From Candidatus Latescibacterota bacterium (GTDB lineage Bacteria > Latescibacterota > UBA2968), in NCBI GenBank assembly GCA_965204745.1, contig OZ242010.1:320001-384000 (forward strand): a DNA stretch of 64,000 bases, given 5' to 3'. Positions 1 through 64,000 of this stretch are shown here, in pieces. The translations under genes and the position numbers were made by a program. Under the pieces are notes generated by a model that did no database searches, was not told where the DNA came from, and worked only from the letters and a program-made list of their open reading frames with translations. Numbering within the stretch: the first letter of the stretch is position 1; each line of letters begins with the position of its first letter.

Positions 1-2
1 TG

Positions 3-3000
3 TACCCCGATAATGCACACTTCATTTATGAACTTCTCCAGAATGCCGAGGATGCCCGAGCGACAGAAGTGCGCTTTATCCTCAAAGAGGATAGCGTCGA
101 ATTTGAACACAATGGAGATCGGCTATTCTCTTTCGCCGATGTGGAGTCTATTACGAGCATTGGCGACAGTACCAAAAGAGAGGACCCAACCAATATCGGC
201 AAGTTTGGCATTGGCTTTAAGGCTGTATTTGCATATACGGCAACGCCCGAAATTGCATCGGGCGAATTTCATTTTCGCATCCGCGATTTGGTCGTCCCCG
301 ATACAGACGGGCTGACTCCTTGCTCCCTTGGCGAAAAAGAAACTCGATTCACTCTCCCTTTCGATAACCCCCAAAAGCCTCCCCAAAAAGCGCGTGCCGA
401 AATAGAGGCAAATCTTCGGCAATTAGACGAAAGCACGTTGCTCTTTCTCAGTAACATCCAAAAAATAAAATATTTGCTACCTGATGAAACCTTGGGTTTT
501 CTCGAGCGAAAAAAAACAGATGAAAGCCGAATTGAAATTCTCGTCCAGCATCCTGAAGATTCAGAGCCTGATTCAGTCTTTTTCCTTCGGTTTAAAAAAG
601 AGGTTAGCGTAAATGACGAGAACGACCAACTCAAGCCGTGTCGAATTGCTGTTGCTTTTGGTTTGGAGAAGACTCAAGCACGCAATTTGGTATCATCCGA
701 CGGATGGAAAATCAAGCGATTAGACCAAGGCCAGGTTTGCATCTACTTCCCTGCTGAAAAGGAAACGTCCAACCTGCGGTTCCATTTGCACGCGCCTTTT
801 GCCTCAACCGTTGCCCGCGATAGTGTGCGCGATTGCCCTGCAAACGATGAATTGCGGGATCACTTGGCGGTTTTGATCGCAGAGTCTATGACGACCATAC
901 GCGATCAGGGATTATTGACCGTAGGATTTCTAGCTGCCTTGCCCAACGCGAGAGATAATCTGTCTCCATTCTACACGCCAATTATGGATAGACTGATTAG
1001 GGCGTTTCAACAAAAAAATCTGACGCCGATGAAACAGGGAGGCCATAAGGCTGCAAATGGTACCTTCAGAGGATCGGCGCGACTGTCCGACCTTATCAGC
1101 GATAACGATTTGGCAACGCTTCTTGGAGGAGCTTACTCTCCGCCACTGTGGATTTCCAATCCGCCACAAAGAAACCAGCGAGAAGATAATTTTCTCTCTA
1201 TGCTGGATATCTCTGAATGGACGATTGAAGACCTTGTAAATGAATTGTCTGCCGATTCTAAAACGATAATGGAATGGATGGCAAAAAAATCTGACGGGTG
1301 GCATCAGAAACTTTATGCGTTACTGGGCGATTTCCTTTCAAATGCTTCATCCGATGACGCAACGGACCAAGAGACGAAATTGAAGCAGCTTCGTATCGTG
1401 CGATGTAGCGACGTCACTTACAAAATAGGACGAGACAGCTACTTCCCAAGTGACGGGGTGGAGCATGATAAAGCTATGCCCCGTATCGCCAAAGGTGTCT
1501 ATTTATCGGGAAATAACAAGCGAGAGAAGGAGAAGGCTCGCAAATTTCTTGCAGATATTGGGGTCCGTGAAGTTGGCGAAGTTGAGCGAGTTGAGGCAAT
1601 TCTGAAACAGCGATACTCGAAAGGTTCTATTAAACCTCGCAAGCAAGACCTAAAAAGATTCATTGATCTCGTAGAAAAGGAACCAAAACAGGCAGAGCTA
1701 TTCAGCGACTATTACATTTTTCATTTAGAAAACGGTAAGTGGGGAAAACCAAGAATAGTCTTTCTAGACTCTCCTTATCTTGCCACCGGTTTAAAGACGT
1801 ACTACAAGATAATTGGCGAAGACCCAGACAGGAAAAGGACACTCTCTCCGAACTATCAGGAGTCTGGTATAGAGCTAGAGAGGTTGGGGAAGTTTGCGAA
1901 GGCAGTAGGTGCTCAGACAAAACTGAATCCTAAAAAACAATGTATCCCACATGACCATCCGGAGTGGGATAAACTAACAGGTTACGATTACGGAGGGTGG
2001 TCTCAGAAGTATGGAAAAAATGAGGACTACGATATGCCAGAGTTCGACAGGCTATTGACCGAACCCAATTTGAGTAAATCTAAACTTATCTGGGATACAA
2101 TGAACCAATTATCTGATGACTGTGACTGTCTTAAAGCTAGTTATAGGTCAAATAGTAGGCATGATACTAAAACTGCTGATTCTACACTTGTCCATAATCT
2201 AAAAGAAAATGAGTGGGTGCCGCAAAAGCAAACAGGTCAAGAGGAATACATCTTTTTATTCCCCATTGATGCTACTGCGGAATTGCTTCCAAAAGGCTTT
2301 TCGTATGAACCTGAATCGGAATGGCTGGAAGCAATTGAGTTTGGAAAAATTAAGCGGGAACTTGAGGCGGAGAAAGAAAAAAAAAGAGAACAAGCGACTC
2401 AAGAGTATCAAAGTAAAAATGCTGCTGCTGAAATGCTCGGTTTTCCTTCCCCTGAAGAAGCTCAAGATATGGCAAAGATATTGGAAGATGACCCAGAGTT
2501 TATTCAACAGTGGAAGGATAAGAAACAGAGGGTCGCGTTTCCGGAAAGCCCAACGCAAGCCCCTGAACGACGACAGAAACGAATTGGCGAACAATACGGC
2601 GATGCTCCCAAAAAGGAATACGAACAGCGAGAAAGAAGCGATCGTACTTCACGCGGGGCTATTGATCCAACACAGCAATTACGAGAGCAGTACACCAACG
2701 AAGACGGTCAAATGATCTGCCAGATATGTGAAGAGGAAATGCCGTTTAAGAAACGCGATGGAGAGTATTACTTTGAGGCGGTGGAGGCTTTGTCAATAGC
2801 CTATCTCCCCAAGGAGCATGAGGTTCAGTTCTTGGCTCTGTGTCCTGTGTGTGCGGCGAGATATAAGGAGTTTGTAAAGAACGACGAAGACGCCATGAGT
2901 AAGTTGCATCGCGCCTTGAAGCAATCAGACGAACTTGAGGTGCCGCTGACATTGGGAGAATGGGAAACGAGCATCCGATTTGTGGAGACCCACCGAATAG

Positions 3001-3032
3001 ATATGAAAACGATTCTACAACAAGAGCAGTGA
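3..3032 (+). CDS. Sacsin-like GHKL ATPase with C-terminal Zn-binding HNH-like domain (5'-truncated by window edge); probable defence protein
   Basis: The frame is open from base 3: YPDNAHFIYELLQNAEDA (GHKL N-box), then HNG, IGKFGIGFKAVF, FHLHAPF. The C-terminus has CQIC...FEAVE...LALCPVC. AT-richer than the core genes. Confidence 0.8.
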   Translation, partial: YPDNAHFIYELLQNAEDARATEVRFILKEDSVEFEHNGDRLFSFADVESITSIGDSTKREDPTNIGKFGIGFKAVFAYTATPEIASGEFHFRIRDLVVPDTDGLTPCSLGEKETRFTLPFDNPQKPPQKARAEIEANLRQLDESTLLFLSNIQKIKYLLPDETLGFLERKKTDESRIEILVQHPEDSEPDSVFFLRFKKEVSVNDENDQLKPCRIAVAFGLEKTQARNLVSSDGWKIKRLDQGQVCIYFPAEKETSNLRFHLHAPFASTVARDSVRDCPANDELRDHLAVLIAESMTTIRDQGLLTVGFLAALPNARDNLSPFYTPIMDRLIRAFQQKNLTPMKQGGHKAANGTFRGSARLSDLISDNDLATLLGGAYSPPLWISNPPQRNQREDNFLSMLDISEWTIEDLVNELSADSKTIMEWMAKKSDGWHQKLYALLGDFLSNASSDDATDQETKLKQLRIVRCSDVTYKIGRDSYFPSDGVEHDKAMPRIAKGVYLSGNNKREKEKARKFLADIGVREVGEVERVEAILKQRYSKGSIKPRKQDLKRFIDLVEKEPKQAELFSDYYIFHLENGKWGKPRIVFLDSPYLATGLKTYYKIIGEDPDRKRTLSPNYQESGIELERLGKFAKAVGAQTKLNPKKQCIPHDHPEWDKLTGYDYGGWSQKYGKNEDYDMPEFDRLLTEPNLSKSKLIWDTMNQLSDDCDCLKASYRSNSRHDTKTADSTLVHNLKENEWVPQKQTGQEEYIFLFPIDATAELLPKGFSYEPESEWLEAIEFGKIKRELEAEKEKKREQATQEYQSKNAAAEMLGFPSPEEAQDMAKILEDDPEFIQQWKDKKQRVAFPESPTQAPERRQKRIGEQYGDAPKKEYEQRERSDRTSRGAIDPTQQLREQYTNEDGQMICQICEEEMPFKKRDGEYYFEAVEALSIAYLPKEHEVQFLALCPVCAARYKEFVKNDEDAMSKLHRALKQSDELEVPLTLGEWETSIRFVETHRIDMKTILQQEQ

Positions 3033-3073
3033 AGCTACGGGCGGCGATATTTGATTGATAGGAGGAAAGCCTT

Positions 3074-3355
3074 ATGGAACAAGCCCTAACCCGTAAGCAA
3101 GCCCTATCACTCGCGCAGGCAGTACCTTTTCTGATCGATTTTCCGGCCTCGCGTTATTGGGTGGATTATGACCGAGAGGCCGATGTGCTCTACATCGGCT
3201 TTGCGCGTCCGCAACAGGCCACGGATACAGACGCGACAGATGATGGCCTCCTGTTGCGCTATCGGGAGAACCAGATCGTGGGCGTGACTGTGTTGGATGC
3301 TTCTAAGCGCGTGTCGATCTCACCCCATTCGGCGGGCGACACAAGGCGGCAATAG
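3074..3355 (+). CDS. DUF2283 domain protein (putative antitoxin)
   Basis: YDREADVLYI...LLRYRENQIVGVTVLDAS motif; AGGAGG RBS upstream. Confidence 0.8.
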   Translation: MEQALTRKQALSLAQAVPFLIDFPASRYWVDYDREADVLYIGFARPQQATDTDATDDGLLLRYRENQIVGVTVLDASKRVSISPHSAGDTRRQ

Positions 3356-3380
3356 GCGCGGTGGTCGCCTCGGCGAATAG
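3324..3380. repeat. ~57-bp imperfect palindromic repeat, copy 1
   Basis: CCCATTCGGCGGGCGACACAAGGCGGCAATAGGCGCGGTGGTCGCCTCGGCGAATAG; near-identical direct copy at 4548-4604; arms ATTCG..GGCGAC / GTCGCC..CGAAT. Confidence 0.85.
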
Positions 3381-3448
3381 GCGAACAATGGATTGTTCAC
3401 AGCGGGCAATTCTACGACAAATGATTTAGAAATCTACGGAGGCACGCG

Positions 3449-3799
3449 ATGACGCGGGAACGAGATGAAATAGTCAAAACCATTGTCCGCGAGACCCTTG
3501 CGGAACGCTTTACAGCCGACGAGTTTGTGTTCGACCCCATTCAAGTGGTTCCGGTTGTCGATGAATTTGGCGATGGCGACGGAAAAGAGTACCTCCGCAT
3601 TGTCATTGTTTTCGCTGGCGATCAGAAACTGCTCGACCCCGCTTGGACTTCTGGTTTCATCAGGCGCATTGAGCCGAAGTTGATTGAGACGGGCATAGAA
3701 GAATTTCCCAGCCCGTCATTCGTCGAGAAGTCCGAGTGGTCGCGCTTGTGTCGCAAGTGGCAACGGCATCACCCGGAGGCCAGTGTTGAAACCACTTGA
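3449..3799 (+). CDS. Small acidic protein upstream of HEPN gene (putative MNT-like antitoxin)
   Basis: 116 aa, GGAGG RBS, overlaps the HEPN gene; no canonical GS..DxD motif. Confidence 0.6.
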   Translation: MTRERDEIVKTIVRETLAERFTADEFVFDPIQVVPVVDEFGDGDGKEYLRIVIVFAGDQKLLDPAWTSGFIRRIEPKLIETGIEEFPSPSFVEKSEWSRLCRKWQRHHPEASVETT

Positions 3800-4277
3800 T
3801 TTTATTGCAACCGCTCGGGATTTGGCCGGTGCAACCAACAGGGGGCGGCCGAGGGAGACAAACCTCAGACGTGCTGTCAGTACGACTTACTACGCGCTGT
3901 TCCACTGTTTGGCAACCTCTTGTGCCGATATGATCGTCGGCGGTACCAGGTCAAACCGCAGTCAACCGGCGTGGCGTCAGGCTTACCGGGCATTGCAACA
4001 TGGACATGCACGACAGCGTTGCGAACGCCCGAACATCATCGCAAAATTTCCAGACGAGATTCAGGATTTCGCAAAACTATTCGTCGATATGCAGAAAAAA
4101 CGGCATAGTGCTGATTACGACCCCGATGCAACGTATTCTCCAGTGATGGTTTTTTCCAAATCCAACATCATTCAAGACATCTTTGCTGCTGAAAATGTCA
4201 TCCATCGCTTTTCCAAAACACCTCTCAGAGACCGGCGTGCCTTCGCTGTCTACATCCTGCTAGACAGGCGAGACTAG
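3783..4277 (+). CDS. HEPN domain protein (putative toxin/RNase)
   Basis: LRRAVSTTYYALFH and KKRHSADYD motifs typical of HEPN proteins. Confidence 0.7.
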   Translation: MLKPLDFIATARDLAGATNRGRPRETNLRRAVSTTYYALFHCLATSCADMIVGGTRSNRSQPAWRQAYRALQHGHARQRCERPNIIAKFPDEIQDFAKLFVDMQKKRHSADYDPDATYSPVMVFSKSNIIQDIFAAENVIHRFSKTPLRDRRAFAVYILLDRRD

Positions 4278-4351
4278 GTTGTGTTGACATTTACAAGTAA
4301 CGCAACTTGAACGAAAATTGATGGCACAAGAACTAATGGGAGTATTTGAAG

Positions 4352-4501
4352 ATGTCTGACGAAATCATCATGGAACTCTGGCGGATCAAAGATCGCATCG
4401 CACGGGAACATGGGTATGATATCGATGCCCTTGTTGCCCATCTCCAAGCCAAAAATCGGGCGGAAGGTCGGCAAGTTGTGGATCTGCGCGCTATGAAATA
4501 G
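4352..4501 (+). CDS. Small putative antitoxin (49 aa, MSDEIIMELWRIKDRIAREHGYDIDALVAHLQ...), of a type found downstream of PIN toxins
   Basis: Translated by hand (below the ORF-track cutoff); overlaps the short remnant QELMGVFEDV*, which resembles a PIN-toxin C-terminus. Confidence 0.55.
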   Translation: MSDEIIMELWRIKDRIAREHGYDIDALVAHLQAKNRAEGRQVVDLRAMK

Positions 4502-4547
4502 GCTGCTAAACAAGGTGTTGAACTGATGGCGCAAGTGCCAACGTGAA

Positions 4548-4604
4548 CCCATTCGGCGGGCGACACAAGGCGGCAATAGGCGCGGTTGTCGCCTTGGCGA
4601 ACAG
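4548..4604. repeat. ~57-bp imperfect palindromic repeat, copy 2
   Basis: Direct repeat of 3324-3380 with about 3 substitutions. Confidence 0.85.
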
Positions 4605-4629
4605 ATAGCATAAAAAGGAGAAATCATCT

Positions 4630-5523
4630 ATGTCTCGCACCGTATTTGAGCGGGCAGAGGAATTTATTTGGAACAATGCGCGGTTGCTCGAGCGGCAGCG
4701 ATTTGCCTATCATTTCAAGGGTGGATCGCGCGAGGCCGTGATCGCGGCACTTCGCGCCTATCAAAACGCGGATGGCGGATTCGGGCACGCGCTCGAGCCG
4801 GATATTCGCTGCCCGCAAAGCCAACCCGTGCCCGTGCAACACGCCCTCGAGTTTCTCGACGACACGGGATTCGACGCCGAAATGGTGCAACGCGCCTGCG
4901 ATTATCTGATGACCATAACCACACCCGAAGGCGGTGTGCCGTGGCTGTTGCCCTCGGCGCATCAATATCCCCGTGCATCGTGGTGGAACGCGGTTGACGA
5001 CCTGCCCGCGTCCCTCAATCCAACCGCGGCCATTGCCGGCGTCTTGCACAAAAATCAGGTGCAACACCCGTGGCTGGCGCCGGCCACGGCGTACTGCTGG
5101 TCGCAAATCGACAGCCTGCAAGCCGAAGAGATGCATGAGATGGGCGCGGTGCTGGCCTTTCTCTACGATGCCCCGGACCGAGAACGCGCAGAACGCGAAC
5201 TCGACCGTTTGGTCAGCGCGATGTTCGCCACTGGACTGGTGGCAGATGCACGGGCCGCGGGCTATGTCCGCAAACCCCTCGACTGGGCGCCCACGCCCGC
5301 CCATCCGCTTCGCAAGCACTTTCGAGAAGCGGATATCGCGGCCAATTTGGACGCGCTGATCGCAGATCAACAAGCCGACGGCGGATGGCCCATCACTTGG
5401 CGAGCCGCGAGCCAAAGTTGCGAACTCGAATGGCGCGGCTGGGTCACGTTGGGCGCGCTACTCACGCTTCGGGCAAATGGGAGGTACTCTCCGTCCCCGG
5501 TCATAAGTGAGATGGAAGTTTAG
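4630..5523 (+). CDS. Prenyltransferase/squalene-oxidase-repeat (alpha/alpha toroid) protein of unknown function
   Basis: QW-like repeats [15 protein letters not shown] and QQADGGW; AAGGAG RBS. Confidence 0.7.
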
Positions 5524-5612
5524 CCACGAGCGGGGTACAACTGGCGACAGCCAGTTCAAAGGCACAAAAGGGGAGAGGCAAGAGGGGTACATGGCGACAG
5601 CCAGTTCAAAGG
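5523..5612. repeat. Dispersed intergenic repeat family B (CACGAGCGGGGTACAACTGGCGACAGCCAGTTCAAAGGCACAAAAGG)
   Basis: Further copies at ~15794-15843, ~25315-25390 (reverse), ~57553-57658 (twice), ~62645-62758 (reverse); internal hairpin AACTGGC..GCCAGTT. Confidence 0.85.
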
Positions 5613-5701
5613 CGAGCCGTGAGTGTAGGTCTTCTCCCCTCTTGCCTCTCACCTCTCACCTTTTTAGGCGATGCCCCCGTGCTCGCCCAAAGATACAAGA
5701 T

Positions 5702-5741
5702 GCAGTTGTCAGTTGTCAGCGGTCAGTTGTCAGTCCCCGCC
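5702..5741. repeat. Heptamer tandem repeat family A: GGCGGGG(ACTGACA/ACTGACC)n
   Basis: Arrays also at ~8008-8046, 14161-14196, 14760-14784, 19722-19767, 27661-27715, 46894-46922, 50403-50442, 50603-50620, 62859-62897. Confidence 0.9.
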
Positions 5742-5839
5742 TCCACCCTACCGTCATTCGTTATCCTGGCGAACGCGCAAGCACAATGGCGGGAATCCAG
5801 TGGCTTTTGTCTTTTTGCCCGCAGAAGAGGAAAATAACC

Positions 5840-7513
5840 ATGTCTGAAAACGCGCCGACGGATTTTATTCGGGAAATTGTCCGCAAGGACATAAAAGCCG
5901 GCAAGCACGACCGCATTGTGACGCGGTTTCCGCCCGAGCCAAATGGCTATTTGCACATCGGGCATGCCAAGGCGTTTTGTCTGAACTTTGGGCTGGCCGA
6001 GGAATTTGGCGGGCAGTGCAACCTGCGGTTTGACGATACCAATCCAGACCGGGAAGACACCGAGTACGTCCATTCCATCTGCGAGGATTTGAAGTGGATG
6101 GGCTTTGATTGGGGCGACGGGTTGCACTTTGCATCGGATTATTTCGATCAACTCTACGACTACGCCGTGGAACTCATCCAGCAGGGCAAGGCGTATGTCT
6201 GCGATTTGAGCACGCAGGAAATCCGCGCCTATCGCGGCACGGTGACCGCGCCGGGCGAGAACAGCCCGTATCGCAATCGATCCGCGTCGGAAAATCTCGC
6301 CCTGTTCGAGCAGATGAAAAACGGCGCGTTTCCCGAAGGCGCGTGTACCTTGCGCGCAAAGGCGGATATGGCGTCGCCAAATATGAACATGCGCGATCCG
6401 GTGATGTATCGCATCAAACACACGCCGCACCACCGCACGGGCACCAAGTGGTGCATCTATCCCATGTACGATTGGGCGCACGGGCAGTCCGACGCCATCG
6501 AGCGGGTCACGCATTCCCTGTGCAGCATCGAGTTTGCAGAACACCGCCCCCTGTACGATTGGTACATCCAGCAGTTGGAGATTTTCCCGTCTCGGCAAAT
6601 CGAATTTGCCCGCCTGAACATCACCTATACCCTGACGAGCAAGCGGCTGTTGACTCAACTCGTGGATCGCGGCCTCGTCACCGGTTGGGACGACCCGCGC
6701 ATGCCCACGCTTTCCGGCATGAGACGGCGCGGGATACCGCCGCAGGCCATTGAGAATTTCATCTGGCGCGTGGGGATGAACCGGCGGGACACCACCGCGG
6801 AAATCGACTTGTTCGAGTTTTACATCCGCGAACATCTAAACGAGGTCGCGCCCCGGGTGATGGGCGTGATCGATCCCCTAAAAGTGGTCATTGAAAACTA
6901 TCCCGAAGGGGCGGAAGAGACCTTTGAGGCGATGGTCAATCCCGAAGATCCGGATGCGGGTACGCGCGCTGTGCCGTTTTCCCGGGAAGTGTACATCGAA
7001 CGCGAGGATTTTATGGAAGACCCGCCGCGCAAATTTTATCGCCTGGCCCCCGGGCGCGAGGTGCGGTTGCGCGCGGCGTGTTATATCACTTGCCGGGACG
7101 TGGTGAAGGACGAAGCCGGGCGGGTGGTTGAACTGCGGTGTACGTGGGATCCCGAGAGCCGGGGCGGGACGACGCCGGATAAGCGCAGGGTGCGCTCGAC
7201 CCTGCACTGGGTATCGGTCAAACACGCCATTGAAGCCGAGGTGCGTTTGTTCGACCGGTTGTTCCTCGCCGAGAATCCGGCCAAGACCGAAGATGGGCAG
7301 GACTTTACCGCCAATCTCAATCCCGATTCCTTAGAGGTGCGGCCCGCGTGTTATGTGGAGCCGAGCATGAAAGGCGCGCAAGTTGGGCATGTGGTTCAGT
7401 TTGAGCGGTTGGGCTATTTCTGCGTGGATGCGGATTCATCTGCCGAGAAGTTGGTGTTGAACCGCACCATCACCCTGCGCGATACGTGGGCGCGAATGAA
7501 AGGCAAAAAGTAG
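5840..7513 (+). CDS. glnS: Glutamine--tRNA ligase
   Basis: [15 protein letters not shown] (HIGH motif), [17 protein letters not shown]; start moved to [11 protein letters not shown], since the upstream extension is repeat DNA. Confidence 0.97.
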
Positions 7514-7559
7514 GTTGCACATGAGCGAACAAAAATATATATTTACTCCCGACAATGAA

Positions 7560-7633
7560 TGCCCCTTCGTCTAATGGCAAGACACTGGATTTTGGTTCCA
7601 GGTATCGGGGTTCGAATCCCTGAGGGGCAACCA
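7560..7633 (+). tRNA. tRNA-Gln(TTG)
   Basis: TGCCCCT acceptor stem, anticodon arm CTGGA-TTTTGGT-TCCAG, GTTCGAATC T-loop, encoded CCA. Confidence 0.97.
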
Positions 7634-7639
7634 AAAAAG

Positions 7640-7676
7640 AAAGTGCCCGTGCGGTTTTATGCACGGGCACTTTTTT
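7640..7676 (+). terminator. Rho-independent terminator (possibly bidirectional)
   Basis: AAGTGCCCGTGC...GCACGGGCACTT hairpin with T-run after and A-run before. Confidence 0.85.
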
Positions 7677-7797
7677 GTGCATTCCCATTTTTTAGTCACA
7701 AAAGGGGAAATCGAAATGGCATTTTTAAGAGGTTACGTATGCGTAACGCAAAAAAATAAAGGGTTGCGAGTTAAAACTCACAACCCCTTGTTCGTAT

Positions 7798-7874
7798 TGG
7801 TCGGGGCGAAGGGATTTGAACCCCCGGCCCCCTGCTCCCAAAGCAGGTGCTCTACCGGACTGAGCCACGCCCCG
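7798..7874 (-). tRNA. tRNA-Pro(TGG)
   Basis: Reverse complement CGGGGCGTGGCTCAGTCCGGTAGAGCACCTGCTTTGGGAGCAGG...GTTCAAATCC...CCA. Confidence 0.97.
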
Positions 7875-7975
7875 TTTCTGATGGCTAAAAGTACGGGATT
7901 CGAGAGAGAATGTCAATAATAAAGAAGTGAACGGCCTTAAAAATTAGCCCGTTGTACCCATCCTCAGACCCATTC

Positions 7976-8100
7976 ATCTGCGAAGTGCGTCGGGTTTTGG
8001 GGCTGTTGGGCGGGGACTGACCACTGACTACTGACCACTGACCACTTGGTGGTCGTATTGGACGGGATGACTTGCTGCGCTGTGTTGTGGGCTACGCCCG
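7976..8100. repeat. ~125-bp composite dispersed repeat, copy 1 (contains a heptamer array)
   Basis: Diverged copy at 14126-14250; its 5' part also occurs at ~25207-25242. Confidence 0.8.
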
Positions 8101-8148
8101 CACGTCCATGAACTGGCCTGAAAAACGACCAGTTGTACCCCGTTCCGT

Positions 8149-9165
8149 CTATCCCGTCCATTCTGCCGGATCGATATCCATCCACTTGGAATCGACCTCA
8201 CCCCACTTATTGGGCGCCGTGTCGATTTCGTATTTTGCAAACACCCGATCTATGGCCCGCTTTGTATCCGCGTCCAAGGTCCATCCCAGCGCGCCCATGT
8301 TGTCTTCGACTTCTTCCGGCTTGCGCGCGCCCACTAGCGCGGTGCTCACCGCCGGTTGCGACAACACCCAATTCAGCGCGACGTGCGGCAGGTTTTTGCC
8401 CAGGCCCACGGCGATTTCCTTCAGTTCGTTCACGGCGCGGACATTGCGCTGAAACACGCCCGGCTCAAACAGGCGCAAGGTCGTGTTGCTACCGCCTCGG
8501 CGCCGCCAGTCATTGTCTTCAAAAACCGTGTCTTCTGTGAATGCGCCCGCGAGCAGGCCATAGGCCAACGACCCATACGTCATCACCCCGACGTTGTTGG
8601 CTCGCGCGTAGGGAAACGTCCATCTGATGTGCCGGCGGTCAAACAAATTGCAGCCGTATTGCAACACATCCACGCGCCGCGCATCCATGCACCGCGCAAT
8701 TTCCGGGGGTGTAAAATTCGACAGGCCCACAAACCGCGCCTTCCCGGCTTGGACGAGTTCGTCCAACGCGCCCATCGTCTCTTCAAAGGGCGTGTCGCGG
8801 TCGGGCCAATGCACGAGATACACATCCACGTAATCCGTGTTCAGCATTTCCAAACTCTGCTCAATCGCCCGGTGGACCATCTCTTTGCTGCTGTCTCGGC
8901 CGCGTTCGTACCCAATGCCGAATTTCGTAACCAAAATGACGTCGTCGCGCCTAGGCCCCAATGCGCGTGCGAGCAAGCGTTCAGACGCGCCTTTGCCATA
9001 CCCCTGCGCCGTGTCAAAACAATTGATGCCCAAGTCAATGGCGCGATTGACCGCCGCCACGACCTCGGCATCGTCAAATGAGCCATACCCGCCGCCCAAT
9101 TCCCAGCATCCAAACCCAATGGCCGAAACCTTCAATCCGGTCTGTCCAAATTCGCGGTATTCCAC
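8149..9165 (-). CDS. Aldo/keto reductase
   Basis: IGFGCW, FDTAQGYG, TKFG, YLVHWPD, GLSNF; GTG start with GGAGG RBS. Confidence 0.93.
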   Translation of the reverse strand: MEYREFGQTGLKVSAIGFGCWELGGGYGSFDDAEVVAAVNRAIDLGINCFDTAQGYGKGASERLLARALGPRRDDVILVTKFGIGYERGRDSSKEMVHRAIEQSLEMLNTDYVDVYLVHWPDRDTPFEETMGALDELVQAGKARFVGLSNFTPPEIARCMDARRVDVLQYGCNLFDRRHIRWTFPYARANNVGVMTYGSLAYGLLAGAFTEDTVFEDNDWRRRGGSNTTLRLFEPGVFQRNVRAVNELKEIAVGLGKNLPHVALNWVLSQPAVSTALVGARKPEEVEDNMGALGWTLDADTKRAIDRVFAKYEIDTAPNKWGEVDSKWMDIDPAEWTG

Positions 9166-9432
9166 AATACCCTCCTTCGGTTGTCTGGGCGCGAAATCTC
9201 GCGCCGTGCAATACGGGTAATTTTTCAACGGCAGATCGACCCGCACGCCGCCTTTTACGCCCCTCCAATCCACAATCCCATTTTCCAAACGACCCCTCGT
9301 AGTATGCTATGAACCCGCGGATAACACAATCACAATTTCAACGCCCGCGGTACGCCTGACCTTTGCGGCATCATCAAAGTTTTGGTATATTGACCCAAAA
9401 GTATTGGAGAAATCCCCGAGGAGATCGGCAAA

Positions 9433-9693
9433 ATGAAACTGTACAAACTGCCCTTTGTCATGCACGCACCCAGCACTGAAACCGAAGACAAATTTATGGC
9501 CGAGATACCCGCCCTTCCTGGATGCAGGGCATGGGGGGACACGGCTACCCAAACGCTGGAAAACCTCCAAAGCACCGCCGCCTTCATCGAATCCTACGCA
9601 GACATGGGAGACGACCTGCCGTTGGAAGTTGAAGCGACATCGATTGAAATCACGAAAAATTTTGTTCTCAATGAGGTTTTGGTTACGGTTTGA
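9433..9693 (+). CDS. hicB: HicB-family antitoxin
   Basis: FMAEIPALPGCRAWGDT...LENL motif. Confidence 0.85.
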   Translation: MKLYKLPFVMHAPSTETEDKFMAEIPALPGCRAWGDTATQTLENLQSTAAFIESYADMGDDLPLEVEATSIEITKNFVLNEVLVTV

Positions 9694-9889
9694 ACTACCG
9701 AACACTCACACATAGGTTGCGGCGTCTGGGTTGCGAATTTGATCGCCAAGCTAGAGGTGACTATGGATTAATGCCAAGACGCACGCCAGAACGACGATTC
9801 CCAACTGGGGTAGCCGGGACTTGAAAACGGGAACTATCAGAGCCATCCTGCGGGATTTGGGCATATCCAGAAATGCGTTCTTTGGCTAA
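9690..9889 (+). pseudogene. hicA: HicA-family toxin, frameshifted
   Basis: LNYRTLTHRLRRLGCEFDRQARGD, then a frame change to WINAKTHARTTIPNWGSRDLKTGTIRAILRDLGI; 200 nt; the expected G(S/D)H catalytic His is missing at the break. Confidence 0.8.
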
Positions 9890-9941
9890 TCGACGAATGG
9901 GCAAAAAAGAAAACGACCACGACTGACCGCTCTCCCGCCTT

Positions 9942-11687
9942 TCACCGTCGCAGATCGAGTTGTGCTGCCCATGAGGATGTGCGATGGTGGCTGTAGCGCG
10001 TTGATAGGCGGACGTGCGCGTTTGCCCAAGCGATGCGGATGCCGCGATTGGCGCCATCTCCCGAAAGGGTGACGAGGCGCGTGCCGCCCCAGACGTCGGG
10101 TTCAAAGTCGTAGATGCGCGCATTGTAAGATGAGACTTTGTGGAGGGCGGTCCAAAGTGCGAGGGAAAAGCCCGTGGTTTTGCCGAGGGTGAGGCGAAGG
10201 CCCGCGGCATATCCCGCGAGGTCGGCGCGAGCGTGTTGAACCCAGGCGTTGACCGAACGGGTGGGGCGTTTGTACGCGAGTGCGACGCGCAGGCTTTGGC
10301 GGGTTGGGCGTCCCGTGGTGCTTCGGGTGTCACCGGTGAGGCGTGCGGAAAGCCCCGCGTTGAAGCGGTGGGTGAAGTTGAGGCGCAGGCGAACGCCGCG
10401 ATCTGGCAAGGCCCTGTTTTCCGGGATGAGCCGCCCGTGGCGGTCGAGGGCGATTTCGAGGCGTCTGCGTTTTGACAAACGCCACGTCAGGCCAAAGAAC
10501 ATGCCCCATTCGTTGTTCGGCGGCGTGCCATAAGCGGCATAGGGCGCGCCGTGCAGGCTGCGGAAGTCCGCGCCATAGCGTCTGCCAATGACGTGGAACC
10601 GCAGGATGGGTGTGCCCGCGACTAGGCCCGCGACAAAAGCACGGCGTGCGATTTCGCCAAACAAGGTGATGCGATGCGTGCGGTACAGGGCGTTGATCCC
10701 AAAGAGCGCGCCTGCCTGTGCTGTGCTCGGGGTGGCGACAGCTGATCCATTGGCGGGGGCAAAGGCCGCGTTGAGGCATGTCAAGCCGATGTGTTTTTGC
10801 GACGAGCCGATGCCCAAGTGCATACCTGCGAGGCGTTCGCGGAGTGCGTTTTTGCGCGCTTGCGAGGTTTCCGTGTCGTGGAGGCCGCTCGTGTAGATGC
10901 GCGTGCCCGAGGCGTCCCAAGTGATGTGTCCATACATCGCGTGCCAGAACGCGCGGCCGTGTGAACCGGACAGGTAGATGCCGCGCAAGGCGCCGTGTTC
11001 CGTGCTGGTGCGGTTGCCCGATTTTGTCGCGGAGCGGGCGCGTGCATAGCTCAGGCCGGTTGCAATGCGGGTGCGGCGCGAAAAGAGCAAGCCCTGCCCC
11101 CATTCCGGGCGCACGTCTCCCAAGATGAGGGTGACGCGGGAAAGGGGCACGGCGATATATCCGGTGACATGGTCCGTGAGGGTGGGTTCTCGGGGATCGC
11201 GCTCGGTGAGGAAAAAGGCGGAAATGCCCCAGGGCGAGGCGATTTCGAGTCGCTGGTACAGGCGCGTGTCGTCAAATTGGTTGGCGCGGTTGGCAGGGCG
11301 CGAGATGCGAGACGTGTACCGGGAACGCCACGGGCGCGTGGGCGCGATAGCGAGGTAGGGCGCGATCAGATCGATGTGTTCTGCGGACAGGCCCTGCACA
11401 TCGGCGAGGTCTTCGATGGCGCGATAGGGGCGTTGCGCGATGATCTGCTGGACGAGTTCCGGGGTCAGGCCGGGGAGCATGAGCAGGTCTTTCGCGCTCG
11501 CCCGATTGAGTTCCAGGCTGATGCCCTCGAGATCGCGCAACAAATCGTTGAACGCTTCGGCCTCGCTCTCGGTGTGGACAACGGGCACTTGGGCAAAGAG
11601 TATCGCGGGGATGCAAGAGGTGAACACCGTGTACCACGCGATTACGCGGATGTGAAAAATCCGTTCTAACATTGGGCGCGTTTGCAA
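9942..11687 (-). CDS. Helix-hairpin-helix (ComEA-like) domain protein with C-terminal predicted beta-barrel
   Basis: LELNRASAKDLLMLPGL...RPYRAIEDLADVQGL; WGQGLLF and SGLHDTETS motifs of the FCB-group HhH outer-membrane family. Confidence 0.75.
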   Translation of the reverse strand: MQTRPMLERIFHIRVIAWYTVFTSCIPAILFAQVPVVHTESEAEAFNDLLRDLEGISLELNRASAKDLLMLPGLTPELVQQIIAQRPYRAIEDLADVQGLSAEHIDLIAPYLAIAPTRPWRSRYTSRISRPANRANQFDDTRLYQRLEIASPWGISAFFLTERDPREPTLTDHVTGYIAVPLSRVTLILGDVRPEWGQGLLFSRRTRIATGLSYARARSATKSGNRTSTEHGALRGIYLSGSHGRAFWHAMYGHITWDASGTRIYTSGLHDTETSQARKNALRERLAGMHLGIGSSQKHIGLTCLNAAFAPANGSAVATPSTAQAGALFGINALYRTHRITLFGEIARRAFVAGLVAGTPILRFHVIGRRYGADFRSLHGAPYAAYGTPPNNEWGMFFGLTWRLSKRRRLEIALDRHGRLIPENRALPDRGVRLRLNFTHRFNAGLSARLTGDTRSTTGRPTRQSLRVALAYKRPTRSVNAWVQHARADLAGYAAGLRLTLGKTTGFSLALWTALHKVSSYNARIYDFEPDVWGGTRLVTLSGDGANRGIRIAWANAHVRLSTRYSHHRTSSWAAQLDLRR

Positions 11688-11851
11688 GATAAGGTTGTGG
11701 ATTTACAATGGGTTGCGTTATTTCCGCACCCTATCATAGCAAACGAAATGCCAATGGGGGATCGCCCAAAAAGGTGAGAGGTGAGACGCAAGACGGGAGA
11801 AGACCACCCCAAAAAGGTGAGAAGGCAGAGGCAAGATACTCTCTTAAAAGG

Positions 11852-12859
11852 TCAAGGGGTTTTCGGGGTGATTCGATAGAATTTTTCGCCCTCAAAATCT
11901 TGGTCATGGCGCAACATGCCCCAGATCGAATGGAGCAACTTTCGCATCACCGCAACGATAGCCTGCAAAGGTTTCTTGCCGCGGGCGATGAGTTGGTCAT
12001 AGAAGGCTTTGACATGGCCTTCGTGTCTGATGGCCACCCAGGCAGGCATATAGAGGGCATGGCGGAGGTACTTATTCCCGGTTTTCGAGATGCGTCTTTG
12101 TGGATTGGCGGTTCCGGATTGTTTGGGTTTGGGATCCAGGCCTGCATGTGCGACCCACTGGGGCGGTTGCATCTCCTCTGGCAAAAGGGTCAACTCGGCC
12201 AAGAGCCGCAAGGCACTCGTTTGCGCGATGCCAGGCGTCGAGCAGAGGCGTTGGTAGGCACGCTTGAGGGGCTCATCGTGCAAAACGAGATCGAGGGCTT
12301 GGCTTTCCAAGTATGCAATCCGGCGTTTGAAGTGTCGAATATTCACCTGAATATCGCGTGCGATGAGACGTGTGCTGCGGATGTGGTAGCTCTGCGCGTG
12401 GTTGCGGCTCTGTTCGCGGATGATCTCCTGCTTGAGTTGGTCAATGCGTCTGGTGAGGGCTTGCAGTTGAAGCCGTTGCTCGCTCGGCGCTTGCCAAGGC
12501 ACAAAAGGCATGCGCTCGGCATAGTCGAGGATCAACAACGCATCCTTCGCATCCGTCTTCGCCCGTTGCATGCAGGCTTGGGCGTACTTGCTCATCGCTT
12601 TGGGATTGACGACCATGACCTTTGTGTGGCGATGCCGATGCAAGGCCAAGGCCACCCCCAAACTGTAAAGCCCGGTCGCTTCGAGGCACACAGAGACCAT
12701 GTGCCCGCCCTTCGTGAGCCACTTCAGCAACCGCTTATGCGCTTGGGGATCATTGGCAAAGGTCGCTTGCATGACAGCTTGTCCGGGTCTGGACAGGGCA
12801 ACGGACAACGTGCGGGCACTGACATCAATGCCGGCAAAAGCGGGGTGAGATTTCGACAT
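11852..12859 (-). CDS. IS110-family transposase/recombinase
   Basis: DEDD motif GIDVS / CLEATG / KTDAKDA; C-terminal AGLDP..QSG..RISKTGNKYLRHALY and AVMRKL; AGGAGG RBS. Confidence 0.96.
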   Translation of the reverse strand: MSKSHPAFAGIDVSARTLSVALSRPGQAVMQATFANDPQAHKRLLKWLTKGGHMVSVCLEATGLYSLGVALALHRHRHTKVMVVNPKAMSKYAQACMQRAKTDAKDALLILDYAERMPFVPWQAPSEQRLQLQALTRRIDQLKQEIIREQSRNHAQSYHIRSTRLIARDIQVNIRHFKRRIAYLESQALDLVLHDEPLKRAYQRLCSTPGIAQTSALRLLAELTLLPEEMQPPQWVAHAGLDPKPKQSGTANPQRRISKTGNKYLRHALYMPAWVAIRHEGHVKAFYDQLIARGKKPLQAIVAVMRKLLHSIWGMLRHDQDFEGEKFYRITPKTP

Positions 12860-12899
12860 GGGGGCCTCCTGTGATGAGGGGGTTGTAAGGGATCTGGTG

Positions 12900-13100
12900 C
12901 GCGCTCGGGGTCGCGTCCCGACCATTGACGCCAAGTCTACCGGTCTTGTATATGCAGCCTCAAGGGGCTTAGATACTCTTCGGCATAGACCCGGCGGTCG
13001 GGGGGCCTATCTTACCTACAAGGTCATCGCCTTCAAGAGGGGCCGGCCTTCCCCGAGCCGGGCATCAAGATGGCTTATCTCGATACGAGGGCGCAACTCC
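12900..13100 (-). ncRNA. Putative IS110 bridge RNA (ends approximate)
   Basis: Two stem-loops with internal loops: target guides CCCCTCT (13036-13042) and GGTAAG (13011-13016); donor guides AGAGTATCT (12971-12979) and TACAAG (12945-12950) match the reconstructed junctions. Confidence 0.75.
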
Positions 13101-13146
13101 TAATTAACCCTTACTTCCAAGATACAAGAGGGGAGAAGACCACCCC

Positions 13147-13313
13147 TCTCCCCTCTTGCGTCTCCCCTCTTGCGTCTCCCCTCTTGCGTCTCCCCTCTTG
13201 CGTCTCCCCTCTTGCGTCTCCCCTCTTGCGTCTCCCCTCTTGCGTCTCCCCTCTTGCGTCTCCCCTCTTGCGTCTCCCCTCTTGCGTCTCCCCTCTTGCG
13301 TCTCCCCTCTTGC
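13147..13313 (+). repeat. Tandem array of the 14-mer TCTCCCCTCTTGCG (11 full copies plus 1 partial)
   Basis: Exact 14-bp periodicity, visible directly. Confidence 0.95.
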
Positions 13314-13354
13314 CTCTTGCCTCTCCCCCACCTCCGGCATACATTGCGTTTGAG

Positions 13355-14095
13355 ATGAATACATTTGACACCTACCGTGCTTTGATGAATAGGCTCGACC
13401 CGAATGGAGAACCTGTAGTGCGATTTGTGCAGCGGGTTCAAACCGCGCAACCGAGCGCGCATATCGGGGTACTCGATGCGTCCTTCAATCCGCTTACCCT
13501 CGCCCACGAGGCCCTGGTTCGCTATGCACAAGCCGCGTTTGGCTTTGATGAAATTGTGCTCCTGCTCGCCAAGGCCAATGTCGATAAAGCCCTGTTTGGA
13601 GCGGATTTGGGCCAGCGTCTCGGCCTGATGGCCCATTACGCGGATGCGGCCGATGACCTCTCTTTGTCGGTTGCGGGATGTAGCCATGCGCGCTTTATCG
13701 ACAAGGCGAGCGCGCTAAGGCCGCATTTTCCATCCGATGCCCAGTGCTACTTTCTCGTTGGGCACGACACCTTGATCCGCATTTTTGACCCGCGCTATTA
13801 CGCGGATATGTCCGCTGAACTCCACGCCTTGTTTTCCCTGTGCCATGTCGTATCTGCCAACCGCGCCCCCTTTGACCGAGAGGCTTTTCAGCGGTTTATG
13901 GCGCGTCCGGAATGCGTGCCATTTGCGGCCCGCGTCCATCCCCTCCAACTGCCCCCCTCCTTTGGCAACATCTCTTCCACATCGGTGCGTGACCGCATTG
14001 CAAAAGGCGCGTCTATCGCGGACCTCGTACCCCAATCGGTTGCCCAATTCATCGAGACATTCGGCCTTTACAAAAAACAAAAAAACGCTCCATAA
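13355..14095 (+). CDS. Nicotinate/nicotinamide-nucleotide adenylyltransferase-like protein (cytidylyltransferase fold)
   Basis: SFNPLTLAH, FLVGHDT, ISSTSVR...GLY motifs; start moved to MNTFDTY, since the upstream extension is the 14-mer array. Confidence 0.8.
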   Translation: MNTFDTYRALMNRLDPNGEPVVRFVQRVQTAQPSAHIGVLDASFNPLTLAHEALVRYAQAAFGFDEIVLLLAKANVDKALFGADLGQRLGLMAHYADAADDLSLSVAGCSHARFIDKASALRPHFPSDAQCYFLVGHDTLIRIFDPRYYADMSAELHALFSLCHVVSANRAPFDREAFQRFMARPECVPFAARVHPLQLPPSFGNISSTSVRDRIAKGASIADLVPQSVAQFIETFGLYKKQKNAP

Positions 14096-14125
14096 CTTGG
14101 AGCGTGGGATTTATAGGTCATGCGA

Positions 14126-14250
14126 ATCTACGAAGTGCGTCGGGTTTTGGGGCGGTTGGGCAGGGACTGACTACTGACCACTGACCACTGACTACTTGAT
14201 GGTCAGGTTGGGCGAGATGACTCACTACGCTGCGTTGTAGGCTACGCCCG
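14126..14250. repeat. ~125-bp composite dispersed repeat, copy 2
   Basis: Similar to 7976-8100. Confidence 0.8.
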
Positions 14251-14296
14251 TACCTGCTTTTGTCGCGTATTCCGATGTCGATCACACTTTAAAAAA

Positions 14297-14746
14297 TTAC
14301 CTACAAGACGATTGCTCCCGCAACCTGCCCACCAGCATCTCGAGTCCCGCCACATAGCCGCGCCATCGAAAGCCCGCGATGATGCCGATGGCGATTTCTG
14401 AAAACAGGGAATGCCGCCGCCAGGCTTCTCGCGCGTGGATATTGGACAGGTGAATTTCGACCAACGGCAACGCGGCGTCTTCGAGCGCGTCTCGCAGGGA
14501 TACGCTCGTCGTGGTCAGGCCCGCGGGATTGATGAGCACGCCATCTGCGGCATCGCGCATCTCCTGCACTTTTTCCACGAGCGCGCCTTCGCAATTCGAC
14601 TGAAAACACGCGATCTCGCAACCGAGTTCCTCCGCCTTTTGTTCCAGCCGTGCGTGGATTTCGTCCATTGTCACGCTGCCGTAATGCTCGGCCTTCCGCC
14701 GGCCTAGCATGTTGATGTTGGGGCCTTGTAAAACGAGAATTTTCAT
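14297..14746 (-). CDS. aroQ: Type II 3-dehydroquinate dehydratase
   Basis: GPNINMLGRR..HYG, FQSN.EG, INPAG, EIHLSNIHARE. Confidence 0.95.
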   Translation of the reverse strand: MKILVLQGPNINMLGRRKAEHYGSVTMDEIHARLEQKAEELGCEIACFQSNCEGALVEKVQEMRDAADGVLINPAGLTTTSVSLRDALEDAALPLVEIHLSNIHAREAWRRHSLFSEIAIGIIAGFRWRGYVAGLEMLVGRLREQSSCR

Positions 14747-14841
14747 GGGTGACCTCGGTTGTCAGTTGTCAGTTGTCAGTCCCCGATTCCCCTGTCTTGA
14801 TTTTTGTCTGTGTCCACATTACAGGGGCATGCTTTCGCCTT

Positions 14842-15717
14842 TCATCCGCGTTCATCTGTGGTTGCTTTTTGGGGTGCTAGCATTGCGATCAGTTGCGACA
14901 GGGTGGTTTTCATTTGGTTGCGCGGCACGATCATATCGACGAACCCGTGTTCGAGGACTTGTTCGGCGCGTTGGGCTTGGCGCAGGGCTTCCATCTCGGC
15001 GGCACTCACGGACGACCCGGTGATGCGCGGTCCCGTAAATCCGATCAGCGCGTTTGGCTCCGCGATATTCACATCGCCGATAGACGCATAACTAGCGGCC
15101 ACGCCGGCGGTTGTCGGATCGGTCATCACCGAAATAAACAGCAGGCCCTGGGCGGAAAATTGCGACAATGCGGCATTGACCTTGGCCATCTGCATCAGGG
15201 ACAAAATGCTCTCTTGCATGCGCGCGCCGCCAGATCGGGACACGATGATCAGGGGCAAGTGATCGCGCATGCACCGGTCGATCACCCTGCAAATGCGCTC
15301 GCCCTCCGCCGAACCGAGTGACCCGCCGATAAACCCGATTTCATGCACGGCAATGCCCACATGCCTCTCGTCGATTGTGCCTGTGCCGGCTAGCACGGCG
15401 GCATCCATCAGCGTGCGCTTGCGGTATTCCTTGAGCCGCTCTGGGTAGGGCTTGAGATCGACAAATGCGAGCGGATCGGTCGATTTGACCTCGCGGCCGA
15501 TTTCCTCAAACGATCCCTCGTCGAGCACGGCGGCGATATAAGCCGCGCTAGAGATGCGGACGTGGTGCTTGCAATGCGGGCAAATCCCCGTGTTTTTCTC
15601 CAACTGCTTGCGGTAAATGATCTGCTCACACCGCTCGCATTTGACCCAAACGCGCTCGGGCATGCGCCGTTGCACGAGCGTGCGAATGCCGGATTTGAGT
15701 TTGTTAAACCAGTTCAT
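14842..15717 (-). CDS. accD: Acetyl-CoA carboxylase carboxyltransferase beta subunit
   Basis: N-terminal CxxC-CxxC zinc finger, GGSLGS, SGGARMQE, AEPNALIGFTGPR. Confidence 0.95.
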   Translation of the reverse strand: MNWFNKLKSGIRTLVQRRMPERVWVKCERCEQIIYRKQLEKNTGICPHCKHHVRISSAAYIAAVLDEGSFEEIGREVKSTDPLAFVDLKPYPERLKEYRKRTLMDAAVLAGTGTIDERHVGIAVHEIGFIGGSLGSAEGERICRVIDRCMRDHLPLIIVSRSGGARMQESILSLMQMAKVNAALSQFSAQGLLFISVMTDPTTAGVAASYASIGDVNIAEPNALIGFTGPRITGSSVSAAEMEALRQAQRAEQVLEHGFVDMIVPRNQMKTTLSQLIAMLAPQKATTDERG

Positions 15718-16034
15718 CCATGACCTCCTCGCAACGATAATGGATTGTAGTATAGGATGTTCTGGCGTTTTTTACAAGGGCAATTCCAAAATAAGCGGGG
15801 TACAACTGGCGACAGCCAGTTCAAACGCACAGAAGGCACAAAAACATAATTTTACACAGGGGCAGATGGCTTGACTGACCGCTCGGCGGCAGAGCGGCGG
15901 GGTGGACTCACAACTGACAATGCGAATTAAGAGTAGAAAGCGAGTAGGAAGCAAGCCGAGACCAATCGCCCAAAGACATGGACGAGTCATCCGGCTCCTC
16001 TCCGCAACGAGAGAGGTTCTTCCCCTTCCTCGTA

Positions 16035-16220
16035 GGACCTATCCCCCCGGCCCCCTTTCCTACAAGGAAAGGGGGAGCGCATGGCTTCTTGAAGGTTTGT
16101 CTCCCTGGCTGTTCTGATGGCTTTGAGCAAATAGATCACGCCCTGGAAACCCAAACCCCTCGCACAACCTCTCGCCATTCCCCCCTTCCTCACAGGAAGG
16201 GGGGCTAGGGGGGTAGGTCC
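16035..16220. mobile_element. MITE-like repeat family C (~185 bp, imperfect terminal inverted repeats GGACCTATCCCC...GGGGTAGGTCC)
   Basis: Related copies at ~19472-19655, ~49351-49540 and ~54826-55027 share the terminal repeats and the internal GATGGCTTTG..AACCCAAA segment. Confidence 0.7.
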
Positions 16221-16392
16221 CAATAAATGGATTCAACGCTTTATTCGCATTGACAACTGATTGCTTGAACGGTTGGGCGTTGGGCGGCCCTCTTGCCTCT
16301 CCCCTCTTGCCTCTCCCCTCTTGCCTCTTGCCTCTTGCTTCTTGCCGCCTTATATGGTTGCCTTTGCCTTCCCGCAGGGGTATCTTGGCGCC

Positions 16393-17271
16393 ATGCGTCA
16401 GTCCTCATCCACAACCCGCGCAGTTGCCGAGGCGTATGCCCATTGCGAGGCACTCACCCGCGCCCACTACGAGAATTTTCCGGTCGGCTCGGTGCTCGTC
16501 CCCAAAGCAATGCGCCCGCATGTGTGTAGCATCTATGCGTTTGCGCGCACAGCAGACGACTTTGCCGACGAACCGGGCCTCGATGCGCGGGAACGCCTCG
16601 CCCGCCTCGCGGATTGGGAAGCGCGTCTCAAGGCGTGTCTCGCCCATCCCGATGGCCCGATATTTACCGCACTCGCCGAGACCATTCGCGCGTACGACCT
16701 GCCCGTGCAACTGCTCGAAGACCTGCTCGCGGCCTTTCGCATGGACGTCGCGATTCATCGCCACCAAACCCATGGGGATTTGCTCGCGTACTGCGCCTTT
16801 TCCGCCAACCCGGTCGGGCGGCTCATCCTGCATCTGTTCGGCTATCGCGGCGAACGCTACGCGCAACATTCAGACGCCTTGTGCAGCGCGTTGCAACTCG
16901 TCAATTTCTGGCAGGACATCGCCATCGACTTTTCCCGCGGCCGCATTTACATCCCCCAAGACGACCTCGACCGATTTGGCATCGCCATCGCAGACCTGCG
17001 CGAGCAGCGCGTCACCCCGCAATTTCGCGCGCTCATGGACGCGCTCATCACCCGCACCTACACCCTCTTTCAAGCCGGGTACCCCTTGCTAAACGCGGTG
17101 CATGGGCGATTGCGCTACGAACTGCGATTGACCTACCTGGGCGGCATGCACATTCTCGACAAAATTCGCCGCAACGGGTACGACGTCTTTCGCCGCCGGC
17201 CCACCATCACAAAACGCGATTTGTTCGCCCTCGCGTTCAAAACGCTCTTCTTTTTTACCACGCGAAAATGA
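16393..17271 (+). CDS. hpnC: Squalene synthase HpnC (hydroxysqualene synthase)
   Basis: HYENFPVGS, FARTADDFADE, SANPVGR, LQLVNFWQD. Confidence 0.93.
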   Translation: MRQSSSTTRAVAEAYAHCEALTRAHYENFPVGSVLVPKAMRPHVCSIYAFARTADDFADEPGLDARERLARLADWEARLKACLAHPDGPIFTALAETIRAYDLPVQLLEDLLAAFRMDVAIHRHQTHGDLLAYCAFSANPVGRLILHLFGYRGERYAQHSDALCSALQLVNFWQDIAIDFSRGRIYIPQDDLDRFGIAIADLREQRVTPQFRALMDALITRTYTLFQAGYPLLNAVHGRLRYELRLTYLGGMHILDKIRRNGYDVFRRRPTITKRDLFALAFKTLFFFTTRK

Positions 17272-18119
17272 ACTTCAAAAAACACATCGCAAAAATCGTG
17301 AAAAGTGCGCGCACCAATTTTTATTTTGCCTTCCTGTTCCTCCCGCACGAGAAGCGCGACGCCATTTTCTCTGCGTACGCGTTCAGCCGCCACACCGACG
17401 ACCTCGTCGATCACGCGACCTCAACCGCAGAAGCGCGCCGGCATCTCGATCAGTGGCGCGCCCAACTCCACGCCTGCTACAATGGCAATGCCACGCATCC
17501 CATCGCGCAAAACCTGCAAGCGGTGCTCCGCGAGTTCCCCATACCCAAAGCCCATTTTCTCGCCCTCATCAAAGGCGTGGAGATGGACTTGACCAAAAAT
17601 CGCCACGCCACGTTTGACGAATTGCGCGCGTACTGCTATCGGGTCGCGTCTGTCGTGGGGTTAATCTGCATCGAAATTTTTGGCTATACCAACCCGCAAA
17701 CCCGGGACTACGCCATCAACCTGGGCCTCGCGTTGCAACTGACCAACATCATGCGAGACGTGCATGAGGACTGGCAACAAAACCGCATCTACCTCCCGCA
17801 AGAAGACATGGCGCGCTTCGGCTACACAGAACGCGCCCTCGCACGGGCAGAACACAACGCATCATTCGTCGAGCTGATGCGCTTTCAAGCCCAACGTGCG
17901 TGGGCCTACTATCAAACCGCCGACAAACTCCTGCCGCCCGAAGACAGCGCATCCATGTTCTCCGCGCAGATCATGGGCAAAATTTACGCCCAACTCCTCG
18001 TGAAAATCCAACGCGCCAACTACGATGTTTTTCGCACCCCCATTCGCCTCACCAACGCGCACAAATTCGGCATTGCCCTGCGTTGCTGGCTCGGCAGGAA
18101 AGGCGGGCGACACCCGTGA
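17268..18119 (+). CDS. hpnD: Presqualene diphosphate synthase HpnD
   Basis: TNFYFAF, HTDDLVD, YCYRVASVVG, LQLTNIMRD; ATGA overlap with hpnC. Confidence 0.9.
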   Translation: MNFKKHIAKIVKSARTNFYFAFLFLPHEKRDAIFSAYAFSRHTDDLVDHATSTAEARRHLDQWRAQLHACYNGNATHPIAQNLQAVLREFPIPKAHFLALIKGVEMDLTKNRHATFDELRAYCYRVASVVGLICIEIFGYTNPQTRDYAINLGLALQLTNIMRDVHEDWQQNRIYLPQEDMARFGYTERALARAEHNASFVELMRFQAQRAWAYYQTADKLLPPEDSASMFSAQIMGKIYAQLLVKIQRANYDVFRTPIRLTNAHKFGIALRCWLGRKGGRHP

Positions 18120-19420
18120 AACGCATCGCCATCATCGGCGGAGGCTTTGCCGGCCTCGCCGCCGCGGTCCGCCTGTGCGACGCCGGCTGCCCGGTCGTGC
18201 TTTTGGAACGCCGGCAACAACTGGGCGGACGCGCCTTTTCCTTTGCAGACCCGGCCACGGGCGACACCATCGACAACGGGCAACACCTGTTCATGAAATG
18301 CTATCGGGACACCCTCGACTTTCTCGCCCGGATCGGCGCGCGAGACGACATCGCATTTCAACCGCAGTTCGACATCGACTTTCGCCACCCCACGCGCGGC
18401 GCGTCCAACCTGCGTTTTCCCTCGGCTCTGCCCGCGCCCTTGAACCTGCTCCTCGGCTTTCTGCGCTTCCGCGCTATCCGCTGGTCGGACATTCCGCCCT
18501 TGCGAAAAATCAACGCCGCGTTGCACAAAGCCCTCGACCCCTGCCTCTCGGTGCATGCGTGGCTCGACCAGTGCGACCAAAAACCGCGCATGCGAGCGGC
18601 ATTTTGGCACCCGCTCTGTCTCGCCGCCCTCAACCAACGCCCGCAACAAGCCCGCGCCTGCCACCTCCAAGCCGTGTTGCGAGAGGCGTTTTGGCAAGCC
18701 GATGGCGCGTGCTTGGGATACGCAAACCGGGGCTTGAGCACCCTAGTTGCCCATCGCGCCCGGGAATACATCTGCAACCGCGGAGGCGAAATCCACTTCG
18801 GCACAGCCATAACCGCCATCGCGCCTGATCGCACCGGCATTCAGCTTCGCACCCGGTCCGAAAAAGTGTACAAACCCGAGGCATGTATCGCGGCGGTTCC
18901 TCCCCTGCCACTCGCCAGACTGCTCCCGGTCACCCCCTTTGCCAAACTCCGCCACACCCTTTGTCACTACGAACCCTCGCCCATTCTGTCCGTCAATCTC
19001 TGGTTCGACAGGCCCATCATGCACGCGCCCATGTGCGGGCTTCTCGGCACGACGATGGAATGGGTATTCGACAAAGCCGCGATCTACGGCGACGGCGACC
19101 ACGCGAGCCATCTCGCGATGGTCGCAAGCGCGGCGCATCACCTCATGCACCAGCCGAACCGCGACCTCATCGCGCTGGCCTGCAAAGACCTCTATCGCGT
19201 CTTTCCCGAAAGCCAGCGCGCCAACTTGTTACGCGCCACCGCCATCCGTGAACGCGCTGCGACGAGCACCTTGCCGCTCGCCCATACACCCCCCAAAACC
19301 CACACCTCGCACCCGCAGTTGTTTCTCGCGGGCGATTGGACAGGTACCGGCCTCCCCGCGACCATTGAAAGCGCGGTCCGAAGTGGGCACGCCGCCGCAG
19401 ACGCAGTTCTTTCCATATAA
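18116..19420 (+). CDS. hpnE: Hydroxysqualene dehydroxylase HpnE (FAD-dependent)
   Basis: IIGGGFAGLAAA, DNGQH, AGDWTGTGLPATIESAVRSG; GTGA overlap with hpnD. Confidence 0.93.
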   Translation: MKRIAIIGGGFAGLAAAVRLCDAGCPVVLLERRQQLGGRAFSFADPATGDTIDNGQHLFMKCYRDTLDFLARIGARDDIAFQPQFDIDFRHPTRGASNLRFPSALPAPLNLLLGFLRFRAIRWSDIPPLRKINAALHKALDPCLSVHAWLDQCDQKPRMRAAFWHPLCLAALNQRPQQARACHLQAVLREAFWQADGACLGYANRGLSTLVAHRAREYICNRGGEIHFGTAITAIAPDRTGIQLRTRSEKVYKPEACIAAVPPLPLARLLPVTPFAKLRHTLCHYEPSPILSVNLWFDRPIMHAPMCGLLGTTMEWVFDKAAIYGDGDHASHLAMVASAAHHLMHQPNRDLIALACKDLYRVFPESQRANLLRATAIRERAATSTLPLAHTPPKTHTSHPQLFLAGDWTGTGLPATIESAVRSGHAAADAVLSI

Positions 19421-19471
19421 AAAAAAACGGACGAGAAACCTCCCGCCCGAATATCCCTAAATGTCTATGTG

Positions 19472-19655
19472 AGGGGACCTATCCCCCGGCCCCGTTATTC
19501 GCTTCGCTCATTGTAAGGCTACGCCTGTGCCTACGAGGAAAGGGGAGCGCATGGCTTTCTTAAAGGCTTGTATCCCTGGCTGTTTTGATGGCTTTGGGCG
19601 AATGGATTACGCCATAGAAACCCAAACCCCCTTATACAATCCCCTCGCAAAACCG
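19472..19655. repeat. MITE-like family C copy with a GTTATTCGCTTCGCTCATTG insert
   Basis: Homologous to 16035-16220 and 54826-55027. Confidence 0.7.
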
Positions 19656-19780
19656 CTCACAGTTCCCCCCTTGTATCTTAGGGCGAGCACGGGTGCATCG
19701 CCCCTTTGGAGGGGTGGAAGGGTGGGGACTGACAACTGACAACTGACAACTGACAACTGACAACTGCATCTCACCTCGTT

Positions 19781-21652
19781 CTATTCCGCAATTTCTCTGA
19801 CGCGAATGCGCGTGCCAGGGCGCAAGCGAGACGGGCTTTGAATGCCATTCATGGATTTCAGGGCTTCAACGCTCGTATCAAAAGCGCGGGCAATTTCCCA
19901 CAGGGTATCGCCTGTGCGCACGGTGTAAAAGACGGGCGAATCCGAGGTGCCATCTTTGGGCAACCAAAGGGTGAGGCGGTCGCCCGGGTGAATGGGGCGA
20001 TGGGTATTGAGATCGTTCCACGCGCGTAGGTGCGAAACCGTGATGCCCTCGCGTTTGGCAATTTCCCACAGGGTATCGCCTGCGCGCACGGTGAGGTTGA
20101 CTTGGCGATAGTGCTCGGGGTCGGGCGTGAGGTCGATGGTTTTTCTGCGGCTGGCTGTACGAGATGAGTATTGCGCGCTGGGATACAGTGGAACAGTGAG
20201 TTTTTGACCGATTTGCAACCTGCGCGGATTGGCGATGCCATTGGCCTCTTTGAGCGCGGATTGCGATATTCCCATGTCAGCCGCGATCTCGGACAGGGTA
20301 TCCCCGCGTTTGACCACGTAATCGACCATCTGAATTTTTTTGTGCGCGGGTATTTGGGCGTAATTAGCCCTAAATTTCGCGGCCGCGCCCTTGGGCACGC
20401 GCAACGCATAAGGGGTTCGGCGCGTTGCAGGCGGCGTGTACGCGCGGCGCAGGTCCGGGTTGAGTTGGCGCATCCAGGCGTAGGTCGTGCCCGCGCACTC
20501 TGCGGCCAAGCGCAGGGATATGGGTTCTGTCAGCGCGACCTTGTCATGCGATAGGGCGGGTTGATAGACGATATTTTCAAAGCCAAAAAACCCCGGGTCT
20601 TTCGCCATGATAACCGCCGCCATGAACTTGGGTACATGATTGCGGGTTTCTCGGGGCAGCGCGTGGATTTTCCAAAAATCCCGGGTCTTGGATTTTGCGA
20701 TGGCGCCATCCATGCGACCCTGCCCGCAGTTGTACGCCGCGACAACCAACCGCCAATCGCCAAAGTATTGGTAGAGGTGCGTGAGATGTCGCGCAGCCGC
20801 GCGGGTGGCTTTTTCCGGATCCATGCGATCATCGCGGTACGTATTGCGCCGCAGGCCATAGAGCAAGCCCGTGCGGTACATGAATTGCCACATGCCCAAG
20901 GCCCGCACACGCGACTGCGCGCGCGAGTTAAATCCGCTCTCGACCAGGGCCTTATACGCGAGGTCTTGGGGCAGGCCATAGTCGCGGAAAGCCGAGTGGA
21001 TCATCGGCAAATAGGCGGTGGAGCGCGACAGGCAGAGCGCGAAAAACTCGCGCTTTTCCGTTTGGAAATAGCGGATATAAGCCAAGACTTCGGGCGTGAG
21101 GTCTATCGGCACATCGGCCTGCCCGGCCAGCACCCTCATTTTGAGCTCCCGAAAGTGCGGATGGCGCGACAAGTCCGCGGCAACCGCTTCGGGCAGGGCA
21201 TCGATCAACAATGCCACGGGCGCGTCCGGCGATATGGGCACGCGGGGCAGAATCGCGTGGTAGTGTTCGAGGGTAAAACGCGCCAGCGCGGCCCATTCTT
21301 TGGCTGTTTTCAGCGAGGGATTGGGGACGAACCGCTCGCGCAAGGTGCGGGCTATCGCGTCGAGTTGTGCGCGTGTTTGCGCGGATGGCCGTTTGACCTG
21401 TTGCAACATGTCGTAGAGCGGGTCGCTAGCCGCGACCTTTGTCTGCGTGATGGGTTCTGCTGTGACGGGTTCTGTTGTGACGGGGACTGCGACTTCTGCG
21501 ACGGGTTCGGGCATGGCTGGAACCGCCGGGGCGCGCACAGTCGTCGTGGCGCATCCCCCGGAAATCAGGGCCGCGATCAAACACAACTTGGGCCGCAGGG
21601 ATGGTTTCGCGTTACTGGGCAGGAGTTGCCTGTACGATGAATGCCGTTTCAT
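19781..21652 (-). CDS. mltD: Membrane-bound lytic murein transglycosylase D-like (SLT domain plus 3 LysM)
   Basis: VESGF, GMWQF, AAYNCG, ETRNHVPK; three LysM repeats (VxxGDTL..IA); lipobox-like ISGGC. Confidence 0.88.
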   Translation of the reverse strand: MKRHSSYRQLLPSNAKPSLRPKLCLIAALISGGCATTTVRAPAVPAMPEPVAEVAVPVTTEPVTAEPITQTKVAASDPLYDMLQQVKRPSAQTRAQLDAIARTLRERFVPNPSLKTAKEWAALARFTLEHYHAILPRVPISPDAPVALLIDALPEAVAADLSRHPHFRELKMRVLAGQADVPIDLTPEVLAYIRYFQTEKREFFALCLSRSTAYLPMIHSAFRDYGLPQDLAYKALVESGFNSRAQSRVRALGMWQFMYRTGLLYGLRRNTYRDDRMDPEKATRAAARHLTHLYQYFGDWRLVVAAYNCGQGRMDGAIAKSKTRDFWKIHALPRETRNHVPKFMAAVIMAKDPGFFGFENIVYQPALSHDKVALTEPISLRLAAECAGTTYAWMRQLNPDLRRAYTPPATRRTPYALRVPKGAAAKFRANYAQIPAHKKIQMVDYVVKRGDTLSEIAADMGISQSALKEANGIANPRRLQIGQKLTVPLYPSAQYSSRTASRRKTIDLTPDPEHYRQVNLTVRAGDTLWEIAKREGITVSHLRAWNDLNTHRPIHPGDRLTLWLPKDGTSDSPVFYTVRTGDTLWEIARAFDTSVEALKSMNGIQSPSRLRPGTRIRVREIAE

Positions 21653-21784
21653 AGCCAACTTTCACCTCTTCGAAAAATTTTTCCGCGTCTTCGTGCGGTT
21701 GGAAATTGCCAACGCACACCTTTTCGGCTTTCACTTTAAGAACGCCCGCGGGATTTGTCAATCAATTTGTGATAAATCAGTGGG

Positions 21785-22822
21785 TTATTGCCCAAACCAC
21801 TGTGCGAATGTCTCCGCGTAATCGCCTTTTGCAATGCCCTTCTCCGTGATGATCGCGGTGACGAGGTGGTTGGGAGTCACGTCGAAGGCGGGGTTGTACA
21901 CTCGAATGCCGTCGGGCGCGGTTTGCCTGCCCATGCCACGGGTGATTTCCTCGGTTGCGCGTTCTTCAATGGGAATTTGCATGCCGGTGTCGCGTTTCAT
22001 GTCGATGGTGGAGAGCGGCGCGGCCACGTAAAAGGGGACTCGGTGCACATGGGCCAACAGGGCGAGGCCGTACGTGCCGATTTTGTTGCCGACATCTCCG
22101 TTTTTGGCAATGCGATCCGCGCCGACGACCACGCTGTCGATGTTTTTGTCGCGCAACACGGTGGCGGCCATGCTGTCGCAAATGACCGTGACATCCACCC
22201 CACTCTGGTTCAGTTCCCACGCGGTCAGGCGCGACCCCTGCAACAGAGGACGGGTTTCGTCCGCATAGACCGCGACCTGCTTGCCCGCTTCGACCGCGGC
22301 GTACACCACGGCTAAGGCAGTGCCGTAGTCAGCAGTGGCCAAGCCGCCGGCATTGCAGTGGGTCAGGACCGTGGCACGCGGGGACAGCAACTCTGCGCCA
22401 TAGCGGCCAATTTGGCGGCAGATGCGCTTGTCGTCTTCAAAAATCTCATGGGCTTCTTCGAGCAACAGGGCGCGTTTTTCAGCGGGTGAACGCCCCGCGG
22501 CTTGGGCGAGCACTTTTTTTTGTCGGTCGAGTGCCCAAAAGAGGTTGACGGCTGTGGGCCGGGTTTGCGCGAGTTTTTGAATGCACTCGGCGACATGGCG
22601 ATCAAAATCGGCCCCCTGTGCAATCGCCTCTTGCGCGGCAATGACGACCCCATAAGCCGCTGCCACGCCAATGGCAGGCGCGCCGCGCACGCGCAAACTG
22701 ACGATGGCTTCTGCCGCGGTTTCGACATCTCGGCAAACGATGAATTGGTACGCTTCGGGCAATAGGGTTTGGTCGATGAGGCGCAGCGCGTCATCTTCCC
22801 AAGTGAGGGTTGGAACGGGCAT
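21785..22822 (-). CDS. mtnA: S-methyl-5-thioribose-1-phosphate isomerase
   Basis: VRGAPAIG, RPTAVNLFWA, THCNAGGLAT, ETRPLLQG, NPAFDVTP. Confidence 0.95.
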   Translation of the reverse strand: MPVPTLTWEDDALRLIDQTLLPEAYQFIVCRDVETAAEAIVSLRVRGAPAIGVAAAYGVVIAAQEAIAQGADFDRHVAECIQKLAQTRPTAVNLFWALDRQKKVLAQAAGRSPAEKRALLLEEAHEIFEDDKRICRQIGRYGAELLSPRATVLTHCNAGGLATADYGTALAVVYAAVEAGKQVAVYADETRPLLQGSRLTAWELNQSGVDVTVICDSMAATVLRDKNIDSVVVGADRIAKNGDVGNKIGTYGLALLAHVHRVPFYVAAPLSTIDMKRDTGMQIPIEERATEEITRGMGRQTAPDGIRVYNPAFDVTPNHLVTAIITEKGIAKGDYAETFAQWFGQ

Positions 22823-22843
22823 GGGTTCTCCAATGCTTACGGG

Positions 22844-23209
22844 TCAAGTGTCGGTCGGGCCGCGGTCTTCAACGCGCTCGATGGGCGCGTCTCCCCACAG
22901 GCGTTCCAAGCCGTAAAACTGGCGCGATTCCGCCTGAAAGATGTGGACGATGATATCGACAAAATCGATCAGCACCCACTTTCGCGTGTCGTATCCCTCG
23001 ACGTGATAGGGCGGCTGCCCCCGCGCTTTGAGACGCTGGATCACCGCGTCTGCCAATGCGCGAACATGCACGTCTGAAGTCCCGGTGCAGATGACAAAAT
23101 AATCGACAAAGTCGGCGGTGTTGTGCAGGTCGATCACGACGATGTCTTGGGCTTTGCGCGAAAGCAACTGTTCAATGCAGGCACTGCGAATCATCTCGAT
23201 ATCTGACAA
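22844..23209 (-). CDS. rsfS: Ribosome silencing factor
   Basis: KAQDI, DYFVICTG, WVLID..DIIVHIF...R.FY.LERLW. Confidence 0.95.
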   Translation of the reverse strand: MSDIEMIRSACIEQLLSRKAQDIVVIDLHNTADFVDYFVICTGTSDVHVRALADAVIQRLKARGQPPYHVEGYDTRKWVLIDFVDIIVHIFQAESRQFYGLERLWGDAPIERVEDRGPTDT

Positions 23210-23221
23210 GGCGACCTCCTT

Positions 23222-23635
23222 CTATTTCCAGATCTCCAACCTATCGTAATCGCGTCCGATGATGATGGTCACTTCCTCGAGGCGATAGGTGTCGGGGGTT
23301 TTTTGCTGGATGACATTGGGCGTGCCGATGAGGGCGGCGACTTGTCGGGCGTATTCTAGTTTGCCGATGCGATCCATGACAATGGTCTCGGCAAAGTTGA
23401 AGTTTTCCGCATTGCCCATGGTCATGACGTCAACGCCAAAGTCGCGCAGTTTTTTCCCGATCTGACCCGCGAGCCCGCCCGTGCCGCATCCATTGAGGAT
23501 TTCCACGCGGATATTGTGCGCGATTTGCGGCGCGGGCCGCGGCGGTGGCGGTGGCGATTGCCAAAAAGCGGTTGCCGCAAAGACGATCAGCCCGGCGATG
23601 ATGAGGCCGCCGAGAACCCATACCCAACGTTTCAT
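23222..23635 (-). CDS. LytR C-terminal domain protein
   Basis: N-terminal TM helix; VEILNGCG..GLA, GNA, IIIGRD. Confidence 0.85.
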   Translation of the reverse strand: MKRWVWVLGGLIIAGLIVFAATAFWQSPPPPPRPAPQIAHNIRVEILNGCGTGGLAGQIGKKLRDFGVDVMTMGNAENFNFAETIVMDRIGKLEYARQVAALIGTPNVIQQKTPDTYRLEEVTIIIGRDYDRLEIWK

Positions 23636-23704
23636 ACTGCGAAATATAAGCAAAAAAAAAAGAGACGCCAACCTTAGGCGCCTCTTTTTGCCGCTGCTGC
23701 GCGT

Positions 23705-24160
23705 TCAATAGCGTCTGTATGGATCGCGGTAGTAATAGGGATAGCCATTGAAGGTGCTGAATCCAAATTCGATGCGGAGATTGGGCTTGGGCTGGTACAA
23801 GAGGCTGACATTGGGAACCACGACTCGCACGCCGCCCGAAGAGGTCGAGCCGTAGCGCGCATTGCCCGACATGTTGTTGACCAAGCCGACCTGCGCCTTG
23901 ATGACGAGCGGTTTGGAGACTCGATAGGTGATGTCGTTGAGATAGTACTGGCGCAGGCCGCCGCCGTATCCCGAACCGTAGCTGATGCCAATGGTGTGGT
24001 TGAAGTTGAGCTTTTTGAGGTCGAACAATCCGCTGGTGATTTTGCCTGCACGTGCAAATGCCTCGTTGAGCGGGATTTTGCTCTGCGGCTGAATGCCGAT
24101 TTCCGCCCGCGCCCCCGTCGCCATCAAGACCACAACTGCCAATGCAATCCATCTGTACAT
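23705..24160 (-). CDS. Hypothetical exported protein
   Basis: Signal peptide (MYRWIALAVVVLMATGARA), GGAGG RBS, beta-rich; terminator-like hairpin at ~23654-23689. Confidence 0.7.
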   Translation of the reverse strand: MYRWIALAVVVLMATGARAEIGIQPQSKIPLNEAFARAGKITSGLFDLKKLNFNHTIGISYGSGYGGGLRQYYLNDITYRVSKPLVIKAQVGLVNNMSGNARYGSTSSGGVRVVVPNVSLLYQPKPNLRIEFGFSTFNGYPYYYRDPYRRY

Positions 24161-24336
24161 GTGAAACCTCCTTTGATTGGAAATAGCCGTTGACCTGTGC
24201 TGTGAAGCAACATGATACATCGATCAAACCGAACTGTCAAGTTACGTCTTGCGTCTTATGTCTTGCATCTCACCTTTTCATATCGTAAATTTGACCCTCC
24301 CAAGTCGCAACACACACTTTTTAGGAGACGACGACG

Positions 24337-25164
24337 ATGGCACTTCAATCTAATGGGGCTGTTCTTTCGGATGAACAGCGCGAATTTTTTGACGCCAATG
24401 GGTATCTCGTCATCGAAGACGCGCTGCCCCCGGATGTCGTTGCGGAACTCGACGCGGCGGTCGATGAAATTTACGCCCGGGAGAAAGCCGCGAATCGCTT
24501 GGAGAAAAATGGCAAGCTCAATTTGCGAAATTGCATCGTGCATCACGATGCGTTTCTCCAACTGCTCGACTGGCCGACCACCGCGCCCTTGGCGTGGCAG
24601 ATCCTCAACTGGAACATCCAGATGATCACCTCGCACCTCATCGTGTTGCCCTCCGGCCCAGAGCCATCCGCAGAGGAAAAGCGCAGGGGCGGGTATCACC
24701 GCGATGGCGGGTCTTCTTCTCGGGAAATGACCGAACCCCATCCGCGCATCCTCCTCAAAATCGCATACACCATCAGCGACCAGCGCGATCCCGCGTCCGG
24801 AGCCACGCAACTCGTGCCGGGAAGCAATCGGCTGTGGGGCCGTCCGGCCATCGATCCGGCAACGGGCCATCCGCGCGGGGCCATCGACATGAATGTCAAA
24901 GCCGGCTCGGCATTCATCTTTGAACAGCGCACCTATCACGGCATTGGCAAGAACTGGTCGGGGTTCCCGCGCAAGACCATTTTCATGGGCTATGCGTATC
25001 GCTGGGTCAAACCGATGGACTACATCCACATGCCCGACGACCTCCTCGCCCGCGCAACTCCCATTCAAAAACAACTCTTGGGCGCGGTGTCCGACCCGCT
25101 CAGTTTTTACATCCCACAAGCGCGAGACGTGCCCATCAAAGCACTCGTCGAAGATGGGGTGTGA
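24337..25164 (+). CDS. Phytanoyl-CoA dioxygenase (PhyH) family protein
   Basis: F..NGYLVIEDAL, HRD and distal H, VPGSN. Confidence 0.9.
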   Translation: MALQSNGAVLSDEQREFFDANGYLVIEDALPPDVVAELDAAVDEIYAREKAANRLEKNGKLNLRNCIVHHDAFLQLLDWPTTAPLAWQILNWNIQMITSHLIVLPSGPEPSAEEKRRGGYHRDGGSSSREMTEPHPRILLKIAYTISDQRDPASGATQLVPGSNRLWGRPAIDPATGHPRGAIDMNVKAGSAFIFEQRTYHGIGKNWSGFPRKTIFMGYAYRWVKPMDYIHMPDDLLARATPIQKQLLGAVSDPLSFYIPQARDVPIKALVEDGV

Positions 25165-25457
25165 GTGTGAATCAACGAAAATTTTCACCCCCACAGATAG
25201 CGGTTCATCCGCGCAGTACGTCGGGTTTTGGAGCGGTTGGGGGCCTCTCACGTCTTCCTTCTTCCCTCTTACCGAAAGGGGGCGAGCACGGGGGCACCGC
25301 CCCTACACACACTGCTCGCCTTTGAACGGGCTATCGCCTTTTGTGCCTTTGAACTGGCTATCGCCAGTTGTACCCCGCTCGTGCCTTTTGTGGCTAACCC
25401 CCATCTCCCATCTCCCGTCTTACCTCTTACCGAAGGGGGCGGGCGGGGGCAGAGAGA

Positions 25458-27158
25458 TCACTCATCCGTCACGCACCCTTCGGACGCGGTTTTCACGTTC
25501 TTGATGTACTTGTAAAGCGTGCCGCGCGTGGCTTTGTAAGGCGGTGGCGTCCACGCCGCGCGGCGTCTTGCGAGTTCTGCGGCTGAGACATCCATGTTGA
25601 TTTCCCCATTTTGGCTGTCGATAGTGACGGTATCCCCGGTTTGCACCAAGGCGATAGGCCCGCCTTCAATGGCTTCCGGGACGACGTGGCCGATGAGAAA
25701 GCCGTGCGATCCACCGGAAAACCGCCCGTCCGTAATCAGCGCCACATCTTGCACCAAGCCCGCGCCTGCCAGTGCGGAGGTGGGCGTGAGCATCTCCGGC
25801 ATGCCCGGCCCGCCTTTGGGGCCTTCGTAGCGGATGATGATCACATCGCCTTTTGCGATCTCGCCCTGTTCGAGCGCGCCGAGCATGTCCTCCTCGCAAT
25901 CGAATACATTGGCCTTGCCCGTGAACACTTCGCCCTCTTTGCCCGTGATTTTGCCAACCGAACCCTCGGGCGCCAAATTCCCGCGTAAAATTTGCAGGTG
26001 TCCCGTGGGTTTGATGGGGTCGTCAAAGGGCCGCACGATGTCTTGCTGCCCGCGGCCCGTGCCGTACGGGGGAAGCGAGGCGAGGTCCGCGAGATTTTCC
26101 GCGATGGTCTTGCCGGTCACGGTCATTTGGTCGCCGTCGATGAGGCCCGCGTCGAGCAAGCGTTTCATCATCGCAGGCGTGCCGCCGATGTCGTGGAGTT
26201 CTTCCATGACGTAGCGGCCCGAGGGCTTGAGGTCGCACAACAGGGGCGTTTCATTGGATACGCGCTGAAACTCGTCGATGTCCAAATCGAGGTCAAACGC
26301 GCGTGCAATAGCCAAGAGGTGGAGCACGATATTGGTCGATCCCCCCGTGACAACCGCGAGGCGAATGGCGTTGAGCAGGGATTGTTTGGTGACGATGTCG
26401 CGCGGTTTGAGGTCCGTTTCGAGCAAGGCGCGAATCGCATGCCCCGCGCGAACGCATTCGGCGCGTTTGCCCGGATCTTCGGCCGGCGTGCAGGAGGAAT
26501 AGGGCAAGGAGAGGCCCATGCACTCAATCGCACTCGCCATGGTATTGGCCGTGTACATGCCGCCGCACGCCCCCGCGCCCGGGCAGGCGTGTTCCACGAT
26601 CTCTTGGCGTTCCTCATCGCTGATCGATTCCGCGAGAAATTCCCCGTAGCTCTGAAAGGCGGATACGATGTCGAGTTTGCGCTCCTCGCCCCGAATGATG
26701 GCGCAACCGGGTTTGATCGTCCCCCCGTAGATCATCAGCGCCGGGCGATTGAGCCGGCCCATGCCCATAATCACGCCGGGCATGTTCTTGTCGCAACCGG
26801 GCAATGCGATGAGCGCGTCATACCACTGCGCGCCCATGACGGTTTCGATAGAGTCCGCGATCAAGTCGCGCGATTGCAGGGAAAACGACATGCCATCCGT
26901 CCCCATTGAAATGCCATCTGATACGCCAATCGTATTGAAGCGCATCCCAATGCACCCGGCCTCGCCAACGCCCTTTTTCACGTCAGCCGCCAAGTCGTTG
27001 AGGTGCATGTTGCACGAATTGCCCTCGTACCACACCGATGCAATGCCGACCTGCGCTTTGTCCATATCCTCGCGCGTCAGGCCCGCGGCATAGAGCATGG
27101 CCTGAGACGCGCCTTGGGATTTTTTTTGCGTGATCTGCGAGCTGTACAAATTCAACAT
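25458..27158 (-). CDS. ilvD: Dihydroxy-acid dehydratase
   Basis: [46 protein letters not shown]; start moved to MLNLYSS after an AAGGAAG RBS. Confidence 0.96.
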
Positions 27159-27219
27159 CGAAACTTCCTTTCTAAAAGGGCGAAACAAGAGATCCACGAA
27201 GAACGCGCAGGGCGAGAAG

Positions 27220-27567
27220 AAATGCGAAACGCAAGACAAGGCGGTGGAGATGGCGTCAAAGATAGAAGCCATTAAGGCGGCGATTGAAGCCCTGCCCGAA
27301 GTGGACGAAGATATTGCGCGTGAAAATGTTCGCGGTTTTATTCGCAAATAACGACCAGCGTATTCTGAAAATGCGGTTCCCGCCTTCCACTCTTGCACAA
27401 AGCCATCATCGTCACCGCAACATCCGACGTGAAGGACTTTGTGATTAGGTTGCAGGTAGTTCAGAATGCAGTCAACGCGATTCATTGTTTTTCCGTGGTT
27501 GGACAGATGCCTCGTCATCCGCGTTTATCTGTGTTTATCGGTAGTTGCCTTTCGCCTTTTCGCGTCT
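27220..27567 (-). pseudogene. Internally deleted copy of the SAM-methyltransferase module (duplicate of 46941-47749)
   Basis: Near-identical to 46941-47093 joined directly to ~47554-47749; ~460 bp of the gene is missing. Confidence 0.85.
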
Positions 27568-27721
27568 TCAGGCGAGCACGGGGACATCGCCCCTACGTTT
27601 CTATCCTTGCCTCTCGCCTCTCGCCTCTTACTTCTTGCCTCTTACCGAAGGGCGGTTAGGCGGGGCGGACTGACAACTGACAACTGACAACTGACAACTG
27701 ACAACTGACAACTGCCTCTCT

Positions 27722-29182
27722 CTATCCAATCGCCTCGCGCTCGCGCCAGCGATACATTCGCAAAGCGGGGTCATGGGTCTCCGCCATCCACTGCTTTAAC
27801 CGCGCTTTCAACCGCGCCACGTCATCGGCGTATTCGGGGTCGGCGATCACATTGTGCAACTCGTGGGGATCGCGTTGCAAATCGTACAACTCGTCCTGTC
27901 CCGTCAAATTGCACCCGTACTTGAGATGCCCCATCCGCAACGTTTTCATCGACGTGGCGACATTGCCCAAGCCCAAAAACTCGGTGACGACAGCGTCTCG
28001 CCAATCGGTTGCCTCCCCGCGGACGAGCGGCAACAAAGACCGCCCGTGAATCGCGTCCTGGCGGTACTGCCCGCCGGCCAAATCCAAAATCGTGGGATAC
28101 ATATCGGCCAGAGACGCGAACTCGGGTATGCGCGTGCCCGCATAATCCGGCAACCGGATAATCATCGGGATGCGGTGCGTCTCTTCAAAATGGTGCCATC
28201 CCTTATCCAGCAAGCCCCCGTGACTGCCCAGGGTCTCGCCGTGATCCGCGGTAAAAATCAGCACTGTATTCTCCAACGCCCCGCTCGCCCTCAACCAATC
28301 GCACAGCCGACCAATCTGACTGTCGATCATCGACACCCGCGCGTAGTAATAGCGCACGGCCATCGCCCAATCCTCCCACGTCAAATTTTCCCTATCCCAG
28401 TGAATTTTCAGATGATGCGGCCCGGGAATGGCCCGCGAAGGCCAATCGTAATTCGCCCACGGCGGAATCTCCACCTCCCGATACCAGTCGAGAAATTCAC
28501 CCGTCGCGTGATACGGCCCGTGCGGTCCCCAAAAATTCAAACTGATGAAATACGGCACATCGCGCTGTTGAAACGACCCGATCATCTCGATCACATTATC
28601 GACCAAATACGCCGGCACAGTCGCCTCTGTGGGCACGGTCAACTCGCCGATCCCCTTGCGGATCATCCGCGTGGATTCTGCCCAGGGCTTCACCCCCGGC
28701 GCGTAGCCCTTTGCCCGCGCCCATTCCCGATACCCCGCATAGCGCGAACCCGCGCCGCCGTGCCCGGCAAACTCCTGCCCCTCATACCCGATGCGCGAAG
28801 GCGAGGACGGCTCGTTTGACCCCCGAAAGGTCTGGTTTTTTTCAGAGCCGAGATGCCACTTGCCCGTGTATCCCGTCCCGTAACCCGCTGCTTGCAGGCG
28901 GCGCGGCAACAGGTCGGGCCGATCCTCCAACTCGTGGATGCTACATCCCACCTCGTGGATATTTGACGTGATGCCGTGCGTGTGCGGGTACACGCCGGTT
29001 TGCAACGTGCCCCGCGCCGGACTACACACCGGATACACGGTATAGGCATTTTCAAACAACGCGCCTTCTGTGGCAAGGCGGTCGATATTCGGCGTCCGGC
29101 ACGGCGTCTCACCATACGCCCCCACGCCCGACAACCGGTGTTGATCGGTCAAAATAAAAATGATATTGGGCCTGTCTGCCAT
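27722..29182 (-). CDS. Sulfatase (Cys-type, formylglycine-dependent)
   Basis: PNIIFILTDQ, CSPAR, GKWH, ADHGE, ELYDL..DPHE. Confidence 0.95.
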   Translation of the reverse strand: MADRPNIIFILTDQHRLSGVGAYGETPCRTPNIDRLATEGALFENAYTVYPVCSPARGTLQTGVYPHTHGITSNIHEVGCSIHELEDRPDLLPRRLQAAGYGTGYTGKWHLGSEKNQTFRGSNEPSSPSRIGYEGQEFAGHGGAGSRYAGYREWARAKGYAPGVKPWAESTRMIRKGIGELTVPTEATVPAYLVDNVIEMIGSFQQRDVPYFISLNFWGPHGPYHATGEFLDWYREVEIPPWANYDWPSRAIPGPHHLKIHWDRENLTWEDWAMAVRYYYARVSMIDSQIGRLCDWLRASGALENTVLIFTADHGETLGSHGGLLDKGWHHFEETHRIPMIIRLPDYAGTRIPEFASLADMYPTILDLAGGQYRQDAIHGRSLLPLVRGEATDWRDAVVTEFLGLGNVATSMKTLRMGHLKYGCNLTGQDELYDLQRDPHELHNVIADPEYADDVARLKARLKQWMAETHDPALRMYRWREREAIG

Positions 29183-29239
29183 ACCATGCTCCAGTGGATT
29201 TCAACTTGACGCATAACCATTAAAGGGTTACAGTGCAAA

Positions 29240-29626
29240 ATGTACAACGTCGTCATCAAAAGAAAAATGCTCAGAAATCTCCGAAAAATGCCTGAGCAGA
29301 TTCAAAAAAAGATGGGCAACCTCGTTGAGGATTTGCGCGACAAAGGCCCCATCAGAAACGTTCGGATTTCCGATAGAGACGATGAGACCATGGATATCTT
29401 TGAAACCGACTGGTATCGAGACATCAAAGCCAAAATTCGCCCTGGCGACAACCTCAAAATCTATCGCCAAAACCACGACATGACCCAAGCTGAATTGGGT
29501 CAAAAATTGGGCGATATCCCCCGCCAACACATATCCAACATGGAACGCGGCATCCGGACAATCAGCCTCAAAAACGCCCGCAAATTAGCCATCATCTTCG
29601 GCGTTTCGCCCGAGAAATTTATCTAA
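29240..29626 (+). CDS. XRE/HigA-type HTH antitoxin fused to an N-terminal RelE-like toxin remnant
   Basis: C-terminal HTH (MTQAELGQKLG..RQHISNMERG); the N-terminal ~39 aa (MYNVVIKRK..LRKMP..IQKK...LRDKGP) resemble a RelE/ParE toxin N-terminus. Confidence 0.7.
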   Translation: MYNVVIKRKMLRNLRKMPEQIQKKMGNLVEDLRDKGPIRNVRISDRDDETMDIFETDWYRDIKAKIRPGDNLKIYRQNHDMTQAELGQKLGDIPRQHISNMERGIRTISLKNARKLAIIFGVSPEKFI

Positions 29627-30477
29627 GCCGCGACGGCTTCTGTGCCCAGGTGGGTTTCTATCCACGCTTTCAGGGGCACGTCTTCGGGTTTGGGCGACGT
29701 ATAGCCAAACCCGCCCGAAGGGCTCGCGCCGAGCAACTGCCTGCGAATGGGATCGCTTTGCGCCATAAAGTGATCCACCGTCATATTGTCGCGGGGTCGC
29801 AACCAGCGGTAGCTATAGCCGTAAAACAGCGTGCGCCTCGGCTCGTGCCAATAATTCGCGCTGCTCGAATGCCAGATGCGCCGATCAAAAACCACCGCGC
29901 CGCCTTTGGGCACGCAAATCTGCACGCCGCCTTCGGGCATTTCTTTGCGGCTCTCGCCCGGAAACGCATTGATCAAATGCGAACCGGGCACCGCGACAAA
30001 ATTCCCGCGACCGGGTTGCGAGGCATCGGTCAAAAAGAACGCCACCTTCAGGGAAATCCTCGGGCGCGGATTCGTCTCGATATCGAGATTGAGGCGCCCG
30101 CTATCCTGATGAAACCCCAGCCCCGGCCCGTCCTTCTCGAGCGACTTTTCAGGGCCGGCCGGCGGCGTCACGATCATGTGCGAGTGGTAAAGCTGAATAT
30201 TCCAATTCAGCAGGCCCCACACCTTGGGAAACGTCTTGTACCAATCGAGCAATTCCAAAAACAGATCGTCCCGCCCGATAAAATCCAGCATATTGCACCG
30301 CGCATCCGGCCCCATGCCCTCGCGCTTGCGATACGCGCCATCCACCCGATCCACCACCGGAATCAACGCATCCACCAAATCCTCGGGCAACACATCGTCG
30401 AGCACGAAAAACCCATCGCGCTCAAACTTCAACCGCTCCGCTTCGGTGACACAATAATCCAAACATCTCGCGTCCAT
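29623..30477 (-). CDS. PhyH family dioxygenase
   Basis: FERDGF, HQD, VPGSH, IWH; paralogous to 24337-25164. Confidence 0.9.
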   Translation of the reverse strand: MDARCLDYCVTEAERLKFERDGFFVLDDVLPEDLVDALIPVVDRVDGAYRKREGMGPDARCNMLDFIGRDDLFLELLDWYKTFPKVWGLLNWNIQLYHSHMIVTPPAGPEKSLEKDGPGLGFHQDSGRLNLDIETNPRPRISLKVAFFLTDASQPGRGNFVAVPGSHLINAFPGESRKEMPEGGVQICVPKGGAVVFDRRIWHSSSANYWHEPRRTLFYGYSYRWLRPRDNMTVDHFMAQSDPIRRQLLGASPSGGFGYTSPKPEDVPLKAWIETHLGTEAVAA

Positions 30478-30609
30478 TGCGATCTCCTTTCAGTTGTGAC
30501 CCATCTCCCTCCTACCCCTCCGCATTACTCGCCATCGCTCGGGGGAAAGCAGGAGTCCAGTGATTTTCCAACCCCGTTTTGTGCTCTCTTCCCCGCCTCG
30601 GGAAGGGGG

Positions 30610-31500
30610 TTAAAATTTCGCGCAACTCAATGCGGTCAACCGCACTTTTTGTTCCACCAGCATCCGCTCGCGTTCGCGGCGAAACTCGGTGTAATACCGC
30701 TCGCGTTCACCTGCAATTTGGTAATCCAACCGCTTTGCGCCCAGCGCGTTCAGCACGACCTTTTCGACCAGCGAAAAATCCTCTAGGTCCTCGCGGTTGA
30801 AATTCATCGGCTCTTTGAACGCCACTGGCGGATTGGTGATAAATCGCGGGCGGCCCGAGGGATTGGGCGCGGCAGAGTGCAACATGTACGGATGAATGAG
30901 ATACACATCGCCCGCCCTGCCAGTCGCCTCGACAAACACCTCGCACCCTTCGATCTGTTTTCCAAAGGTGCCGGGTGCCAACCCTTCGGGATGGTCGTAC
31001 AAAAACTTCGCAACCCTTGGGACGGACTCCGGCGCGAGATACGTGCCGCCACTATTGGGCAACACATCGTCCCAAACGACCACAGTCAACAGCCCTTGTT
31101 CGGGGCTGTCCAAAAAATGTCGAAAAAAATTCCCATCCTTGTGCCACCCTCCGCGGTTGGCTGATGGCGTCCAAGGATCATCCGCGTCCTTGTGAAAGTT
31201 GATGATAAACCCATCGCCCCACGAGGGTTCGCCCTGAACGCGATCTGCGCCGCCCATCACATCGCAAATCCCGCCCCATGCTTTGGGCGCGAGCTCGGCA
31301 ACGGCCCGCCGATTCATCGACGGCATGTGAATGCGATCTGCTTCCCAAGTGCTCGGATCATCCCGATCATAGCCCAAGCGCGTGTACGCCAAATCCAGCC
31401 AGTCCTGAACCTCCGCCTTCTCAAAACACCCCTCCAACTTCACGTACCCCTGCGCGACAAAATGCGCGGCCTGCGCGTCTGTCAAAACGTGATACGCCAC
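30610..31500 (-). CDS. PhyH-like Fe(II)/2-oxoglutarate dioxygenase
   Basis: FVAQGY, WHKD, GGT, GDVYLIHPYMLH. Confidence 0.8.
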   Translation of the reverse strand: MAYHVLTDAQAAHFVAQGYVKLEGCFEKAEVQDWLDLAYTRLGYDRDDPSTWEADRIHMPSMNRRAVAELAPKAWGGICDVMGGADRVQGEPSWGDGFIINFHKDADDPWTPSANRGGWHKDGNFFRHFLDSPEQGLLTVVVWDDVLPNSGGTYLAPESVPRVAKFLYDHPEGLAPGTFGKQIEGCEVFVEATGRAGDVYLIHPYMLHSAAPNPSGRPRFITNPPVAFKEPMNFNREDLEDFSLVEKVVLNALGAKRLDYQIAGERERYYTEFRRERERMLVEQKVRLTALSCAKF

Positions 31501-31562
31501 ATTCCCCTCCTATGGAAAACCGTCATGACGAGATTTCGACTCCGCTATGACAGCGCGCCGAC

Positions 31563-32480
31563 TTACTCCACGGCCAAATGCTCGAAAAAGAACGCCAACA
31601 TCGCTCGATTTAACCCGCCCGGCGGTGGCGACCCCATCTTCGACAAATACAACGCTGCCTCGATGCCCATCTCATCGCACCGCTCTTTAATCGCGATGGC
31701 GTGATTGGGATGGTGAACGAAATGACCGCGATTTTCAGGCGTGCCGCCCTTTTGACTGCAATACAAAAACACGGGGGGATCGTCTCGTGTAATCAACCCG
31801 CGCATATCCACGTCTGCCAAAATTCGTTGGCCCTCTTCCGTCTCGAGATCGTCGTACTTCTCCAAGCCGTAAAACGCGACATCGCGGGGATAAAATTTGT
31901 CAGCGGCCGTGCCGAGCACAGACGCCCATTGCGTAATATCGTAGGAAAACTGCCCATTGCGCGACCCTGCAGCCACGAGGCGCGAGGATTGGCGAAGCAC
32001 GGGATCGTCGCTGTTGGGATCGGCCAAATCATCGTGAAATGCCAGCCACAGCGAAGTCCCCGCGCCGGCAGAACCGCCATAAGACGCGATGCGCTTGGGA
32101 TCGACATGCCACGCTTCGGCATTGTATCGAATAAACTGAACGGCCCGCGCCGCATCGCGCAAGATATGTTGGATGGGCGCGGCGGCTCGGAACCGATAAT
32201 TGATCGCCGCAAACGAAACGCCCTTTGCCAAACACGAATCGACAATCGCATTTTTGCGAATGCCCTTTTTATCGCCATTGACGAACCCGCCCCCGTGAAT
32301 ATAAATCAAAACGGGTACTGGCGCGTCCGACTCTGCCCGCCAAAAGTCCAGCACATTGCGTTCATGCGGGCCATACGCCACATTCTCCAGCGTGGGCAAC
32401 GTCTGCTCTACTTCCTGAGCGCGCACACTGCCCACCAGCGCGATCAACACAACGCCCAAAATCCATTTTCCAACGCGCAT
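31563..32480 (-). CDS. Exported alpha/beta hydrolase (HSL-type esterase)
   Basis: Signal peptide, HGGGF, GGSAG nucleophile motif. Confidence 0.88.
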   Translation of the reverse strand: MRVGKWILGVVLIALVGSVRAQEVEQTLPTLENVAYGPHERNVLDFWRAESDAPVPVLIYIHGGGFVNGDKKGIRKNAIVDSCLAKGVSFAAINYRFRAAAPIQHILRDAARAVQFIRYNAEAWHVDPKRIASYGGSAGAGTSLWLAFHDDLADPNSDDPVLRQSSRLVAAGSRNGQFSYDITQWASVLGTAADKFYPRDVAFYGLEKYDDLETEEGQRILADVDMRGLITRDDPPVFLYCSQKGGTPENRGHFVHHPNHAIAIKERCDEMGIEAALYLSKMGSPPPGGLNRAMLAFFFEHLAVE

Positions 32481-32639
32481 ACCAATGACCTCCTATCGTT
32501 TTTTCTGGATACCGCTCGTCCCAAGTCTGCCACCGAATGCGGCATCTGATCGCTACAATGTCAATATAATGCCAAAGCACATCCGCGGCTTGCTGAATCT
32601 GATCCTCGCGCACCGCCTTGTAGCTCGCCCCGCAAACAC

Positions 32640-32677
32640 AAAAAACTCGAGTGCCCAAAAGCACCCGAGTTTTTTTG
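32640..32677. terminator. Probable intrinsic terminator
   Basis: AAAAACTCGAGTGC..GCACCCGAGTTTTTTT hairpin downstream of the DUF1501 gene. Confidence 0.65.
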
Positions 32678-32694
32678 CGTGACGAATCGCGCCT

Positions 32695-33981
32695 TTACGC
32701 CATCACCTTAAACCGCTCGCCCTTCCAACCGGGGAACATCGCGCTATCCTTTGCCCGATCAATATGCAGATGCTTGCCGGCCACATCGGCAAAGACAGAG
32801 CGGAAATCGGTCGTCACGGGCAAATCGCGCCGATCTTCGAGCGCGTCTTTCACCAACTTCTCGGGCACCGTGCCGTGGACCTTGCCACCGTCCACTTGAT
32901 TGCCCAAGACGAACAAACACGACCCGCGGCCGTGATCTGTGCCCATCGAACCGTTCTGATGCACTGTGCGGCCAAATTCGGTCATGGTCATCAGCACCAC
33001 GTCGTCTTGATGCGTGCCCAGATCCGTCCAGAAAGCCGCGATGGCTTGCGACAATTCCGTCGCCTTATTCGAGAAAGAACCCGAGGTCGTGCCCTGTTGC
33101 ACATGCGTATCCCAGCCGCCCGTCTCGGTGAACGCCACCTCGAGGCCCACATCGGACTTGATGAGCATGGCGATCTGCTGCATCCGACGCCCCAATGACG
33201 TCAGATTGCCCGAGGCATTTGTGGGATACTCCGCGCCATTGGCGGGTTCGTAATTTCTCAAATTCGTTTTTTCCAACATCTCGATGGCTTCAAAGCTCTC
33301 ATGGCTCACCCGCTGAACCAAGCGTTTGGCACTTCGGGCGTACATGTGCTCAAACCCTTCCTCGAGCTGTTCGGCAACCTGGTGATTGCCCGGCACCTGA
33401 ATGCCAAAGGAACGCAGATCATCCACGGCGATTGCGGGAAGATCTCCGTAAAATGCGCGCGGCAGTGCCCGCGTCAGCGCGACCGACCGAAACGGCGTGC
33501 CCTCGTGCCCGAGCAGGCCCACTGCGCGATTGAGCCACCCGGACCGCGTGCCTTTCACACCGGGCGTGCCCGTCTCCATATAATCTTGGGCATCGAAGTG
33601 CGACCGCGTCTTATTGGGAGAACCAACGCCGTGAACAACGGCCAAGCGGCCTTCCTTGTACAGCGGCGCGAGGTCCGCAAACGAGGGGTGCAGTGCAAAG
33701 CGACCATCCAGATCCGTCAACTCATTTTTCGGATCGTTCAAGCGCATAAACAAATTGGGGCGCGCCTCGGCCAGCGCGGGATCGTTAAACGGCGTCACCG
33801 CCATCAACCCATCCATCGCGCCGCGCTGGAAAATCGTCACCAGCACTTTGCGGCGGCTATGCGCCAGCGGATTGTTCGCAGCATCCGCAGCACGGCTCAA
33901 AAACAGCGGCGTGCCGCCAAACGACAGGGAAAACAAGGCCAACCCACTGCCCTTCATAAAGGCCCTTCGCGTCCATTCCAT
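32695..33981 (-). CDS. DUF1501 domain protein (Tat signal)
   Basis: TRRAF Tat motif, RGAMDGL, RSHFDAQ, GWDTH, TEFGR, GTDHG. Confidence 0.92.
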   Translation of the reverse strand: MEWTRRAFMKGSGLALFSLSFGGTPLFLSRAADAANNPLAHSRRKVLVTIFQRGAMDGLMAVTPFNDPALAEARPNLFMRLNDPKNELTDLDGRFALHPSFADLAPLYKEGRLAVVHGVGSPNKTRSHFDAQDYMETGTPGVKGTRSGWLNRAVGLLGHEGTPFRSVALTRALPRAFYGDLPAIAVDDLRSFGIQVPGNHQVAEQLEEGFEHMYARSAKRLVQRVSHESFEAIEMLEKTNLRNYEPANGAEYPTNASGNLTSLGRRMQQIAMLIKSDVGLEVAFTETGGWDTHVQQGTTSGSFSNKATELSQAIAAFWTDLGTHQDDVVLMTMTEFGRTVHQNGSMGTDHGRGSCLFVLGNQVDGGKVHGTVPEKLVKDALEDRRDLPVTTDFRSVFADVAGKHLHIDRAKDSAMFPGWKGERFKVMA

Positions 33982-34008
33982 AACAGCCTCCTTTGTGAGA
34001 ATCGACTC

Positions 34009-35799
34009 TTATCGGTATTGAAATTCCGGCGATCCGATCAACATACTGACCACCTGAATATCTTTGCGCTTCACGTCTTTGGGAATCACGTCTTTGATCT
34101 CGGCGGCGATGGCACTCGTATCTTGCGCCGGCAACAACAACTTGCCGTAAACCGCCAAGGCGCGTTCTGTGGAATCCCAAGCTCTGTCTTTGGGCAATCG
34201 CTTCAGCACGATCCCGTTAATGCGCCCCGTGGCCAGATGGATGCCAAAGTTCATGCGCGCGACCAGCGTGCCCGAATTTGTCCACGATTCGGCATAGTCG
34301 GGATAACCCGTGGGCGGCACATAGCCGTAAAGCGGTTCGCCCATGCGATCAAACCAGCGCATCATCGGCTGGGGATTTTTCACATCGGCTTCCAATGCGC
34401 GGAGAGAACTGATCACCAATTCAAATGGCGATTTCATCTTGCTGCGCGTTTTGGCCTCGGCCCAAAATGCACGCGATTGCGCCAAGGTCGCCATCACCGC
34501 GGCCAAATCGCCATCGGTTTTGGAAAATGTTTCGGCCATCGCATCGACCAAACCCGCGGGCGGTTCGTCATTGACGAATCGCCGTGCCAACTTGGTGGAA
34601 ATAAACCGCGCAGTTGACGGGTGTGCAGACAGCATATCCAAGACGCGCTCGCCTTCTTCTATGCCGCCACCTGCCGGAAATTCCTCACCCAAGACCACTT
34701 TGGCTTTTGAATCGTGCCACCCCTTGCGAAACAGAAATTCCCCGTCTCGAATGAGGTTTTTACTGCCGTTTGCGATTTGCCTCTCGACATTTTTCCGCCC
34801 ATTCCCGTAGGGCATCGTGCCCCAGCCGGTCAACACGCGCGCAACTTCGGTGACGTCTTTCTGCGTGTACCCCCCATCCACGCCCAGGGTGTGCAACTCC
34901 ATCAATTCGCGGGCGTAGTTCTCGTTCAACCCGTACTTGCGCTTGGGCCTTGCAGGGGCCTTCGCCTTTTCAGGCGCAGGGGCTTTCGCCATGCTCTCGC
35001 CGGACATCATCCCACCGTCCATCCCGCCATCCATGCCCATCTCGCCATCCATGCTTTTTGCCGTTGCTTGTTGCTTGGGCTGATTCTTTGGCGGAGGGGG
35101 TGCCATGCGCGACTGCGCGTTGTCCAAATAGTACAACATCGCGGGATGCTTGGCCGTCGTGCCCAAAATGGTGCGGAACTCGCCCAGCACATAAGGGCGA
35201 ATCGCATCGCGCTCATAAGAGAGCACCCGAGGGCGCGCGCCGCCATCGCGCGTCGTCACATTGAAGTGATTAAACCAGAAATCCGTGAGCACTTCCGCGA
35301 GTTGGTTTTCGCTATAAACCGCCCGCATCACTTTCTGCCCGCGCAACTCCTGATTGGAAATCATGCCATAAGGTCGCAACCCGTGTTCCTTGCGATACGC
35401 CGCCATCTTTTGATTCATCTCTTTGCGCGGCGTGTTCGCAGGATCTAGCACCCCTTCTCTTTTCATTCTGTTGCGGAGGCGCCCATTTTGGAGATAGACC
35501 TCGTTCATTTTTGCCAGCGTCATTTCCAGCGCGGGAAATGCTTTCAGGCGTTTGGCGATCTCTTCGTCCGGCAAATTGCCCGCCAACTGCTGCGCCAACC
35601 ACTTCTCGGGCCCCATCTGGGCCACCTTCTCCACTTCGCCCGGCCGCGGGCCAAAGGCAAAGCGTTCCAACAAATACGCCGCGGCTTGCTCTTTGCTCAA
35701 CCCTTCCTCCGCATAGGGCAACTTCAACTTGCTGGCATCAGCCGCCCCAGCGAGCAAAGCACCGCAGCACAACACAGCCAGTACAACGCGAACCACCAT
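34009..35799 (-). CDS. DUF1800 domain protein
   Basis: FWFNHFNV, YLDN, NENYARELMELHTLG, SPEFQ; paired with DUF1501. Confidence 0.92.
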   Translation of the reverse strand: MVVRVVLAVLCCGALLAGAADASKLKLPYAEEGLSKEQAAAYLLERFAFGPRPGEVEKVAQMGPEKWLAQQLAGNLPDEEIAKRLKAFPALEMTLAKMNEVYLQNGRLRNRMKREGVLDPANTPRKEMNQKMAAYRKEHGLRPYGMISNQELRGQKVMRAVYSENQLAEVLTDFWFNHFNVTTRDGGARPRVLSYERDAIRPYVLGEFRTILGTTAKHPAMLYYLDNAQSRMAPPPPKNQPKQQATAKSMDGEMGMDGGMDGGMMSGESMAKAPAPEKAKAPARPKRKYGLNENYARELMELHTLGVDGGYTQKDVTEVARVLTGWGTMPYGNGRKNVERQIANGSKNLIRDGEFLFRKGWHDSKAKVVLGEEFPAGGGIEEGERVLDMLSAHPSTARFISTKLARRFVNDEPPAGLVDAMAETFSKTDGDLAAVMATLAQSRAFWAEAKTRSKMKSPFELVISSLRALEADVKNPQPMMRWFDRMGEPLYGYVPPTGYPDYAESWTNSGTLVARMNFGIHLATGRINGIVLKRLPKDRAWDSTERALAVYGKLLLPAQDTSAIAAEIKDVIPKDVKRKDIQVVSMLIGSPEFQYR

Positions 35800-35895
35800 A
35801 GCAAACCTCCTTACGAAATGTTCCCCAAAGGGAACGGCCCTTGTTGATTACAACCCTTAATGTACGCCATAATACCTTGTAACGCAACCAAAAAA

Positions 35896-37218
35896 TTAGA
35901 ACAAATTTGCGGGAACGGGCTTCACGACAGTCGAGTCAACCCCAAAACCCGCCAGTTCCTGGGGATTCAGCGGGGCTTGCCTGTACTCCAAAACATAAGA
36001 CCCGCCCCCCTGCGTCAGATTCATCGTCAAAATATCGCCCGCCTTGCTGAACGACACATCGTTCGCCCCGACATCGGTCAGGCTCATCCCATCCGGGGAC
36101 CCGCCGCGCAACGTGCCCGTCAGCACCGGCAACCCATTTTGAATCACGTACCCCGCGCGCTGGTTGAAAAACCGGGTTTCATCTGCATGCGTGGCAAACT
36201 CAATCGGCGTGCTAAACGTGATCTCCACCAACCCATCCTCGATGATCACGCCATTCTCGATCAGCGGATCGATCACCCCAGCGGCCGACACATGGCCCGG
36301 GGGCTTGCGGTGGCGAGGGCTACGCCGCTCCAAAACCGGCATCCACTGCAAATCGAGCGCGGCTGGAATGCTCGGGAAAGGCGCCTCGGGATCCATCCAG
36401 GTGCCATTGAGGTGGGCGTCTATCAATCCCCATGTGCCAGAGGGCGGTCGCGCTTGGTTTTCCAGTTCTGCGACCACCTCGGCAGGTGGCTCGTACATGG
36501 CAAAGCGCACGCCTTGCCCATCTTGCACCCACATCGTCATGCGATATTTCTGCGGGTATTCCCACGGCCATGGGCTATTAAAATAAATCGCGGTTCGGTT
36601 GTTGCGATTTTCAAACGAGCGATTGTCCGGCCTTTGATCGTTGGTGATGGTCATGCGAACGTTCCCGTTGCTCAACACCGTCACATTGCTATTGGCATCG
36701 GCGTCGGTCAGCAGGCGCACCAACGTATTCGGCTCGTTCAATGCCTCGGACGCATTCGGTGGCCTGCGCCGCGTCAGGGGGGCCAAATTATTTCCATTCT
36801 CACCGACCAGCGGCAACCTGGGGCCGGCCTCCCAAAGATAAAACGCGCCCAGGGCCAAGCGGATGCGCTCCACATTATTTTGTGCGTACTCAATGCGGAG
36901 TTGGTCGCGCGTACCCCGCGCCGTGCGCGAATAATGCCGCACGGTCTTCTCATACGTCACCGACGCCATGGGCGGCGCGGTCAGCGGTGGATTGTACACA
37001 AACACAAGCGTGCCGTAATCCGAGGCCGCTGCTGTGAAAATCACATGCCGGGGCGTGCCCTGCGGCGGATTGGCAACGTCAACCGGGCTACCGTCTCTCA
37101 TACCGGAGATCAACCGATAGCTCCCGCGCCACTCTTCTGCGGGCTGAACCGGGATGTCTCGGCTACACCCCATCGCGCCCAACAGGCCAATAAATGAAAA
37201 AAATAAAACCTTCCGCAT
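35896..37218 (-). CDS. Hypothetical lipoprotein
   Basis: Lipobox AMGC, AGGAGG RBS, last gene of the TonB cassette. Confidence 0.7.
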   Translation of the reverse strand: MRKVLFFSFIGLLGAMGCSRDIPVQPAEEWRGSYRLISGMRDGSPVDVANPPQGTPRHVIFTAAASDYGTLVFVYNPPLTAPPMASVTYEKTVRHYSRTARGTRDQLRIEYAQNNVERIRLALGAFYLWEAGPRLPLVGENGNNLAPLTRRRPPNASEALNEPNTLVRLLTDADANSNVTVLSNGNVRMTITNDQRPDNRSFENRNNRTAIYFNSPWPWEYPQKYRMTMWVQDGQGVRFAMYEPPAEVVAELENQARPPSGTWGLIDAHLNGTWMDPEAPFPSIPAALDLQWMPVLERRSPRHRKPPGHVSAAGVIDPLIENGVIIEDGLVEITFSTPIEFATHADETRFFNQRAGYVIQNGLPVLTGTLRGGSPDGMSLTDVGANDVSFSKAGDILTMNLTQGGGSYVLEYRQAPLNPQELAGFGVDSTVVKPVPANLF

Positions 37219-37310
37219 CTGTGATTCCTCCTATCTGACCCCTCCCTCGTCCCTTCCCTGCGTCAGGGAAGGGAGAAAGGGAAGTCTCACTTCGCCAAAC
37301 TGACAACTGC

Positions 37311-38333
37311 TTAAAACGTTCCCGAAAGGGTCAAGCGCAGCGGACGCTCTTGGATCTTTCCGCCGATGTCGCTATACGAAACATCCACGCTCAACTCGCG
37401 ATCTTCGCTCACATTCAAATTCAAGCCCGCGCCCACGCTCCAAGTCTCCACATCGTAGCGGAACTTGTACCCGGCGCGCAGGGCCAAGATATTCTGCAAC
37501 CACAACTCGCCGCCGACGTGATCGCGCTCCCCGTAATCCCGGTAGAACACATGCTCATACGCGGCGGTCAGGTACAGCGGGTCGCCTTCCTTCCCGATCA
37601 ATTCCATCGCGAGGGCGAGGTTGTAGAAAAACGGCAGGCGATAATCCTCGGTCAACACCTCCACATTGCCACCCAAGTTGCTGATGGTCATGCCCACGCG
37701 CAGACTTTTGAACCCGGTATAAAAAATCGTGCCAATGTCAAACGTCGTGGAACTCACATTGGTGACATCGTGGAGTTGCGACCGTGCGTATTGCAAGCGA
37801 AACCCCATGGAAAACTTGTCGGTCAGTTGCTTGGCAAAGGCCACCCCAACGGCAAAATCCCCGAGTTGAATACTGCGGCCCGTGCCATTCGGCTGCAAGG
37901 GCTTGGTCTCTTCCACATCCGGATAGGTGAACGAGCGGAACGAGACGCCCACGACCCCCACCGGGATGCGATAGGCCAAACCCGCCGCGCCCATCCGCGT
38001 GCCCACCAACCACTGGTTGTAAGACGCCACATACCCGATGCGGTCGATATGCACCAACCCGGCGGCATTTTGGAAAATCGCGTGAATATCGCGGGATGTG
38101 CCCACATTGGCATCGGCCATGCCTGCCAAGCGCGCAGACGCGGACAATTTCAACAGCGTGAACCCACTGCGCGCAATGCGGTTGCCCTTGTCGCCTTCGG
38201 ACCGAAAATGCCCATCTGCTGCCACCGGCTCCAGATCCAAGGTTTCACTCGTGAGGGCTTGTGTTTCCTGCGCCATAGCACTTGTCGGGCAGAGAAAAAG
38301 CGCGATAACTGCCATCCAAATCAATCGTTTCAT
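37311..38333 (-). CDS. PorV/PorQ-family outer-membrane beta-barrel
   Basis: LKLSASARLAGMA...IFQNAAGL, LALRAGY, C-terminal Phe. Confidence 0.85.
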   Translation of the reverse strand: MKRLIWMAVIALFLCPTSAMAQETQALTSETLDLEPVAADGHFRSEGDKGNRIARSGFTLLKLSASARLAGMADANVGTSRDIHAIFQNAAGLVHIDRIGYVASYNQWLVGTRMGAAGLAYRIPVGVVGVSFRSFTYPDVEETKPLQPNGTGRSIQLGDFAVGVAFAKQLTDKFSMGFRLQYARSQLHDVTNVSSTTFDIGTIFYTGFKSLRVGMTISNLGGNVEVLTEDYRLPFFYNLALAMELIGKEGDPLYLTAAYEHVFYRDYGERDHVGGELWLQNILALRAGYKFRYDVETWSVGAGLNLNVSEDRELSVDVSYSDIGGKIQERPLRLTLSGTF

Positions 38334-38346
38334 TCTCAGCTCCTCG

Positions 38347-41091
38347 TTAATTGATAATGACGAACAGACCCTTTTGAATCTGCCCCATACTCTCGGGATG
38401 GTGCGACTCTATCGCCCAAATATAAGTACCGGCGTTGAGACGCCCGCGCGTATTGGCATTCAAGCCCACCGTGTGCGTATCCCATTCGATCTCGGCACGC
38501 GCCACCGGGTTGCCCCGCTGTGGATCGAGCGTATCAAAGGTCTGACGCCACGCCAAGTCCCCGCTGAGCGTGTAAATGTACAGCGTACACCGGCTCGGCA
38601 CGTTGACCCAACGAATGCGCGGCGCGCCATAGCTGTGCTCGTCCCTGCCCTGCACCCACGGATTGGGCACCACGCGAATGGGCAGTGCCATGCGTTCGTT
38701 TTCAGCATTGAGCAAGGCAGACGTCAAACGCGGCACGATGCCATCGGCCGGGAACAAGTACTGGTTGCGCTCGTCCGAGTGCCCGGTTTCCAAGCCCTGC
38801 TCGTCATAAGCGCGGATCGAGTAGTGGTGAATAAACCCGGGATCCGGCTCCGGGTCGATAAACGTGTACGTACCCCAGCGGAAAGGCCCATCGACTTCGG
38901 CCTCTGCGGGTTGCTCCTGGCCTTCTGCCCACGGCTCATTGAGAAAACTCACGCCGGCAGGCGCGCCCGAGGGCAACTGCCGGTTGCCTTCAGGCCCTTC
39001 GGCCTTGGGAACAGTCGCCAGCAACTTCCACGGCCCGGCCCGCACAAAATCGGACCGGTAAATCCGATACCCCACCACGTCGGGCCGACCCAGGTCCGGG
39101 TCAATCGCCGTATCGGCAACGCCCGACCAGTTCAGTTCGATATTGGAGGCCAAATTCGTGAACCCATTGACCTTCACATCCGGTGGTTGGTTGACCCCGT
39201 CAAACCCCAGGTCGTACAGCTTTTGCGCTTCGTTGGCGTGCGCGTAAATCGCTTCGAGACCCAATTCCAATTCATTGACCAAGCTCTGTTGTTGCCAGTT
39301 CCACTCGTAGGGCCGCGCATAGCCCCCGGTGTCTGCGCGATACTTGGCCGAGTTGGACGCCATCCCCGCCACGTACGCAATGACCACTTTGGCTTTGTCC
39401 CCAGGCCCCAGCGTGTACGGGCCATAAACCTGTGCATCGACCCACGCGCCCAATTCGTCATTGTCGTGGTACTGCACCATGCGGTCCGTATCGGTATCGC
39501 TGAGCGCGCCATCCGCATCGCTGTAATAGTCGAACAACTGGCTCTGACCGTGCGTGCCGCCGTGTGGATCATCGCCCAGTGCCGAAGAGTACATGCGCCA
39601 GCGGAACACCGCATGGGGTTGTGGGCCTTGTGGCAACTTGTAGCCCTGACCTGTATCCAGCGCATTAAACGGGTGATCCGCCGTGCCCGTGGCGATGGGC
39701 ATCATCCCGATGTACTGCGGAGACAACAGCGTGCCGTCTATGATATTGGCCGTCGAAACGTATTGGTGCTGTGCGCGAGAACGGGTATAGGGTTCGCCCA
39801 AATCGTTCCACAGTCGCGCAACCGCATCGCCGTCATACACGTACGTCAAGTGCATCGGCGCGCCCCGATAATTGAGGGCGTATTCCGGATGATCGTAATT
39901 TTCCGCCTGCGTATAACGCCAGTAATCGTCTTGCGTGGAGGGCTGAACAAAATCCCACGCATTCGAGTTCGACCCGCCAGCAGGCACCCACTCCGCGCCG
40001 GTCTTGCTGGTGATGAAGCCGTTTTTGACCACGATATAAACTTCGTCGAGTTGCTTGGGATACCCGGCATCGGCTTGGCCGTCGCCATCCGTATCGCCAT
40101 TGTTCCAAAACTCGATCTCCGTAAGCAAAAAGTCATCGTAGTCGCCCCGCGTCACAATCGACGACTGGCTACCATCCGGAGACGGCACCGGAATCATCAC
40201 GTCATTATCCGTACCCGGCGTGGAATACGCATGCACCATCCGCTTCACCGTAATGCCCGACGCCTGTGACCACCCGGTCACCAGCAAATTCTCGCTGAAC
40301 AACTCGGGCGACAAGCGCGGATGATTGGTCGGCACCCCATTTGACCGCATCTGGTTCAACCCGTTGCGAACGTTGGGGTAAGAAGACGTCAGCATCTCCC
40401 GAAACGCCTCTTTGTTCAGCGGGTAAAAACCAAAGCCCCAGTTGTAATAATCCATCGGTTCCACTTTGTCCGGCCCCGGTGGAAAACCGCGCTGCCCCAA
40501 GCCGCCATAGACGCTGACGGCGTACTGATATTCCACGGCCTCGCCATTCACGAAGTGGCTTTTGATCTTCATATTCCGCATGCGCGGCCAGTAAAGCGCG
40601 GCATTTTGCCCGTAATTGAACAGATTGAACGGACGACCACCAGACCGCCACACGGACCGCCAAATCGGCCCGATGCTCTCGACATTGTTGCGCGGGTTGT
40701 GCTGAATCGGGAAAATATCCGCCGAGGGTTTGCGCGGCCCACCCAGCGAGACGAACTTGCGCCCGTCGTCTGCGCGCGCCATCACCCACATGCCATTGCC
40801 CCGCGAATTGTCCTGCCGATTCACCCGATTCACAATGCCCGACCGGTACGTGGAGGTCCACCGCCCGGGATAGGACATGCCCACTTCAGGGCCAAAGATG
40901 TCACCCCCGTCCAGCGAGTGCCCCAGCGTGCCATTGTTCCGCATCGACAACCAGAGTTTCGCCCGGTTGGTCGTGCGGCGGCGCGTGCGTTGCTGGGCAT
41001 CAACATCGATGGCGTTCCACAATTCAGACGCCCCCCACAGCACCACAAACGCGAGCAACACCCGTACAAATCGCTTCCAAATCCGTTGCAT
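38347..41091 (-). CDS. Large exported protein with Fn3-like domain and T9SS-like C-terminal sorting domain
   Basis: Signal peptide; W...GYRIYRS...YSIRAYD Fn3-like segment; VVPNPW...IYTLSG...WD...AGTYIW...GLFVIIN CTD-like tail. Confidence 0.75.
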   Translation of the reverse strand: MQRIWKRFVRVLLAFVVLWGASELWNAIDVDAQQRTRRRTTNRAKLWLSMRNNGTLGHSLDGGDIFGPEVGMSYPGRWTSTYRSGIVNRVNRQDNSRGNGMWVMARADDGRKFVSLGGPRKPSADIFPIQHNPRNNVESIGPIWRSVWRSGGRPFNLFNYGQNAALYWPRMRNMKIKSHFVNGEAVEYQYAVSVYGGLGQRGFPPGPDKVEPMDYYNWGFGFYPLNKEAFREMLTSSYPNVRNGLNQMRSNGVPTNHPRLSPELFSENLLVTGWSQASGITVKRMVHAYSTPGTDNDVMIPVPSPDGSQSSIVTRGDYDDFLLTEIEFWNNGDTDGDGQADAGYPKQLDEVYIVVKNGFITSKTGAEWVPAGGSNSNAWDFVQPSTQDDYWRYTQAENYDHPEYALNYRGAPMHLTYVYDGDAVARLWNDLGEPYTRSRAQHQYVSTANIIDGTLLSPQYIGMMPIATGTADHPFNALDTGQGYKLPQGPQPHAVFRWRMYSSALGDDPHGGTHGQSQLFDYYSDADGALSDTDTDRMVQYHDNDELGAWVDAQVYGPYTLGPGDKAKVVIAYVAGMASNSAKYRADTGGYARPYEWNWQQQSLVNELELGLEAIYAHANEAQKLYDLGFDGVNQPPDVKVNGFTNLASNIELNWSGVADTAIDPDLGRPDVVGYRIYRSDFVRAGPWKLLATVPKAEGPEGNRQLPSGAPAGVSFLNEPWAEGQEQPAEAEVDGPFRWGTYTFIDPEPDPGFIHHYSIRAYDEQGLETGHSDERNQYLFPADGIVPRLTSALLNAENERMALPIRVVPNPWVQGRDEHSYGAPRIRWVNVPSRCTLYIYTLSGDLAWRQTFDTLDPQRGNPVARAEIEWDTHTVGLNANTRGRLNAGTYIWAIESHHPESMGQIQKGLFVIIN

Positions 41092-41157
41092 AAGTTAGCT
41101 CCTCATCAAGCTGCCCTAGTCCCCCTCCCCGCGTGCGGAGAGGGGTTAGGGGAGGGG

Positions 41158-44100
41158 TTAAAATTTCATCCGCAAACCAAAGTGGAACTCGCGCGGCGAA
41201 TCCTGGAACCGCAGATAATCCCCCACATCGCCATAAGAGACGTATTCGGGATTGTCCGGCAATGGCGTGTAAATCACGCCCCATTCCACGTACTCGGCGC
41301 CCACTTCCACCAACTGGTTGTCCACGCGATAGCTGATGTGCGGGTCTTTCTGGTTGAACAGGTTGAACGATTCAAAAAAGATCGTCATGCTCGCACGCCG
41401 GTTGATGTTAAACGTCTTCTCGAAGTTGATATCAGTGCGCGTGTGAATCGGCCCGTTGAAAAATCCTTCACCGCCCTTTTCCGGCGGCGAATAGAAAAAC
41501 CTGCGCCCGGTGAACAAGCGGTACACCACGTTCAACCGCAAATTCTCAAAGGGCCGGAACCCCACAAACCGCGGCCCAAACGCCTTGGGAGACGAAAACA
41601 TAAACGTCACCGTGCCGAAGTTGGTGCGGTTCAAATTGGCAGGGCGAAACTCCTGAGATTGGTTGTTGCGCTGCAACCACGTCGACGCGCCTTTGCCATC
41701 CCAGTTGAGCAAGCTGTTTTCCTGATCCAGCGACCAGTTGTTGCGCCCGACGCCATCTTCGACCTGTTCGAGCTGATTGCGCGCTTGGCTACCAAACGCC
41801 TGCCCCCGTTGAAAGCGCGTAATCCCATCCATTGGCCGCGGGAACTCTTCGCCCGTGTCGTCGCCATTGACGATCCCTGGGCCATCGACGCCGTCGACGC
41901 CGGTAAAATCGCCATCGCCATTGGAATCCGCGGTCCACTCATACCAATAGTGCGACAAGAAATTGCCATTGTTGTCGATATAACCCGCGTAGTTGCCAAA
42001 GTTGGACGGGTTCTTCGTCGCCAGCCTGTCTGGATTGACATAGTGATGGCCGCGCACACCCGAGTTGCCATTTTCGACCCACTGCACGTTGTACGCTATC
42101 GTGAACGCGGTCATGTGGTTGAATTTCTTCTTCAGCGACAACTCAAAGCCGCGCGTGTCCCGGTTGTTCGTCTGGCCCGATGAATTTACCAACCTCTGAT
42201 GCTGCAAACCCTGAGATTGGTGGCGATAGCTACCACCACTGCGCCGGTTGACCTGTTGCTTGTAATACGCGGTCAGGCCCGCCGTGTAATCCGTGATGAA
42301 GTTCCAGTCCGCGCCCACTTCAAAACTCGTGGTGATCAGCGGCCTGAGCAACGGCCAACCCCACTGCCCGGCATCGACGACATCCTGCGTATTGTACAAC
42401 TCGGACTCGTCGATCCGACCATTCTGGTTCAAATCCAGAAAAGCCTCTTCGGTGCGATAGCTGTGCGAGAAAATCCACCAGAATTGCTCGATCTGCTCGA
42501 ACTTGCCAAACGTGAAGTGCATCGCACTGCTCTCTGTAATCGGATGCGACACCCCCACGCGCGGCGACAAGACGTGAATGGCCGGCGGGCGATAGGTCGG
42601 GATATTCTCGATCTTCGTGGGATCGTGATACTTGTACAGGGAAAGGAAATAGGCCGCCTGCGGCATCTCGGTGTTCGGGCTCCAGCGCAACCCGCGCAAG
42701 CCCACGTTCACCACAATGCCCTCGAACTCCATCTTGTCTTGGAAGTAAATCGAGTACTGGCGCGGCACAACCCCGACTTCGGGGTTGTTGAACTGGCTGT
42801 AATACCGGTCGATCAGGCCCCGAAAGTCGTTCTTGTTGCGGGAAAAGCCCCAGTTGTCGTAAAACAACATGTCGAACCCGGTTTTGATAAAGTGCCCCTT
42901 GGTCACTTGGCTCGAATAGTCGAACTTGATCTGGAGGCGATCCCGCTCGGAATTCGTCCAGTTCACCACCGGGCGACCGATGTAAAACCACCCCGATTCA
43001 TTGCCGATGCCCGGCTCCACGTAGGGCTGATCCGTGTTGACCGGCAATTCCGTATTCACCTCGGTCGTGCGCGAATACGACACGCGAATTTCGTAAAAGG
43101 TGCGCGCCGACAAGGTGTGCGTCAGCGACGCATAATTCATAAAATTGCGCGTTCGCAACTTGCCCGCCCCCGAGTATTCCGAGGGCACGAAGAGGTTGCG
43201 CCCCGAAGAATTCATATTCTTGCGCGACCCCTGCTCGATCCGCCGAATCACGCCCGCATTGTAGCGCGACCGCTGGTTGAACAGCGAACCGTAGTTAAAT
43301 TTGACGTTGCCACTCGGGCGATAGGTCAACTTCAAGTTCGTGCGGTTGTTGAACAGCGAGGTCGCGGTTGGCGCGGGCAATGACGACGGGTTGCGATTCA
43401 TCGAAGACGTCAACGTAAAGCCCATCTTTCTCACAATCGGCCCGCCGAGCATGGCCTCGCCGCGCCCGCCCCACACGCCCGTGTAGTCTTGGCGCACGTG
43501 AACTTTGCGCTGCACGTCATCAGCGGCAAATTCGGCATCGGTAATTTCCCCGGTTTCATTGCTGTGCCCCAAAATGCCATCTGCGCCGGGGAACCACGCT
43601 TGCAAGTTCTCCCATTCGCTGTTGCCCCACTGCATTCTGCCGCGATGCACGGGCGCCTCGTACACATTCGCGCCCCAGTGCTTCTGCCCCGGCGGCGTGA
43701 TGCGGTATTCCCCTCGGCCCGTGTATTTTTGACCGCCTTCTTTGGTCACCACGGAAACCACGGACCCGGCATTGCCGTACTCCGCATTCATCCCGCCGCT
43801 CAACACGGTCAATTCCTGCACCGCACTGGTATTCACACCTTCAAACCGCGTGAACCCGGCGCGCGCGTCATTGTTCACCACGCGCACCCCATCCACCATA
43901 TACGCGGTTTCCCAGAAGTTGCCCCCGCGCACGCTCTCTTCTTCATCCGGCGTCACGCCGGCCTGCAACTCCACAAAATCCGACATTTCGCGCACAATCG
44001 GCAACGACTCGATCTCTTCTGCGGTGATGACCGACTTGCTCTCGGTCTTGTCGTGCTCCACAGGCGGACGCTCCGCAACGACGATCATTTCGCCTAATTG

Positions 44101-44436
44101 CAGGGCTTCTTCCTGCATCTGAAAATTCACCGTCGTGGTATGGTCGACATTGATCACCACGCCCTGGCGCACGGACTTGGAATATCCCATCATCACGGTT
44201 TCGATATCATAGGTCCCAGGCGGGATGTTGATGATGAAATACTCCCCCTTCTCATCGGTGATCCCAGCGCGTTTCACGCCGTCGATGTCGATCACCACAT
44301 TGGCCCCGGGAAGCGGATCACCCGTAACCTCCGTGACCTTCCCGCTGATTTTACCCGTCGTGCCCGCATGCGCCAATCCCGTACAGATCAGCAACGCGCC
44401 CAACAAGCCCGAACAAAACAAGAATCGTTTGCCCAT
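41158..44436 (-). CDS. TonB-dependent receptor (CarboxypepD_reg domain, plug and barrel)
   Basis: TGKISGKV..PLPGANV, VRGG...YMVDG, SGGMNAEYG, SPRVGVSHPI, C-terminal Phe. Confidence 0.92.
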   Translation of the reverse strand: MGKRFLFCSGLLGALLICTGLAHAGTTGKISGKVTEVTGDPLPGANVVIDIDGVKRAGITDEKGEYFIINIPPGTYDIETVMMGYSKSVRQGVVINVDHTTTVNFQMQEEALQLGEMIVVAERPPVEHDKTESKSVITAEEIESLPIVREMSDFVELQAGVTPDEEESVRGGNFWETAYMVDGVRVVNNDARAGFTRFEGVNTSAVQELTVLSGGMNAEYGNAGSVVSVVTKEGGQKYTGRGEYRITPPGQKHWGANVYEAPVHRGRMQWGNSEWENLQAWFPGADGILGHSNETGEITDAEFAADDVQRKVHVRQDYTGVWGGRGEAMLGGPIVRKMGFTLTSSMNRNPSSLPAPTATSLFNNRTNLKLTYRPSGNVKFNYGSLFNQRSRYNAGVIRRIEQGSRKNMNSSGRNLFVPSEYSGAGKLRTRNFMNYASLTHTLSARTFYEIRVSYSRTTEVNTELPVNTDQPYVEPGIGNESGWFYIGRPVVNWTNSERDRLQIKFDYSSQVTKGHFIKTGFDMLFYDNWGFSRNKNDFRGLIDRYYSQFNNPEVGVVPRQYSIYFQDKMEFEGIVVNVGLRGLRWSPNTEMPQAAYFLSLYKYHDPTKIENIPTYRPPAIHVLSPRVGVSHPITESSAMHFTFGKFEQIEQFWWIFSHSYRTEEAFLDLNQNGRIDESELYNTQDVVDAGQWGWPLLRPLITTSFEVGADWNFITDYTAGLTAYYKQQVNRRSGGSYRHQSQGLQHQRLVNSSGQTNNRDTRGFELSLKKKFNHMTAFTIAYNVQWVENGNSGVRGHHYVNPDRLATKNPSNFGNYAGYIDNNGNFLSHYWYEWTADSNGDGDFTGVDGVDGPGIVNGDDTGEEFPRPMDGITRFQRGQAFGSQARNQLEQVEDGVGRNNWSLDQENSLLNWDGKGASTWLQRNNQSQEFRPANLNRTNFGTVTFMFSSPKAFGPRFVGFRPFENLRLNVVYRLFTGRRFFYSPPEKGGEGFFNGPIHTRTDINFEKTFNINRRASMTIFFESFNLFNQKDPHISYRVDNQLVEVGAEYVEWGVIYTPLPDNPEYVSYGDVGDYLRFQDSPREFHFGLRMKF

Positions 44437-44551
44437 ATACGACCCTCCGAAAAAAAGGTTGTGAGTGAAAATTCACCAGACGGATATGCAAAAAATATTA
44501 AACTCCGAACATACGGAAACCACGGGGCAGGCTTGGAAGTTGACAACTCAT

Positions 44552-45364
44552 TTAATCAAAATAGTATTTGAAACTCACGCCCGCATCCAAGGTCCCTATC
44601 GGAAATGCCTTGTTCAACCGCCACGAGGTCAAGGGGTTGATCTCGCCAAAAACCAGATTGTAGCGGATGCGGAAATCGAGCCCGTAGGACGCCCCCATCG
44701 ATCCCTCAATACCAGCACTCACGGGAATCGTCCAAGCAGTGCGCGTATCCTCTGTTGGCACCAACCCGTCCAACATCACCTGTCCGTTGATCACCCGACC
44801 GATGTCGTCTTTCTGATCCTCTGAAAAATTTTGCGTATTCCGAGTTGGGTCCGGATGCCCGGGATACACCAACAAAACCCGCAAGCCGCTCAGTGCATCG
44901 GGAATGGCTTGGGACGGATAGATCAAACCGCTGACCTTGTGGCTATAATCGTAAAACCCAAGCCCCAAGCCCAAATACGGCGACCATTTCCGCTCGGACA
45001 TCTGCTCGGCATTTTCCCGGAAAAACCACAGCCAATTCGAGGCGACGCTGTTCCACGTCATCTCTGAATCGGCCTCTGGGGTCGGCACCTGACGCCCCCC
45101 GATATAATTAAACGTGCGACCGGGAAGACTCGATCTTCCAAATTTTGAGTAGTGATATTCGACCTCTGTGGTCAGGCGCGGCGAAATCACGTAACTCACA
45201 TTCACGCCGAGCTTCAAATCGCCCGCGTACCATCCGTTCAAAGGACCCGTTGGCTGGTGGTACTGCACCAACCCGCCAACGGCCCACATGCCCGTGTCTC
45301 GGGCATCGACATAAGACGCAACGAGGAAAACCCCGGCGAACAAAATCAACGAAAATCGCTTCAA
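44552..45364 (-). CDS. Small outer-membrane beta-barrel protein (OmpA/OmpW-like)
   Basis: TTG start after GGAGG, signal peptide, SPYLGLGLG, aromatic C-terminus (KYYFD). Confidence 0.7.
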   Translation of the reverse strand: MKRFSLILFAGVFLVASYVDARDTGMWAVGGLVQYHQPTGPLNGWYAGDLKLGVNVSYVISPRLTTEVEYHYSKFGRSSLPGRTFNYIGGRQVPTPEADSEMTWNSVASNWLWFFRENAEQMSERKWSPYLGLGLGFYDYSHKVSGLIYPSQAIPDALSGLRVLLVYPGHPDPTRNTQNFSEDQKDDIGRVINGQVMLDGLVPTEDTRTAWTIPVSAGIEGSMGASYGLDFRIRYNLVFGEINPLTSWRLNKAFPIGTLDAGVSFKYYFD

Positions 45365-45767
45365 GCAGTACCTCCTTTGGTTTGGGGTAGATAAAAAGGA
45401 CAGAAAGAATAATACCGAATCCGCAACAACGCAAACAATTATTTTTTGCCTCAAAATGCTTTTTTGACCCCTCCCCGAAAACGAGTACCGGGGTTCGGGG
45501 GTAGGTCGAAAATTGTAAGCATACCTGAACTTGTCCATTAAGCAATGGGCTATAAATAATAACGTGCAAACGTTCTTGTCAACGAAAATTTTAGCCCCCC
45601 AACCCGGTCACTAAAGTAGAAAGTCCACCCGTTCCATCCCCCAAGCGGTTGATCTATCCGACCTCTATCCCCATCCCTCAAAAACGGCCGGTTATACCCC
45701 GATCCATTGATGAACTGACCTGAGAGACAGTCAGTTGTACCCATTCGCAGATTCGCTGGCCTGCCCA

Positions 45768-45893
45768 AAAGGCGATGTCGATGGTTCTGTCGAGGCCCTG
45801 CAAGACGCGCTCTTGCAAATCGAACACGAGGAAGTGCGCCTCTCGGTGATTCACCGCACTGTGGGCGCGATCTCCGAATCCGATATCGCGCTC
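45768..45893 (+). pseudogene. infB: Isolated ~42-codon fragment of translation initiation factor IF-2
   Basis: [42 protein letters not shown] is the conserved IF-2 domain III; no flanking infB sequence. Confidence 0.8.
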
Positions 45894-46884
45894 ACAAATC
45901 CAATATCTGATCGATGTCCGCTGCATTCAACTCGCGTTCAAAGCGCGGGCCATACTTGGCGACCACGCGAGAGGACACATACGTTGCGATCTTGGCCGCC
46001 TGCGCCGCGTCATAGCCGTGGGTGATGGCGAACAAATACGCCCCCGCAAACGCATCGCCCGCGCCATTCGTATCCACCGCATCCACCGCAAACCCAGGCG
46101 CACGCCATACATCCCCGCTATCGCACACCCACGCGCCACCCGCGCCCCGCGTGAGGGCCAGATGCCCGACCCGTCCGTTCAGCGCGTCAAAAGCCGCGGC
46201 TGTGCTCTCGGCATCCGCGAACATCCGCGCCTCATCTTCATTGCAAAACAGCACATCCACCCCCGCATCGACCAACGCCGCCATCCTGTGCTTAAACGCC
46301 GCCACAATGGACGGATCGCTCAAAGTCAGCGCGACCTTCGCACCGCGCTCCCGCGCCACCTGTTGCGCCACCTGCGCCGCTTCAAACCCATCCTCTGTTG
46401 CGACCAAATAGCCTTCGATATAAATATACCGGCTATCGGCGATCACCTCCGCCTCGATCTGCGCGGGACCGAACGCGCTCGTAATACCCAAAAACGTGTT
46501 CATCGTGCGGTCCGCATCCGCTGTAATCATCACCAAGCACTTGCCCGTAATCCCCTCCCCGCGTGCAGATGGATTGGACGCCACCCCGGCAGCGCGCAAA
46601 TCCCGCACGTAAAAATCCCCATCCGCATCTTTCGCCACCTTGCATGCGTAATACCCCCGGCCCCCGCAATTTGCCAACGCGATCATCGCATTCGCCGCGG
46701 ACCCGCCCGACGAACGCGCCAGCTCCTGCCCGCCCAATGCGCGAATCAACGCACGCTGCCGGTCTTCCCCAATCAGCGTCATCACCCCCTTGTCGATCCC
46801 CATCGCCTCAAAAAACGACGCCGCCACCCGATACTGAATATCCACCATCGCATGGCCCAACCCATACACATCGTATTGACGCAT
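45892..46884 (-). CDS. PfkB-family adenosine/inosine kinase
   Basis: [33 protein letters not shown]. Confidence 0.9.
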
Positions 46885-47058
46885 AACGTCTCCTGTCAGT
46901 TGTCAGTTGTCAGTCCGCCCCGCCGCTGGTGCGTGGGGAAAAATGCGAAACGCAAGACAAGGCGGTGGAGATGGCGTCAAAGATAGAAGCCATTAAGGCG
47001 GCGATTGAAGCCCTGCCCGAAGTGGACGAAGATATTGCGCGTGAAAATGTTCGCGGTT

Positions 47059-47667
47059 TTATTCGCAAATAACGACCAGTGTATTCTGAAAATGAGGCCA
47101 AAATCCATATAGAAATTTTTTCACAAAAAACTGTGGTACCAGCGAATAATTGCAATGGTGAAGTGCGATATTAGAAAACCCCTCGCGTTCCAATAACTGT
47201 GTTATCGCGGTCGGGGTAAAGTAACAAACGTGTTCAGGCCAAGGTTCTTTCTTCTTCAAAACACCGTGACGAAGCCAAAATAACAGCCCCAAAACATTTG
47301 GGGTGGTCAATATCAACCTGGATCCCTCCCGCAATAATTGACGAGCAGAACGCAAAAACAACCCCGGATTCTCAAGGTGTTCGATCACCTCACCTGCCAC
47401 AATCACGTCAAATTTTCCGGTTGATTTTGGCAGATTGTGGGCATCCCCTACAAGTGCTTTCATGCCTTTGTCGTTCAATTCTCGGACGCGCTTCTCGTTT
47501 ATATCCACACCGATCAAATTGTCTCCGAGCAAGTCGTGCAGATATTTGTGGAGTGCGGTTCCCGCTTTCCACTCTTGTTCAAAGCTATGATCGTCACCGC
47601 AACATCCGACGTGAAGGACTTTATGATTGGGTTACAGGTAGTTCAGAATGCAGTCGACGCGATTCAT
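47059..47667 (-). pseudogene. Class I SAM-dependent methyltransferase with a nonsense mutation at codon 12
   Basis: VLHVGC, GVDIN, GEVIEHL, TTPN; in-frame TAA at 47632-47634 where the duplicate at ~27450 has CAA. Confidence 0.8.
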
Positions 47668-47754
47668 TGTTTCTCCGTGGTTGGACGGATACCTCGCCAT
47701 TCGCGTTTATCTGTGTTTATCGGCAGTTGCCTTTCGCCTTTTCGCGTCTCACCG

Positions 47755-49323
47755 TCAGCCCCGCTTGGCGAGGATATTGTCCCACGGTTCGACGCCGCAC
47801 CGCTCGGCCCAGGCGTCGTAGAGGGCCGCGAGGTCAGCGACCACATCCGGATGGGCCTGTGCGCGGTCGTGGCGTTCGGATCGGTCGGCTTCGAGGTCGT
47901 AGAGCTCCCAATCGCCCGGGTAGCGTTTGACCAGTTTCCACTTGCCCTTGCGGATCGCGCCATTGCCCTCGTGTTCCCATATCAGATAGGGCTTTCCATT
48001 GTCCCGATTGTCGAAAATCGGGGTCAGGGACGCGCCTTCCAGCGGCAAAATGTCGCGTCCATTATGGGTTTCGGGATAGTCGGCAGCAGCGATGTCGAGA
48101 CACGTTGCCATCACATCGGTCAACTGCCCGGGTTGGTCGCGCAACGCGCCCTTATCCGCGATGCGATTGGGCCAATGGACGATAAAAGGCGTTGAAATCC
48201 CGCCTTCGTGAACCCAGTGTTTGTACAGGCGGAAGGGCGTGTTCGACACGTTTGCCCATGGCACGCCGTAGCTCTGGTAAGTGGTCTCGTCGCCCGGCAT
48301 CACAGTGGGATCATTGCCGCGTTGCACGGGACGACCATCGCGCGTGGTTGCAGGGGCTATCGCGCTTCTCCGCATCCTATTTCCCAACTCTTCGGCGCAA
48401 CCCCCATTATCGGCCAAAAAGATGATCAGGGTATTGTCTAATTGCCCGCTCTCTTCGAGGGCTTGGACGATGCGCCCAATGCCTTGATCCATGCGATCAA
48501 CCTGCGCGGCATAAACTTCCATGCGCCGCTGTTGCCACGCCTTGTTCTCGGCGTCTTCCCACGGCACTTGCGAGGGATCGCGGTCGCTCAATCCCCATTC
48601 GGGTTTCAAAATGCCCATCTCGCGCATGCGCGCCAACCGCTCTTCGCGCAACTTATCCCAACCCGCGGCGAATCGCCCGTTGTATTTTTCGATGTCTTCC
48701 TCGTGTGCGTGCAAGGGCCAGTGCGGCGCGGTATAGGCCGTGTACAAAAAGAAGGGTTGATCCCTATTTGCCCGCGCATGCGCTCGGATGTAATCCGCCG
48801 CGTGATCGCTGATGGCATCGGTCAAAAAGAAATCCTCCGGGAACTCATCCACCGAAATTTGCTCGTTGTCTCGCGTCAGGGTTTGCGGCTTCCAATAATT
48901 GGCCGCGCCGGTAATGATGCCAAAAAAGCGGTCAAACCCGCGCTGGCAGGGCCAACTGTGCTTGGGTCCCTCTGCATCCGCATGCCGCGTGATGTGCCAC
49001 TTGCCGCTCATGTAGGTCGCGTAGCCCGCGGTCTTGAGCACTTCGGCAATGGTCACGCTTTGAAAATTCAAATCGCCGCGATACCCCTCGTACTCCCGAT
49101 CATCCATCATGTGGCCCACGCTGGCTTGGTGCGGATGCAACCCGGTCAGCAGAGACGCCCGCGTGGGACAGCACCGCGCCGTGTTGTAAAATTGCGTGAA
49201 CCGCAACCCATTGCCCGCCAGCTTGTCCAAATTGGGCGTGTGGATTTCGCCGCCGTAACACCCGATATCGGAATAGCCCATATCGTCGTTCATAATCAAC
49301 AAGATATTCGGTCGTTCTGCCAT
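47755..49323 (-). CDS. Arylsulfatase
   Basis: DDMGYSD, CCPTR, GKWH, APHWPLH, DNG, WELYDL. Confidence 0.95.
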   Translation of the reverse strand: MAERPNILLIMNDDMGYSDIGCYGGEIHTPNLDKLAGNGLRFTQFYNTARCCPTRASLLTGLHPHQASVGHMMDDREYEGYRGDLNFQSVTIAEVLKTAGYATYMSGKWHITRHADAEGPKHSWPCQRGFDRFFGIITGAANYWKPQTLTRDNEQISVDEFPEDFFLTDAISDHAADYIRAHARANRDQPFFLYTAYTAPHWPLHAHEEDIEKYNGRFAAGWDKLREERLARMREMGILKPEWGLSDRDPSQVPWEDAENKAWQQRRMEVYAAQVDRMDQGIGRIVQALEESGQLDNTLIIFLADNGGCAEELGNRMRRSAIAPATTRDGRPVQRGNDPTVMPGDETTYQSYGVPWANVSNTPFRLYKHWVHEGGISTPFIVHWPNRIADKGALRDQPGQLTDVMATCLDIAAADYPETHNGRDILPLEGASLTPIFDNRDNGKPYLIWEHEGNGAIRKGKWKLVKRYPGDWELYDLEADRSERHDRAQAHPDVVADLAALYDAWAERCGVEPWDNILAKRG

Positions 49324-49350
49324 GTGGAACTCCTTGTGGGAAGTGGAGGT

Positions 49351-49540
49351 GGGACCTATCCCCTAACCCCCTTCCTAGCAGGAAGGGGGAGCCTGGGTTT
49401 CTCGATAGATGAATGCAAGGGATATGGCGATGGCTTTGGCGCGTGTGGAGAAGGCCATGAAAAACCGCAAATTCCTCACTCAAGCCCTCGCAAAACCGAT
49501 CCTCGTTTCCCCCTTTCAAAGGGATAGAGGGATCAAAGGT
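49351..49540. repeat. MITE-like family C copy (diverged)
   Basis: GGGACCTATCCCCTAACCCCCTTCC...GGAAGGGGG start and a matching internal segment. Confidence 0.6.
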
Positions 49541-50399
49541 AGATCAGCACGCCGAGGGTGAGCAGCCATAGAGCGCAGGTGATCGAGAGGGGGGCGTCTC
49601 CCAAGATGGTCGAGGCGGGATTGCCGCCTTGGCTTTTTGTGTACATGAGGTAGAGGTAGCGCAGCATCCCGTAGATCACAAAGGGAATGGTGATGTTGAG
49701 GTGGTTGCTCCCGAGTTTTTCCATCACCTCGGGCGACATGGTATAAAGCGCGTAGGACACGAGCGCGCCCGCTGTGACAATGGCGATGACTTGATCGAGA
49801 AATTGGGGGGAATAGTCTTCGAGGATGCGACGGTGGTTGCGCGCCTCGGCCTTGAGCAACATGCGTTCTTGCCGGCGTTTGGCAAAGCACAGGAACAGCG
49901 CCAAGAGTACGGTGCAAAGGATGAACCACGAGGAAATGGAGACTTGAATGGCGACTGCCCCGCCAATGGCGCGTAGCAAAAACCCCATGGCGATGATCAT
50001 GACGTCGAGAATGACGACGTGTTTGAGATACAGGGTATAGGCGGCGTTCAGGCCCGCGTAAATGAGGAGCACGATGCCAAAATGGGGATGCGCGTAAAAT
50101 CCGCCACTTAGGGCGACGAGCGCGAACACAACCGCGGCGACGCTCGCGCTGGGAACGCGCAAGGCACCCGAGGCTATGGGCCGATGGCATTTTTGGGGAT
50201 GCTGGCGGTCGGATTCCCGATCCCGAATGTCGTTGAACAAGTACGCGGCGGCGGAGATCAGACAAAAACACGCAAAGGCCAGCCCGCTTCGCAACAGGTC
50301 GTCGGGTTCAAAAATGCGTTTGGCAAAAACGAGTGCGGCCAGCACAAAGACGTTTTTGAGCCATTCGTGCGGGCGCATCGCGCAGATGAGATGAGGCAT
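49533..50399 (-). CDS. UbiA-family decaprenyl-phosphate phosphoribosyltransferase-like protein
   Basis: RPHEWLKN, YLFNDIRD..DRQHP.K..RPIASG, KRRQE; multiple TM helices. Confidence 0.9.
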   Translation of the reverse strand: MPHLICAMRPHEWLKNVFVLAALVFAKRIFEPDDLLRSGLAFACFCLISAAAYLFNDIRDRESDRQHPQKCHRPIASGALRVPSASVAAVVFALVALSGGFYAHPHFGIVLLIYAGLNAAYTLYLKHVVILDVMIIAMGFLLRAIGGAVAIQVSISSWFILCTVLLALFLCFAKRRQERMLLKAEARNHRRILEDYSPQFLDQVIAIVTAGALVSYALYTMSPEVMEKLGSNHLNITIPFVIYGMLRYLYLMYTKSQGGNPASTILGDAPLSITCALWLLTLGVLIYL

Positions 50400-50681
50400 A
50401 CGGCAGTTGTCAGTTGTCAGTTGTCAGTTGTCAGTCCCCGCCCAACCCCCTTCGGTAAGAGGGGAGACGGGAGACGGGAGAGGGGAGAGGGTGGTCGCAC
50501 TATCCCGCTCAAGTCGTCAGTAGCCAGTAGGTCGGTCAGCCCACCTATCTCCAAGTTCCCGTAGGGACAGGCCCCTGTGCATGTTCTCAACACCGACCTC
50601 AAGTGGTCAGTCGTCAGTCCCACCCATCCCAACCATGCACCGTGCCTGCGCGTCAGTCAGGATCCCATTCGTCTCGTTGCC

Positions 50682-53600
50682 TTACAATGCCAAGCCAAAA
50701 TAGATGCGGTACCCGCCGATTTCCTCGAGGACGGTCGGATCATTGCGGGAGGGGACTTCGCGTTTGGTGGGGCGGGCGAAGATGAGATAGCCGAACACGG
50801 GCAAGCGGTAATGCGAAAACATCTGGAAGCGCAACTCCGCGCCGTAATCCGTCAAGAAAGAACTTTTGATTTTGTCCCATCGCCCATCGTGGAGCGCGCT
50901 ATCCACAGAGAACAGATCGCCGAAACTCGCGGCATTGGACGTGCCGCCAAATTCAAAAAAGAGCGTGGCGTAAATTTTGTCAAAAAAGAACGGAGGCAGT
51001 TCCGCGCCGACGCGCTGAAACAGGGGAATGGTCAGCGACGTGCGCCCAAACAGGGCTTTGCCGCCAGCGGTCGTAAAATACGGGTACCCGCGCAACGTGC
51101 CCAACCCCCCGAGATAATAGCGCAGGGGATAGTAGAACACGCCCTCATACGTGCCCCCGTCTTGTCGTACTTCTTTGACATAGCCGTCTTTGTAGGCGCC
51201 AAAGACTTGAACAGCGAGCGTGTATCTGCCGGCGAGCGGGATAAATTCGTTGTAGGACGCGATGTATTCGTTGAAACTGACATTGGCTTTGTCGTCTCGA
51301 AAATACGCGGGCGACAAGTCATCGCCGATAGGGTCGGGCACGAAGTCCTCGTTGGCGTCGGGCGTGCGGGCGAGTGAATCCGTCACGGTCGCATTGATGC
51401 GCCGATAGCGAAAGCTCAAGGCGCGTCCGCCCGAGGGGTTGATGAAGAGATCGGTCGCCGGTTTGAGGGTGATGTAATTCCAACCGGCCATCCATTCGTG
51501 GCTTTTGAAAAAATCGAGGTCTTTGTACAGAAAATTGTCGAGAATGGTTCTCTCCGATCCGTAATCCGAGTTGGGAATCTGATCCGTAATATCTGAAACC
51601 GTGCCGGTCTCCAAGTTGGTCTGAAAAATGCGCGTGCTATCGTGGACGACCTGAACCGCGTGGAGGTTTTCCGCGTACTTGCGAAAGCCATACGCCATGC
51701 TGACCGCGTGCCCGCGCCCGATCCCCATTTCCGCGCCCACGGTAAAATCCGAGAAAACATCCTTAAAATCGTCTTCTTCTGTCACCGTGAGGTTTAAGTA
51801 CTGAGTGACATTGGGGATCAGCACTTGTTGCCCCTCGCTGTTTTGGGAGACCAATGTGCCGCTCATGGTATCGCGCACGGTTTGCACAGCGCCCAAATCC
51901 ACGATGCTGTTGATGGTTTGCCGGCTGCCCCCAAAGAAGATGCGCGGGAAGTACGCGCGTTGTTCAGACAAAATGGGGGTCAAGCTGTTTTGGTAAAAAA
52001 AGGCAAATTCCGAGTTGAAATCCTGTTGCCGTTTGAAGTTCTTGCCGATCAGCGCGGTGGAAACAAAAACGTCATTGCCGAGCAGATCGCCCCAGGCCCA
52101 TTGAAAGCCCGCGCTGATTTGATCCAAGCCAAATCGGTTGCCGATAAATGTGGGCCCCAACAAGGCGATAGGCGTGATGCCATAAGACACGAGGCGCGGA
52201 GAATAACGCCCGATGTCGTGGAGATCGGCGATGGCTTTGCCGGTGTAAATTGTGGCGTAATCGCGTTCGACGCCCTCGGCCGCGTCAACCGCTATGGCCT
52301 CGGCCATGGGGATGCGATACAAATTGTAATTCGCCGCGCGATAGCCCACGTAGATCGCGTCGCTCGCGTCGGGCGACAAGGTGGGCAAAAACGCGCCGCC
52401 GATGACATTGGTCAGTTGCTTTTGCGCGCCGCTTTCTAGGTCGTGCGTGTACAGATTGAAAATGCCCGTGCGGTCCGAACTGAAGACGAAGCCACTGCCG
52501 TCGGGTAGCCACACCGGGTCGCGCTCGTCGGCTTCGGAATGTACGAGGGCCCTAAACTTGGCGTTGTTCGCATAGGCCACGCTGTCCGGGAATGCCGCGA
52601 GGCTGTCTGCCCGCGCTTGTTGGAGGCTGTCTAATTGGGTTTCGGCTTTTTCTGGGTCGAGCGCGCGGCGGCCCTGGTCTTTTTTCCAAGGCGTGGCATC
52701 GATGTCGATGATGGCAATGTCTCGGTCCTCACCGGTGCGGAACACGCTGAAGAGCAGGCGCTCGCCGTCGGGCGACCACTTGGGGCCGAAGTACTGAGTG
52801 GCGTCGTTGTTGTTCGTGAGGAATCGCACCTCCGTGCCATCGGTGTTGACGAGGCCGATATTGGCCGTGCCGTCTCGCATGGTCACAAAGGCGATTTGCG
52901 AGCCGTCGGGCGACAGCGCGGGATCTTTGCCGCGCAGCCCCACGGTGACGCGGGTCTCTTTTTTTGCGGTCAGGTCATAAGTGAAAATGTCCCACCGAGG
53001 GCCCACGGCTTTGATGTACATGAGGCTGTCGCCGCTGGCGGTCCACACAAAGCGATTATCCACGCGATCCGCGATTTTCGTCACTTTTTTGGTGGCGAGA
53101 TCCATCACTTTGAGTTCGGTGATGAAATAATCGCTGTCGTCATTGGAGATAAAGCCCAACTTGCTGCCATCGGGCGAATAGACCGGATGATAGTCCAAAC
53201 TGCCCAAATCCGCGATCAATTCGCCCTCGCGCTCATCTTCTTGGACCGCGGTTTGCACGGCGCGGTACTGTTCGCCGATGTGCGCGGTCCAGTCCCGATA
53301 GAGTTGTTTGGCGGAAACCCCGGTGGCTTTTTTGAGCGAGGAGTTGAAATTGACGATGGGCTTGTGTTCAAAAATTTGCCTGACTGTGGCGGGGCAAAAG
53401 CGGTCGCCGATGTAGTTGATCATGGCATATCCCTGATTGTACACCATTTCCCCGTGGAAACTGCCCTTGCCCCCGAGTTGCCCCATGCTGGGCAACGACA
53501 ACAAGTCGTTTTCGAGGGATGCCATCCGCAGCAACATGTCTCGGTGCGTGTCCCAACGGTCGTCGCCGTATTGCGCGGCTTCCCACTGGGCAATGCCCTC

Positions 53601-54248
53601 GGCAAAACCCGCACTGACCGCGAGGTGATACAAGCCGAGCGTAAAGTTGAAATCGGGATTTTCATTGGCGCGGGAGGTATTGATCAGGCCGATTTGAAAT
53701 GGCAATCCCTTGTGCGCGGCTTTCAGGGAGACGATGTGCGTGAGTTCGTGGACGAAAACATTGCGAACCCAGTCGCTGGTGCCGCGGATCTCCCAGTCGA
53801 TGGGATTGGTCCAAAAGTGGATGTAATTCGCGCTGTATATGGCATACGCATTGCCCAAAAAATCCGCCTGATCGTCAACGACGACGTGGATGGGCGCGAT
53901 GCGATCCACAAAGGTGGGATAATGCCGCATGAGATTGGACAACACGTCGTCGCAAAAATCGGCGATCTGGCGCGCGGTTTTTTCCGCAGTCGAGAAATAG
54001 ATGTTGAAATACCGGGTGCGAATCACTTTGGCACTCGCCGACCGCAATCCCAAAAGAGACGGGAAAAAGCCATCGGCAGTTTCGGGCGTCCAATACGTAT
54101 AAGGCTTTTGATCCGGCGACGGGCGGTTCAGAGGGGTATTTGCCAAATCGACCCCAATGGCTTTGGCAGGGCCTAAAGACGGGGGCTGTGCAAGTGTTGC
54201 GAGAGGACTAAGACCGATGAAACACAGGACAGACAAAAAAGTTTTCAA
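50682..54248 (-). CDS. Omp85/BamA-superfamily protein with N-terminal HExxH metallopeptidase-like domain and PD40 beta-propeller
   Basis: HELTH...FAEG; repeated SPDG motifs; LGGLGTLRGY barrel motif. Confidence 0.8.
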   Translation of the reverse strand: MKTFLSVLCFIGLSPLATLAQPPSLGPAKAIGVDLANTPLNRPSPDQKPYTYWTPETADGFFPSLLGLRSASAKVIRTRYFNIYFSTAEKTARQIADFCDDVLSNLMRHYPTFVDRIAPIHVVVDDQADFLGNAYAIYSANYIHFWTNPIDWEIRGTSDWVRNVFVHELTHIVSLKAAHKGLPFQIGLINTSRANENPDFNFTLGLYHLAVSAGFAEGIAQWEAAQYGDDRWDTHRDMLLRMASLENDLLSLPSMGQLGGKGSFHGEMVYNQGYAMINYIGDRFCPATVRQIFEHKPIVNFNSSLKKATGVSAKQLYRDWTAHIGEQYRAVQTAVQEDEREGELIADLGSLDYHPVYSPDGSKLGFISNDDSDYFITELKVMDLATKKVTKIADRVDNRFVWTASGDSLMYIKAVGPRWDIFTYDLTAKKETRVTVGLRGKDPALSPDGSQIAFVTMRDGTANIGLVNTDGTEVRFLTNNNDATQYFGPKWSPDGERLLFSVFRTGEDRDIAIIDIDATPWKKDQGRRALDPEKAETQLDSLQQARADSLAAFPDSVAYANNAKFRALVHSEADERDPVWLPDGSGFVFSSDRTGIFNLYTHDLESGAQKQLTNVIGGAFLPTLSPDASDAIYVGYRAANYNLYRIPMAEAIAVDAAEGVERDYATIYTGKAIADLHDIGRYSPRLVSYGITPIALLGPTFIGNRFGLDQISAGFQWAWGDLLGNDVFVSTALIGKNFKRQQDFNSEFAFFYQNSLTPILSEQRAYFPRIFFGGSRQTINSIVDLGAVQTVRDTMSGTLVSQNSEGQQVLIPNVTQYLNLTVTEEDDFKDVFSDFTVGAEMGIGRGHAVSMAYGFRKYAENLHAVQVVHDSTRIFQTNLETGTVSDITDQIPNSDYGSERTILDNFLYKDLDFFKSHEWMAGWNYITLKPATDLFINPSGGRALSFRYRRINATVTDSLARTPDANEDFVPDPIGDDLSPAYFRDDKANVSFNEYIASYNEFIPLAGRYTLAVQVFGAYKDGYVKEVRQDGGTYEGVFYYPLRYYLGGLGTLRGYPYFTTAGGKALFGRTSLTIPLFQRVGAELPPFFFDKIYATLFFEFGGTSNAASFGDLFSVDSALHDGRWDKIKSSFLTDYGAELRFQMFSHYRLPVFGYLIFARPTKREVPSRNDPTVLEEIGGYRIYFGLAL

Positions 54249-54329
54249 CTTTTACTCCTTTACGATGGGTGGGAAATGGCATTCAGCTTCACGGGGGTTG
54301 GGGACTGGGGGCGCGCTTGGAAATGGGCG

Positions 54330-54623
54330 TTACAATTCCAGCACTTTGACCACGCGATCAATGGTTTCTCCATGTTTGGCACGGGAGATTTCCAAGTCGT
54401 ATTGGACTTGCAATCGCATCCAGATACCCGGGGTCGTTCCAAAATAACGCGCAAGTCTGAGGGCAGTATTGGGCGTCACGGAACGCATCCCACGCACGAT
54501 TTGGCTGATTCGCAATGGGGGAACGCCGATGTCCTTGGCGACGCGGTATTGACTCAAACCCAGGGGCTTCATAAAGTCTTCGAGAAGCACCTCGCCCGGA
54601 TGAACAGGAGGAAGTTTTTCCAT
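54330..54623 (-). CDS. higA: HigA-family antitoxin
   Basis: PVHPGEVLLEDF, TALRLARYFGT...W..LQ..YDL. Confidence 0.92.
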   Translation of the reverse strand: MEKLPPVHPGEVLLEDFMKPLGLSQYRVAKDIGVPPLRISQIVRGMRSVTPNTALRLARYFGTTPGIWMRLQVQYDLEISRAKHGETIDRVVKVLEL

Positions 54624-54636
54624 TTTTTGATCTCCG

Positions 54637-54672
54637 TCAGTGGTAGTCCGTGATTTCTACGCGGTGAGCATC
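54637..54672 (-). pseudogene. higB: C-terminal remnant of a HigB toxin
   Basis: DAHRVEITDYH* is the characteristic HigB end; the rest is replaced by repeats. Confidence 0.75.
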
Positions 54673-54673
54673 G

Positions 54674-55027
54674 GGTCGCTCTGACGGCGTTGACCGAGGG
54701 GACCTATCCCCCGGCCCCGTTATTCGCTTCGCTCATTGTAGGCTACGCCTGTGCCTACGAGGAAAGGGGAGTAAAGTTCCTTTGATGGCTTCTCGCTCTG
54801 GTCGCTCTGACGGCGTTGACCGAGGGGACCTATCCCCCGGCCCCGTTATTCGCTTCGCTCATTGTAGGCTACGCCTGTGCCTACAAGGAAAGGGGAGTAA
54901 AGCTCTTTTGGTGGCTTTGGGCGAATGGATCACGCCATAGAACCCAAAAAACCTCTCGAGCAATCCCTCGGAAGACCCATCACCGTTCCCCCTTCCTCTT
55001 AGGAAGGGGGTTAGAGGGTAGGTCCCC
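54674..55027. repeat. Tandem ~103-bp duplication (54674-54776, 54800-54902) merging into a family C MITE
   Basis: Two near-identical GGTCGCTCTGACGGCGTTGACCGAGGGGACCTATCC...GGAGTAAAG units. Confidence 0.85.
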
Positions 55028-55077
55028 CTCGCAAAACCGCTCAAGCCAGTTGCTTTGCTCGTAAATGTCAACACGAC

Positions 55078-56022
55078 CTAATGATGCCTCAAAATACACG
55101 CGACGCGATGGCCCGATTCAATCTCCAAAAGCGCTGGCATTTCCCGCGCACAATCGCGCACCGCTTCGGGGCATCGCGGATGGAACGGACAACCCGATGG
55201 CCTGTTGATCGGGCTGGGCACGTCACCCGTCAATCTGATGCGCGAGCGGTTGACGCGCGGATCGGGCACGGGAATGGACGAGAGCAAGGCGTGCGTATAG
55301 GGGTGTTGCGGGTTGTCGTACAAGTTTTGGCTAGGGGCCAATTCGACAATACGGCCCAAGTACATGACCGCCACGCGATTCGAGATGTGTTTGACCACGC
55401 TCAAGTCGTGGGCGATGAAGAGATAGGCCAAGCCGAACCGCGCTTGCAAGTCCTGAAGCAAGTTCACAATTTGCGCTTGGATGGACACGTCGAGCGCGGA
55501 CACGGGTTCGTCCGCCACAATGAATTGCGGTTTGACGGCCAAGGCGCGCGCAATGCCAATGCGCTGCCGCTGGCCCCCGGAAAACTCGTGCGGATAGCGG
55601 CGGGCCGCATCCGGGGACAAACCCACCGTGTTGAGCAAATCAGCGACCCGATCTTTTTCCCCGTGGATTTTTAGGGGTTCCGAGAGGATGCCGCCAACCG
55701 TGAGGCGCGGATTGAGCGATCCATAAGGGTCTTGAAAGATGAGTTGCATGTGCCGGCGCAATGCGCGGAGTTGCTTTTTCTCGAGCGAGAACACATCCGT
55801 ATCCCGGAACCGAACCGCGCCTGCGGTCGCGTCGATCAAGCGCAAAATCGCCCGACCGACCGTGGTCTTCCCGCATCCGGATTCGCCCACCAAGCCGAGG
55901 GTCTCGCCGGGCGCAATATCAAAACTCACGCCATCCACCGCTTTGACCTGCCGCGTTGCGCGCCGAAAACCCCCGCGCGAGATGGGGTAGTGTTTTTTGA
56001 GATTTTGAACTTGGAGGAGCAT
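55078..56022 (-). CDS. oppF: Oligopeptide/dipeptide ABC transporter ATP-binding protein (OppF/DppF type)
   Basis: [33 protein letters not shown]. Confidence 0.9.
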
Positions 56023-56541
56023 GAGAGTAGTTAGTCCGCCCCGCCCTTCAACCCTTCAGGTGAGACGGGAGAGGGAAGACGTAAGAGGGCCGCCCCACTC
56101 GCTTCAAGCGAGATGTGAGACCAAATTGAATTTCTGTTGACCTCATGTGATGCGATATGCGACAGCAAGTGATCCCCTTGACGTTCCGTAGTCATTCAAA
56201 GAAGCGATAATTAAGAATGCCCTCGCAAAAGCCCATCAGCTAAAGCCATCAGGCACAGCGCGCAAGTCCGTCTCGCAACCAACGTCCATTATGCAACCCA
56301 CTTTGCAGGCTGGCGCATGTCGTTTTGTTACAAAAGCGATTTGCGCTGTGCAAGCCTCTCGGCGTTTGAGAGTGCCCTTTTTTGCTTCTTTTTTGGGCAA
56401 GCAAAAAAGAAGTCGCCGAAGGCATCGAAGGCAACCAACGAGGCTTTAGGACCAAATGCCTTAAATGAGCAAGCAACACATTTGCTAATCTGTGCGCGTA
56501 ACGTTAAAAAATAAAATGTCAACACGACCTAACCACTGATT

Positions 56542-57504
56542 TTAAGCCATCCAACACGCGGTTTGGTGATCGCCCGCCATCGTTTTTAATGGTGGAATGG
56601 ATTCGCGGCAAATCGCATCCGCGCTTTCGCATCGGTCGGCAAAGCGACACCCGGAGGCAAAGCGCGTGGCTTCGGGCACATGGCCCGGAATGGTTTTGAG
56701 GCGGTCACGCGCCACATCCAAGCGGGGCACGGACGCGAGCAAGCCTCGGGTGTAGGGGTGCATGGGATGGTGAAAGATCGCATCGGCCGGCCCCATTTCC
56801 ACAATTTTACCCGCGTACATCACCGCCACGCGATCCGCGACCTCGGCAATGACGCCCAAGTCGTGCGTGATGAGCAAAACCGCCATGCCGAGTTGGCGTT
56901 GCAAATCGCGCAACAAATCCAGGATTTGGGCCTGAATGGTGACGTCGAGCGCGGTGGTGGGTTCGTCGGCGATGAGAACCTTGGGATCGCACGAGAGCGC
57001 CATGGCGATCATCACGCGCTGGCGTTGCCCACCGGACAACTGGTGCGGGTATTCGTCTGCCCGCTGTTCCGGATCGGGCAAGCCGACCAAGTGCAACATT
57101 TCCACTGTTTTGCGCCGCGCTTCTTTTGGCGAAAGCCCCTGATGCCGGCGCACGGCTTCATCCACTTGAAACCCGCAGGTGTACACCGGGTTGAGGCTGG
57201 TCATGGGTTCTTGGAAGATCATCGCAATCTCATTGCCGCGCACGTCTCGCATTTCGAGGTCGGACAGGGCGAGCAGGTCGCGGTTGTCAAAAAAAATGTG
57301 CCCACCTTCAATGCGGCCAGGATAGGGCACCAATCGCATGATGGACAGGGAAGTAACGCTCTTGCCGCATCCCGATTCACCCACGAGCCCAAAGGTTTCG
57401 CCCGCGTTGAGTGTGAATGATACACCATCTACGGCCCGAGCCGTTCCGCTGTCTGTATGGAAGTGCGTTTGCAGGGTATCAACTGTCAGCACAGTATTTG
57501 GCAT
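56542..57504 (-). CDS. oppD: Oligopeptide/dipeptide ABC transporter ATP-binding protein (OppD/DppD type)
   Basis: [34 protein letters not shown]. Confidence 0.9.
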
Positions 57505-57720
57505 TGCAATGTTTCATGAACTTCTTGAAGGTGGTGAACGTTCCCGGTTTTTTAGCCACGAGCGGGGTACAACTGGCGATAGCCAGTTCAAAGGCTTAGC
57601 CACAAAAGGCACGAGCGGGGTACAACTGGCGACAGCCAGTTCAAAACACAAAAGGGGGCGATGTTCCCGTGCTCGCCCAAAGATACGAGGGAAATGAGGA
57701 CTCCTCTCCCCGTCTCGGGG

Positions 57721-58452
57721 TTAAAACAAAGGCAACTGGAGCATGAGCCATTCTTCGAGCAAGAAGCCGACGCGACCGATCAACAGGGAAAGACGCGCCA
57801 TGATGGTGTAGCCAAAGGACGCGCCAAACGAGATCATGAGAAAATAAATGCCGATTTTGGACGCGATGCCGACCGGGCCCGTGTGTTCGAAAGAATAAAA
57901 GAAATAGACGAGCACGGTCACGACGCCGACCAGAATGAGAAAGAGATCGAGTCCCGCCCAGTCCAGCGTGATGGCCTGCATCGTCAACTCCATTTGGGCG
58001 AGCAAATTGGCCGCGATGGTGCGCGGGATGGCGAGGCCAGATCCCAGGCCCACGACAAACGCAAATGCGATGCGGCTGAGCCAACTGTACTTTGCCGCAG
58101 AGAGTTGCGTGAGCATAAAAAACCCGAGCATGGTGGGCACGAGCAACCACAAATTGTCCAGGCTTTCGCCATCGAGTTCCCGAAGGGGCGTGATGACGTC
58201 GGTCAGGAGCACGGTGTACCACACCTGACTGAGCGTGTACGCGGCCGCGACGCCCACGTAGAGGTTTTCGGCAAATTTGAAGAGGGGATTGTCTTTGTAC
58301 AAAAAGCTGTAGAGCGACAGGGTAATGCCGGCCGCGATGAACGTGCCCAAGCCATCCCAGTCCATAGACAAGCTGTTCGAGGCAAAGAGGTACAGATTGA
58401 CCGCGGCAAAGACCACTAAAAAGACGAAAAAAATGATGGAATCGCGATTCAC
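57721..58452 (-). CDS. Uncharacterised polytopic membrane protein (DUF6754 operon)
   Basis: Several hydrophobic helices; SFLYKDNP...AE and MISFGASFGYTIMAR motifs; GTGA overlap. Confidence 0.8.
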   Translation of the reverse strand: MNRDSIIFFVFLVVFAAVNLYLFASNSLSMDWDGLGTFIAAGITLSLYSFLYKDNPLFKFAENLYVGVAAAYTLSQVWYTVLLTDVITPLRELDGESLDNLWLLVPTMLGFFMLTQLSAAKYSWLSRIAFAFVVGLGSGLAIPRTIAANLLAQMELTMQAITLDWAGLDLFLILVGVVTVLVYFFYSFEHTGPVGIASKIGIYFLMISFGASFGYTIMARLSLLIGRVGFLLEEWLMLQLPLF

Positions 58453-59279
58453 CGAGCACCGCCTTTCTGCCGTCCGTACAGGAAATACATCACATTGCCC
58501 AAGACGATGAACAAAATGATGATGAGATGCACAAAGGATTGGGCGCCCATGCCCGCGGTGGCTTTGCCCGATGCGTCAATCAGGGTTTCGTATTCGGCCG
58601 CGCCGGCCAAGCCGCCCATCATGCCGTGCATTTGCCCGGTTTGCAAATAGGGATATTGATCGGGCGCCATCACCGCTGTGCAGCCGAGGCCGAATTTGAA
58701 TTTGTAGCGTTCCTGACCGTAGGGGATCCATGTGCCGTCCGGGGTGTTGCCAGAGGCCAAGCAGATCACGTAGTCGAAATTCGCCAATCCCTTGATGTTT
58801 TGCGTGACGGGCAATTCGGTTGTGTCGCTGCCGCGCAGGTCTTTTTGAAACGCGCCGTGAAAGTCGCTGCCCATGTTGATGACCAATGACCCCCCGCCCG
58901 GCTTGAACCCCAAGAACGTGTAATCCTCGCCGTATTGCGCGCCGTATTCTCCCGCGGCGGTTTCAAAGGCTTGTTGCGCGAGGCCCACAGAGGTCGGAAC
59001 GTGCGACATGCCGATCACTTTGATGCGGTTGCGAAAACAATGGCGCAACACCGAGATGGCCATGGGTTGCACTTCGGGCTTGGCGCTAGGGCCATAGTCG
59101 AACGAGATGAGCACCGTGCCGTTTTTCGCGCCCACGTCTTCAACGGTGTCGTAAAACGCTTGCACATCTTTGGTAATGGGGATGGGCATACGCACCGGCG
59201 CCAGCGAGGGAATGATAATGCCGAGCGCGACGAACGCGAAGATGATGCGACGGTCGATATTGTGCAAAAATGCTTTCAT
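58449..59279 (-). CDS. Uncharacterised membrane-anchored alpha/beta protein (DUF6754 operon)
   Basis: N- and C-terminal TM helices; GGLAGAAEYE motif; ATGA overlap. Confidence 0.8.
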   Translation of the reverse strand: MKAFLHNIDRRIIFAFVALGIIIPSLAPVRMPIPITKDVQAFYDTVEDVGAKNGTVLISFDYGPSAKPEVQPMAISVLRHCFRNRIKVIGMSHVPTSVGLAQQAFETAAGEYGAQYGEDYTFLGFKPGGGSLVINMGSDFHGAFQKDLRGSDTTELPVTQNIKGLANFDYVICLASGNTPDGTWIPYGQERYKFKFGLGCTAVMAPDQYPYLQTGQMHGMMGGLAGAAEYETLIDASGKATAGMGAQSFVHLIIILFIVLGNVMYFLYGRQKGGAR

Positions 59280-59935
59280 TCTTCGCCTCCGCCGAGATAC
59301 GAGCGTTCAATGCCAAAGATGATCCGCAAGGCCGTTGCGACCGCGCCCAAGCTGACGCCGAGCAAGATGCCGCGCTTGGCCGCCAAATTGGGCACGTCCA
59401 TCATCCATTGGGCGAGGTCGGGCAATTCCTGGTAAATGACCGCGCCAATGGGCACGCGCCCGATCATGACGATGATGGCCGATACGAGCAGGATGGCCGC
59501 TTCGATGGTGCGCGCGCGAAAGGTGCGATACGCCGCCGATGCGATGAAAAACGCGAGGATGGAGAACATGGTGGCGTCCGCGGGCACTTGCACGTTTTTG
59601 TACATCCACACAAAGGGGCCCGTGTCGATTTCTTGGGGATTGTGCGGCCACTGTCCGTCGTTGTAAATCGCAAACAGGGTCATGACCGCAAAGCCCAAAA
59701 ACACGAGAAAGCTGTACCCCCAGCCGGGGTTCTGCCGCCGCACGCGGCTCCAGTGCAAGCGCATCAAGCTGTAGATGCCCAGCACCAGCGCGAACGCCGC
59801 CACGATGCGATCCCACTTGGTCAATTCCAATTCGAGGCTTTCCGCGTCGCTGTGTGGAATGTAAAAACACAGAATGCCGATGATGCCCATGACAAAGGCG
59901 ATGATCAGCGGGAGTGTGCGTCTAAAAAAAAGCAT
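59276..59935 (-). CDS. Uncharacterised polytopic membrane protein (DUF6754 operon)
   Basis: TMFSILAFFIASAAYRTFRAR and LRIIFGIERSYLG motifs. Confidence 0.8.
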   Translation of the reverse strand: MLFFRRTLPLIIAFVMGIIGILCFYIPHSDAESLELELTKWDRIVAAFALVLGIYSLMRLHWSRVRRQNPGWGYSFLVFLGFAVMTLFAIYNDGQWPHNPQEIDTGPFVWMYKNVQVPADATMFSILAFFIASAAYRTFRARTIEAAILLVSAIIVMIGRVPIGAVIYQELPDLAQWMMDVPNLAAKRGILLGVSLGAVATALRIIFGIERSYLGGGEE

Positions 59936-59947
59936 GAAAGACTCCTG

Positions 59948-61378
59948 TTAATACGCCGAGAAAACGTGCGTGAGTTCCTGAAAGTCAAAGACGGTCGCCA
60001 AAAGCGTACCCAAGATCATGGCGATCAAGAGCACGGCTTTGCCGATGTCCTGCCCCTTGAGGCTGCCGAGCAACTTGGGTTCGCGGGAGAGATACGCGCT
60101 CGCGGCGTAGAGTTCTTCGCCCATCAAGGTGTAGTCGCAGGTGGTGATGAAAAAGGGCAGTTGGGTGTAGGAATCCGTGCCCGCGATCTGAATCGCCCCG
60201 ATAGACGCGCCGGTTTCGGCCAAGAGCAGAGATTCCGCAAAGAAATAGCCCATCAGGATGTTGGTCGCAGGTCGGTCGCGCACCATCATGCCGTCGAGCG
60301 CGGCAGCATAACTAAATTGCTCGGTGGCGACCATGAACACCATGTCCTCGGAATACGCGTCGGGCCGCCCGGCATTGAGATAGGATTCCTTGACGACCTC
60401 TCGGCTCACGGCCAGAACCACGGGGTCGTTGTTGGCGACGCGCAATTCCGTATTAAATTCAGCGGTGCGATTCGCAACGCGCGAGAGCACGTTGATCGCC
60501 GCAATGGTCGAGACGCTGCCCATCGACGCCAAGCCGTGTGCAAAGAGCACGGGTTTGCCCATTTCCGTGGCGCGCCCCAGGGCCTCGTCCAAGGCTTCGA
60601 GGCCCGCGATGCGCCGAATGAACAGGTCGCGCTTTTGCGCGAGGATGATGCCGCCCAAAATGATGAGCGAAAACACCGTGCCGATGACAAAATTGTTTGC
60701 TTTGGCCCAGTTGAAGAAATTTTCAGCCGCGGTTGCAGACGCGATAGCAAAGGGCACTGTCTCGCCGGAAGGGAGATGCGCGTTGACCCGCACGTAATAG
60801 GTTTTGCCGTTTTCAATGGGGATCCGCTTTGACGGATCCGCGGGATCGGCATAGTCGGTGATTTTGGCAAAGAGCATGTGATGCGTTTCCTCGCCGTGCC
60901 CAAAGGTGCCGGGTTCGCTAGATTGCAAATCGATCCTGCTGATCCCAGTGGGATGAAAAGGCCCATTTTCCGATTCGCCAACTGCGATTGTGAATTTGAG
61001 TCCTTCGGGAGATTCGAGGATTTTCATGAGTATAAATGCCATCAGTTTATTTTTATTTGACCATTCCTCAATTTCCAATCCAAAATGTTCCACTAAGTCC
61101 CGGATGTCGTCAATGAGGTCGCCGAAGCTCGGATGCGACATTGCCCGGAAAAGATTATTGTCAATGAAGTCGCTGATGTCCCATGTAACGGTGATGCTAC
61201 CGCCCGAGTCGTTGGGGGTGTCTATCGCTCGCACCACAGGGGGTTGCTGGAACGCTGTTGCCCGCACCTGTGCGCGTATAACCCCCAGGGTGTCTTTCGC
61301 TTGCACCACAGGGGGTTGTTGGGCCTGCACCTGCGCCGCGCAAATCAGCAGAGCGCACGACAAAAAACAATATCGCAT
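59948..61378 (-). CDS. DUF6754 domain protein with N-terminal Fn3-like exported region
   Basis: DTPNDSGGSITVTW; IRRIAGLEALDEALGRATEMGKP; QLPFFITTCDYTLMGEELYAASAYL. Confidence 0.8.
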   Translation of the reverse strand: MRYCFLSCALLICAAQVQAQQPPVVQAKDTLGVIRAQVRATAFQQPPVVRAIDTPNDSGGSITVTWDISDFIDNNLFRAMSHPSFGDLIDDIRDLVEHFGLEIEEWSNKNKLMAFILMKILESPEGLKFTIAVGESENGPFHPTGISRIDLQSSEPGTFGHGEETHHMLFAKITDYADPADPSKRIPIENGKTYYVRVNAHLPSGETVPFAIASATAAENFFNWAKANNFVIGTVFSLIILGGIILAQKRDLFIRRIAGLEALDEALGRATEMGKPVLFAHGLASMGSVSTIAAINVLSRVANRTAEFNTELRVANNDPVVLAVSREVVKESYLNAGRPDAYSEDMVFMVATEQFSYAAALDGMMVRDRPATNILMGYFFAESLLLAETGASIGAIQIAGTDSYTQLPFFITTCDYTLMGEELYAASAYLSREPKLLGSLKGQDIGKAVLLIAMILGTLLATVFDFQELTHVFSAY

Positions 61379-61390
61379 ATCTTTCTCCCG

Positions 61391-62509
61391 TTATTCTTGA
61401 ATCAACTCGACATTGGCGCGGGGCACGATGGCGCGGTCGCCATTTTCAAATTCGACTTCGAGCACGCGCACGCGGGTTTCCGATTCGACGGTTTGCAACT
61501 CGGGCGGCAGGGCCGTGACTTTGCCCACGCGCCCAAAATGCGGCGCGCGAATCGCCCGCAAGTGCGCCCCTTCCGCGAGGCCCACCTGATCGGCTTCTTC
61601 GGCGCGATGATCCGCACCGACTTCTGGGATGATGATTTCGGGCCGCAACACGCCTGCGCGGATTTGCGTGGCGCCCGAGAGCGAGGCTTCTTTGCCGTGG
61701 TTTTCGCGCAGAATGTCAAAGGTTTTGCGCGCCATCGCAATGGGGCCAAAGCCCTCGGTGACGATGACCGTGAGGCCGATATCCTCGGTGCCGGTGATGG
61801 CCACGCCCAAGTCGTAGCCGAGCAGGTCGCGCAGATCTGCATCGCGGATCCCGCCGCCGATGATGCCCACCGCGCCGCAGGCCCGCGCTTTGTCGATTGC
61901 GGCTCGGGTCAACAAATTGCCTCCCACGACGATTTTGCCCGCGCACTCGGCGTCGATCTGATCCGCGCTCAGGGTCTCATCCGGCTCGCCGGAGATGACG
62001 TGCAGGTTGCCCCAGGTTTCGCCGCCCACGCCAAAGATGCCCTGCACAAAAACGCCGGTGGTTTCGATGATGACGCCTTCGTCCGGCAAGACCTCGACCA
62101 CGTTGCCGTCGATGTAGGCCCTGACCTGAACGGGCCGCGGCGGCGCGCGAAACAGGACTTGCCCGGTGATTTTGGAGATGTTTTCGAGCGTGCCGCCAAT
62201 CGGGGCTTTGACCGTGGTTTTGAACCATTTGATGAAGGGCCGCGTCTCTGCAATGGGTTCGCCCGCTTGCACCGCGTCGCCTTCGCGTTTGAGCATGTAA
62301 TTGGGCAATTCCTCGGGCGTGCAACTCAAGATGTTGACCAAATTGAGGGTGGTGACATTGCCGGGCAAGTCCGTGCGCGCAACGACCTGATCGCGCGTGA
62401 CCCCATCGCCCCGCGCCACCACGACCTCGCCCTTGAGGGGCAGTTGCCGTTGCCGCCGAATCCTCGCCCGCCGCGTCACGCGAAGCCCGGGTGTGTATGC
62501 ATGTGCCAT
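61391..62509 (-). CDS. Uncharacterised soluble protein with barrel-sandwich-hybrid-like repeats and C-terminal KOW/SH3-like motif
   Basis: MAHAYTPGL start; repeated G.V.V..GD.V motifs; VRVLEVEFENG..VPRANVELI. Confidence 0.78.
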   Translation of the reverse strand: MAHAYTPGLRVTRRARIRRQRQLPLKGEVVVARGDGVTRDQVVARTDLPGNVTTLNLVNILSCTPEELPNYMLKREGDAVQAGEPIAETRPFIKWFKTTVKAPIGGTLENISKITGQVLFRAPPRPVQVRAYIDGNVVEVLPDEGVIIETTGVFVQGIFGVGGETWGNLHVISGEPDETLSADQIDAECAGKIVVGGNLLTRAAIDKARACGAVGIIGGGIRDADLRDLLGYDLGVAITGTEDIGLTVIVTEGFGPIAMARKTFDILRENHGKEASLSGATQIRAGVLRPEIIIPEVGADHRAEEADQVGLAEGAHLRAIRAPHFGRVGKVTALPPELQTVESETRVRVLEVEFENGDRAIVPRANVELIQE

Positions 62510-62981
62510 AAAAAAATTCCGGTTTGCTCGACCATCGGTCAAGCGTTTGACAACTGATTGTGCAAGATAAACATTTTTGGCGTAAAAGTCCTGTTAATTT
62601 TTTTCAAACGCAGAATCGATTTGTACCCTGTTCTGCACATTCAAGCGAGCACGGGGGCACCGCCCCTACACATATCGCTCGCCTTTGAATGGGCTGTCGC
62701 CATGTACCCCTTTTGTGCCTTTGAATGGGCTGTCGCCAGTTGTACCCCGCTCGTGGCTAAAATCCCTCTCCCATCTCGCCTCTTACCTCTTGTATCTTTG
62801 GACGATCATTACATCTGCGCCCTCTACATGATCTGCGACCCGCCTTTGGGCGGCGATGGGCGGGGACTGACCACTGACTACTGACTACTGACCACTGGCG
62901 GTTGGGCGGGGCGGTCTCGCCTCTCGCCTCTCGCCTCTCCCGTCTCACCGAAGGGCGGTGGCGGAGCGGCGATCTCGCCTT

Positions 62982-63341
62982 TCACAATCCCGCTCGTTGG
63001 AGAATGACCTCGCCGAGTTTCTCGTGCAGACCCAAGGGCGCGGTGACGCGGATAGTGACGCCGGGATGTGTTGCCGCGGCTTCTGTTGCCAGGCGCGGAA
63101 TGTCTTGGGTGGCATGGCGTCCGGGCGAGAGCATGTAGGGATGCACGACTATTTCAGTCGCACCCGCACGCACACATGCCGCAATGCCCTGCCCGATGCT
63201 CGGTTCGGCCAGTTCCATGTGCGCGATCTGAACGATGAGTTGCGGGCGTTTTTGACGCAGGATCTCGGCAACGCCATAAAGCATTTGATTGGCTTCTTCA
63301 CGCCTTGAGCCGTGATCGACAATGAGGAGCGCGGTACGCAT
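62982..63341 (-). CDS. CbiX/SirB N-terminal domain protein (small class II chelatase)
   Basis: DHGSR, HMELAEP, HPYMLSPGRH...DIP. Confidence 0.88.
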   Translation of the reverse strand: MRTALLIVDHGSRREEANQMLYGVAEILRQKRPQLIVQIAHMELAEPSIGQGIAACVRAGATEIVVHPYMLSPGRHATQDIPRLATEAAATHPGVTIRVTAPLGLHEKLGEVILQRAGL

Positions 63342-63372
63342 AGGCCAATGTGGAAAATGATCTCGTCGCCGG

Positions 63373-63969
63373 TTACAACTGCCGCAACCGATTCAAAAGT
63401 GCCTCGGCATGCGGACAGGCGGTTGCCACGAGAGCGGGGTCAATGTGTGCCAGCAATTCAAATGAGACCTTGCCCTTGGCATAGTGTTTGGTGCATGCGG
63501 CGGTAGCGCATTTGAGCGCGTAGAGGACTGTTGGCTTGGGCACGGCCTCTAAGCCGGGCCATTTCTTGAGCGCGTTTTGCCTAAACCTTGCGCCGAAGTA
63601 CTTTCGCAACGCATCTCTATCGGCCAAGAACCAAGTCTCCATGGCTTGAACCATTAAAAACGCCTGATCGTCGTCCGCGTTGGAAGGCCGTTGCCAACCG
63701 TCGCGGGCGGACAAGTGTTGCCAAACCGTGTGTCCCTTCGCAACAGGATCCTCGCTGTCGACGAGCAGGATCGGAACCACGTTAGGGCGATTATTCTCGA
63801 TGGCTGTGACAAAAAGGTCAAAGGTCTTGTCTCGCCCGCCGCCCCGTACAATCTTCGTCTTGCTAGCAAGGTCAGCTTTTTTGAAAAACGCATTCCAACC
63901 CTCGCGGAAACGCGCTCCGAGCTCTCGACCCTCGCCACCGCCCTCAATGTATAGCGTGGCTCTTACCAT
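63373..63969 (-). CDS. DUF4276 family protein (TOPRIM-like)
   Basis: YIEGGG, LLVDSE, MVQAMETWFLAD, YAKG, CPHA. Confidence 0.85.
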   Translation of the reverse strand: MVRATLYIEGGGEGRELGARFREGWNAFFKKADLASKTKIVRGGGRDKTFDLFVTAIENNRPNVVPILLVDSEDPVAKGHTVWQHLSARDGWQRPSNADDDQAFLMVQAMETWFLADRDALRKYFGARFRQNALKKWPGLEAVPKPTVLYALKCATAACTKHYAKGKVSFELLAHIDPALVATACPHAEALLNRLRQL

Positions 63970-64000
63970 CGATTGCCTCCCAACTCGCCCGAAGTCCAGA
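63963..64000 (-). CDS. C-terminal end of a probable AAA-family ATPase (truncated by window edge)
   Basis: WTSGELGGNRW* is a typical ending of DUF4276-associated ATPases; overlaps the DUF4276 start. Confidence 0.65.
   Translation of the reverse strand, partial: WTSGELGGNRW

What the first reader, a model, noticed from the sequence alone, without database searches (positions are those of the whole stretch)
11834..13128. IS110 with a fully decodable bridge RNA that targets the host's own intergenic repeats
Seen in sequence: on the minus strand the element is bounded by a CT core (13127-13128 and 11834-11835). The reconstructed donor (circle junction) is AGAGTAT-CT-TGTA and the reconstructed target is CTCCCCT-CT-TGCC. 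The 5' non-coding region has two stem-loops. The 3' loop carries AGAGTATCT and TACAAG, exact matches to the donor left arm and right-arm complement. The 5' loop carries CCCCTCT and GGTAAG, matching the target with one G-U wobble. Established: IS110 bridge RNAs encode target and donor guides in this layout (IS621 paradigm). Inference: this is a natural programmable recombinase with a readable guide, aimed at the CCCCTCTT(A/G)CC motif common in this genome's repeats, and so a candidate new bridge-recombinase tool.
Basis: partly seen in the sequence, partly recalled or inferred. Interest (0 to 1): 0.85.

Follow-up and report, generated by a model that had tools for sequence, protein, structure and literature searches.

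The report
Bridge-RNA IS110 element targeting heptamer repeats
This is a real, recently active IS110-type jumping gene whose own guide RNA spells out both its ends and the short repeat motif it inserts into, a clean natural example of an already known mechanism rather than a new one.

Summary
Window 11834-13128 (minus strand) is a 1295-bp IS110-group element. It has a 335-aa DEDD+Ser recombinase (NCBIfam "IS110 family RNA-guided transposase"; nearest solved structures ISCro4 and IS621) and a 5' non-coding RNA with two internal loops. The donor loop matches the element's joined ends. The target loop (CCCCUCU / GGUAAG) matches the flanks.

The genome holds 52 full-length copies, 30 of them identical. 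In 44 of 52, all nine guide-specified flank positions pair with the copy's own guide. Perfect Watson-Crick sites (CCCCT-CT-TACC) are occupied 20 of 36 times. G-U wobble sites (TGCC) are occupied 18 of 86 times. Abundant near-cognate repeat units are not used by the main guide class, apart from four copies in TACCT sites.

Guide and target change together across co-resident subfamilies and across relatives in two other same-genus genomes, while the donor loop stays constant. A consensus fold of 22 distinct sequences places all guides in internal loops, with compensatory changes in the stems.

RNA expression, circle formation and recombination were not observable. This is a new member of a known kind. 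The more unusual points are a target made of heptamer tandem arrays, guide diversification within one genome, and a transposase-less mini-element whose variant target loop matches two otherwise misplaced copies.

The parts
11834..13128 (-). Whole IS110-group element, 1295 bp including a CT core at each end (net insertion 1293 bp)
   Evidence: 52 full-length copies in the genome with identical ends and unrelated outer flanks
13127..13128 (-). Left copy of the CT core
   Evidence: subfamily v5 has CT|C on the right and CT|T on the left, which fixes the core as CT
11834..11835 (-). Right copy of the CT core
13129..13133 (-). Left target half CCCCT (flank), paired by the left target guide
   Evidence: 41 of 45 copies with this guide have CCCCT here
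11830..11833 (-). Right target half TGCC (flank), paired by GGUAAG with one G-U wobble
13119..13124 (-). -10-like TATCTT in the left end; a promoter is completed only on the circle (inferred)
   Evidence: read from sequence; spacing to the right-end TTGACC is 18 nt in the main family and 17 nt in the 96% subfamily and both relatives
13062..13086 (-). 5' stem-loop (10-bp stem, loop AAGCC)
   Evidence: single-sequence fold; not conserved in group B relatives
12998..13057 (-). Target-binding module: basal stem, internal loop and inner stem-loop
   Evidence: consensus fold and pair counts
13035..13042 (-). Left target guide CCCCUCU(U): five left-target bases, the core, and position +1
   Evidence: changes together with the flanks across subfamilies
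13011..13016 (-). Right target guide GGUAAG, the complement of CT-TACC
   Evidence: occupancy 20/36 for the Watson-Crick site against 18/86 for the wobble site
13009..13010 (-). AU after the right target guide; handshake-guide equivalent, complementary to donor positions 6-7 (A, T)
   Evidence: sequence reading against the description of IS621 A81/U82 in PMC11208158
12930..12995 (-). Donor-binding module: basal stem with compensatory changes, internal loop and inner stem-loop
   Evidence: pair 114:180 is GC in 13 rows and AU in 8
12971..12979 (-). Left donor guide AGAGUAUCU, identical to the last nine bases of the element
12945..12951 (-). Right donor guide AUACAAG, the complement of the first seven bases of the element (CTTGTAT)
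12865..12870 (-). AGGAGG ribosome-binding site
11852..12859 (-). 335-aa recombinase ORF (PF01548 + PF02371; D12, E60, D103, D106, S248-G249)
11850..11855 (-). -35-like TTGACC overlapping the stop codon, 16 nt from the right end
   Evidence: inferred to be half of a junction promoter
13147..13317 (+). Host array next to the insertion: 12.2 copies of a 14-nt unit (two heptamers)

Best explanation
This is an autonomous IS110-group insertion sequence that moves by bridge-RNA-guided recombination, like IS621. Its left end encodes an RNA of roughly 180 nt with two internal loops.

[quoted passage not shown] The target loop pairs with an 11-bp host site, CCCCT-CT-TACC: CCCCUCU with the bottom strand and GGUAAG with the top strand. 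The U in GGUAAG also lets it accept TGCC through a G-U wobble.

The DEDD+Ser recombinase exchanges strands at the CT core, which leaves one CT at each end of the inserted element. The site is one particular unit junction inside the host's CCTCTYR heptamer arrays, so the element has many safe, mostly non-coding landing places. It has multiplied to 52 full copies, 30 of them identical.

Shown here: anatomy, copy number, exact ends, guide-flank complementarity, its covariation, the RNA structure, and the catalytic residues. Inferred: RNA expression from a promoter completed on the circle (TTGACC, 17-18 nt, TATCTT), circle formation, and the strand-exchange chemistry. These are taken from IS621 (PMC11208160 and PMC11208158, passages read).
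For: Protein. Pfam gives PF01548 (E 1.2e-24) and PF02371 (E 4.8e-20). NCBIfam NF033542 'IS110 family RNA-guided transposase' scores 213.8 bits against a cut-off of 140. PDB hits are ISCro4 9t56 (E 7.6e-40) and IS621 8wt6 (E 5.8e-36). D12, E60, D103, D106 and S248-G249 align to IS621 D11, E60, D102, D105 and S241-G242 (residue names). 51 of 52 genomic copies keep the 335-aa frame, and all 51 keep these residues.

Copies. There are 52 full-length copies: 30 at 100%, 37 at 99% or more, 8 at 96.1%, 2 at about 95%, and 5 at 88.5-89.1%.

Guides against flanks. In 44 of 52 copies, all nine positions (-5 to -1 and +1 to +4) pair with the copy's own guide by Watson-Crick or wobble pairing.

Natural specificity. 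After CCCCT-CT, the free/occupied counts are TACC 16/20, TGCC 68/18, TGCG 42/0, TACG 20/0 and CACC 15/0. Before CT-TRCC they are CCCCT 84/38, TGCCT 297/0, CACCT 120/0 and TACCT 151/4. Watson-Crick against wobble occupancy gives an odds ratio of 4.7, p = 4.6e-4.

Covariation. Variant v5 carries UCCCUCUC / GGUGAG and sits in TCCCT-CT-CACC. The 89% subfamily carries CGCCUCU / AGUAAG and sits in CGCCT-CT-TACT. Group B relatives carry CUCGCCUCU / GGGAG and sit in CTCGCCT-CT-CCCG (14 of 18 have CCCG). Group A relatives carry UCCUCCU / GAAAAG and have TTTC on the right in 6 of 7 copies. Across 11 guide classes, 0 of 200,000 relabelings reached the observed own-guide score of 89.2 out of 99. Both donor guides are identical in 51 of 52 own copies. 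In the 25 relatives the left donor guide is unchanged and the right donor guide's core-pairing ACAAG is kept.

Structure. In the RNAalifold consensus of 22 distinct sequences the guides lie in internal loops. For my 31-pair structure, 97.9% of cells pair, and 6 pairs (17 cells) show changes on both sides. 0 of 500 shuffles reached this, and slid controls gave 28-51% pairing.
Against: There is no direct evidence of RNA, circle or recombination. No RNA run was available, only assembled contigs could be laid, and no circle junction appeared (see Tried and rejected). Rfam 15 has no family that matches. The single-sequence fold is only modestly better than shuffles (z = -2.26; 7 of 200 shuffles fold as well), and it pairs the two target guides with each other.

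Eight of 52 copies do not fully fit their own guide:
- four sit in TACCT-CT-TACC;
- two sit in CCCCT-CT-CCCG;
- one has a +4 mismatch;
- one (v6) sits in a v5-type site.

The second base of the donor-loop handshake position does not pair with the target (sequence reading). The alignment sequences are close kin from one genus plus one distant relative, so shuffle controls overstate independence.
Confidence: 0.9

Rival explanations
1. It is a fossil. The elements were bridge-RNA guided when they spread, but they are now silent or inactive in this host, so the readable guide only records past activity.
For: No expression or circle evidence could be obtained. About 15 truncated or degraded copies exist. 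One full copy has a broken frame (262 aa), and one has a 1-nt insertion in the left-end donor arm.
Against: 30 copies are 100% identical over 1295 bp. 51 of 52 keep the full ORF with all catalytic residues. Sixteen perfect and 68 wobble sites remain free, so spread is not saturated. In contigs of different coded runs, the depth of IS unitigs relative to flank contigs ranges from about 4-5 fold to about 20-25 fold. That would fit ongoing copy-number change, but the tool warns that depth is not copy number.
Confidence: 0.1
2. Site choice is made by the protein recognising the repeat DNA, or a hairpin in it. On this view the RNA-flank complementarity is a by-product of the element carrying repeat-like sequence.
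For: A published IS110 (ISPpu10) uses a target stem-loop as a second determinant (preprint 10.64898/2026.03.19.712850, abstract read). The window copy and about a dozen others lie directly 3' of a hairpin loop.
Against: Guide and flank change together at individual positions in at least six guide classes, while the recombinases remain 76-100% identical. Occupied sites are no more structured than free sites: the target is at least 70% paired in 6 of 45 occupied and 15 of 84 free sites, p = 0.43. The wobble site is used less than the Watson-Crick site.
Confidence: 0.03
3. It belongs to the IS1111 group, whose guide (seekRNA) lies 3' of the transposase gene. On this view the 5' matches are not the functional guide.
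For: The protein domains are shared by both groups.
Against: Only 17 nt lie between the stop codon and the right end, so there is no room for a 3' RNA. All four guide words and both structured modules lie in the 269-nt 5' leader.
Confidence: 0.01

Closest known systems
IS621 (E. coli), the IS110-group bridge recombinase and bridge RNA (PMC11208160, PMC11208158; PDB 8wt6)
   Same: Same two-domain recombinase with the DEDD + Ser-Gly active site (E 5.8e-36). Same RNA plan: an optional 5' stem-loop, then a target module, then a donor module, each built as stem, guide, stem-loop, guide. Same strand logic: left guides equal the top strand, right guides are its complement, and both include the core. 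Same CT core. Same AU handshake dinucleotide after the right target guide, matching donor A6/T7. An rG:dT-type wobble is tolerated at a natural target position. The target is a repeated host sequence.
   Different: The 11 specified target bases are split 5+2+4 rather than 7+2+2, so the right target guide is naturally longer. The target is a unit junction in heptamer tandem arrays, not a REP palindrome. There are 52 full copies in one genome. The host is an uncultured Latescibacterota-type bacterium found in runs labelled sponge metagenome. Protein similarity is limited, at roughly one third identical by eye in the alignment.
ISCro4 transposase (PDB 9t56)
   Same: Best-scoring solved relative (E 7.6e-40, 140 bits, residues 7-326 aligned). 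Same catalytic motifs.
   Different: A distant orthologue from an enterobacterial element. Nothing about its RNA or target was compared here.
ISPpu9 / ISPpu10 of Pseudomonas putida (PMC12288879 and preprint 10.64898/2026.03.19.712850; abstracts only)
   Same: IS110-family elements present in several copies, all inserted into one conserved repeated intergenic sequence of the host.
   Different: Those targets are REP-type or stem-loop-bearing sequences, and for ISPpu10 the stem-loop itself is reported as a specificity determinant. No such structural preference was detectable here.

Membership tests
IS110 family, IS110 group (bridge-RNA-guided recombinases, IS621 type) | N-terminal RuvC-like DEDD domain plus C-terminal Tnp domain | tested here: met
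   PF01548 residues 9-154 and PF02371 residues 203-287. NF033542 scores 213.8 bits against a cut-off of 140.
IS110 family, IS110 group (bridge-RNA-guided recombinases, IS621 type) | Catalytic D, E, D, D and Ser(-Gly) residues (IS621 D11, E60, D102, D105, S241-G242) | tested here: met
   D12, E60, D103, D106 and S248-G249 align in the phmmer alignment to 8wt6. They are present in all 51 intact copies of this genome.
IS110 family, IS110 group (bridge-RNA-guided recombinases, IS621 type) | No terminal inverted repeats, and only a 2-bp core present at both ends | tested here: met
   CT lies at both ends of 52 of 52 copies. The ends CTTGTATC... and ...AGAGTATCT are not inverted repeats of each other.
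IS110 family, IS110 group (bridge-RNA-guided recombinases, IS621 type) | Structured non-coding RNA in the left end, 5' of the gene, with two internal loops | tested here: met
   Consensus fold of 22 distinct sequences. For 31 pairs, 97.9% of cells pair and 6 pairs show changes on both sides; 0 of 500 shuffles reach this.
IS110 family, IS110 group (bridge-RNA-guided recombinases, IS621 type) | The first loop pairs with the target: left guide equals the top strand, right guide is its complement, and both include the core | tested here: met
   44 of 52 copies pair at all nine positions. Site-occupancy profile. Covariation across 11 guide classes, with 0 of 200,000 relabelings reaching the observed score.
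IS110 family, IS110 group (bridge-RNA-guided recombinases, IS621 type) | The second loop pairs with the joined right and left ends (donor) | tested here: met
   AGAGUAUCU equals the last 9 nt, and AUACAAG is the complement of the first 7 nt. A 9-mer match is expected in 0.04% of shuffles.
IS110 family, IS110 group (bridge-RNA-guided recombinases, IS621 type) | Handshake guides 3' of the right guides pair with positions 6-7 of the other DNA | tested here: inconclusive
   In the target loop, AU fits donor A6/T7 fully. In the donor loop (AC), only the first base fits target T7. That first base is G in group A, where target position 7 is C. Definition taken.
IS110 family, IS110 group (bridge-RNA-guided recombinases, IS621 type) | A promoter is completed at the RE-LE junction of the circle | tested here: inconclusive
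   Motif reading only: TTGACC 16 nt from the right end, and TATCTT at positions 5-10 of the left end, giving a spacer of 18 nt or 17 nt. No sigma-70-like site lies upstream of the RNA in the integrated copy.
IS110 family, IS110 group (bridge-RNA-guided recombinases, IS621 type) | Expressed bridge RNA, circular intermediate, and RNA-programmable recombination | not testable with these tools
   Only contigs of public runs were available.
IS110 family, IS1111 group (3' seekRNA) | Guide RNA encoded in a long non-coding region 3' of the transposase gene | tested here: not met
   Only 17 nt follow the stop codon. The guides are in the 5' leader.
Rfam RNA families | Match to a curated covariance model | tested here: not met
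   No family reaches its gathering score. The only hits at E up to 10 are weak miRNA-type matches to the flanking hairpin and unrelated small RNAs.

The most novel reading that the evidence does not exclude
Several IS110 lineages share this genome. They use one donor code but carry at least six different target loops, and they may guide each other in trans.

In IS621 the target loop and donor loop of one synaptic complex come from two different RNA molecules, and separate loops work in vitro (PMC11208158). Any co-resident target loop could therefore send any copy's circle to its own site.

A roughly 190-bp transposase-less mini-element (G000:C1:2972659 onward) keeps an intact target module with a variant right guide, CGGGAG. 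That guide predicts CCCCT-CT-CCCG, which is exactly the site of the two main-family copies that do not fit their own guide. Copy v6 likewise sits in a site that fits v5's guide exactly.

If this is right, the mini-element acts as a natural stand-alone 'target adaptor', and the set of guides in the genome, rather than each copy's own guide, decides where copies land.
Probability: 0.25. Interest if true: 0.6.

Novelty: new member of a known kind. Interest (0 to 1): 0.42.

Why it matters
It is an unusually clean natural data set for a mechanism known mainly from IS621. One closed genome holds 52 copies, a census of free and occupied sites, a measurable penalty for a single G-U wobble, and strict avoidance of near-cognate repeat units. 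Several guide variants have moved to neighbouring repeat units while the donor code stayed fixed.

That gives a natural specificity profile for a bridge recombinase with a 5+2+4 target split and a naturally long right target guide. Durrant et al. found that lengthening the right target guide improved specificity (PMC11208160).

The 30 identical copies suggest an efficient enzyme, so this is a reasonable orthologue to add to tool screens. It also shows that heptamer microsatellite arrays, not only REP elements, can serve as landing pads for IS110 elements.

Tried and rejected
Rfam 15 search of 11500-13500 at E up to 10. I used a consensus fold of relatives instead.

Single-sequence fold. MFE is -103 kcal/mol with z = -2.26, and 7 of 200 shuffles fold as well. 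The fold pairs the left and right target guides with each other, so it is not decisive alone.

Promoter scan of the integrated copy. One sigma-70-like site was found, inside the ORF, against 0.6 expected. None lies upstream of the RNA.

Public runs. No RNA holder was listed and only Logan contigs could be laid. No 'goes back' joint at the element ends (circle junction) was seen. One X1 contig joins 11831 to 13125, skipping 1293 nt with a 5-nt ambiguity. That is the size of a precise empty site, but its shorter side is only 25 nt and lies in repeats, so I do not count it as evidence. The depth ratios of IS to flank contigs are quoted only as a hint.

Hairpin preference of the target. Occupied sites are no more structured than free sites.

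Term searches in PMC11208158 for 'split' and 'in trans' found nothing. The relevant passage was found with other terms.

Papers. No paper holds both 'Latescibacter' and 'IS110'. A search for IS110 with heptanucleotide or tandem repeat found nothing on this kind of target (10 of 136 listed). Supplements are closed, so I could not check whether Supplementary Data 2 of Durrant et al., their catalogue of natural IS110 guides and targets, already lists this element or its relatives.

IS-driven growth of the heptamer arrays was considered. (CCTCTYR)3 occurs 551 times in this genome and 252 times in G018. These are the two genomes whose IS copies sit in such arrays. It occurs 0-4 times in each of the other 29 genomes searched. 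However, a second heptamer family that the IS does not target, (ACTGACM)3, is just as lineage-specific: 704 here, 46 and 41 in two other genomes, and 0 in G018. A host process that makes arrays, with the IS exploiting one type, is therefore the simpler reading.

For the misfit copies there are two further explanations besides trans guiding. One is half-match off-target insertion (preprint 10.64898/2026.08.31.748434, abstract only). The other, for v6, is later recombination between subfamilies: its leader is a mosaic of 89%-type and 96%-type positions. Neither can be excluded.
Full report
**What is there.**
On the minus strand of window 11834-13128 lies a 1295-bp element. It starts CT-TGTATC and ends AGAGTAT-CT. 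It has a 269-nt leader, an AGGAGG ribosome-binding site, a 335-aa ORF (12859-11852), and only 17 nt after the stop codon. The protein has the two IS110 domains, PF01548 and PF02371. It passes NCBIfam NF033542, 'IS110 family RNA-guided transposase', at 213.8 bits against a cut-off of 140.

Its nearest solved structures are the ISCro4 transposase (9t56, E 7.6e-40) and the IS621 transposase (8wt6, E 5.8e-36). In the printed alignment, D12, E60, D103, D106 and S248-G249 stand opposite IS621 D11, E60, D102, D105 and S241-G242. The IS621 residue roles come from PMC11208158 passages.

The window copy lies between two divergently oriented genes: a helix-hairpin-helix protein and a cytidylyltransferase-like protein.

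**Checking the observation.**

| Guide | Word | Window coordinates |
|---|---|---|
| Left target guide | CCCCTCT(T) | 13035-13042 |
| Right target guide | GGTAAG | 13011-13016 |
| Left donor guide | AGAGTATCT | 12971-12979 |
| Right donor guide | (A)TACAAG | 12945-12951 |

None of 200,000 shuffles of the leader carried all four words, and the product of the single frequencies is 6e-8.

**Copies and ends.**
The window's genome is one 5.48-Mb contig. It holds 68 blastn segments of the element, of which 52 are full length:

| Identity to the window copy | Copies |
|---|---|
| 100% | 30 |
| 99.1-99.9% | 7 |
| 96.1% | 8 |
| 95.8% and 94.8% | 1 each |
| 88.5-89.1% | 5 |

All 52 begin and end at the same bases, and similarity stops there. 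51 of 52 keep the 335-aa frame with all catalytic residues. The core is CT rather than CTT, because variant v5 has CT|C on its right side.

**Guide against flank.**
I extracted the two target guides from every copy and scored them against that copy's own flanks at positions -5 to -1 and +1 to +4. For the 45 copies that carry the window's guide:

- The left flank is CCCCT in 41 and TACCT in 4.
- The right flank is TACC in 24, TGCC in 18, CCCG in 2 and TACT in 1.

Over all 52 copies, 44 pair at all nine positions, by Watson-Crick or wobble pairing. Positions -6 and -7 face two G residues that cannot pair. The guide therefore specifies 5+2+4 bases, not the 7+2+2 of IS621.

**A natural specificity profile.**
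Counting free sites on both strands of the genome gives the following.

After CCCCT-CT:

| Right half | Free | Occupied |
|---|---|---|
| TACC | 16 | 20 |
| TGCC | 68 | 18 |
| TGCG | 42 | 0 |
| TACG | 20 | 0 |
| CACC | 15 | 0 |

Before CT-TRCC:

| Left half | Free | Occupied |
|---|---|---|
| CCCCT | 84 | 38 |
| TGCCT | 297 | 0 |
| CACCT | 120 | 0 |
| CGCCT | 64 | 0 |
| TACCT | 151 | 4 |

The perfect site is filled 20 of 36 times and the wobble site 18 of 86 times (odds ratio 4.7, p = 4.6e-4). This is what RNA-DNA pairing predicts. A general liking for the repeats would not predict it.

**Covariation.**
The leader exists in 10 versions among the full copies. Relatives with 76-84% identical proteins occur in two named Latescibacterota chromosomes, and a 48% relative occurs in a Gemmatimonadota contig. 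Guide and flank change together:

| Class | Left guide / right guide | Site |
|---|---|---|
| v5 | UCCCUCUC / GGUGAG | TCCCT-CT-CACC |
| 89% subfamily | CGCCUCU / AGUAAG | CGCCT-CT-TACT (2 exact, 1 wobble, 1 with a +4 mismatch) |
| v8 | UGCCUCU / AGUAAG | TACCT-CT-TACT (one rG:dT) |
| Group B (18 copies) | CUCGCCUCU / GGGAG | (C)TC(G/A)CCT-CT-CCCG; right half CCCG in 14 of 18 |
| Group A (7 copies) | UCCUCCU or UCCCCCU / GAAAAG | right half TTTC in 6 of 7 |

Degraded copies of an older subfamily carry CCCCCCU-type left guides and sit after TTCCCC.

Over 11 guide classes, the own-guide score was 89.2 of 99, and no relabeling out of 200,000 reached it. The classes are kin, so this overstates independence. 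Both donor guides are identical in 51 of 52 own copies. In the 25 relatives the left donor guide is unchanged, and the right donor guide keeps its core-pairing ACAAG. The ends (CTTGTATC......AGAGTATCT) are conserved too.

**RNA structure.**
An alignment of 22 distinct leader sequences gives an RNAalifold consensus with two modules. Each has a basal stem, a 5' loop strand, an inner stem-loop and a 3' loop strand. All four guides lie in the loop strands.

For a 31-pair structure that leaves out guide-guide pairs, 97.9% of 681 cells pair, and 6 pairs (17 cells) change on both sides. 0 of 500 shuffles reached these values, and sliding the partners by 1-3 columns gave 28-51% pairing. Most of the covariation is in the donor-module basal stem. 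The target-module stems are nearly invariant and so say little on their own.

The dinucleotide after the right target guide is AU, complementary to donor positions 6-7 (A, T). This matches IS621's A81/U82 handshake guide. The equivalent in the donor loop fits only at its first base.

**Mechanism.**
The anatomy matches IS621 point for point, so the published mechanism is the best explanation. It is not shown here. The steps are:

- The element forms a circle joined at one CT.
- The donor loop holds this junction and the target loop holds CCCCT-CT-TACC.
- The tetrameric recombinase cleaves after the core through a phosphoserine intermediate and exchanges strands (PMC11208160 and PMC11208158, passages).

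A -35-like TTGACC lies 16 nt from the right end, and a -10-like TATCTT lies at positions 5-10 of the left end. They would form a promoter only on the circle, with a spacer of 18 nt, or 17 nt in the 96% subfamily and both groups of relatives. This is a motif reading only.

Recent preprints argue for copy-out-paste-in transposition in this family (abstract and passages only). That would fit 30 identical copies.

**The target repeats.**
The genome carries 606 period-7 tandem arrays in two families, CCTCTYR-like and ACTGACM-like. Several of them lie in the window. The target is the junction of a CCCCTCT unit with a TACCTCT or TGCCTCT unit.

40 of 52 copies have a flank with 7-nt periodicity above the 99th percentile of random 28-mers. 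Only 11 of 52 sites lie in a frame that stays open for 60 codons on both sides, against 1506 of 2000 random positions.

Among 31 related genomes searched, the element's DNA was found in 4, three of them among the 19 of this genus. CCTCTYR arrays are abundant only here (551 matches) and in G018 (252 matches), which is the group B host. G016, the group A host, has no such arrays, and its elements carry a different guide. The untargeted ACTGACM arrays are also lineage-specific. I therefore read the arrays as a host feature that the element exploits.

**Misfits and the boldest reading.**
Eight copies do not fully fit their own guide. Two main-family copies sit in CCCCT-CT-CCCG. The genome's only other intact target module (54 found, 52 of them in full copies) lies in a ~190-bp mini-element. 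This mini-element keeps the left end, the target module and half of the donor module, and then jumps to the last six bases of the right end. Its right guide, CGGGAG, predicts exactly CCCCT-CT-CCCG.

Copy v6 sits in a site that fits v5's guide. In IS621 the two loops of one synapse come from different RNA molecules, and separate loops work in vitro, so trans guiding is mechanistically possible. Half-match off-targeting and, for v6, later recombination between subfamilies are equally open.

**Verdict.**
This is a new member of a known kind. Its value is as a natural specificity data set and as a candidate orthologue for tool screens.

Noticed in passing
window 13147-13317, 16289-16346, 19728-19766, 27669-27714, 50458-50491, 62915-62939 and genome-wide: The genome is littered with heptamer tandem arrays of two families, CCTCTYR-like and ACTGACM-like. 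There are 606 period-7 arrays genome-wide. Each family is abundant in only a few genomes of the genus. (CCTCTYR)3 occurs 551 times here, 252 times in G018, and 0-4 times elsewhere. (ACTGACM)3 occurs 704 times here, 46 and 41 times in two others, and 0 times in G018. What generates them is unexplained.
   Followed up: partly
G000:C1:2972659-2972850 (L068:260-450): A transposase-less mini-element of about 190 bp. It has the left end, an intact target module with a variant right guide (CGGGAG), and the 5' half of the donor module, then the last six bases of the right end. Its predicted site, CCCCT-CT-CCCG, is where two misfit full-length copies sit (G000:C1:1927368 and 5150716).
   Followed up: partly
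G000:C1:921770, 1263485, 1433016, 845255 (fragments): Degraded copies of an older subfamily (88-91% identical). Their left guide is of the CCCCCCU type and their right guide is CAGGAAG. Three of the four sit after TTCCCC; the copy at 845255 carries CGGGAG and its flank does not match. Eight of the eleven fragments examined keep the left end, and only one keeps the right end.
   Followed up: partly
G000:C1:1121591-1124182 (L065): Two copies (one 100% and one 96% identical to the window copy) lie head to tail, five bases apart. The younger copy is inserted into the perfect site one heptamer upstream of the older copy, which itself sits in a TACCT-CT-TACC site.
   Followed up: partly
L050-L054 (OZ251458.1): Five copies in a related genome carry N instead of D at the fourth DEDD position (equivalent to IS621 D105), although the frame is intact. 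They are possibly inactive copies that rely on active ones.
   Followed up: no
G000:C1:3890249 and 5198949: One near-identical copy has a frame cut to 262 aa. Another has a 1-nt insertion in the first bases of the left end (CTTGCTATC), which would disturb pairing with the right donor guide.
   Followed up: no
window 54674-54917: A 126-bp unit repeated 1.9 times (96% match), unrelated to the heptamer arrays.
   Followed up: no
window 11000-14000 in coded runs X1, X3, X4, X10: The flanks and the element occur in contigs of runs from several studies, some labelled sponge metagenome. The depth of IS unitigs relative to flank contigs differs widely between runs: about 20-25 fold in X1 and about 4-5 fold in X4. 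This may reflect different copy numbers in different populations, but the tool warns that depth is not copy number.
   Followed up: partly

Follow-up and report, generated by a model that had tools for sequence, protein, structure and literature searches.

Five genes, here called A to E, lie one after another on the minus strand of the window, by which we mean the whole 64,000-nt stretch of DNA that was analysed (Table 1). They are closely spaced: 12 nt separate A from B and B from C, while C and D, and D and E, overlap by 4 nt (ATGA and GTGA, respectively). The open reading frame (ORF) listing thus returned the coordinates and the spacing – five co-oriented genes with 12-bp gaps or 4-bp overlaps – that had been reported in an earlier note on this DNA. 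Shine-Dalgarno-like purine-rich stretches are found 5′ of B, C, D and E; for A, a further in-frame start (TTG at 62542) remains open in the ORF listing. Comparison with the orthologues in L001, a relative ~90% identical to the window locus, gave dN/dS values of 0.17–0.29 for A to E, indicative of purifying selection, and on this evidence the five are real genes.

Table 1. Position of the five genes and of neighbouring features in the window.
Feature	Position	Strand	Description
Gene A	61391-62509	-	ORF, 372 aa from ATG
Gene B	59948-61378	-	ORF, 476 aa
Gene C	59276-59935	-	ORF, 219 aa
Gene D	58449-59279	-	ORF, 276 aa
Gene E	57721-58452	-	ORF, 243 aa
Conserved 5′ leader of A	62510-62604	-	last stretch syntenic with L001
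OppD-like ABC ATPase	56542-57504	-	ABC_tran + oligo_HPY; directly downstream of E
OppF-like ABC ATPase	55078-56022	-	ABC_tran + oligo_HPY; follows OppD-like gene

The earlier note saw no recognisable function in any of the five proteins, and the database searches agree: the DUF6754 domain of B is the sole Pfam match, and A to E have no NCBIfam, PADLOC or PDB sequence match. The PADLOC models of anti-phage defence include no family matched by A to E, nor by M, S or c6, which are neighbours at related loci. Neither sequence searches with all five proteins nor Foldseek searches with the models of A and B returned a characterised homologue, and in the literature collection that was searched no paper mentions DUF6754, PF20539, PF13941 or TIGR01319.

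Residues 218–467 of B match DUF6754 (PF20539; 376.3 bits against a cut-off of 27, E=7.8e-113), a Pfam family that carries no functional annotation. The order of parts in B is a signal or anchor helix, a beta-sandwich ectodomain, a first transmembrane helix (TM1, 224–249), the DUF6754 domain (258–431) and a second transmembrane helix (TM2, 434–464). Between TM1 and TM2 the AlphaFold2 model has a Rossmann-like alpha/beta domain (pLDDT 95–98), which is predicted to be cytoplasmic; Foldseek returned generic alpha/beta matches only. Of the earlier description of B as an Fn3-DUF6754 membrane protein the second half stands; Pfam finds no fn3 match in the ectodomain, although the model does give a beta-sandwich there. 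The ectodomain is ~76 residues longer than in L001, and DUF6754 proteins as a whole are between 263 and 1276 aa long, all of them having the conserved domain at the C-terminal end. Among 30 long DUF6754 proteins six carry a PQQ_2 beta-propeller and one an fn3 domain. The DUF6754 domain itself is 55–65% identical across phyla, and 34 columns of B are invariant among 49 diverse homologues. The charged motifs that had looked conserved in the single sequence all fall on invariant or nearly invariant alignment columns: GAAEYE in D, GIERSY in C, KDNP in E and, in B, GEELYAASAYL (conserved columns G420, E421, E422, A425, A426, A428 and Y429).

Hydropathy gives about six transmembrane segments for C, at least three for E and one helix at each end of D, in keeping with the description of two polytopic proteins and one membrane-anchored protein. 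Six to seven segments can be read from the sequence of E, which in this clade would have an additional helix at the N-terminus, ahead of the six that are conserved; most E homologues align only from about residue 30. A relationship between E and C was considered and rejected (hhalign, 1.7%). The two helices of D enclose a soluble domain of ~215 aa, for which the label ‘alpha/beta’ is a reading of the sequence, and are flanked by basic residues at the outer ends of the protein. This domain and the loop between helices 3 and 4 of C are predicted to be periplasmic, which is consistent with the basic residues flanking the helices of C and D. For C, searches of Pfam, NCBIfam and PDB gave no match, and D and E likewise lack any family or PDB match; the atlas clusters of D are all ‘hypothetical protein’. 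In relatives, loop 3–4 of C is a hotspot for inserted ectodomains: in 59 of the 61 long C homologues it is where the protein is split, and the long forms include six with FG-GAP/VCBS repeats, one with a CBM_4_9 domain and six (L071 among them, E=3e-24) in which a D-like domain lies within the loop.

A has no transmembrane segment by hydropathy and is a soluble cytoplasmic protein. Its AlphaFold2 model (pLDDT 86.4) found weak, domain-level Foldseek matches only; for A and B alike the best E was about 1e-4 and whole-chain TM scores were 0.1–0.25. These weak matches suggest a protein of three parts: a barrel-sandwich-hybrid-like N-terminus, a swivelling beta/beta/alpha middle domain and a KOW/SH3-like C-terminus. 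The first and last of these had been read from the sequence, together with the solubility of A, and now find weak structural support; the swivelling domain had been missed. Among the swivelling domains matched by the middle part are those of the reactivase of glycerol dehydratase (1nbw_A), of RraA and of a pyruvate kinase chain from S. aureus (3t05_A), the alignment with 1nbw_A being weak (E=1.6e-2, probability 0.60, 232 columns). Two Pfam scores for A lie below threshold: RnfC_N (22.4 bits, E=1.3e-4, cut-off 25.6) and Biotin_lipoyl (14.9 bits, cut-off 22.1).

The gene neighbourhoods of DUF6754 homologues, a comparison that the earlier note had proposed, were analysed in a sample of 79 loci from about ten phyla. 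All A–E homologues lie on the strand of B in 79 of 79 loci, and their order, which is kept across phyla, is almost always B-C-D-E; co-orientation and order together place the arrangement far beyond chance. ABCDE is the commonest order (42 loci), followed by BCDE (25); the seven loci with ABCD, ABC or BC all end 344–1424 nt past the last gene. Median spacings are approximately −4 nt for B-C, 2 nt for C-D and −4 nt for D-E. The exceptions are L063, where DUF6754 stands alone, and L045, L047, L049 and L050, where the genes are several kb apart. That A to E belong to one conserved unit is supported. The unit is also widespread: a collection holding one genome per species contains at least 632 DUF6754 loci, and DUF6754 proteins form 2131 clusters at 50% identity (E<=1e-3).

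Directly upstream of B, A is present in 50 of the 79 loci. In at least 18 BCDE loci, all of them with 2 kb or more of sequence upstream, neither A nor M nor S was found within that reach. A is not a constant part of the membrane core: it travels with two further genes, S and M, and not with B-C-D-E. At such loci the core may function on its own, or the genes of the ATPase module may lie elsewhere. Where A is present, S and then M precede it in 48 of 50 loci (profile matches: A in 50, M in 48, S in 47). M is a GlmL-like, actin-fold ATPase, so that the neighbouring GlmL/MutL-like gene of which the earlier note had spoken for similar clusters does exist in the form of PF13941. M matches this family end-to-end (E=2.9e-129; 432.2 bits against a cut-off of 27 for M of L016), is 65–77% identical across phyla and has invariant DCGSTTTK, DIGGATTD and GSGG motifs. 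These sequences point to a putative ATPase of the actin fold (ASKHA) with intact nucleotide-binding motifs. Of 68 long A homologues, 67 are fusions with M in which A forms the C-terminal part; A is the adaptor of an S-M-A ATPase module.

The nearest named families to M in NCBIfam are GlmL and Or-4, accessory proteins of the B12-dependent glutamate and ornithine mutases (PF13941, TIGR01319). M shares with them the PF13941 match and the actin-fold nucleotide motifs, but scores well below the GlmL cut-offs (224 against 475, 206 against 600 and, for the subfamily, 157 against 204 bits), has an extra C-terminal region of ~120 aa, is often fused to A and adjoins genes for membrane proteins rather than mutases. 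Recurrent neighbours (S, c6, Memo and Opp genes) include no B12 mutase or B12-binding gene. Parts that may be analogous are also found in the diol and glycerol dehydratase reactivases (DdrAB, GdrAB; 1nbw): an actin-fold ATPase and a swivelling domain, as in M and A, and a small subunit, as in S (~110 aa). Reactivases work through ATP-driven subunit exchange. In contrast to these, S looks mostly helical from its sequence rather than Rossmann-like, A carries additional barrel-sandwich and KOW-like domains, and the client is presumed to be a membrane complex. Searches of PDB chains gave no significant sequence match for A, M or S, and since Foldseek returned weak matches for A and B, the analogy rests on domain type and on the family of M, not on demonstrated homology of the whole module.

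Neither S nor M occurs in the 64,000-nt window (tblastn and profile searches, all six frames), as had been noted for the GlmL/MutL-like gene. Synteny with L001 ends 95 nt upstream of A (by blastn, window 62604–62564 matches L001 8643–8683 at 92.7%, with no match further upstream), and beyond this point the window has instead a gene for CbiX and a candidate defence gene. We propose that the S-M unit was separated from A–E by a break or insertion in the spacer between M and A, and that A–E here form a transcription unit of their own, one that probably extends into the two Opp-type ATPase genes: no terminator-like site was found on the minus strand between E and OppD. OppD/F are ordinary members of the Opp/Dpp family and probable operon partners of A–E in this phylum; their membership of the system is uncertain. 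Among the 15 closest loci (L001–L015, which we grouped as Latescibacterota-like) Opp genes lie beside or inside the system in 12, OppD/F follow E in six and OppA precedes the system in eight. Outside this group Opp-type ATPases are found near the system only in L019: the interleaving is lineage-specific. B to E themselves are not ABC permeases or binding proteins, and A–E have no Pfam match to BPD_transp_1 or SBP_bac_5.

What the complex might do was first framed, in the earlier note, as a stoichiometric transporter or ion-translocating complex. A physical complex appears plausible because of the natural fusions (M with A; a D-like domain inside C), while the ion-translocating part found no support: the comparison of A–E with Rnf subunits and decarboxylase families detected no relation. 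A pump of the respiratory or decarboxylase type, resembling Rnf, Nqr or Oad, would have A as its NqrA/RnfC-like peripheral subunit, with B–E coupling a chemical reaction to Na+ or H+ transport. It would fit the barrel-sandwich-hybrid N-terminus of A with its sub-threshold RnfC_N score, weak Foldseek matches to NqrA (7xk3_A, E=7e-3, TM 0.12; 8acy_A, 8acw_A), the precomputed NQRA or RnfC_N labels of a few distant M-A fusions, the organisation of both as multi-subunit membrane operons and a superficially Nqr-like set of one peripheral protein, two of about six helices, one with a periplasmic domain and one with a cytoplasmic Rossmann-like domain. However, no relation of the membrane subunits to those of Rnf and Na+-NQR was detected (hhalign probabilities against E. 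coli Rsx, with A included: C/RsxA 1.0%, E/RsxE 0.1%, A/RsxC 2.4%, D/RsxG 1.0%), and A–E have no Pfam match to Rnf-Nqr, NQR2_RnfD_RnfE or FMN_bind, nor to the OadB and carboxyltransferase families of the Na+-translocating decarboxylases (Oad/Gcd/Mmd). Cofactor motifs are likewise missing: Biotin_lipoyl in A stays below threshold, the invariant columns of A–E hold no cysteine cluster and no flavinylation or biotinylation (biotinyl-lysine) motif was seen on reading the five sequences. Conserved columns in the predicted membrane helices of C and E are mainly small or aromatic, not acidic, and A, which is missing from a third of loci, is dispensable in many of them. A pump of this kind is thus very improbable. 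A cobalamin-related system, with M as a GlmL-type reactivase serving B12 held in the Rossmann-like domain of B, be it a membrane-bound B12 enzyme or a trafficking device, is improbable too. The closest named relatives of M are accessory proteins of adenosylcobalamin mutases, the modelled cytoplasmic domain of B resembles B12-binding domains in being Rossmann-like, and the gene for the CbiX cobaltochelatase is a close upstream neighbour of A in the window; yet DUF6754 has no invariant histidine and therefore no ligand of the DxHxxG type, the listed Foldseek matches of B include no B12-binding domain, CbiX is not at the corresponding position in L001 and matches no locus ORF at E<=1e-10, and neither the scores of M nor its recurrent neighbours point to a mutase.

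Two further possibilities were weighed. B-C-D-E might form the transmembrane portion of an atypical ABC importer that is served, in Latescibacterota, by the neighbouring OppD/F, since these ATPases directly follow E with no OppB/C found either in the window or, for L001, L002, L003 and L007, within 10 kb, and in L005 and L015 the A–E genes sit between OppC and OppD. We give this very little credence: such ATPases are near the system in just one locus beyond Latescibacterota, six loci have OppA but not OppD/F, the ordinary OppB/C permeases of L005 and L015 would serve OppD/F, and C and E have no ABC-permease family match. Unlikely, but to be taken more seriously, is an envelope-spanning complex for adhesion, tethering or signalling, in which the variable ectodomains of B and C bind external or periplasmic ligands and are coupled, mechanically or as a signal and not for transport, to an actin-fold ATPase that might polymerise. 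The great variation of the ectodomains in size and type (beta-propeller, Fn3, FG-GAP, CBM) and the unusual conservation of the cytoplasmic parts, M and DUF6754, would suit this role, and the actin superfamily is described as including polymers as well as enzymes (PMC5597319). Against it, the families nearest to M (GlmL, the hydantoinase branch) are non-polymerising enzymes, no kinase, cyclase or HTH output domain recurs in the locus neighbourhoods, and 12 conserved polytopic helices in C and E exceed the needs of a tether.

The explanation that we favour, tentatively and with somewhat less than even confidence, is that A–E represent a new four-subunit inner-membrane machine (B–E) together with a separable, ATP-driven cytoplasmic module: a widespread and undescribed envelope system. 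B-C-D-E would assemble as a complex of ~16 helices in the cytoplasmic membrane, with the Rossmann-like domain of B, which is highly conserved, facing the cytoplasm and the domain of D facing the periplasm, and would display lineage-variable ectodomains at the N-terminus of B and in loop 3–4 of C. S-M-A would dock at the cytoplasmic face via A and spend ATP in the manner of ATPases of the GlmL and diol dehydratase reactivase type, driving conformational exchange in the alpha/beta domain of its partner. Most likely the machine would carry a substrate or ligand through the inner membrane or along it, rather than pump ions by redox chemistry; none of the homologies points to a particular substrate. 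The Opp/Dpp genes that are interspersed with those of the system in Latescibacterota offer a lead, for this phylum, to a connection with peptide uptake. A more specific proposal, which we rate as unlikely, is that an actin-fold (ASKHA) ATPase, and not one of the ABC, AAA+, P-type or rotary kinds, powers what would be a new class of membrane machine: M-A would act like a reactivase on the Rossmann-like domain of B, and ATP-driven domain exchange would pass through the ~16 helices to D and the ectodomains, with the result that a surface-bound ligand is imported, exported or otherwise handled. For Latescibacterota such ligands may be peptides exchanged with Opp.

No function has been described for this system in spite of its frequency and strong conservation, and its cytoplasmic parts are conserved between phyla at a level usual for core machinery. 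If an actin-fold ATPase does drive a membrane complex, this would be a new way to couple ATP to the membrane; whatever the function, the analysis defines a seven-gene unit whose natural fusions offer clear constructs for co-purification and cryo-EM. Its host lineages matter for the nitrogen and carbon cycles: they include Nitrospira, anammox Planctomycetota, Methylomirabilis, Latescibacterota, Poribacteria and WOR-3, to which the source names of the M-A fusions add Marinimicrobia.

Five minus-strand genes, designated A to E, lie in the window as ORFs with the co-orientation, 12-nt gaps and 4-nt overlaps that the earlier note had described. Spacers of 12 nt separate A from B and B from C; C and D overlap by ATGA, and D and E by GTGA. 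Each of B, C, D and E is preceded by a purine-rich stretch resembling a ribosome-binding site, and scans for sigma-70-type promoters and terminators gave no matches above background. Measured against the orthologues in L001, the closest relative found (~90% DNA identity), dN/dS is 0.17–0.29 for all five: A–E are real genes under purifying selection. B carries DUF6754 (Pfam, residues 218–467, E = 7.8e-113); a Pfam search of C, D and E returned no meaningful match, and an NCBIfam search of A–E returned none. By hydropathy, A lacks membrane segments, B has two in addition to its N-terminal signal or anchor, C has six and D has one at either end; E has three (six to seven as read from the sequence). 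The motif QQPPVV(Q/R)A is present twice near the N-terminus of B, and C has a conserved AYRAFRAR loop and a GIERSY tail.

Features in and around the A–E cluster (positions are those of the window)
Feature	Position	Strand	Remarks
A	61391–62509	minus	372 aa from ATG; 11 residues longer if TTG at 62542 is the start
B	59948–61378	minus	ORF, 476 aa
Extra segment in B	60987–61288		~76 residues relative to L001
C	59276–59935	minus	ORF, 219 aa
D	58449–59279	minus	ORF, 276 aa
E	57721–58452	minus	ORF, 243 aa
CbiX gene	62982–63341	minus	E = 8.7e-31; small cobaltochelatase type; between DUF4276 gene and A
DUF4276 gene	63373–63969	minus	two genes upstream of A
22-nt direct repeat	62681–62702, 62717–62738		perfect
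CT-rich repeats	62765–62985		several, 14–26 nt
Stretches missing in L001	54273–55078, 56041–56542
HTH_3 (HigA-like) gene	54330–54623		97 aa; between OppF and PD40 gene
PD40 beta-propeller-repeat gene	50682–54248	minus	1188 aa, secreted; HELTH (HExxH) motif; syntenic with L001
tRNA gene	7560–7630	plus
tRNA gene	7801–7874	minus

DUF6754 defines a large family: a word-index search gave at least 8000 matches, and an exhaustive search gave 2131 clusters (50% identity, E ≤ 1e-3), 734 of them with E ≤ 1e-30. The domain is invariably C-terminal, in proteins of 263–1276 aa. When one genome per species was scanned with an alignment of 49 diverse members, relatives were found at no fewer than 632 loci, the best 79 of which were compared with 10-kb flanks. 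Going by the names of these 79 loci, Nitrospirota account for 28, Planctomycetota for nine (Scalindua, Brocadiaceae, Anammoxibacter, Phycisphaerae and others), and WOR-3 and Poribacteria for five each; Methylomirabilis, Myxococcales, Edwardsbacteria, Stahlbacteria, Coatesbacteria and Eisenbacteria contribute one each. Twelve are named Latescibacterota and belong to the block of the 15 closest loci (L001–L015), grouped here as Latescibacterota-like; the rest are unclassified MAGs or differently named members of that block.

Homologues of A–E were sought with the five window proteins in all six-frame ORFs of the best 79 loci, and in all 79 every homologue is co-stranded with B. The order is ABCDE in 42 loci and BCDE in 25. 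Truncated orders (ABCD in three, ABC in three, BC in one) are contig ends, the sequence stopping 344–1424 nt past the last gene; B occurs alone in one locus (L063) and the order is rearranged in four (L045, L047, L049 and L050). An apparent ABDCE order in L021 proved to be an artefact of ordering by ORF midpoints, since envelope coordinates place C before D. Spacing (approximate) is tight: for both B–C and D–E the median is −4 nt (67 of 77 pairs within 30 nt and 20 of 21 measurable pairs, respectively), and for C–D it is 2 nt (43 of 73 within 30 nt, 65 of 73 within 150 nt). The proposal of a conserved five-gene unit is thus upheld by co-orientation throughout the best 79 loci and by a B-C-D-E order kept across phyla; because the order is conserved in the loci compared, the objection that it might vary across taxa falls away. 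At least 18 BCDE loci, each with no less than 2 kb of sequence upstream, have neither A nor M nor S (the latter two described below) nearby. The analysis shows a conserved four-gene membrane core, B-C-D-E.

Additional E-like genes, and in L047 and L049 additional D-like genes as well, occur in five loci (L024, L030, L045, L047 and L049); some of these copies immediately precede B. In 20 loci in the range L028–L074, all of them Nitrospirota-like, E is followed by a co-stranded Memo-family gene (PF01875, E = 3.4e-47; for example L039 13414–14694).

Clustering of the remaining ORFs of the best 79 loci identified recurrent neighbours of A. In 48 loci a family termed M is encoded just upstream of A in the same orientation, with a small ORF termed S (~110 aa) before it in 46; profile searches found A in 50 of the 79, M in 48 and S in 47. 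Pfam assigns M to MutL/GlmL (PF13941, E = 2.9e-129) and, more weakly, matches it to Hydantoinase_A. The GlmL-like neighbour that the earlier note mentioned for other genomes is therefore present in these loci, and its absence from the window, also asserted there, was confirmed: tblastn and profile searches in all six frames of the 64 kb found no match to M, to S or to c6, a small ORF family upstream of S. M identity between phyla is 65–77%, and the motifs DCGSTTTK, DIGGATTD and GSGG, which we take to be the phosphate-1, phosphate-2 and adenosine motifs of actin-fold ATPases, are invariant. Its nearest NCBIfam families are GlmL and the ornithine-pathway protein Or-4, yet M scores below the cut-offs for GlmL (224 bits against 475), Or-4 (206 against 600) and a GlmL subfamily model (157 against 204), and so is related to both families but outside them. 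No Pfam or PDB relative of S was found.

M lies next to A in 46 loci, and OppA, OppB and OppC genes come between the two in L005 and L015. A occurs without M in two loci: L048, where the sequence begins 130 nt before A, and L031, which has another gene pair upstream. S-M-A is shown to be a separable unit with an intact actin-fold ATPase. The c6 protein is a membrane protein of 142 aa (for example L001 5792–6220) that has two hydrophobic helices and, at its C-terminus, a conserved domain; it precedes S in 18 loci, mostly Latescibacterota, and no family match to it was found. Another small ORF, c33, upstream of B in five A-less loci, was discarded: it is MazG-like by sequence and matches none of the system profiles.

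The window is 88–91% identical (blastn) to L001 across A–E, OppD, OppF (ABC ATPase genes downstream of E) and the large PD40-repeat gene. Upstream, similarity stops at 62604, 95 nt before the start of A and inside what corresponds to the 540-nt M–A spacer of L001. Since identity ends here, with CbiX and DUF4276 genes beyond, a break or insertion has separated S-M from A–E, its far end being beyond the window. The DUF4276 protein matches PADLOC HEC-01B (E = 1.1e-66), a candidate anti-phage system reportedly named in bioRxiv 10.1101/2024.01.29.577857; its usual ATPase partner would presumably fall past the window end, perhaps followed by c6-S-M or OppABC. L031, an unrelated locus, lacks S-M and has in its place, 11 nt upstream of A, a HEC-01A/HEC-01B pair (832–2582; E = 9.7e-128 and 1.1e-46). 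The two insertions look independent, as the DUF4276 proteins are only 24% identical. Because OppABC occupies the same spacer in L005 and L015, the M–A spacer is a recurrent breakpoint. Two transcription units describe the behaviour of the system. In the 470 nt upstream of A there is also a perfect direct repeat, GCCTTTGAATGGGCTGTCGCCA, in two copies 36 nt apart, and several CT-rich repeats; these may be regulatory sites or rearrangement scars.

Fusions and inserted domains bear on which proteins act together. M–A fusions make up 67 of the 68 A homologues longer than 652 aa (~1000 aa, M N-terminal), which implies that A works with M; by the names their sources give, some are from Planctomycetota, Neomarinimicrobiota, Ozemobacteraceae, Aegiribacteria and Fermentibacteria. 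Of 61 C homologues longer than 385 aa, 59 are interrupted at one site, between helices 3 and 4, and in six of the 59, the L071 protein among them (E = 3e-24), a D-like domain forms the insert. Judged by where basic residues lie, both this loop and the soluble domain of D are predicted to be periplasmic, so that the insertion would place a D-type domain beside C on the outer face and offers independent support for C–D contact. Two B–C fusions (P0270 and P0271) and one A–B fusion (P0332) were given little weight and set aside as evidence of contact, because in the window both pairs are in frame with 12-nt spacers and loss of the stop codon would look the same as a fusion. A B–C fusion also contradicts the predicted topologies, and P0332 ends midway through DUF6754.

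The confidently predicted structure of A (pLDDT 86.4) has an N-terminal beta region, an alpha/beta domain (~165–300) and a small C-terminal barrel. Foldseek against the PDB found no whole-chain relative (best E = 1.2e-4, TM 0.1–0.25). At domain level the N-terminus matches biotin carboxyl carrier proteins, NqrA and the membrane-fusion protein BesA; the middle, RraA, S. aureus pyruvate kinase (3t05_A) and glycerol dehydratase reactivase (1nbw_A); and the C-terminus, the KOW domains of Spt5 and NusG. In the model of B (pLDDT 84.8) an N-terminal helix is followed by a beta-sandwich ectodomain interrupted by a helical insert of low confidence (68–122), TM1 (224–249), a six-stranded Rossmann-like alpha/beta domain (258–431, pLDDT 95–98) and TM2 (434–464). 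Its Foldseek matches in the PDB are generic alpha/beta ones: the Nir2 LNS2 domain (E = 4.5e-4), MthK RCK, eIF2B-like proteins and a molybdenum-cofactor-binding protein. The 49-member alignment has 34 invariant DUF6754 columns, including several Arg, Glu and Gln, one Cys-Asp pair and the GEE motif, with no His among them. No significant match came from PDB sequence profile searches with A–E, M and S, in which the best were those of A to RraA (E = 0.02) and Spt5 KOW (E = 0.13–0.58); an ESM Atlas search with A and D returned solely 'hypothetical protein' clusters. The low hhalign values of B against D (0.7%) and C against E (1.7%) mean that the system lacks internal paralogues. A complex prediction for A with B residues 250–435 (score 0.00, mark 0.32, no controls) gave no answer either way.

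From these data we infer that B-C-D-E assemble as one inner-membrane complex, with M-A, accompanied by S, docking on its cytoplasmic face. There M-A would spend ATP on conformational exchange in a membrane client, as do reactivases resembling M and the swivelling domain of A. With the transport or handling of a ligand added as the most likely output, we find the whole statement plausible and stop just short of calling it probable; the transport step taken alone is weaker still. Opp genes lie beside or inside the system in 12 of the 15 closest loci listed (L001–L015), with OppD/F after E in six and OppA before the system in eight. In the window OppD/F begin 216 nt after E, and OppABC was not found anywhere in the 64 kb. 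We regard the Opp link as a lead towards peptide uptake in this lineage alone, since it is not shared by the system in general.

The strongest rival to ligand transport is a role in adhesion or signalling. The ectodomains of B and C are variable, and the inserts among the 61 long C homologues include FG-GAP/VCBS repeats (six), CBM_4_9 (one) and a YHS domain (one), alongside the D-like domains. A link to cobalamin ranks next: CbiX adjoins A in the window; L001 does not have it at the corresponding position, and at E ≤ 1e-10 none of the ORFs in the best 79 loci matched it. Last comes a redox or ion pump. The sole Pfam matches of A, RnfC_N and Biotin_lipoyl, are both sub-threshold, and the ion-translocating function suggested earlier gained no backing: hhalign against E. 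coli RsxA, RsxE, RsxC and RsxG was negative (probabilities 0.1–2.4%), and A–E have no Pfam match to Rnf/Nqr, decarboxylase, ABC or ECF families. The view that these proteins have no recognisable function fared better, DUF6754 being the sole family above threshold and no characterised complex being matched. PADLOC models likewise found no match among the system's proteins; the literature searched contained no mention of DUF6754, PF20539, PF13941 or TIGR01319, and searches on GlmL-related phrases found nothing relevant. B-C-D-E is detectably related to no characterised complex, and the finding is real, beyond chance and accounted for by no known system.

The window copy is an ordinary family member with two peculiarities: the separated S-M, and the extra segment in the B ectodomain (476 against 400 aligned codons in L001), which corresponds to the low-confidence helical insert. 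The HTH_3 gene lies within the first of the two stretches missing in L001. The neighbouring PD40 protein is possibly a metalloprotease, judging from its motif. Elsewhere in the window (32695–35799 and 37311–44436) are a DUF1800/DUF1501 pair, a weak PorV-like match, a TonB-dependent-receptor-like gene and two sulfatases.
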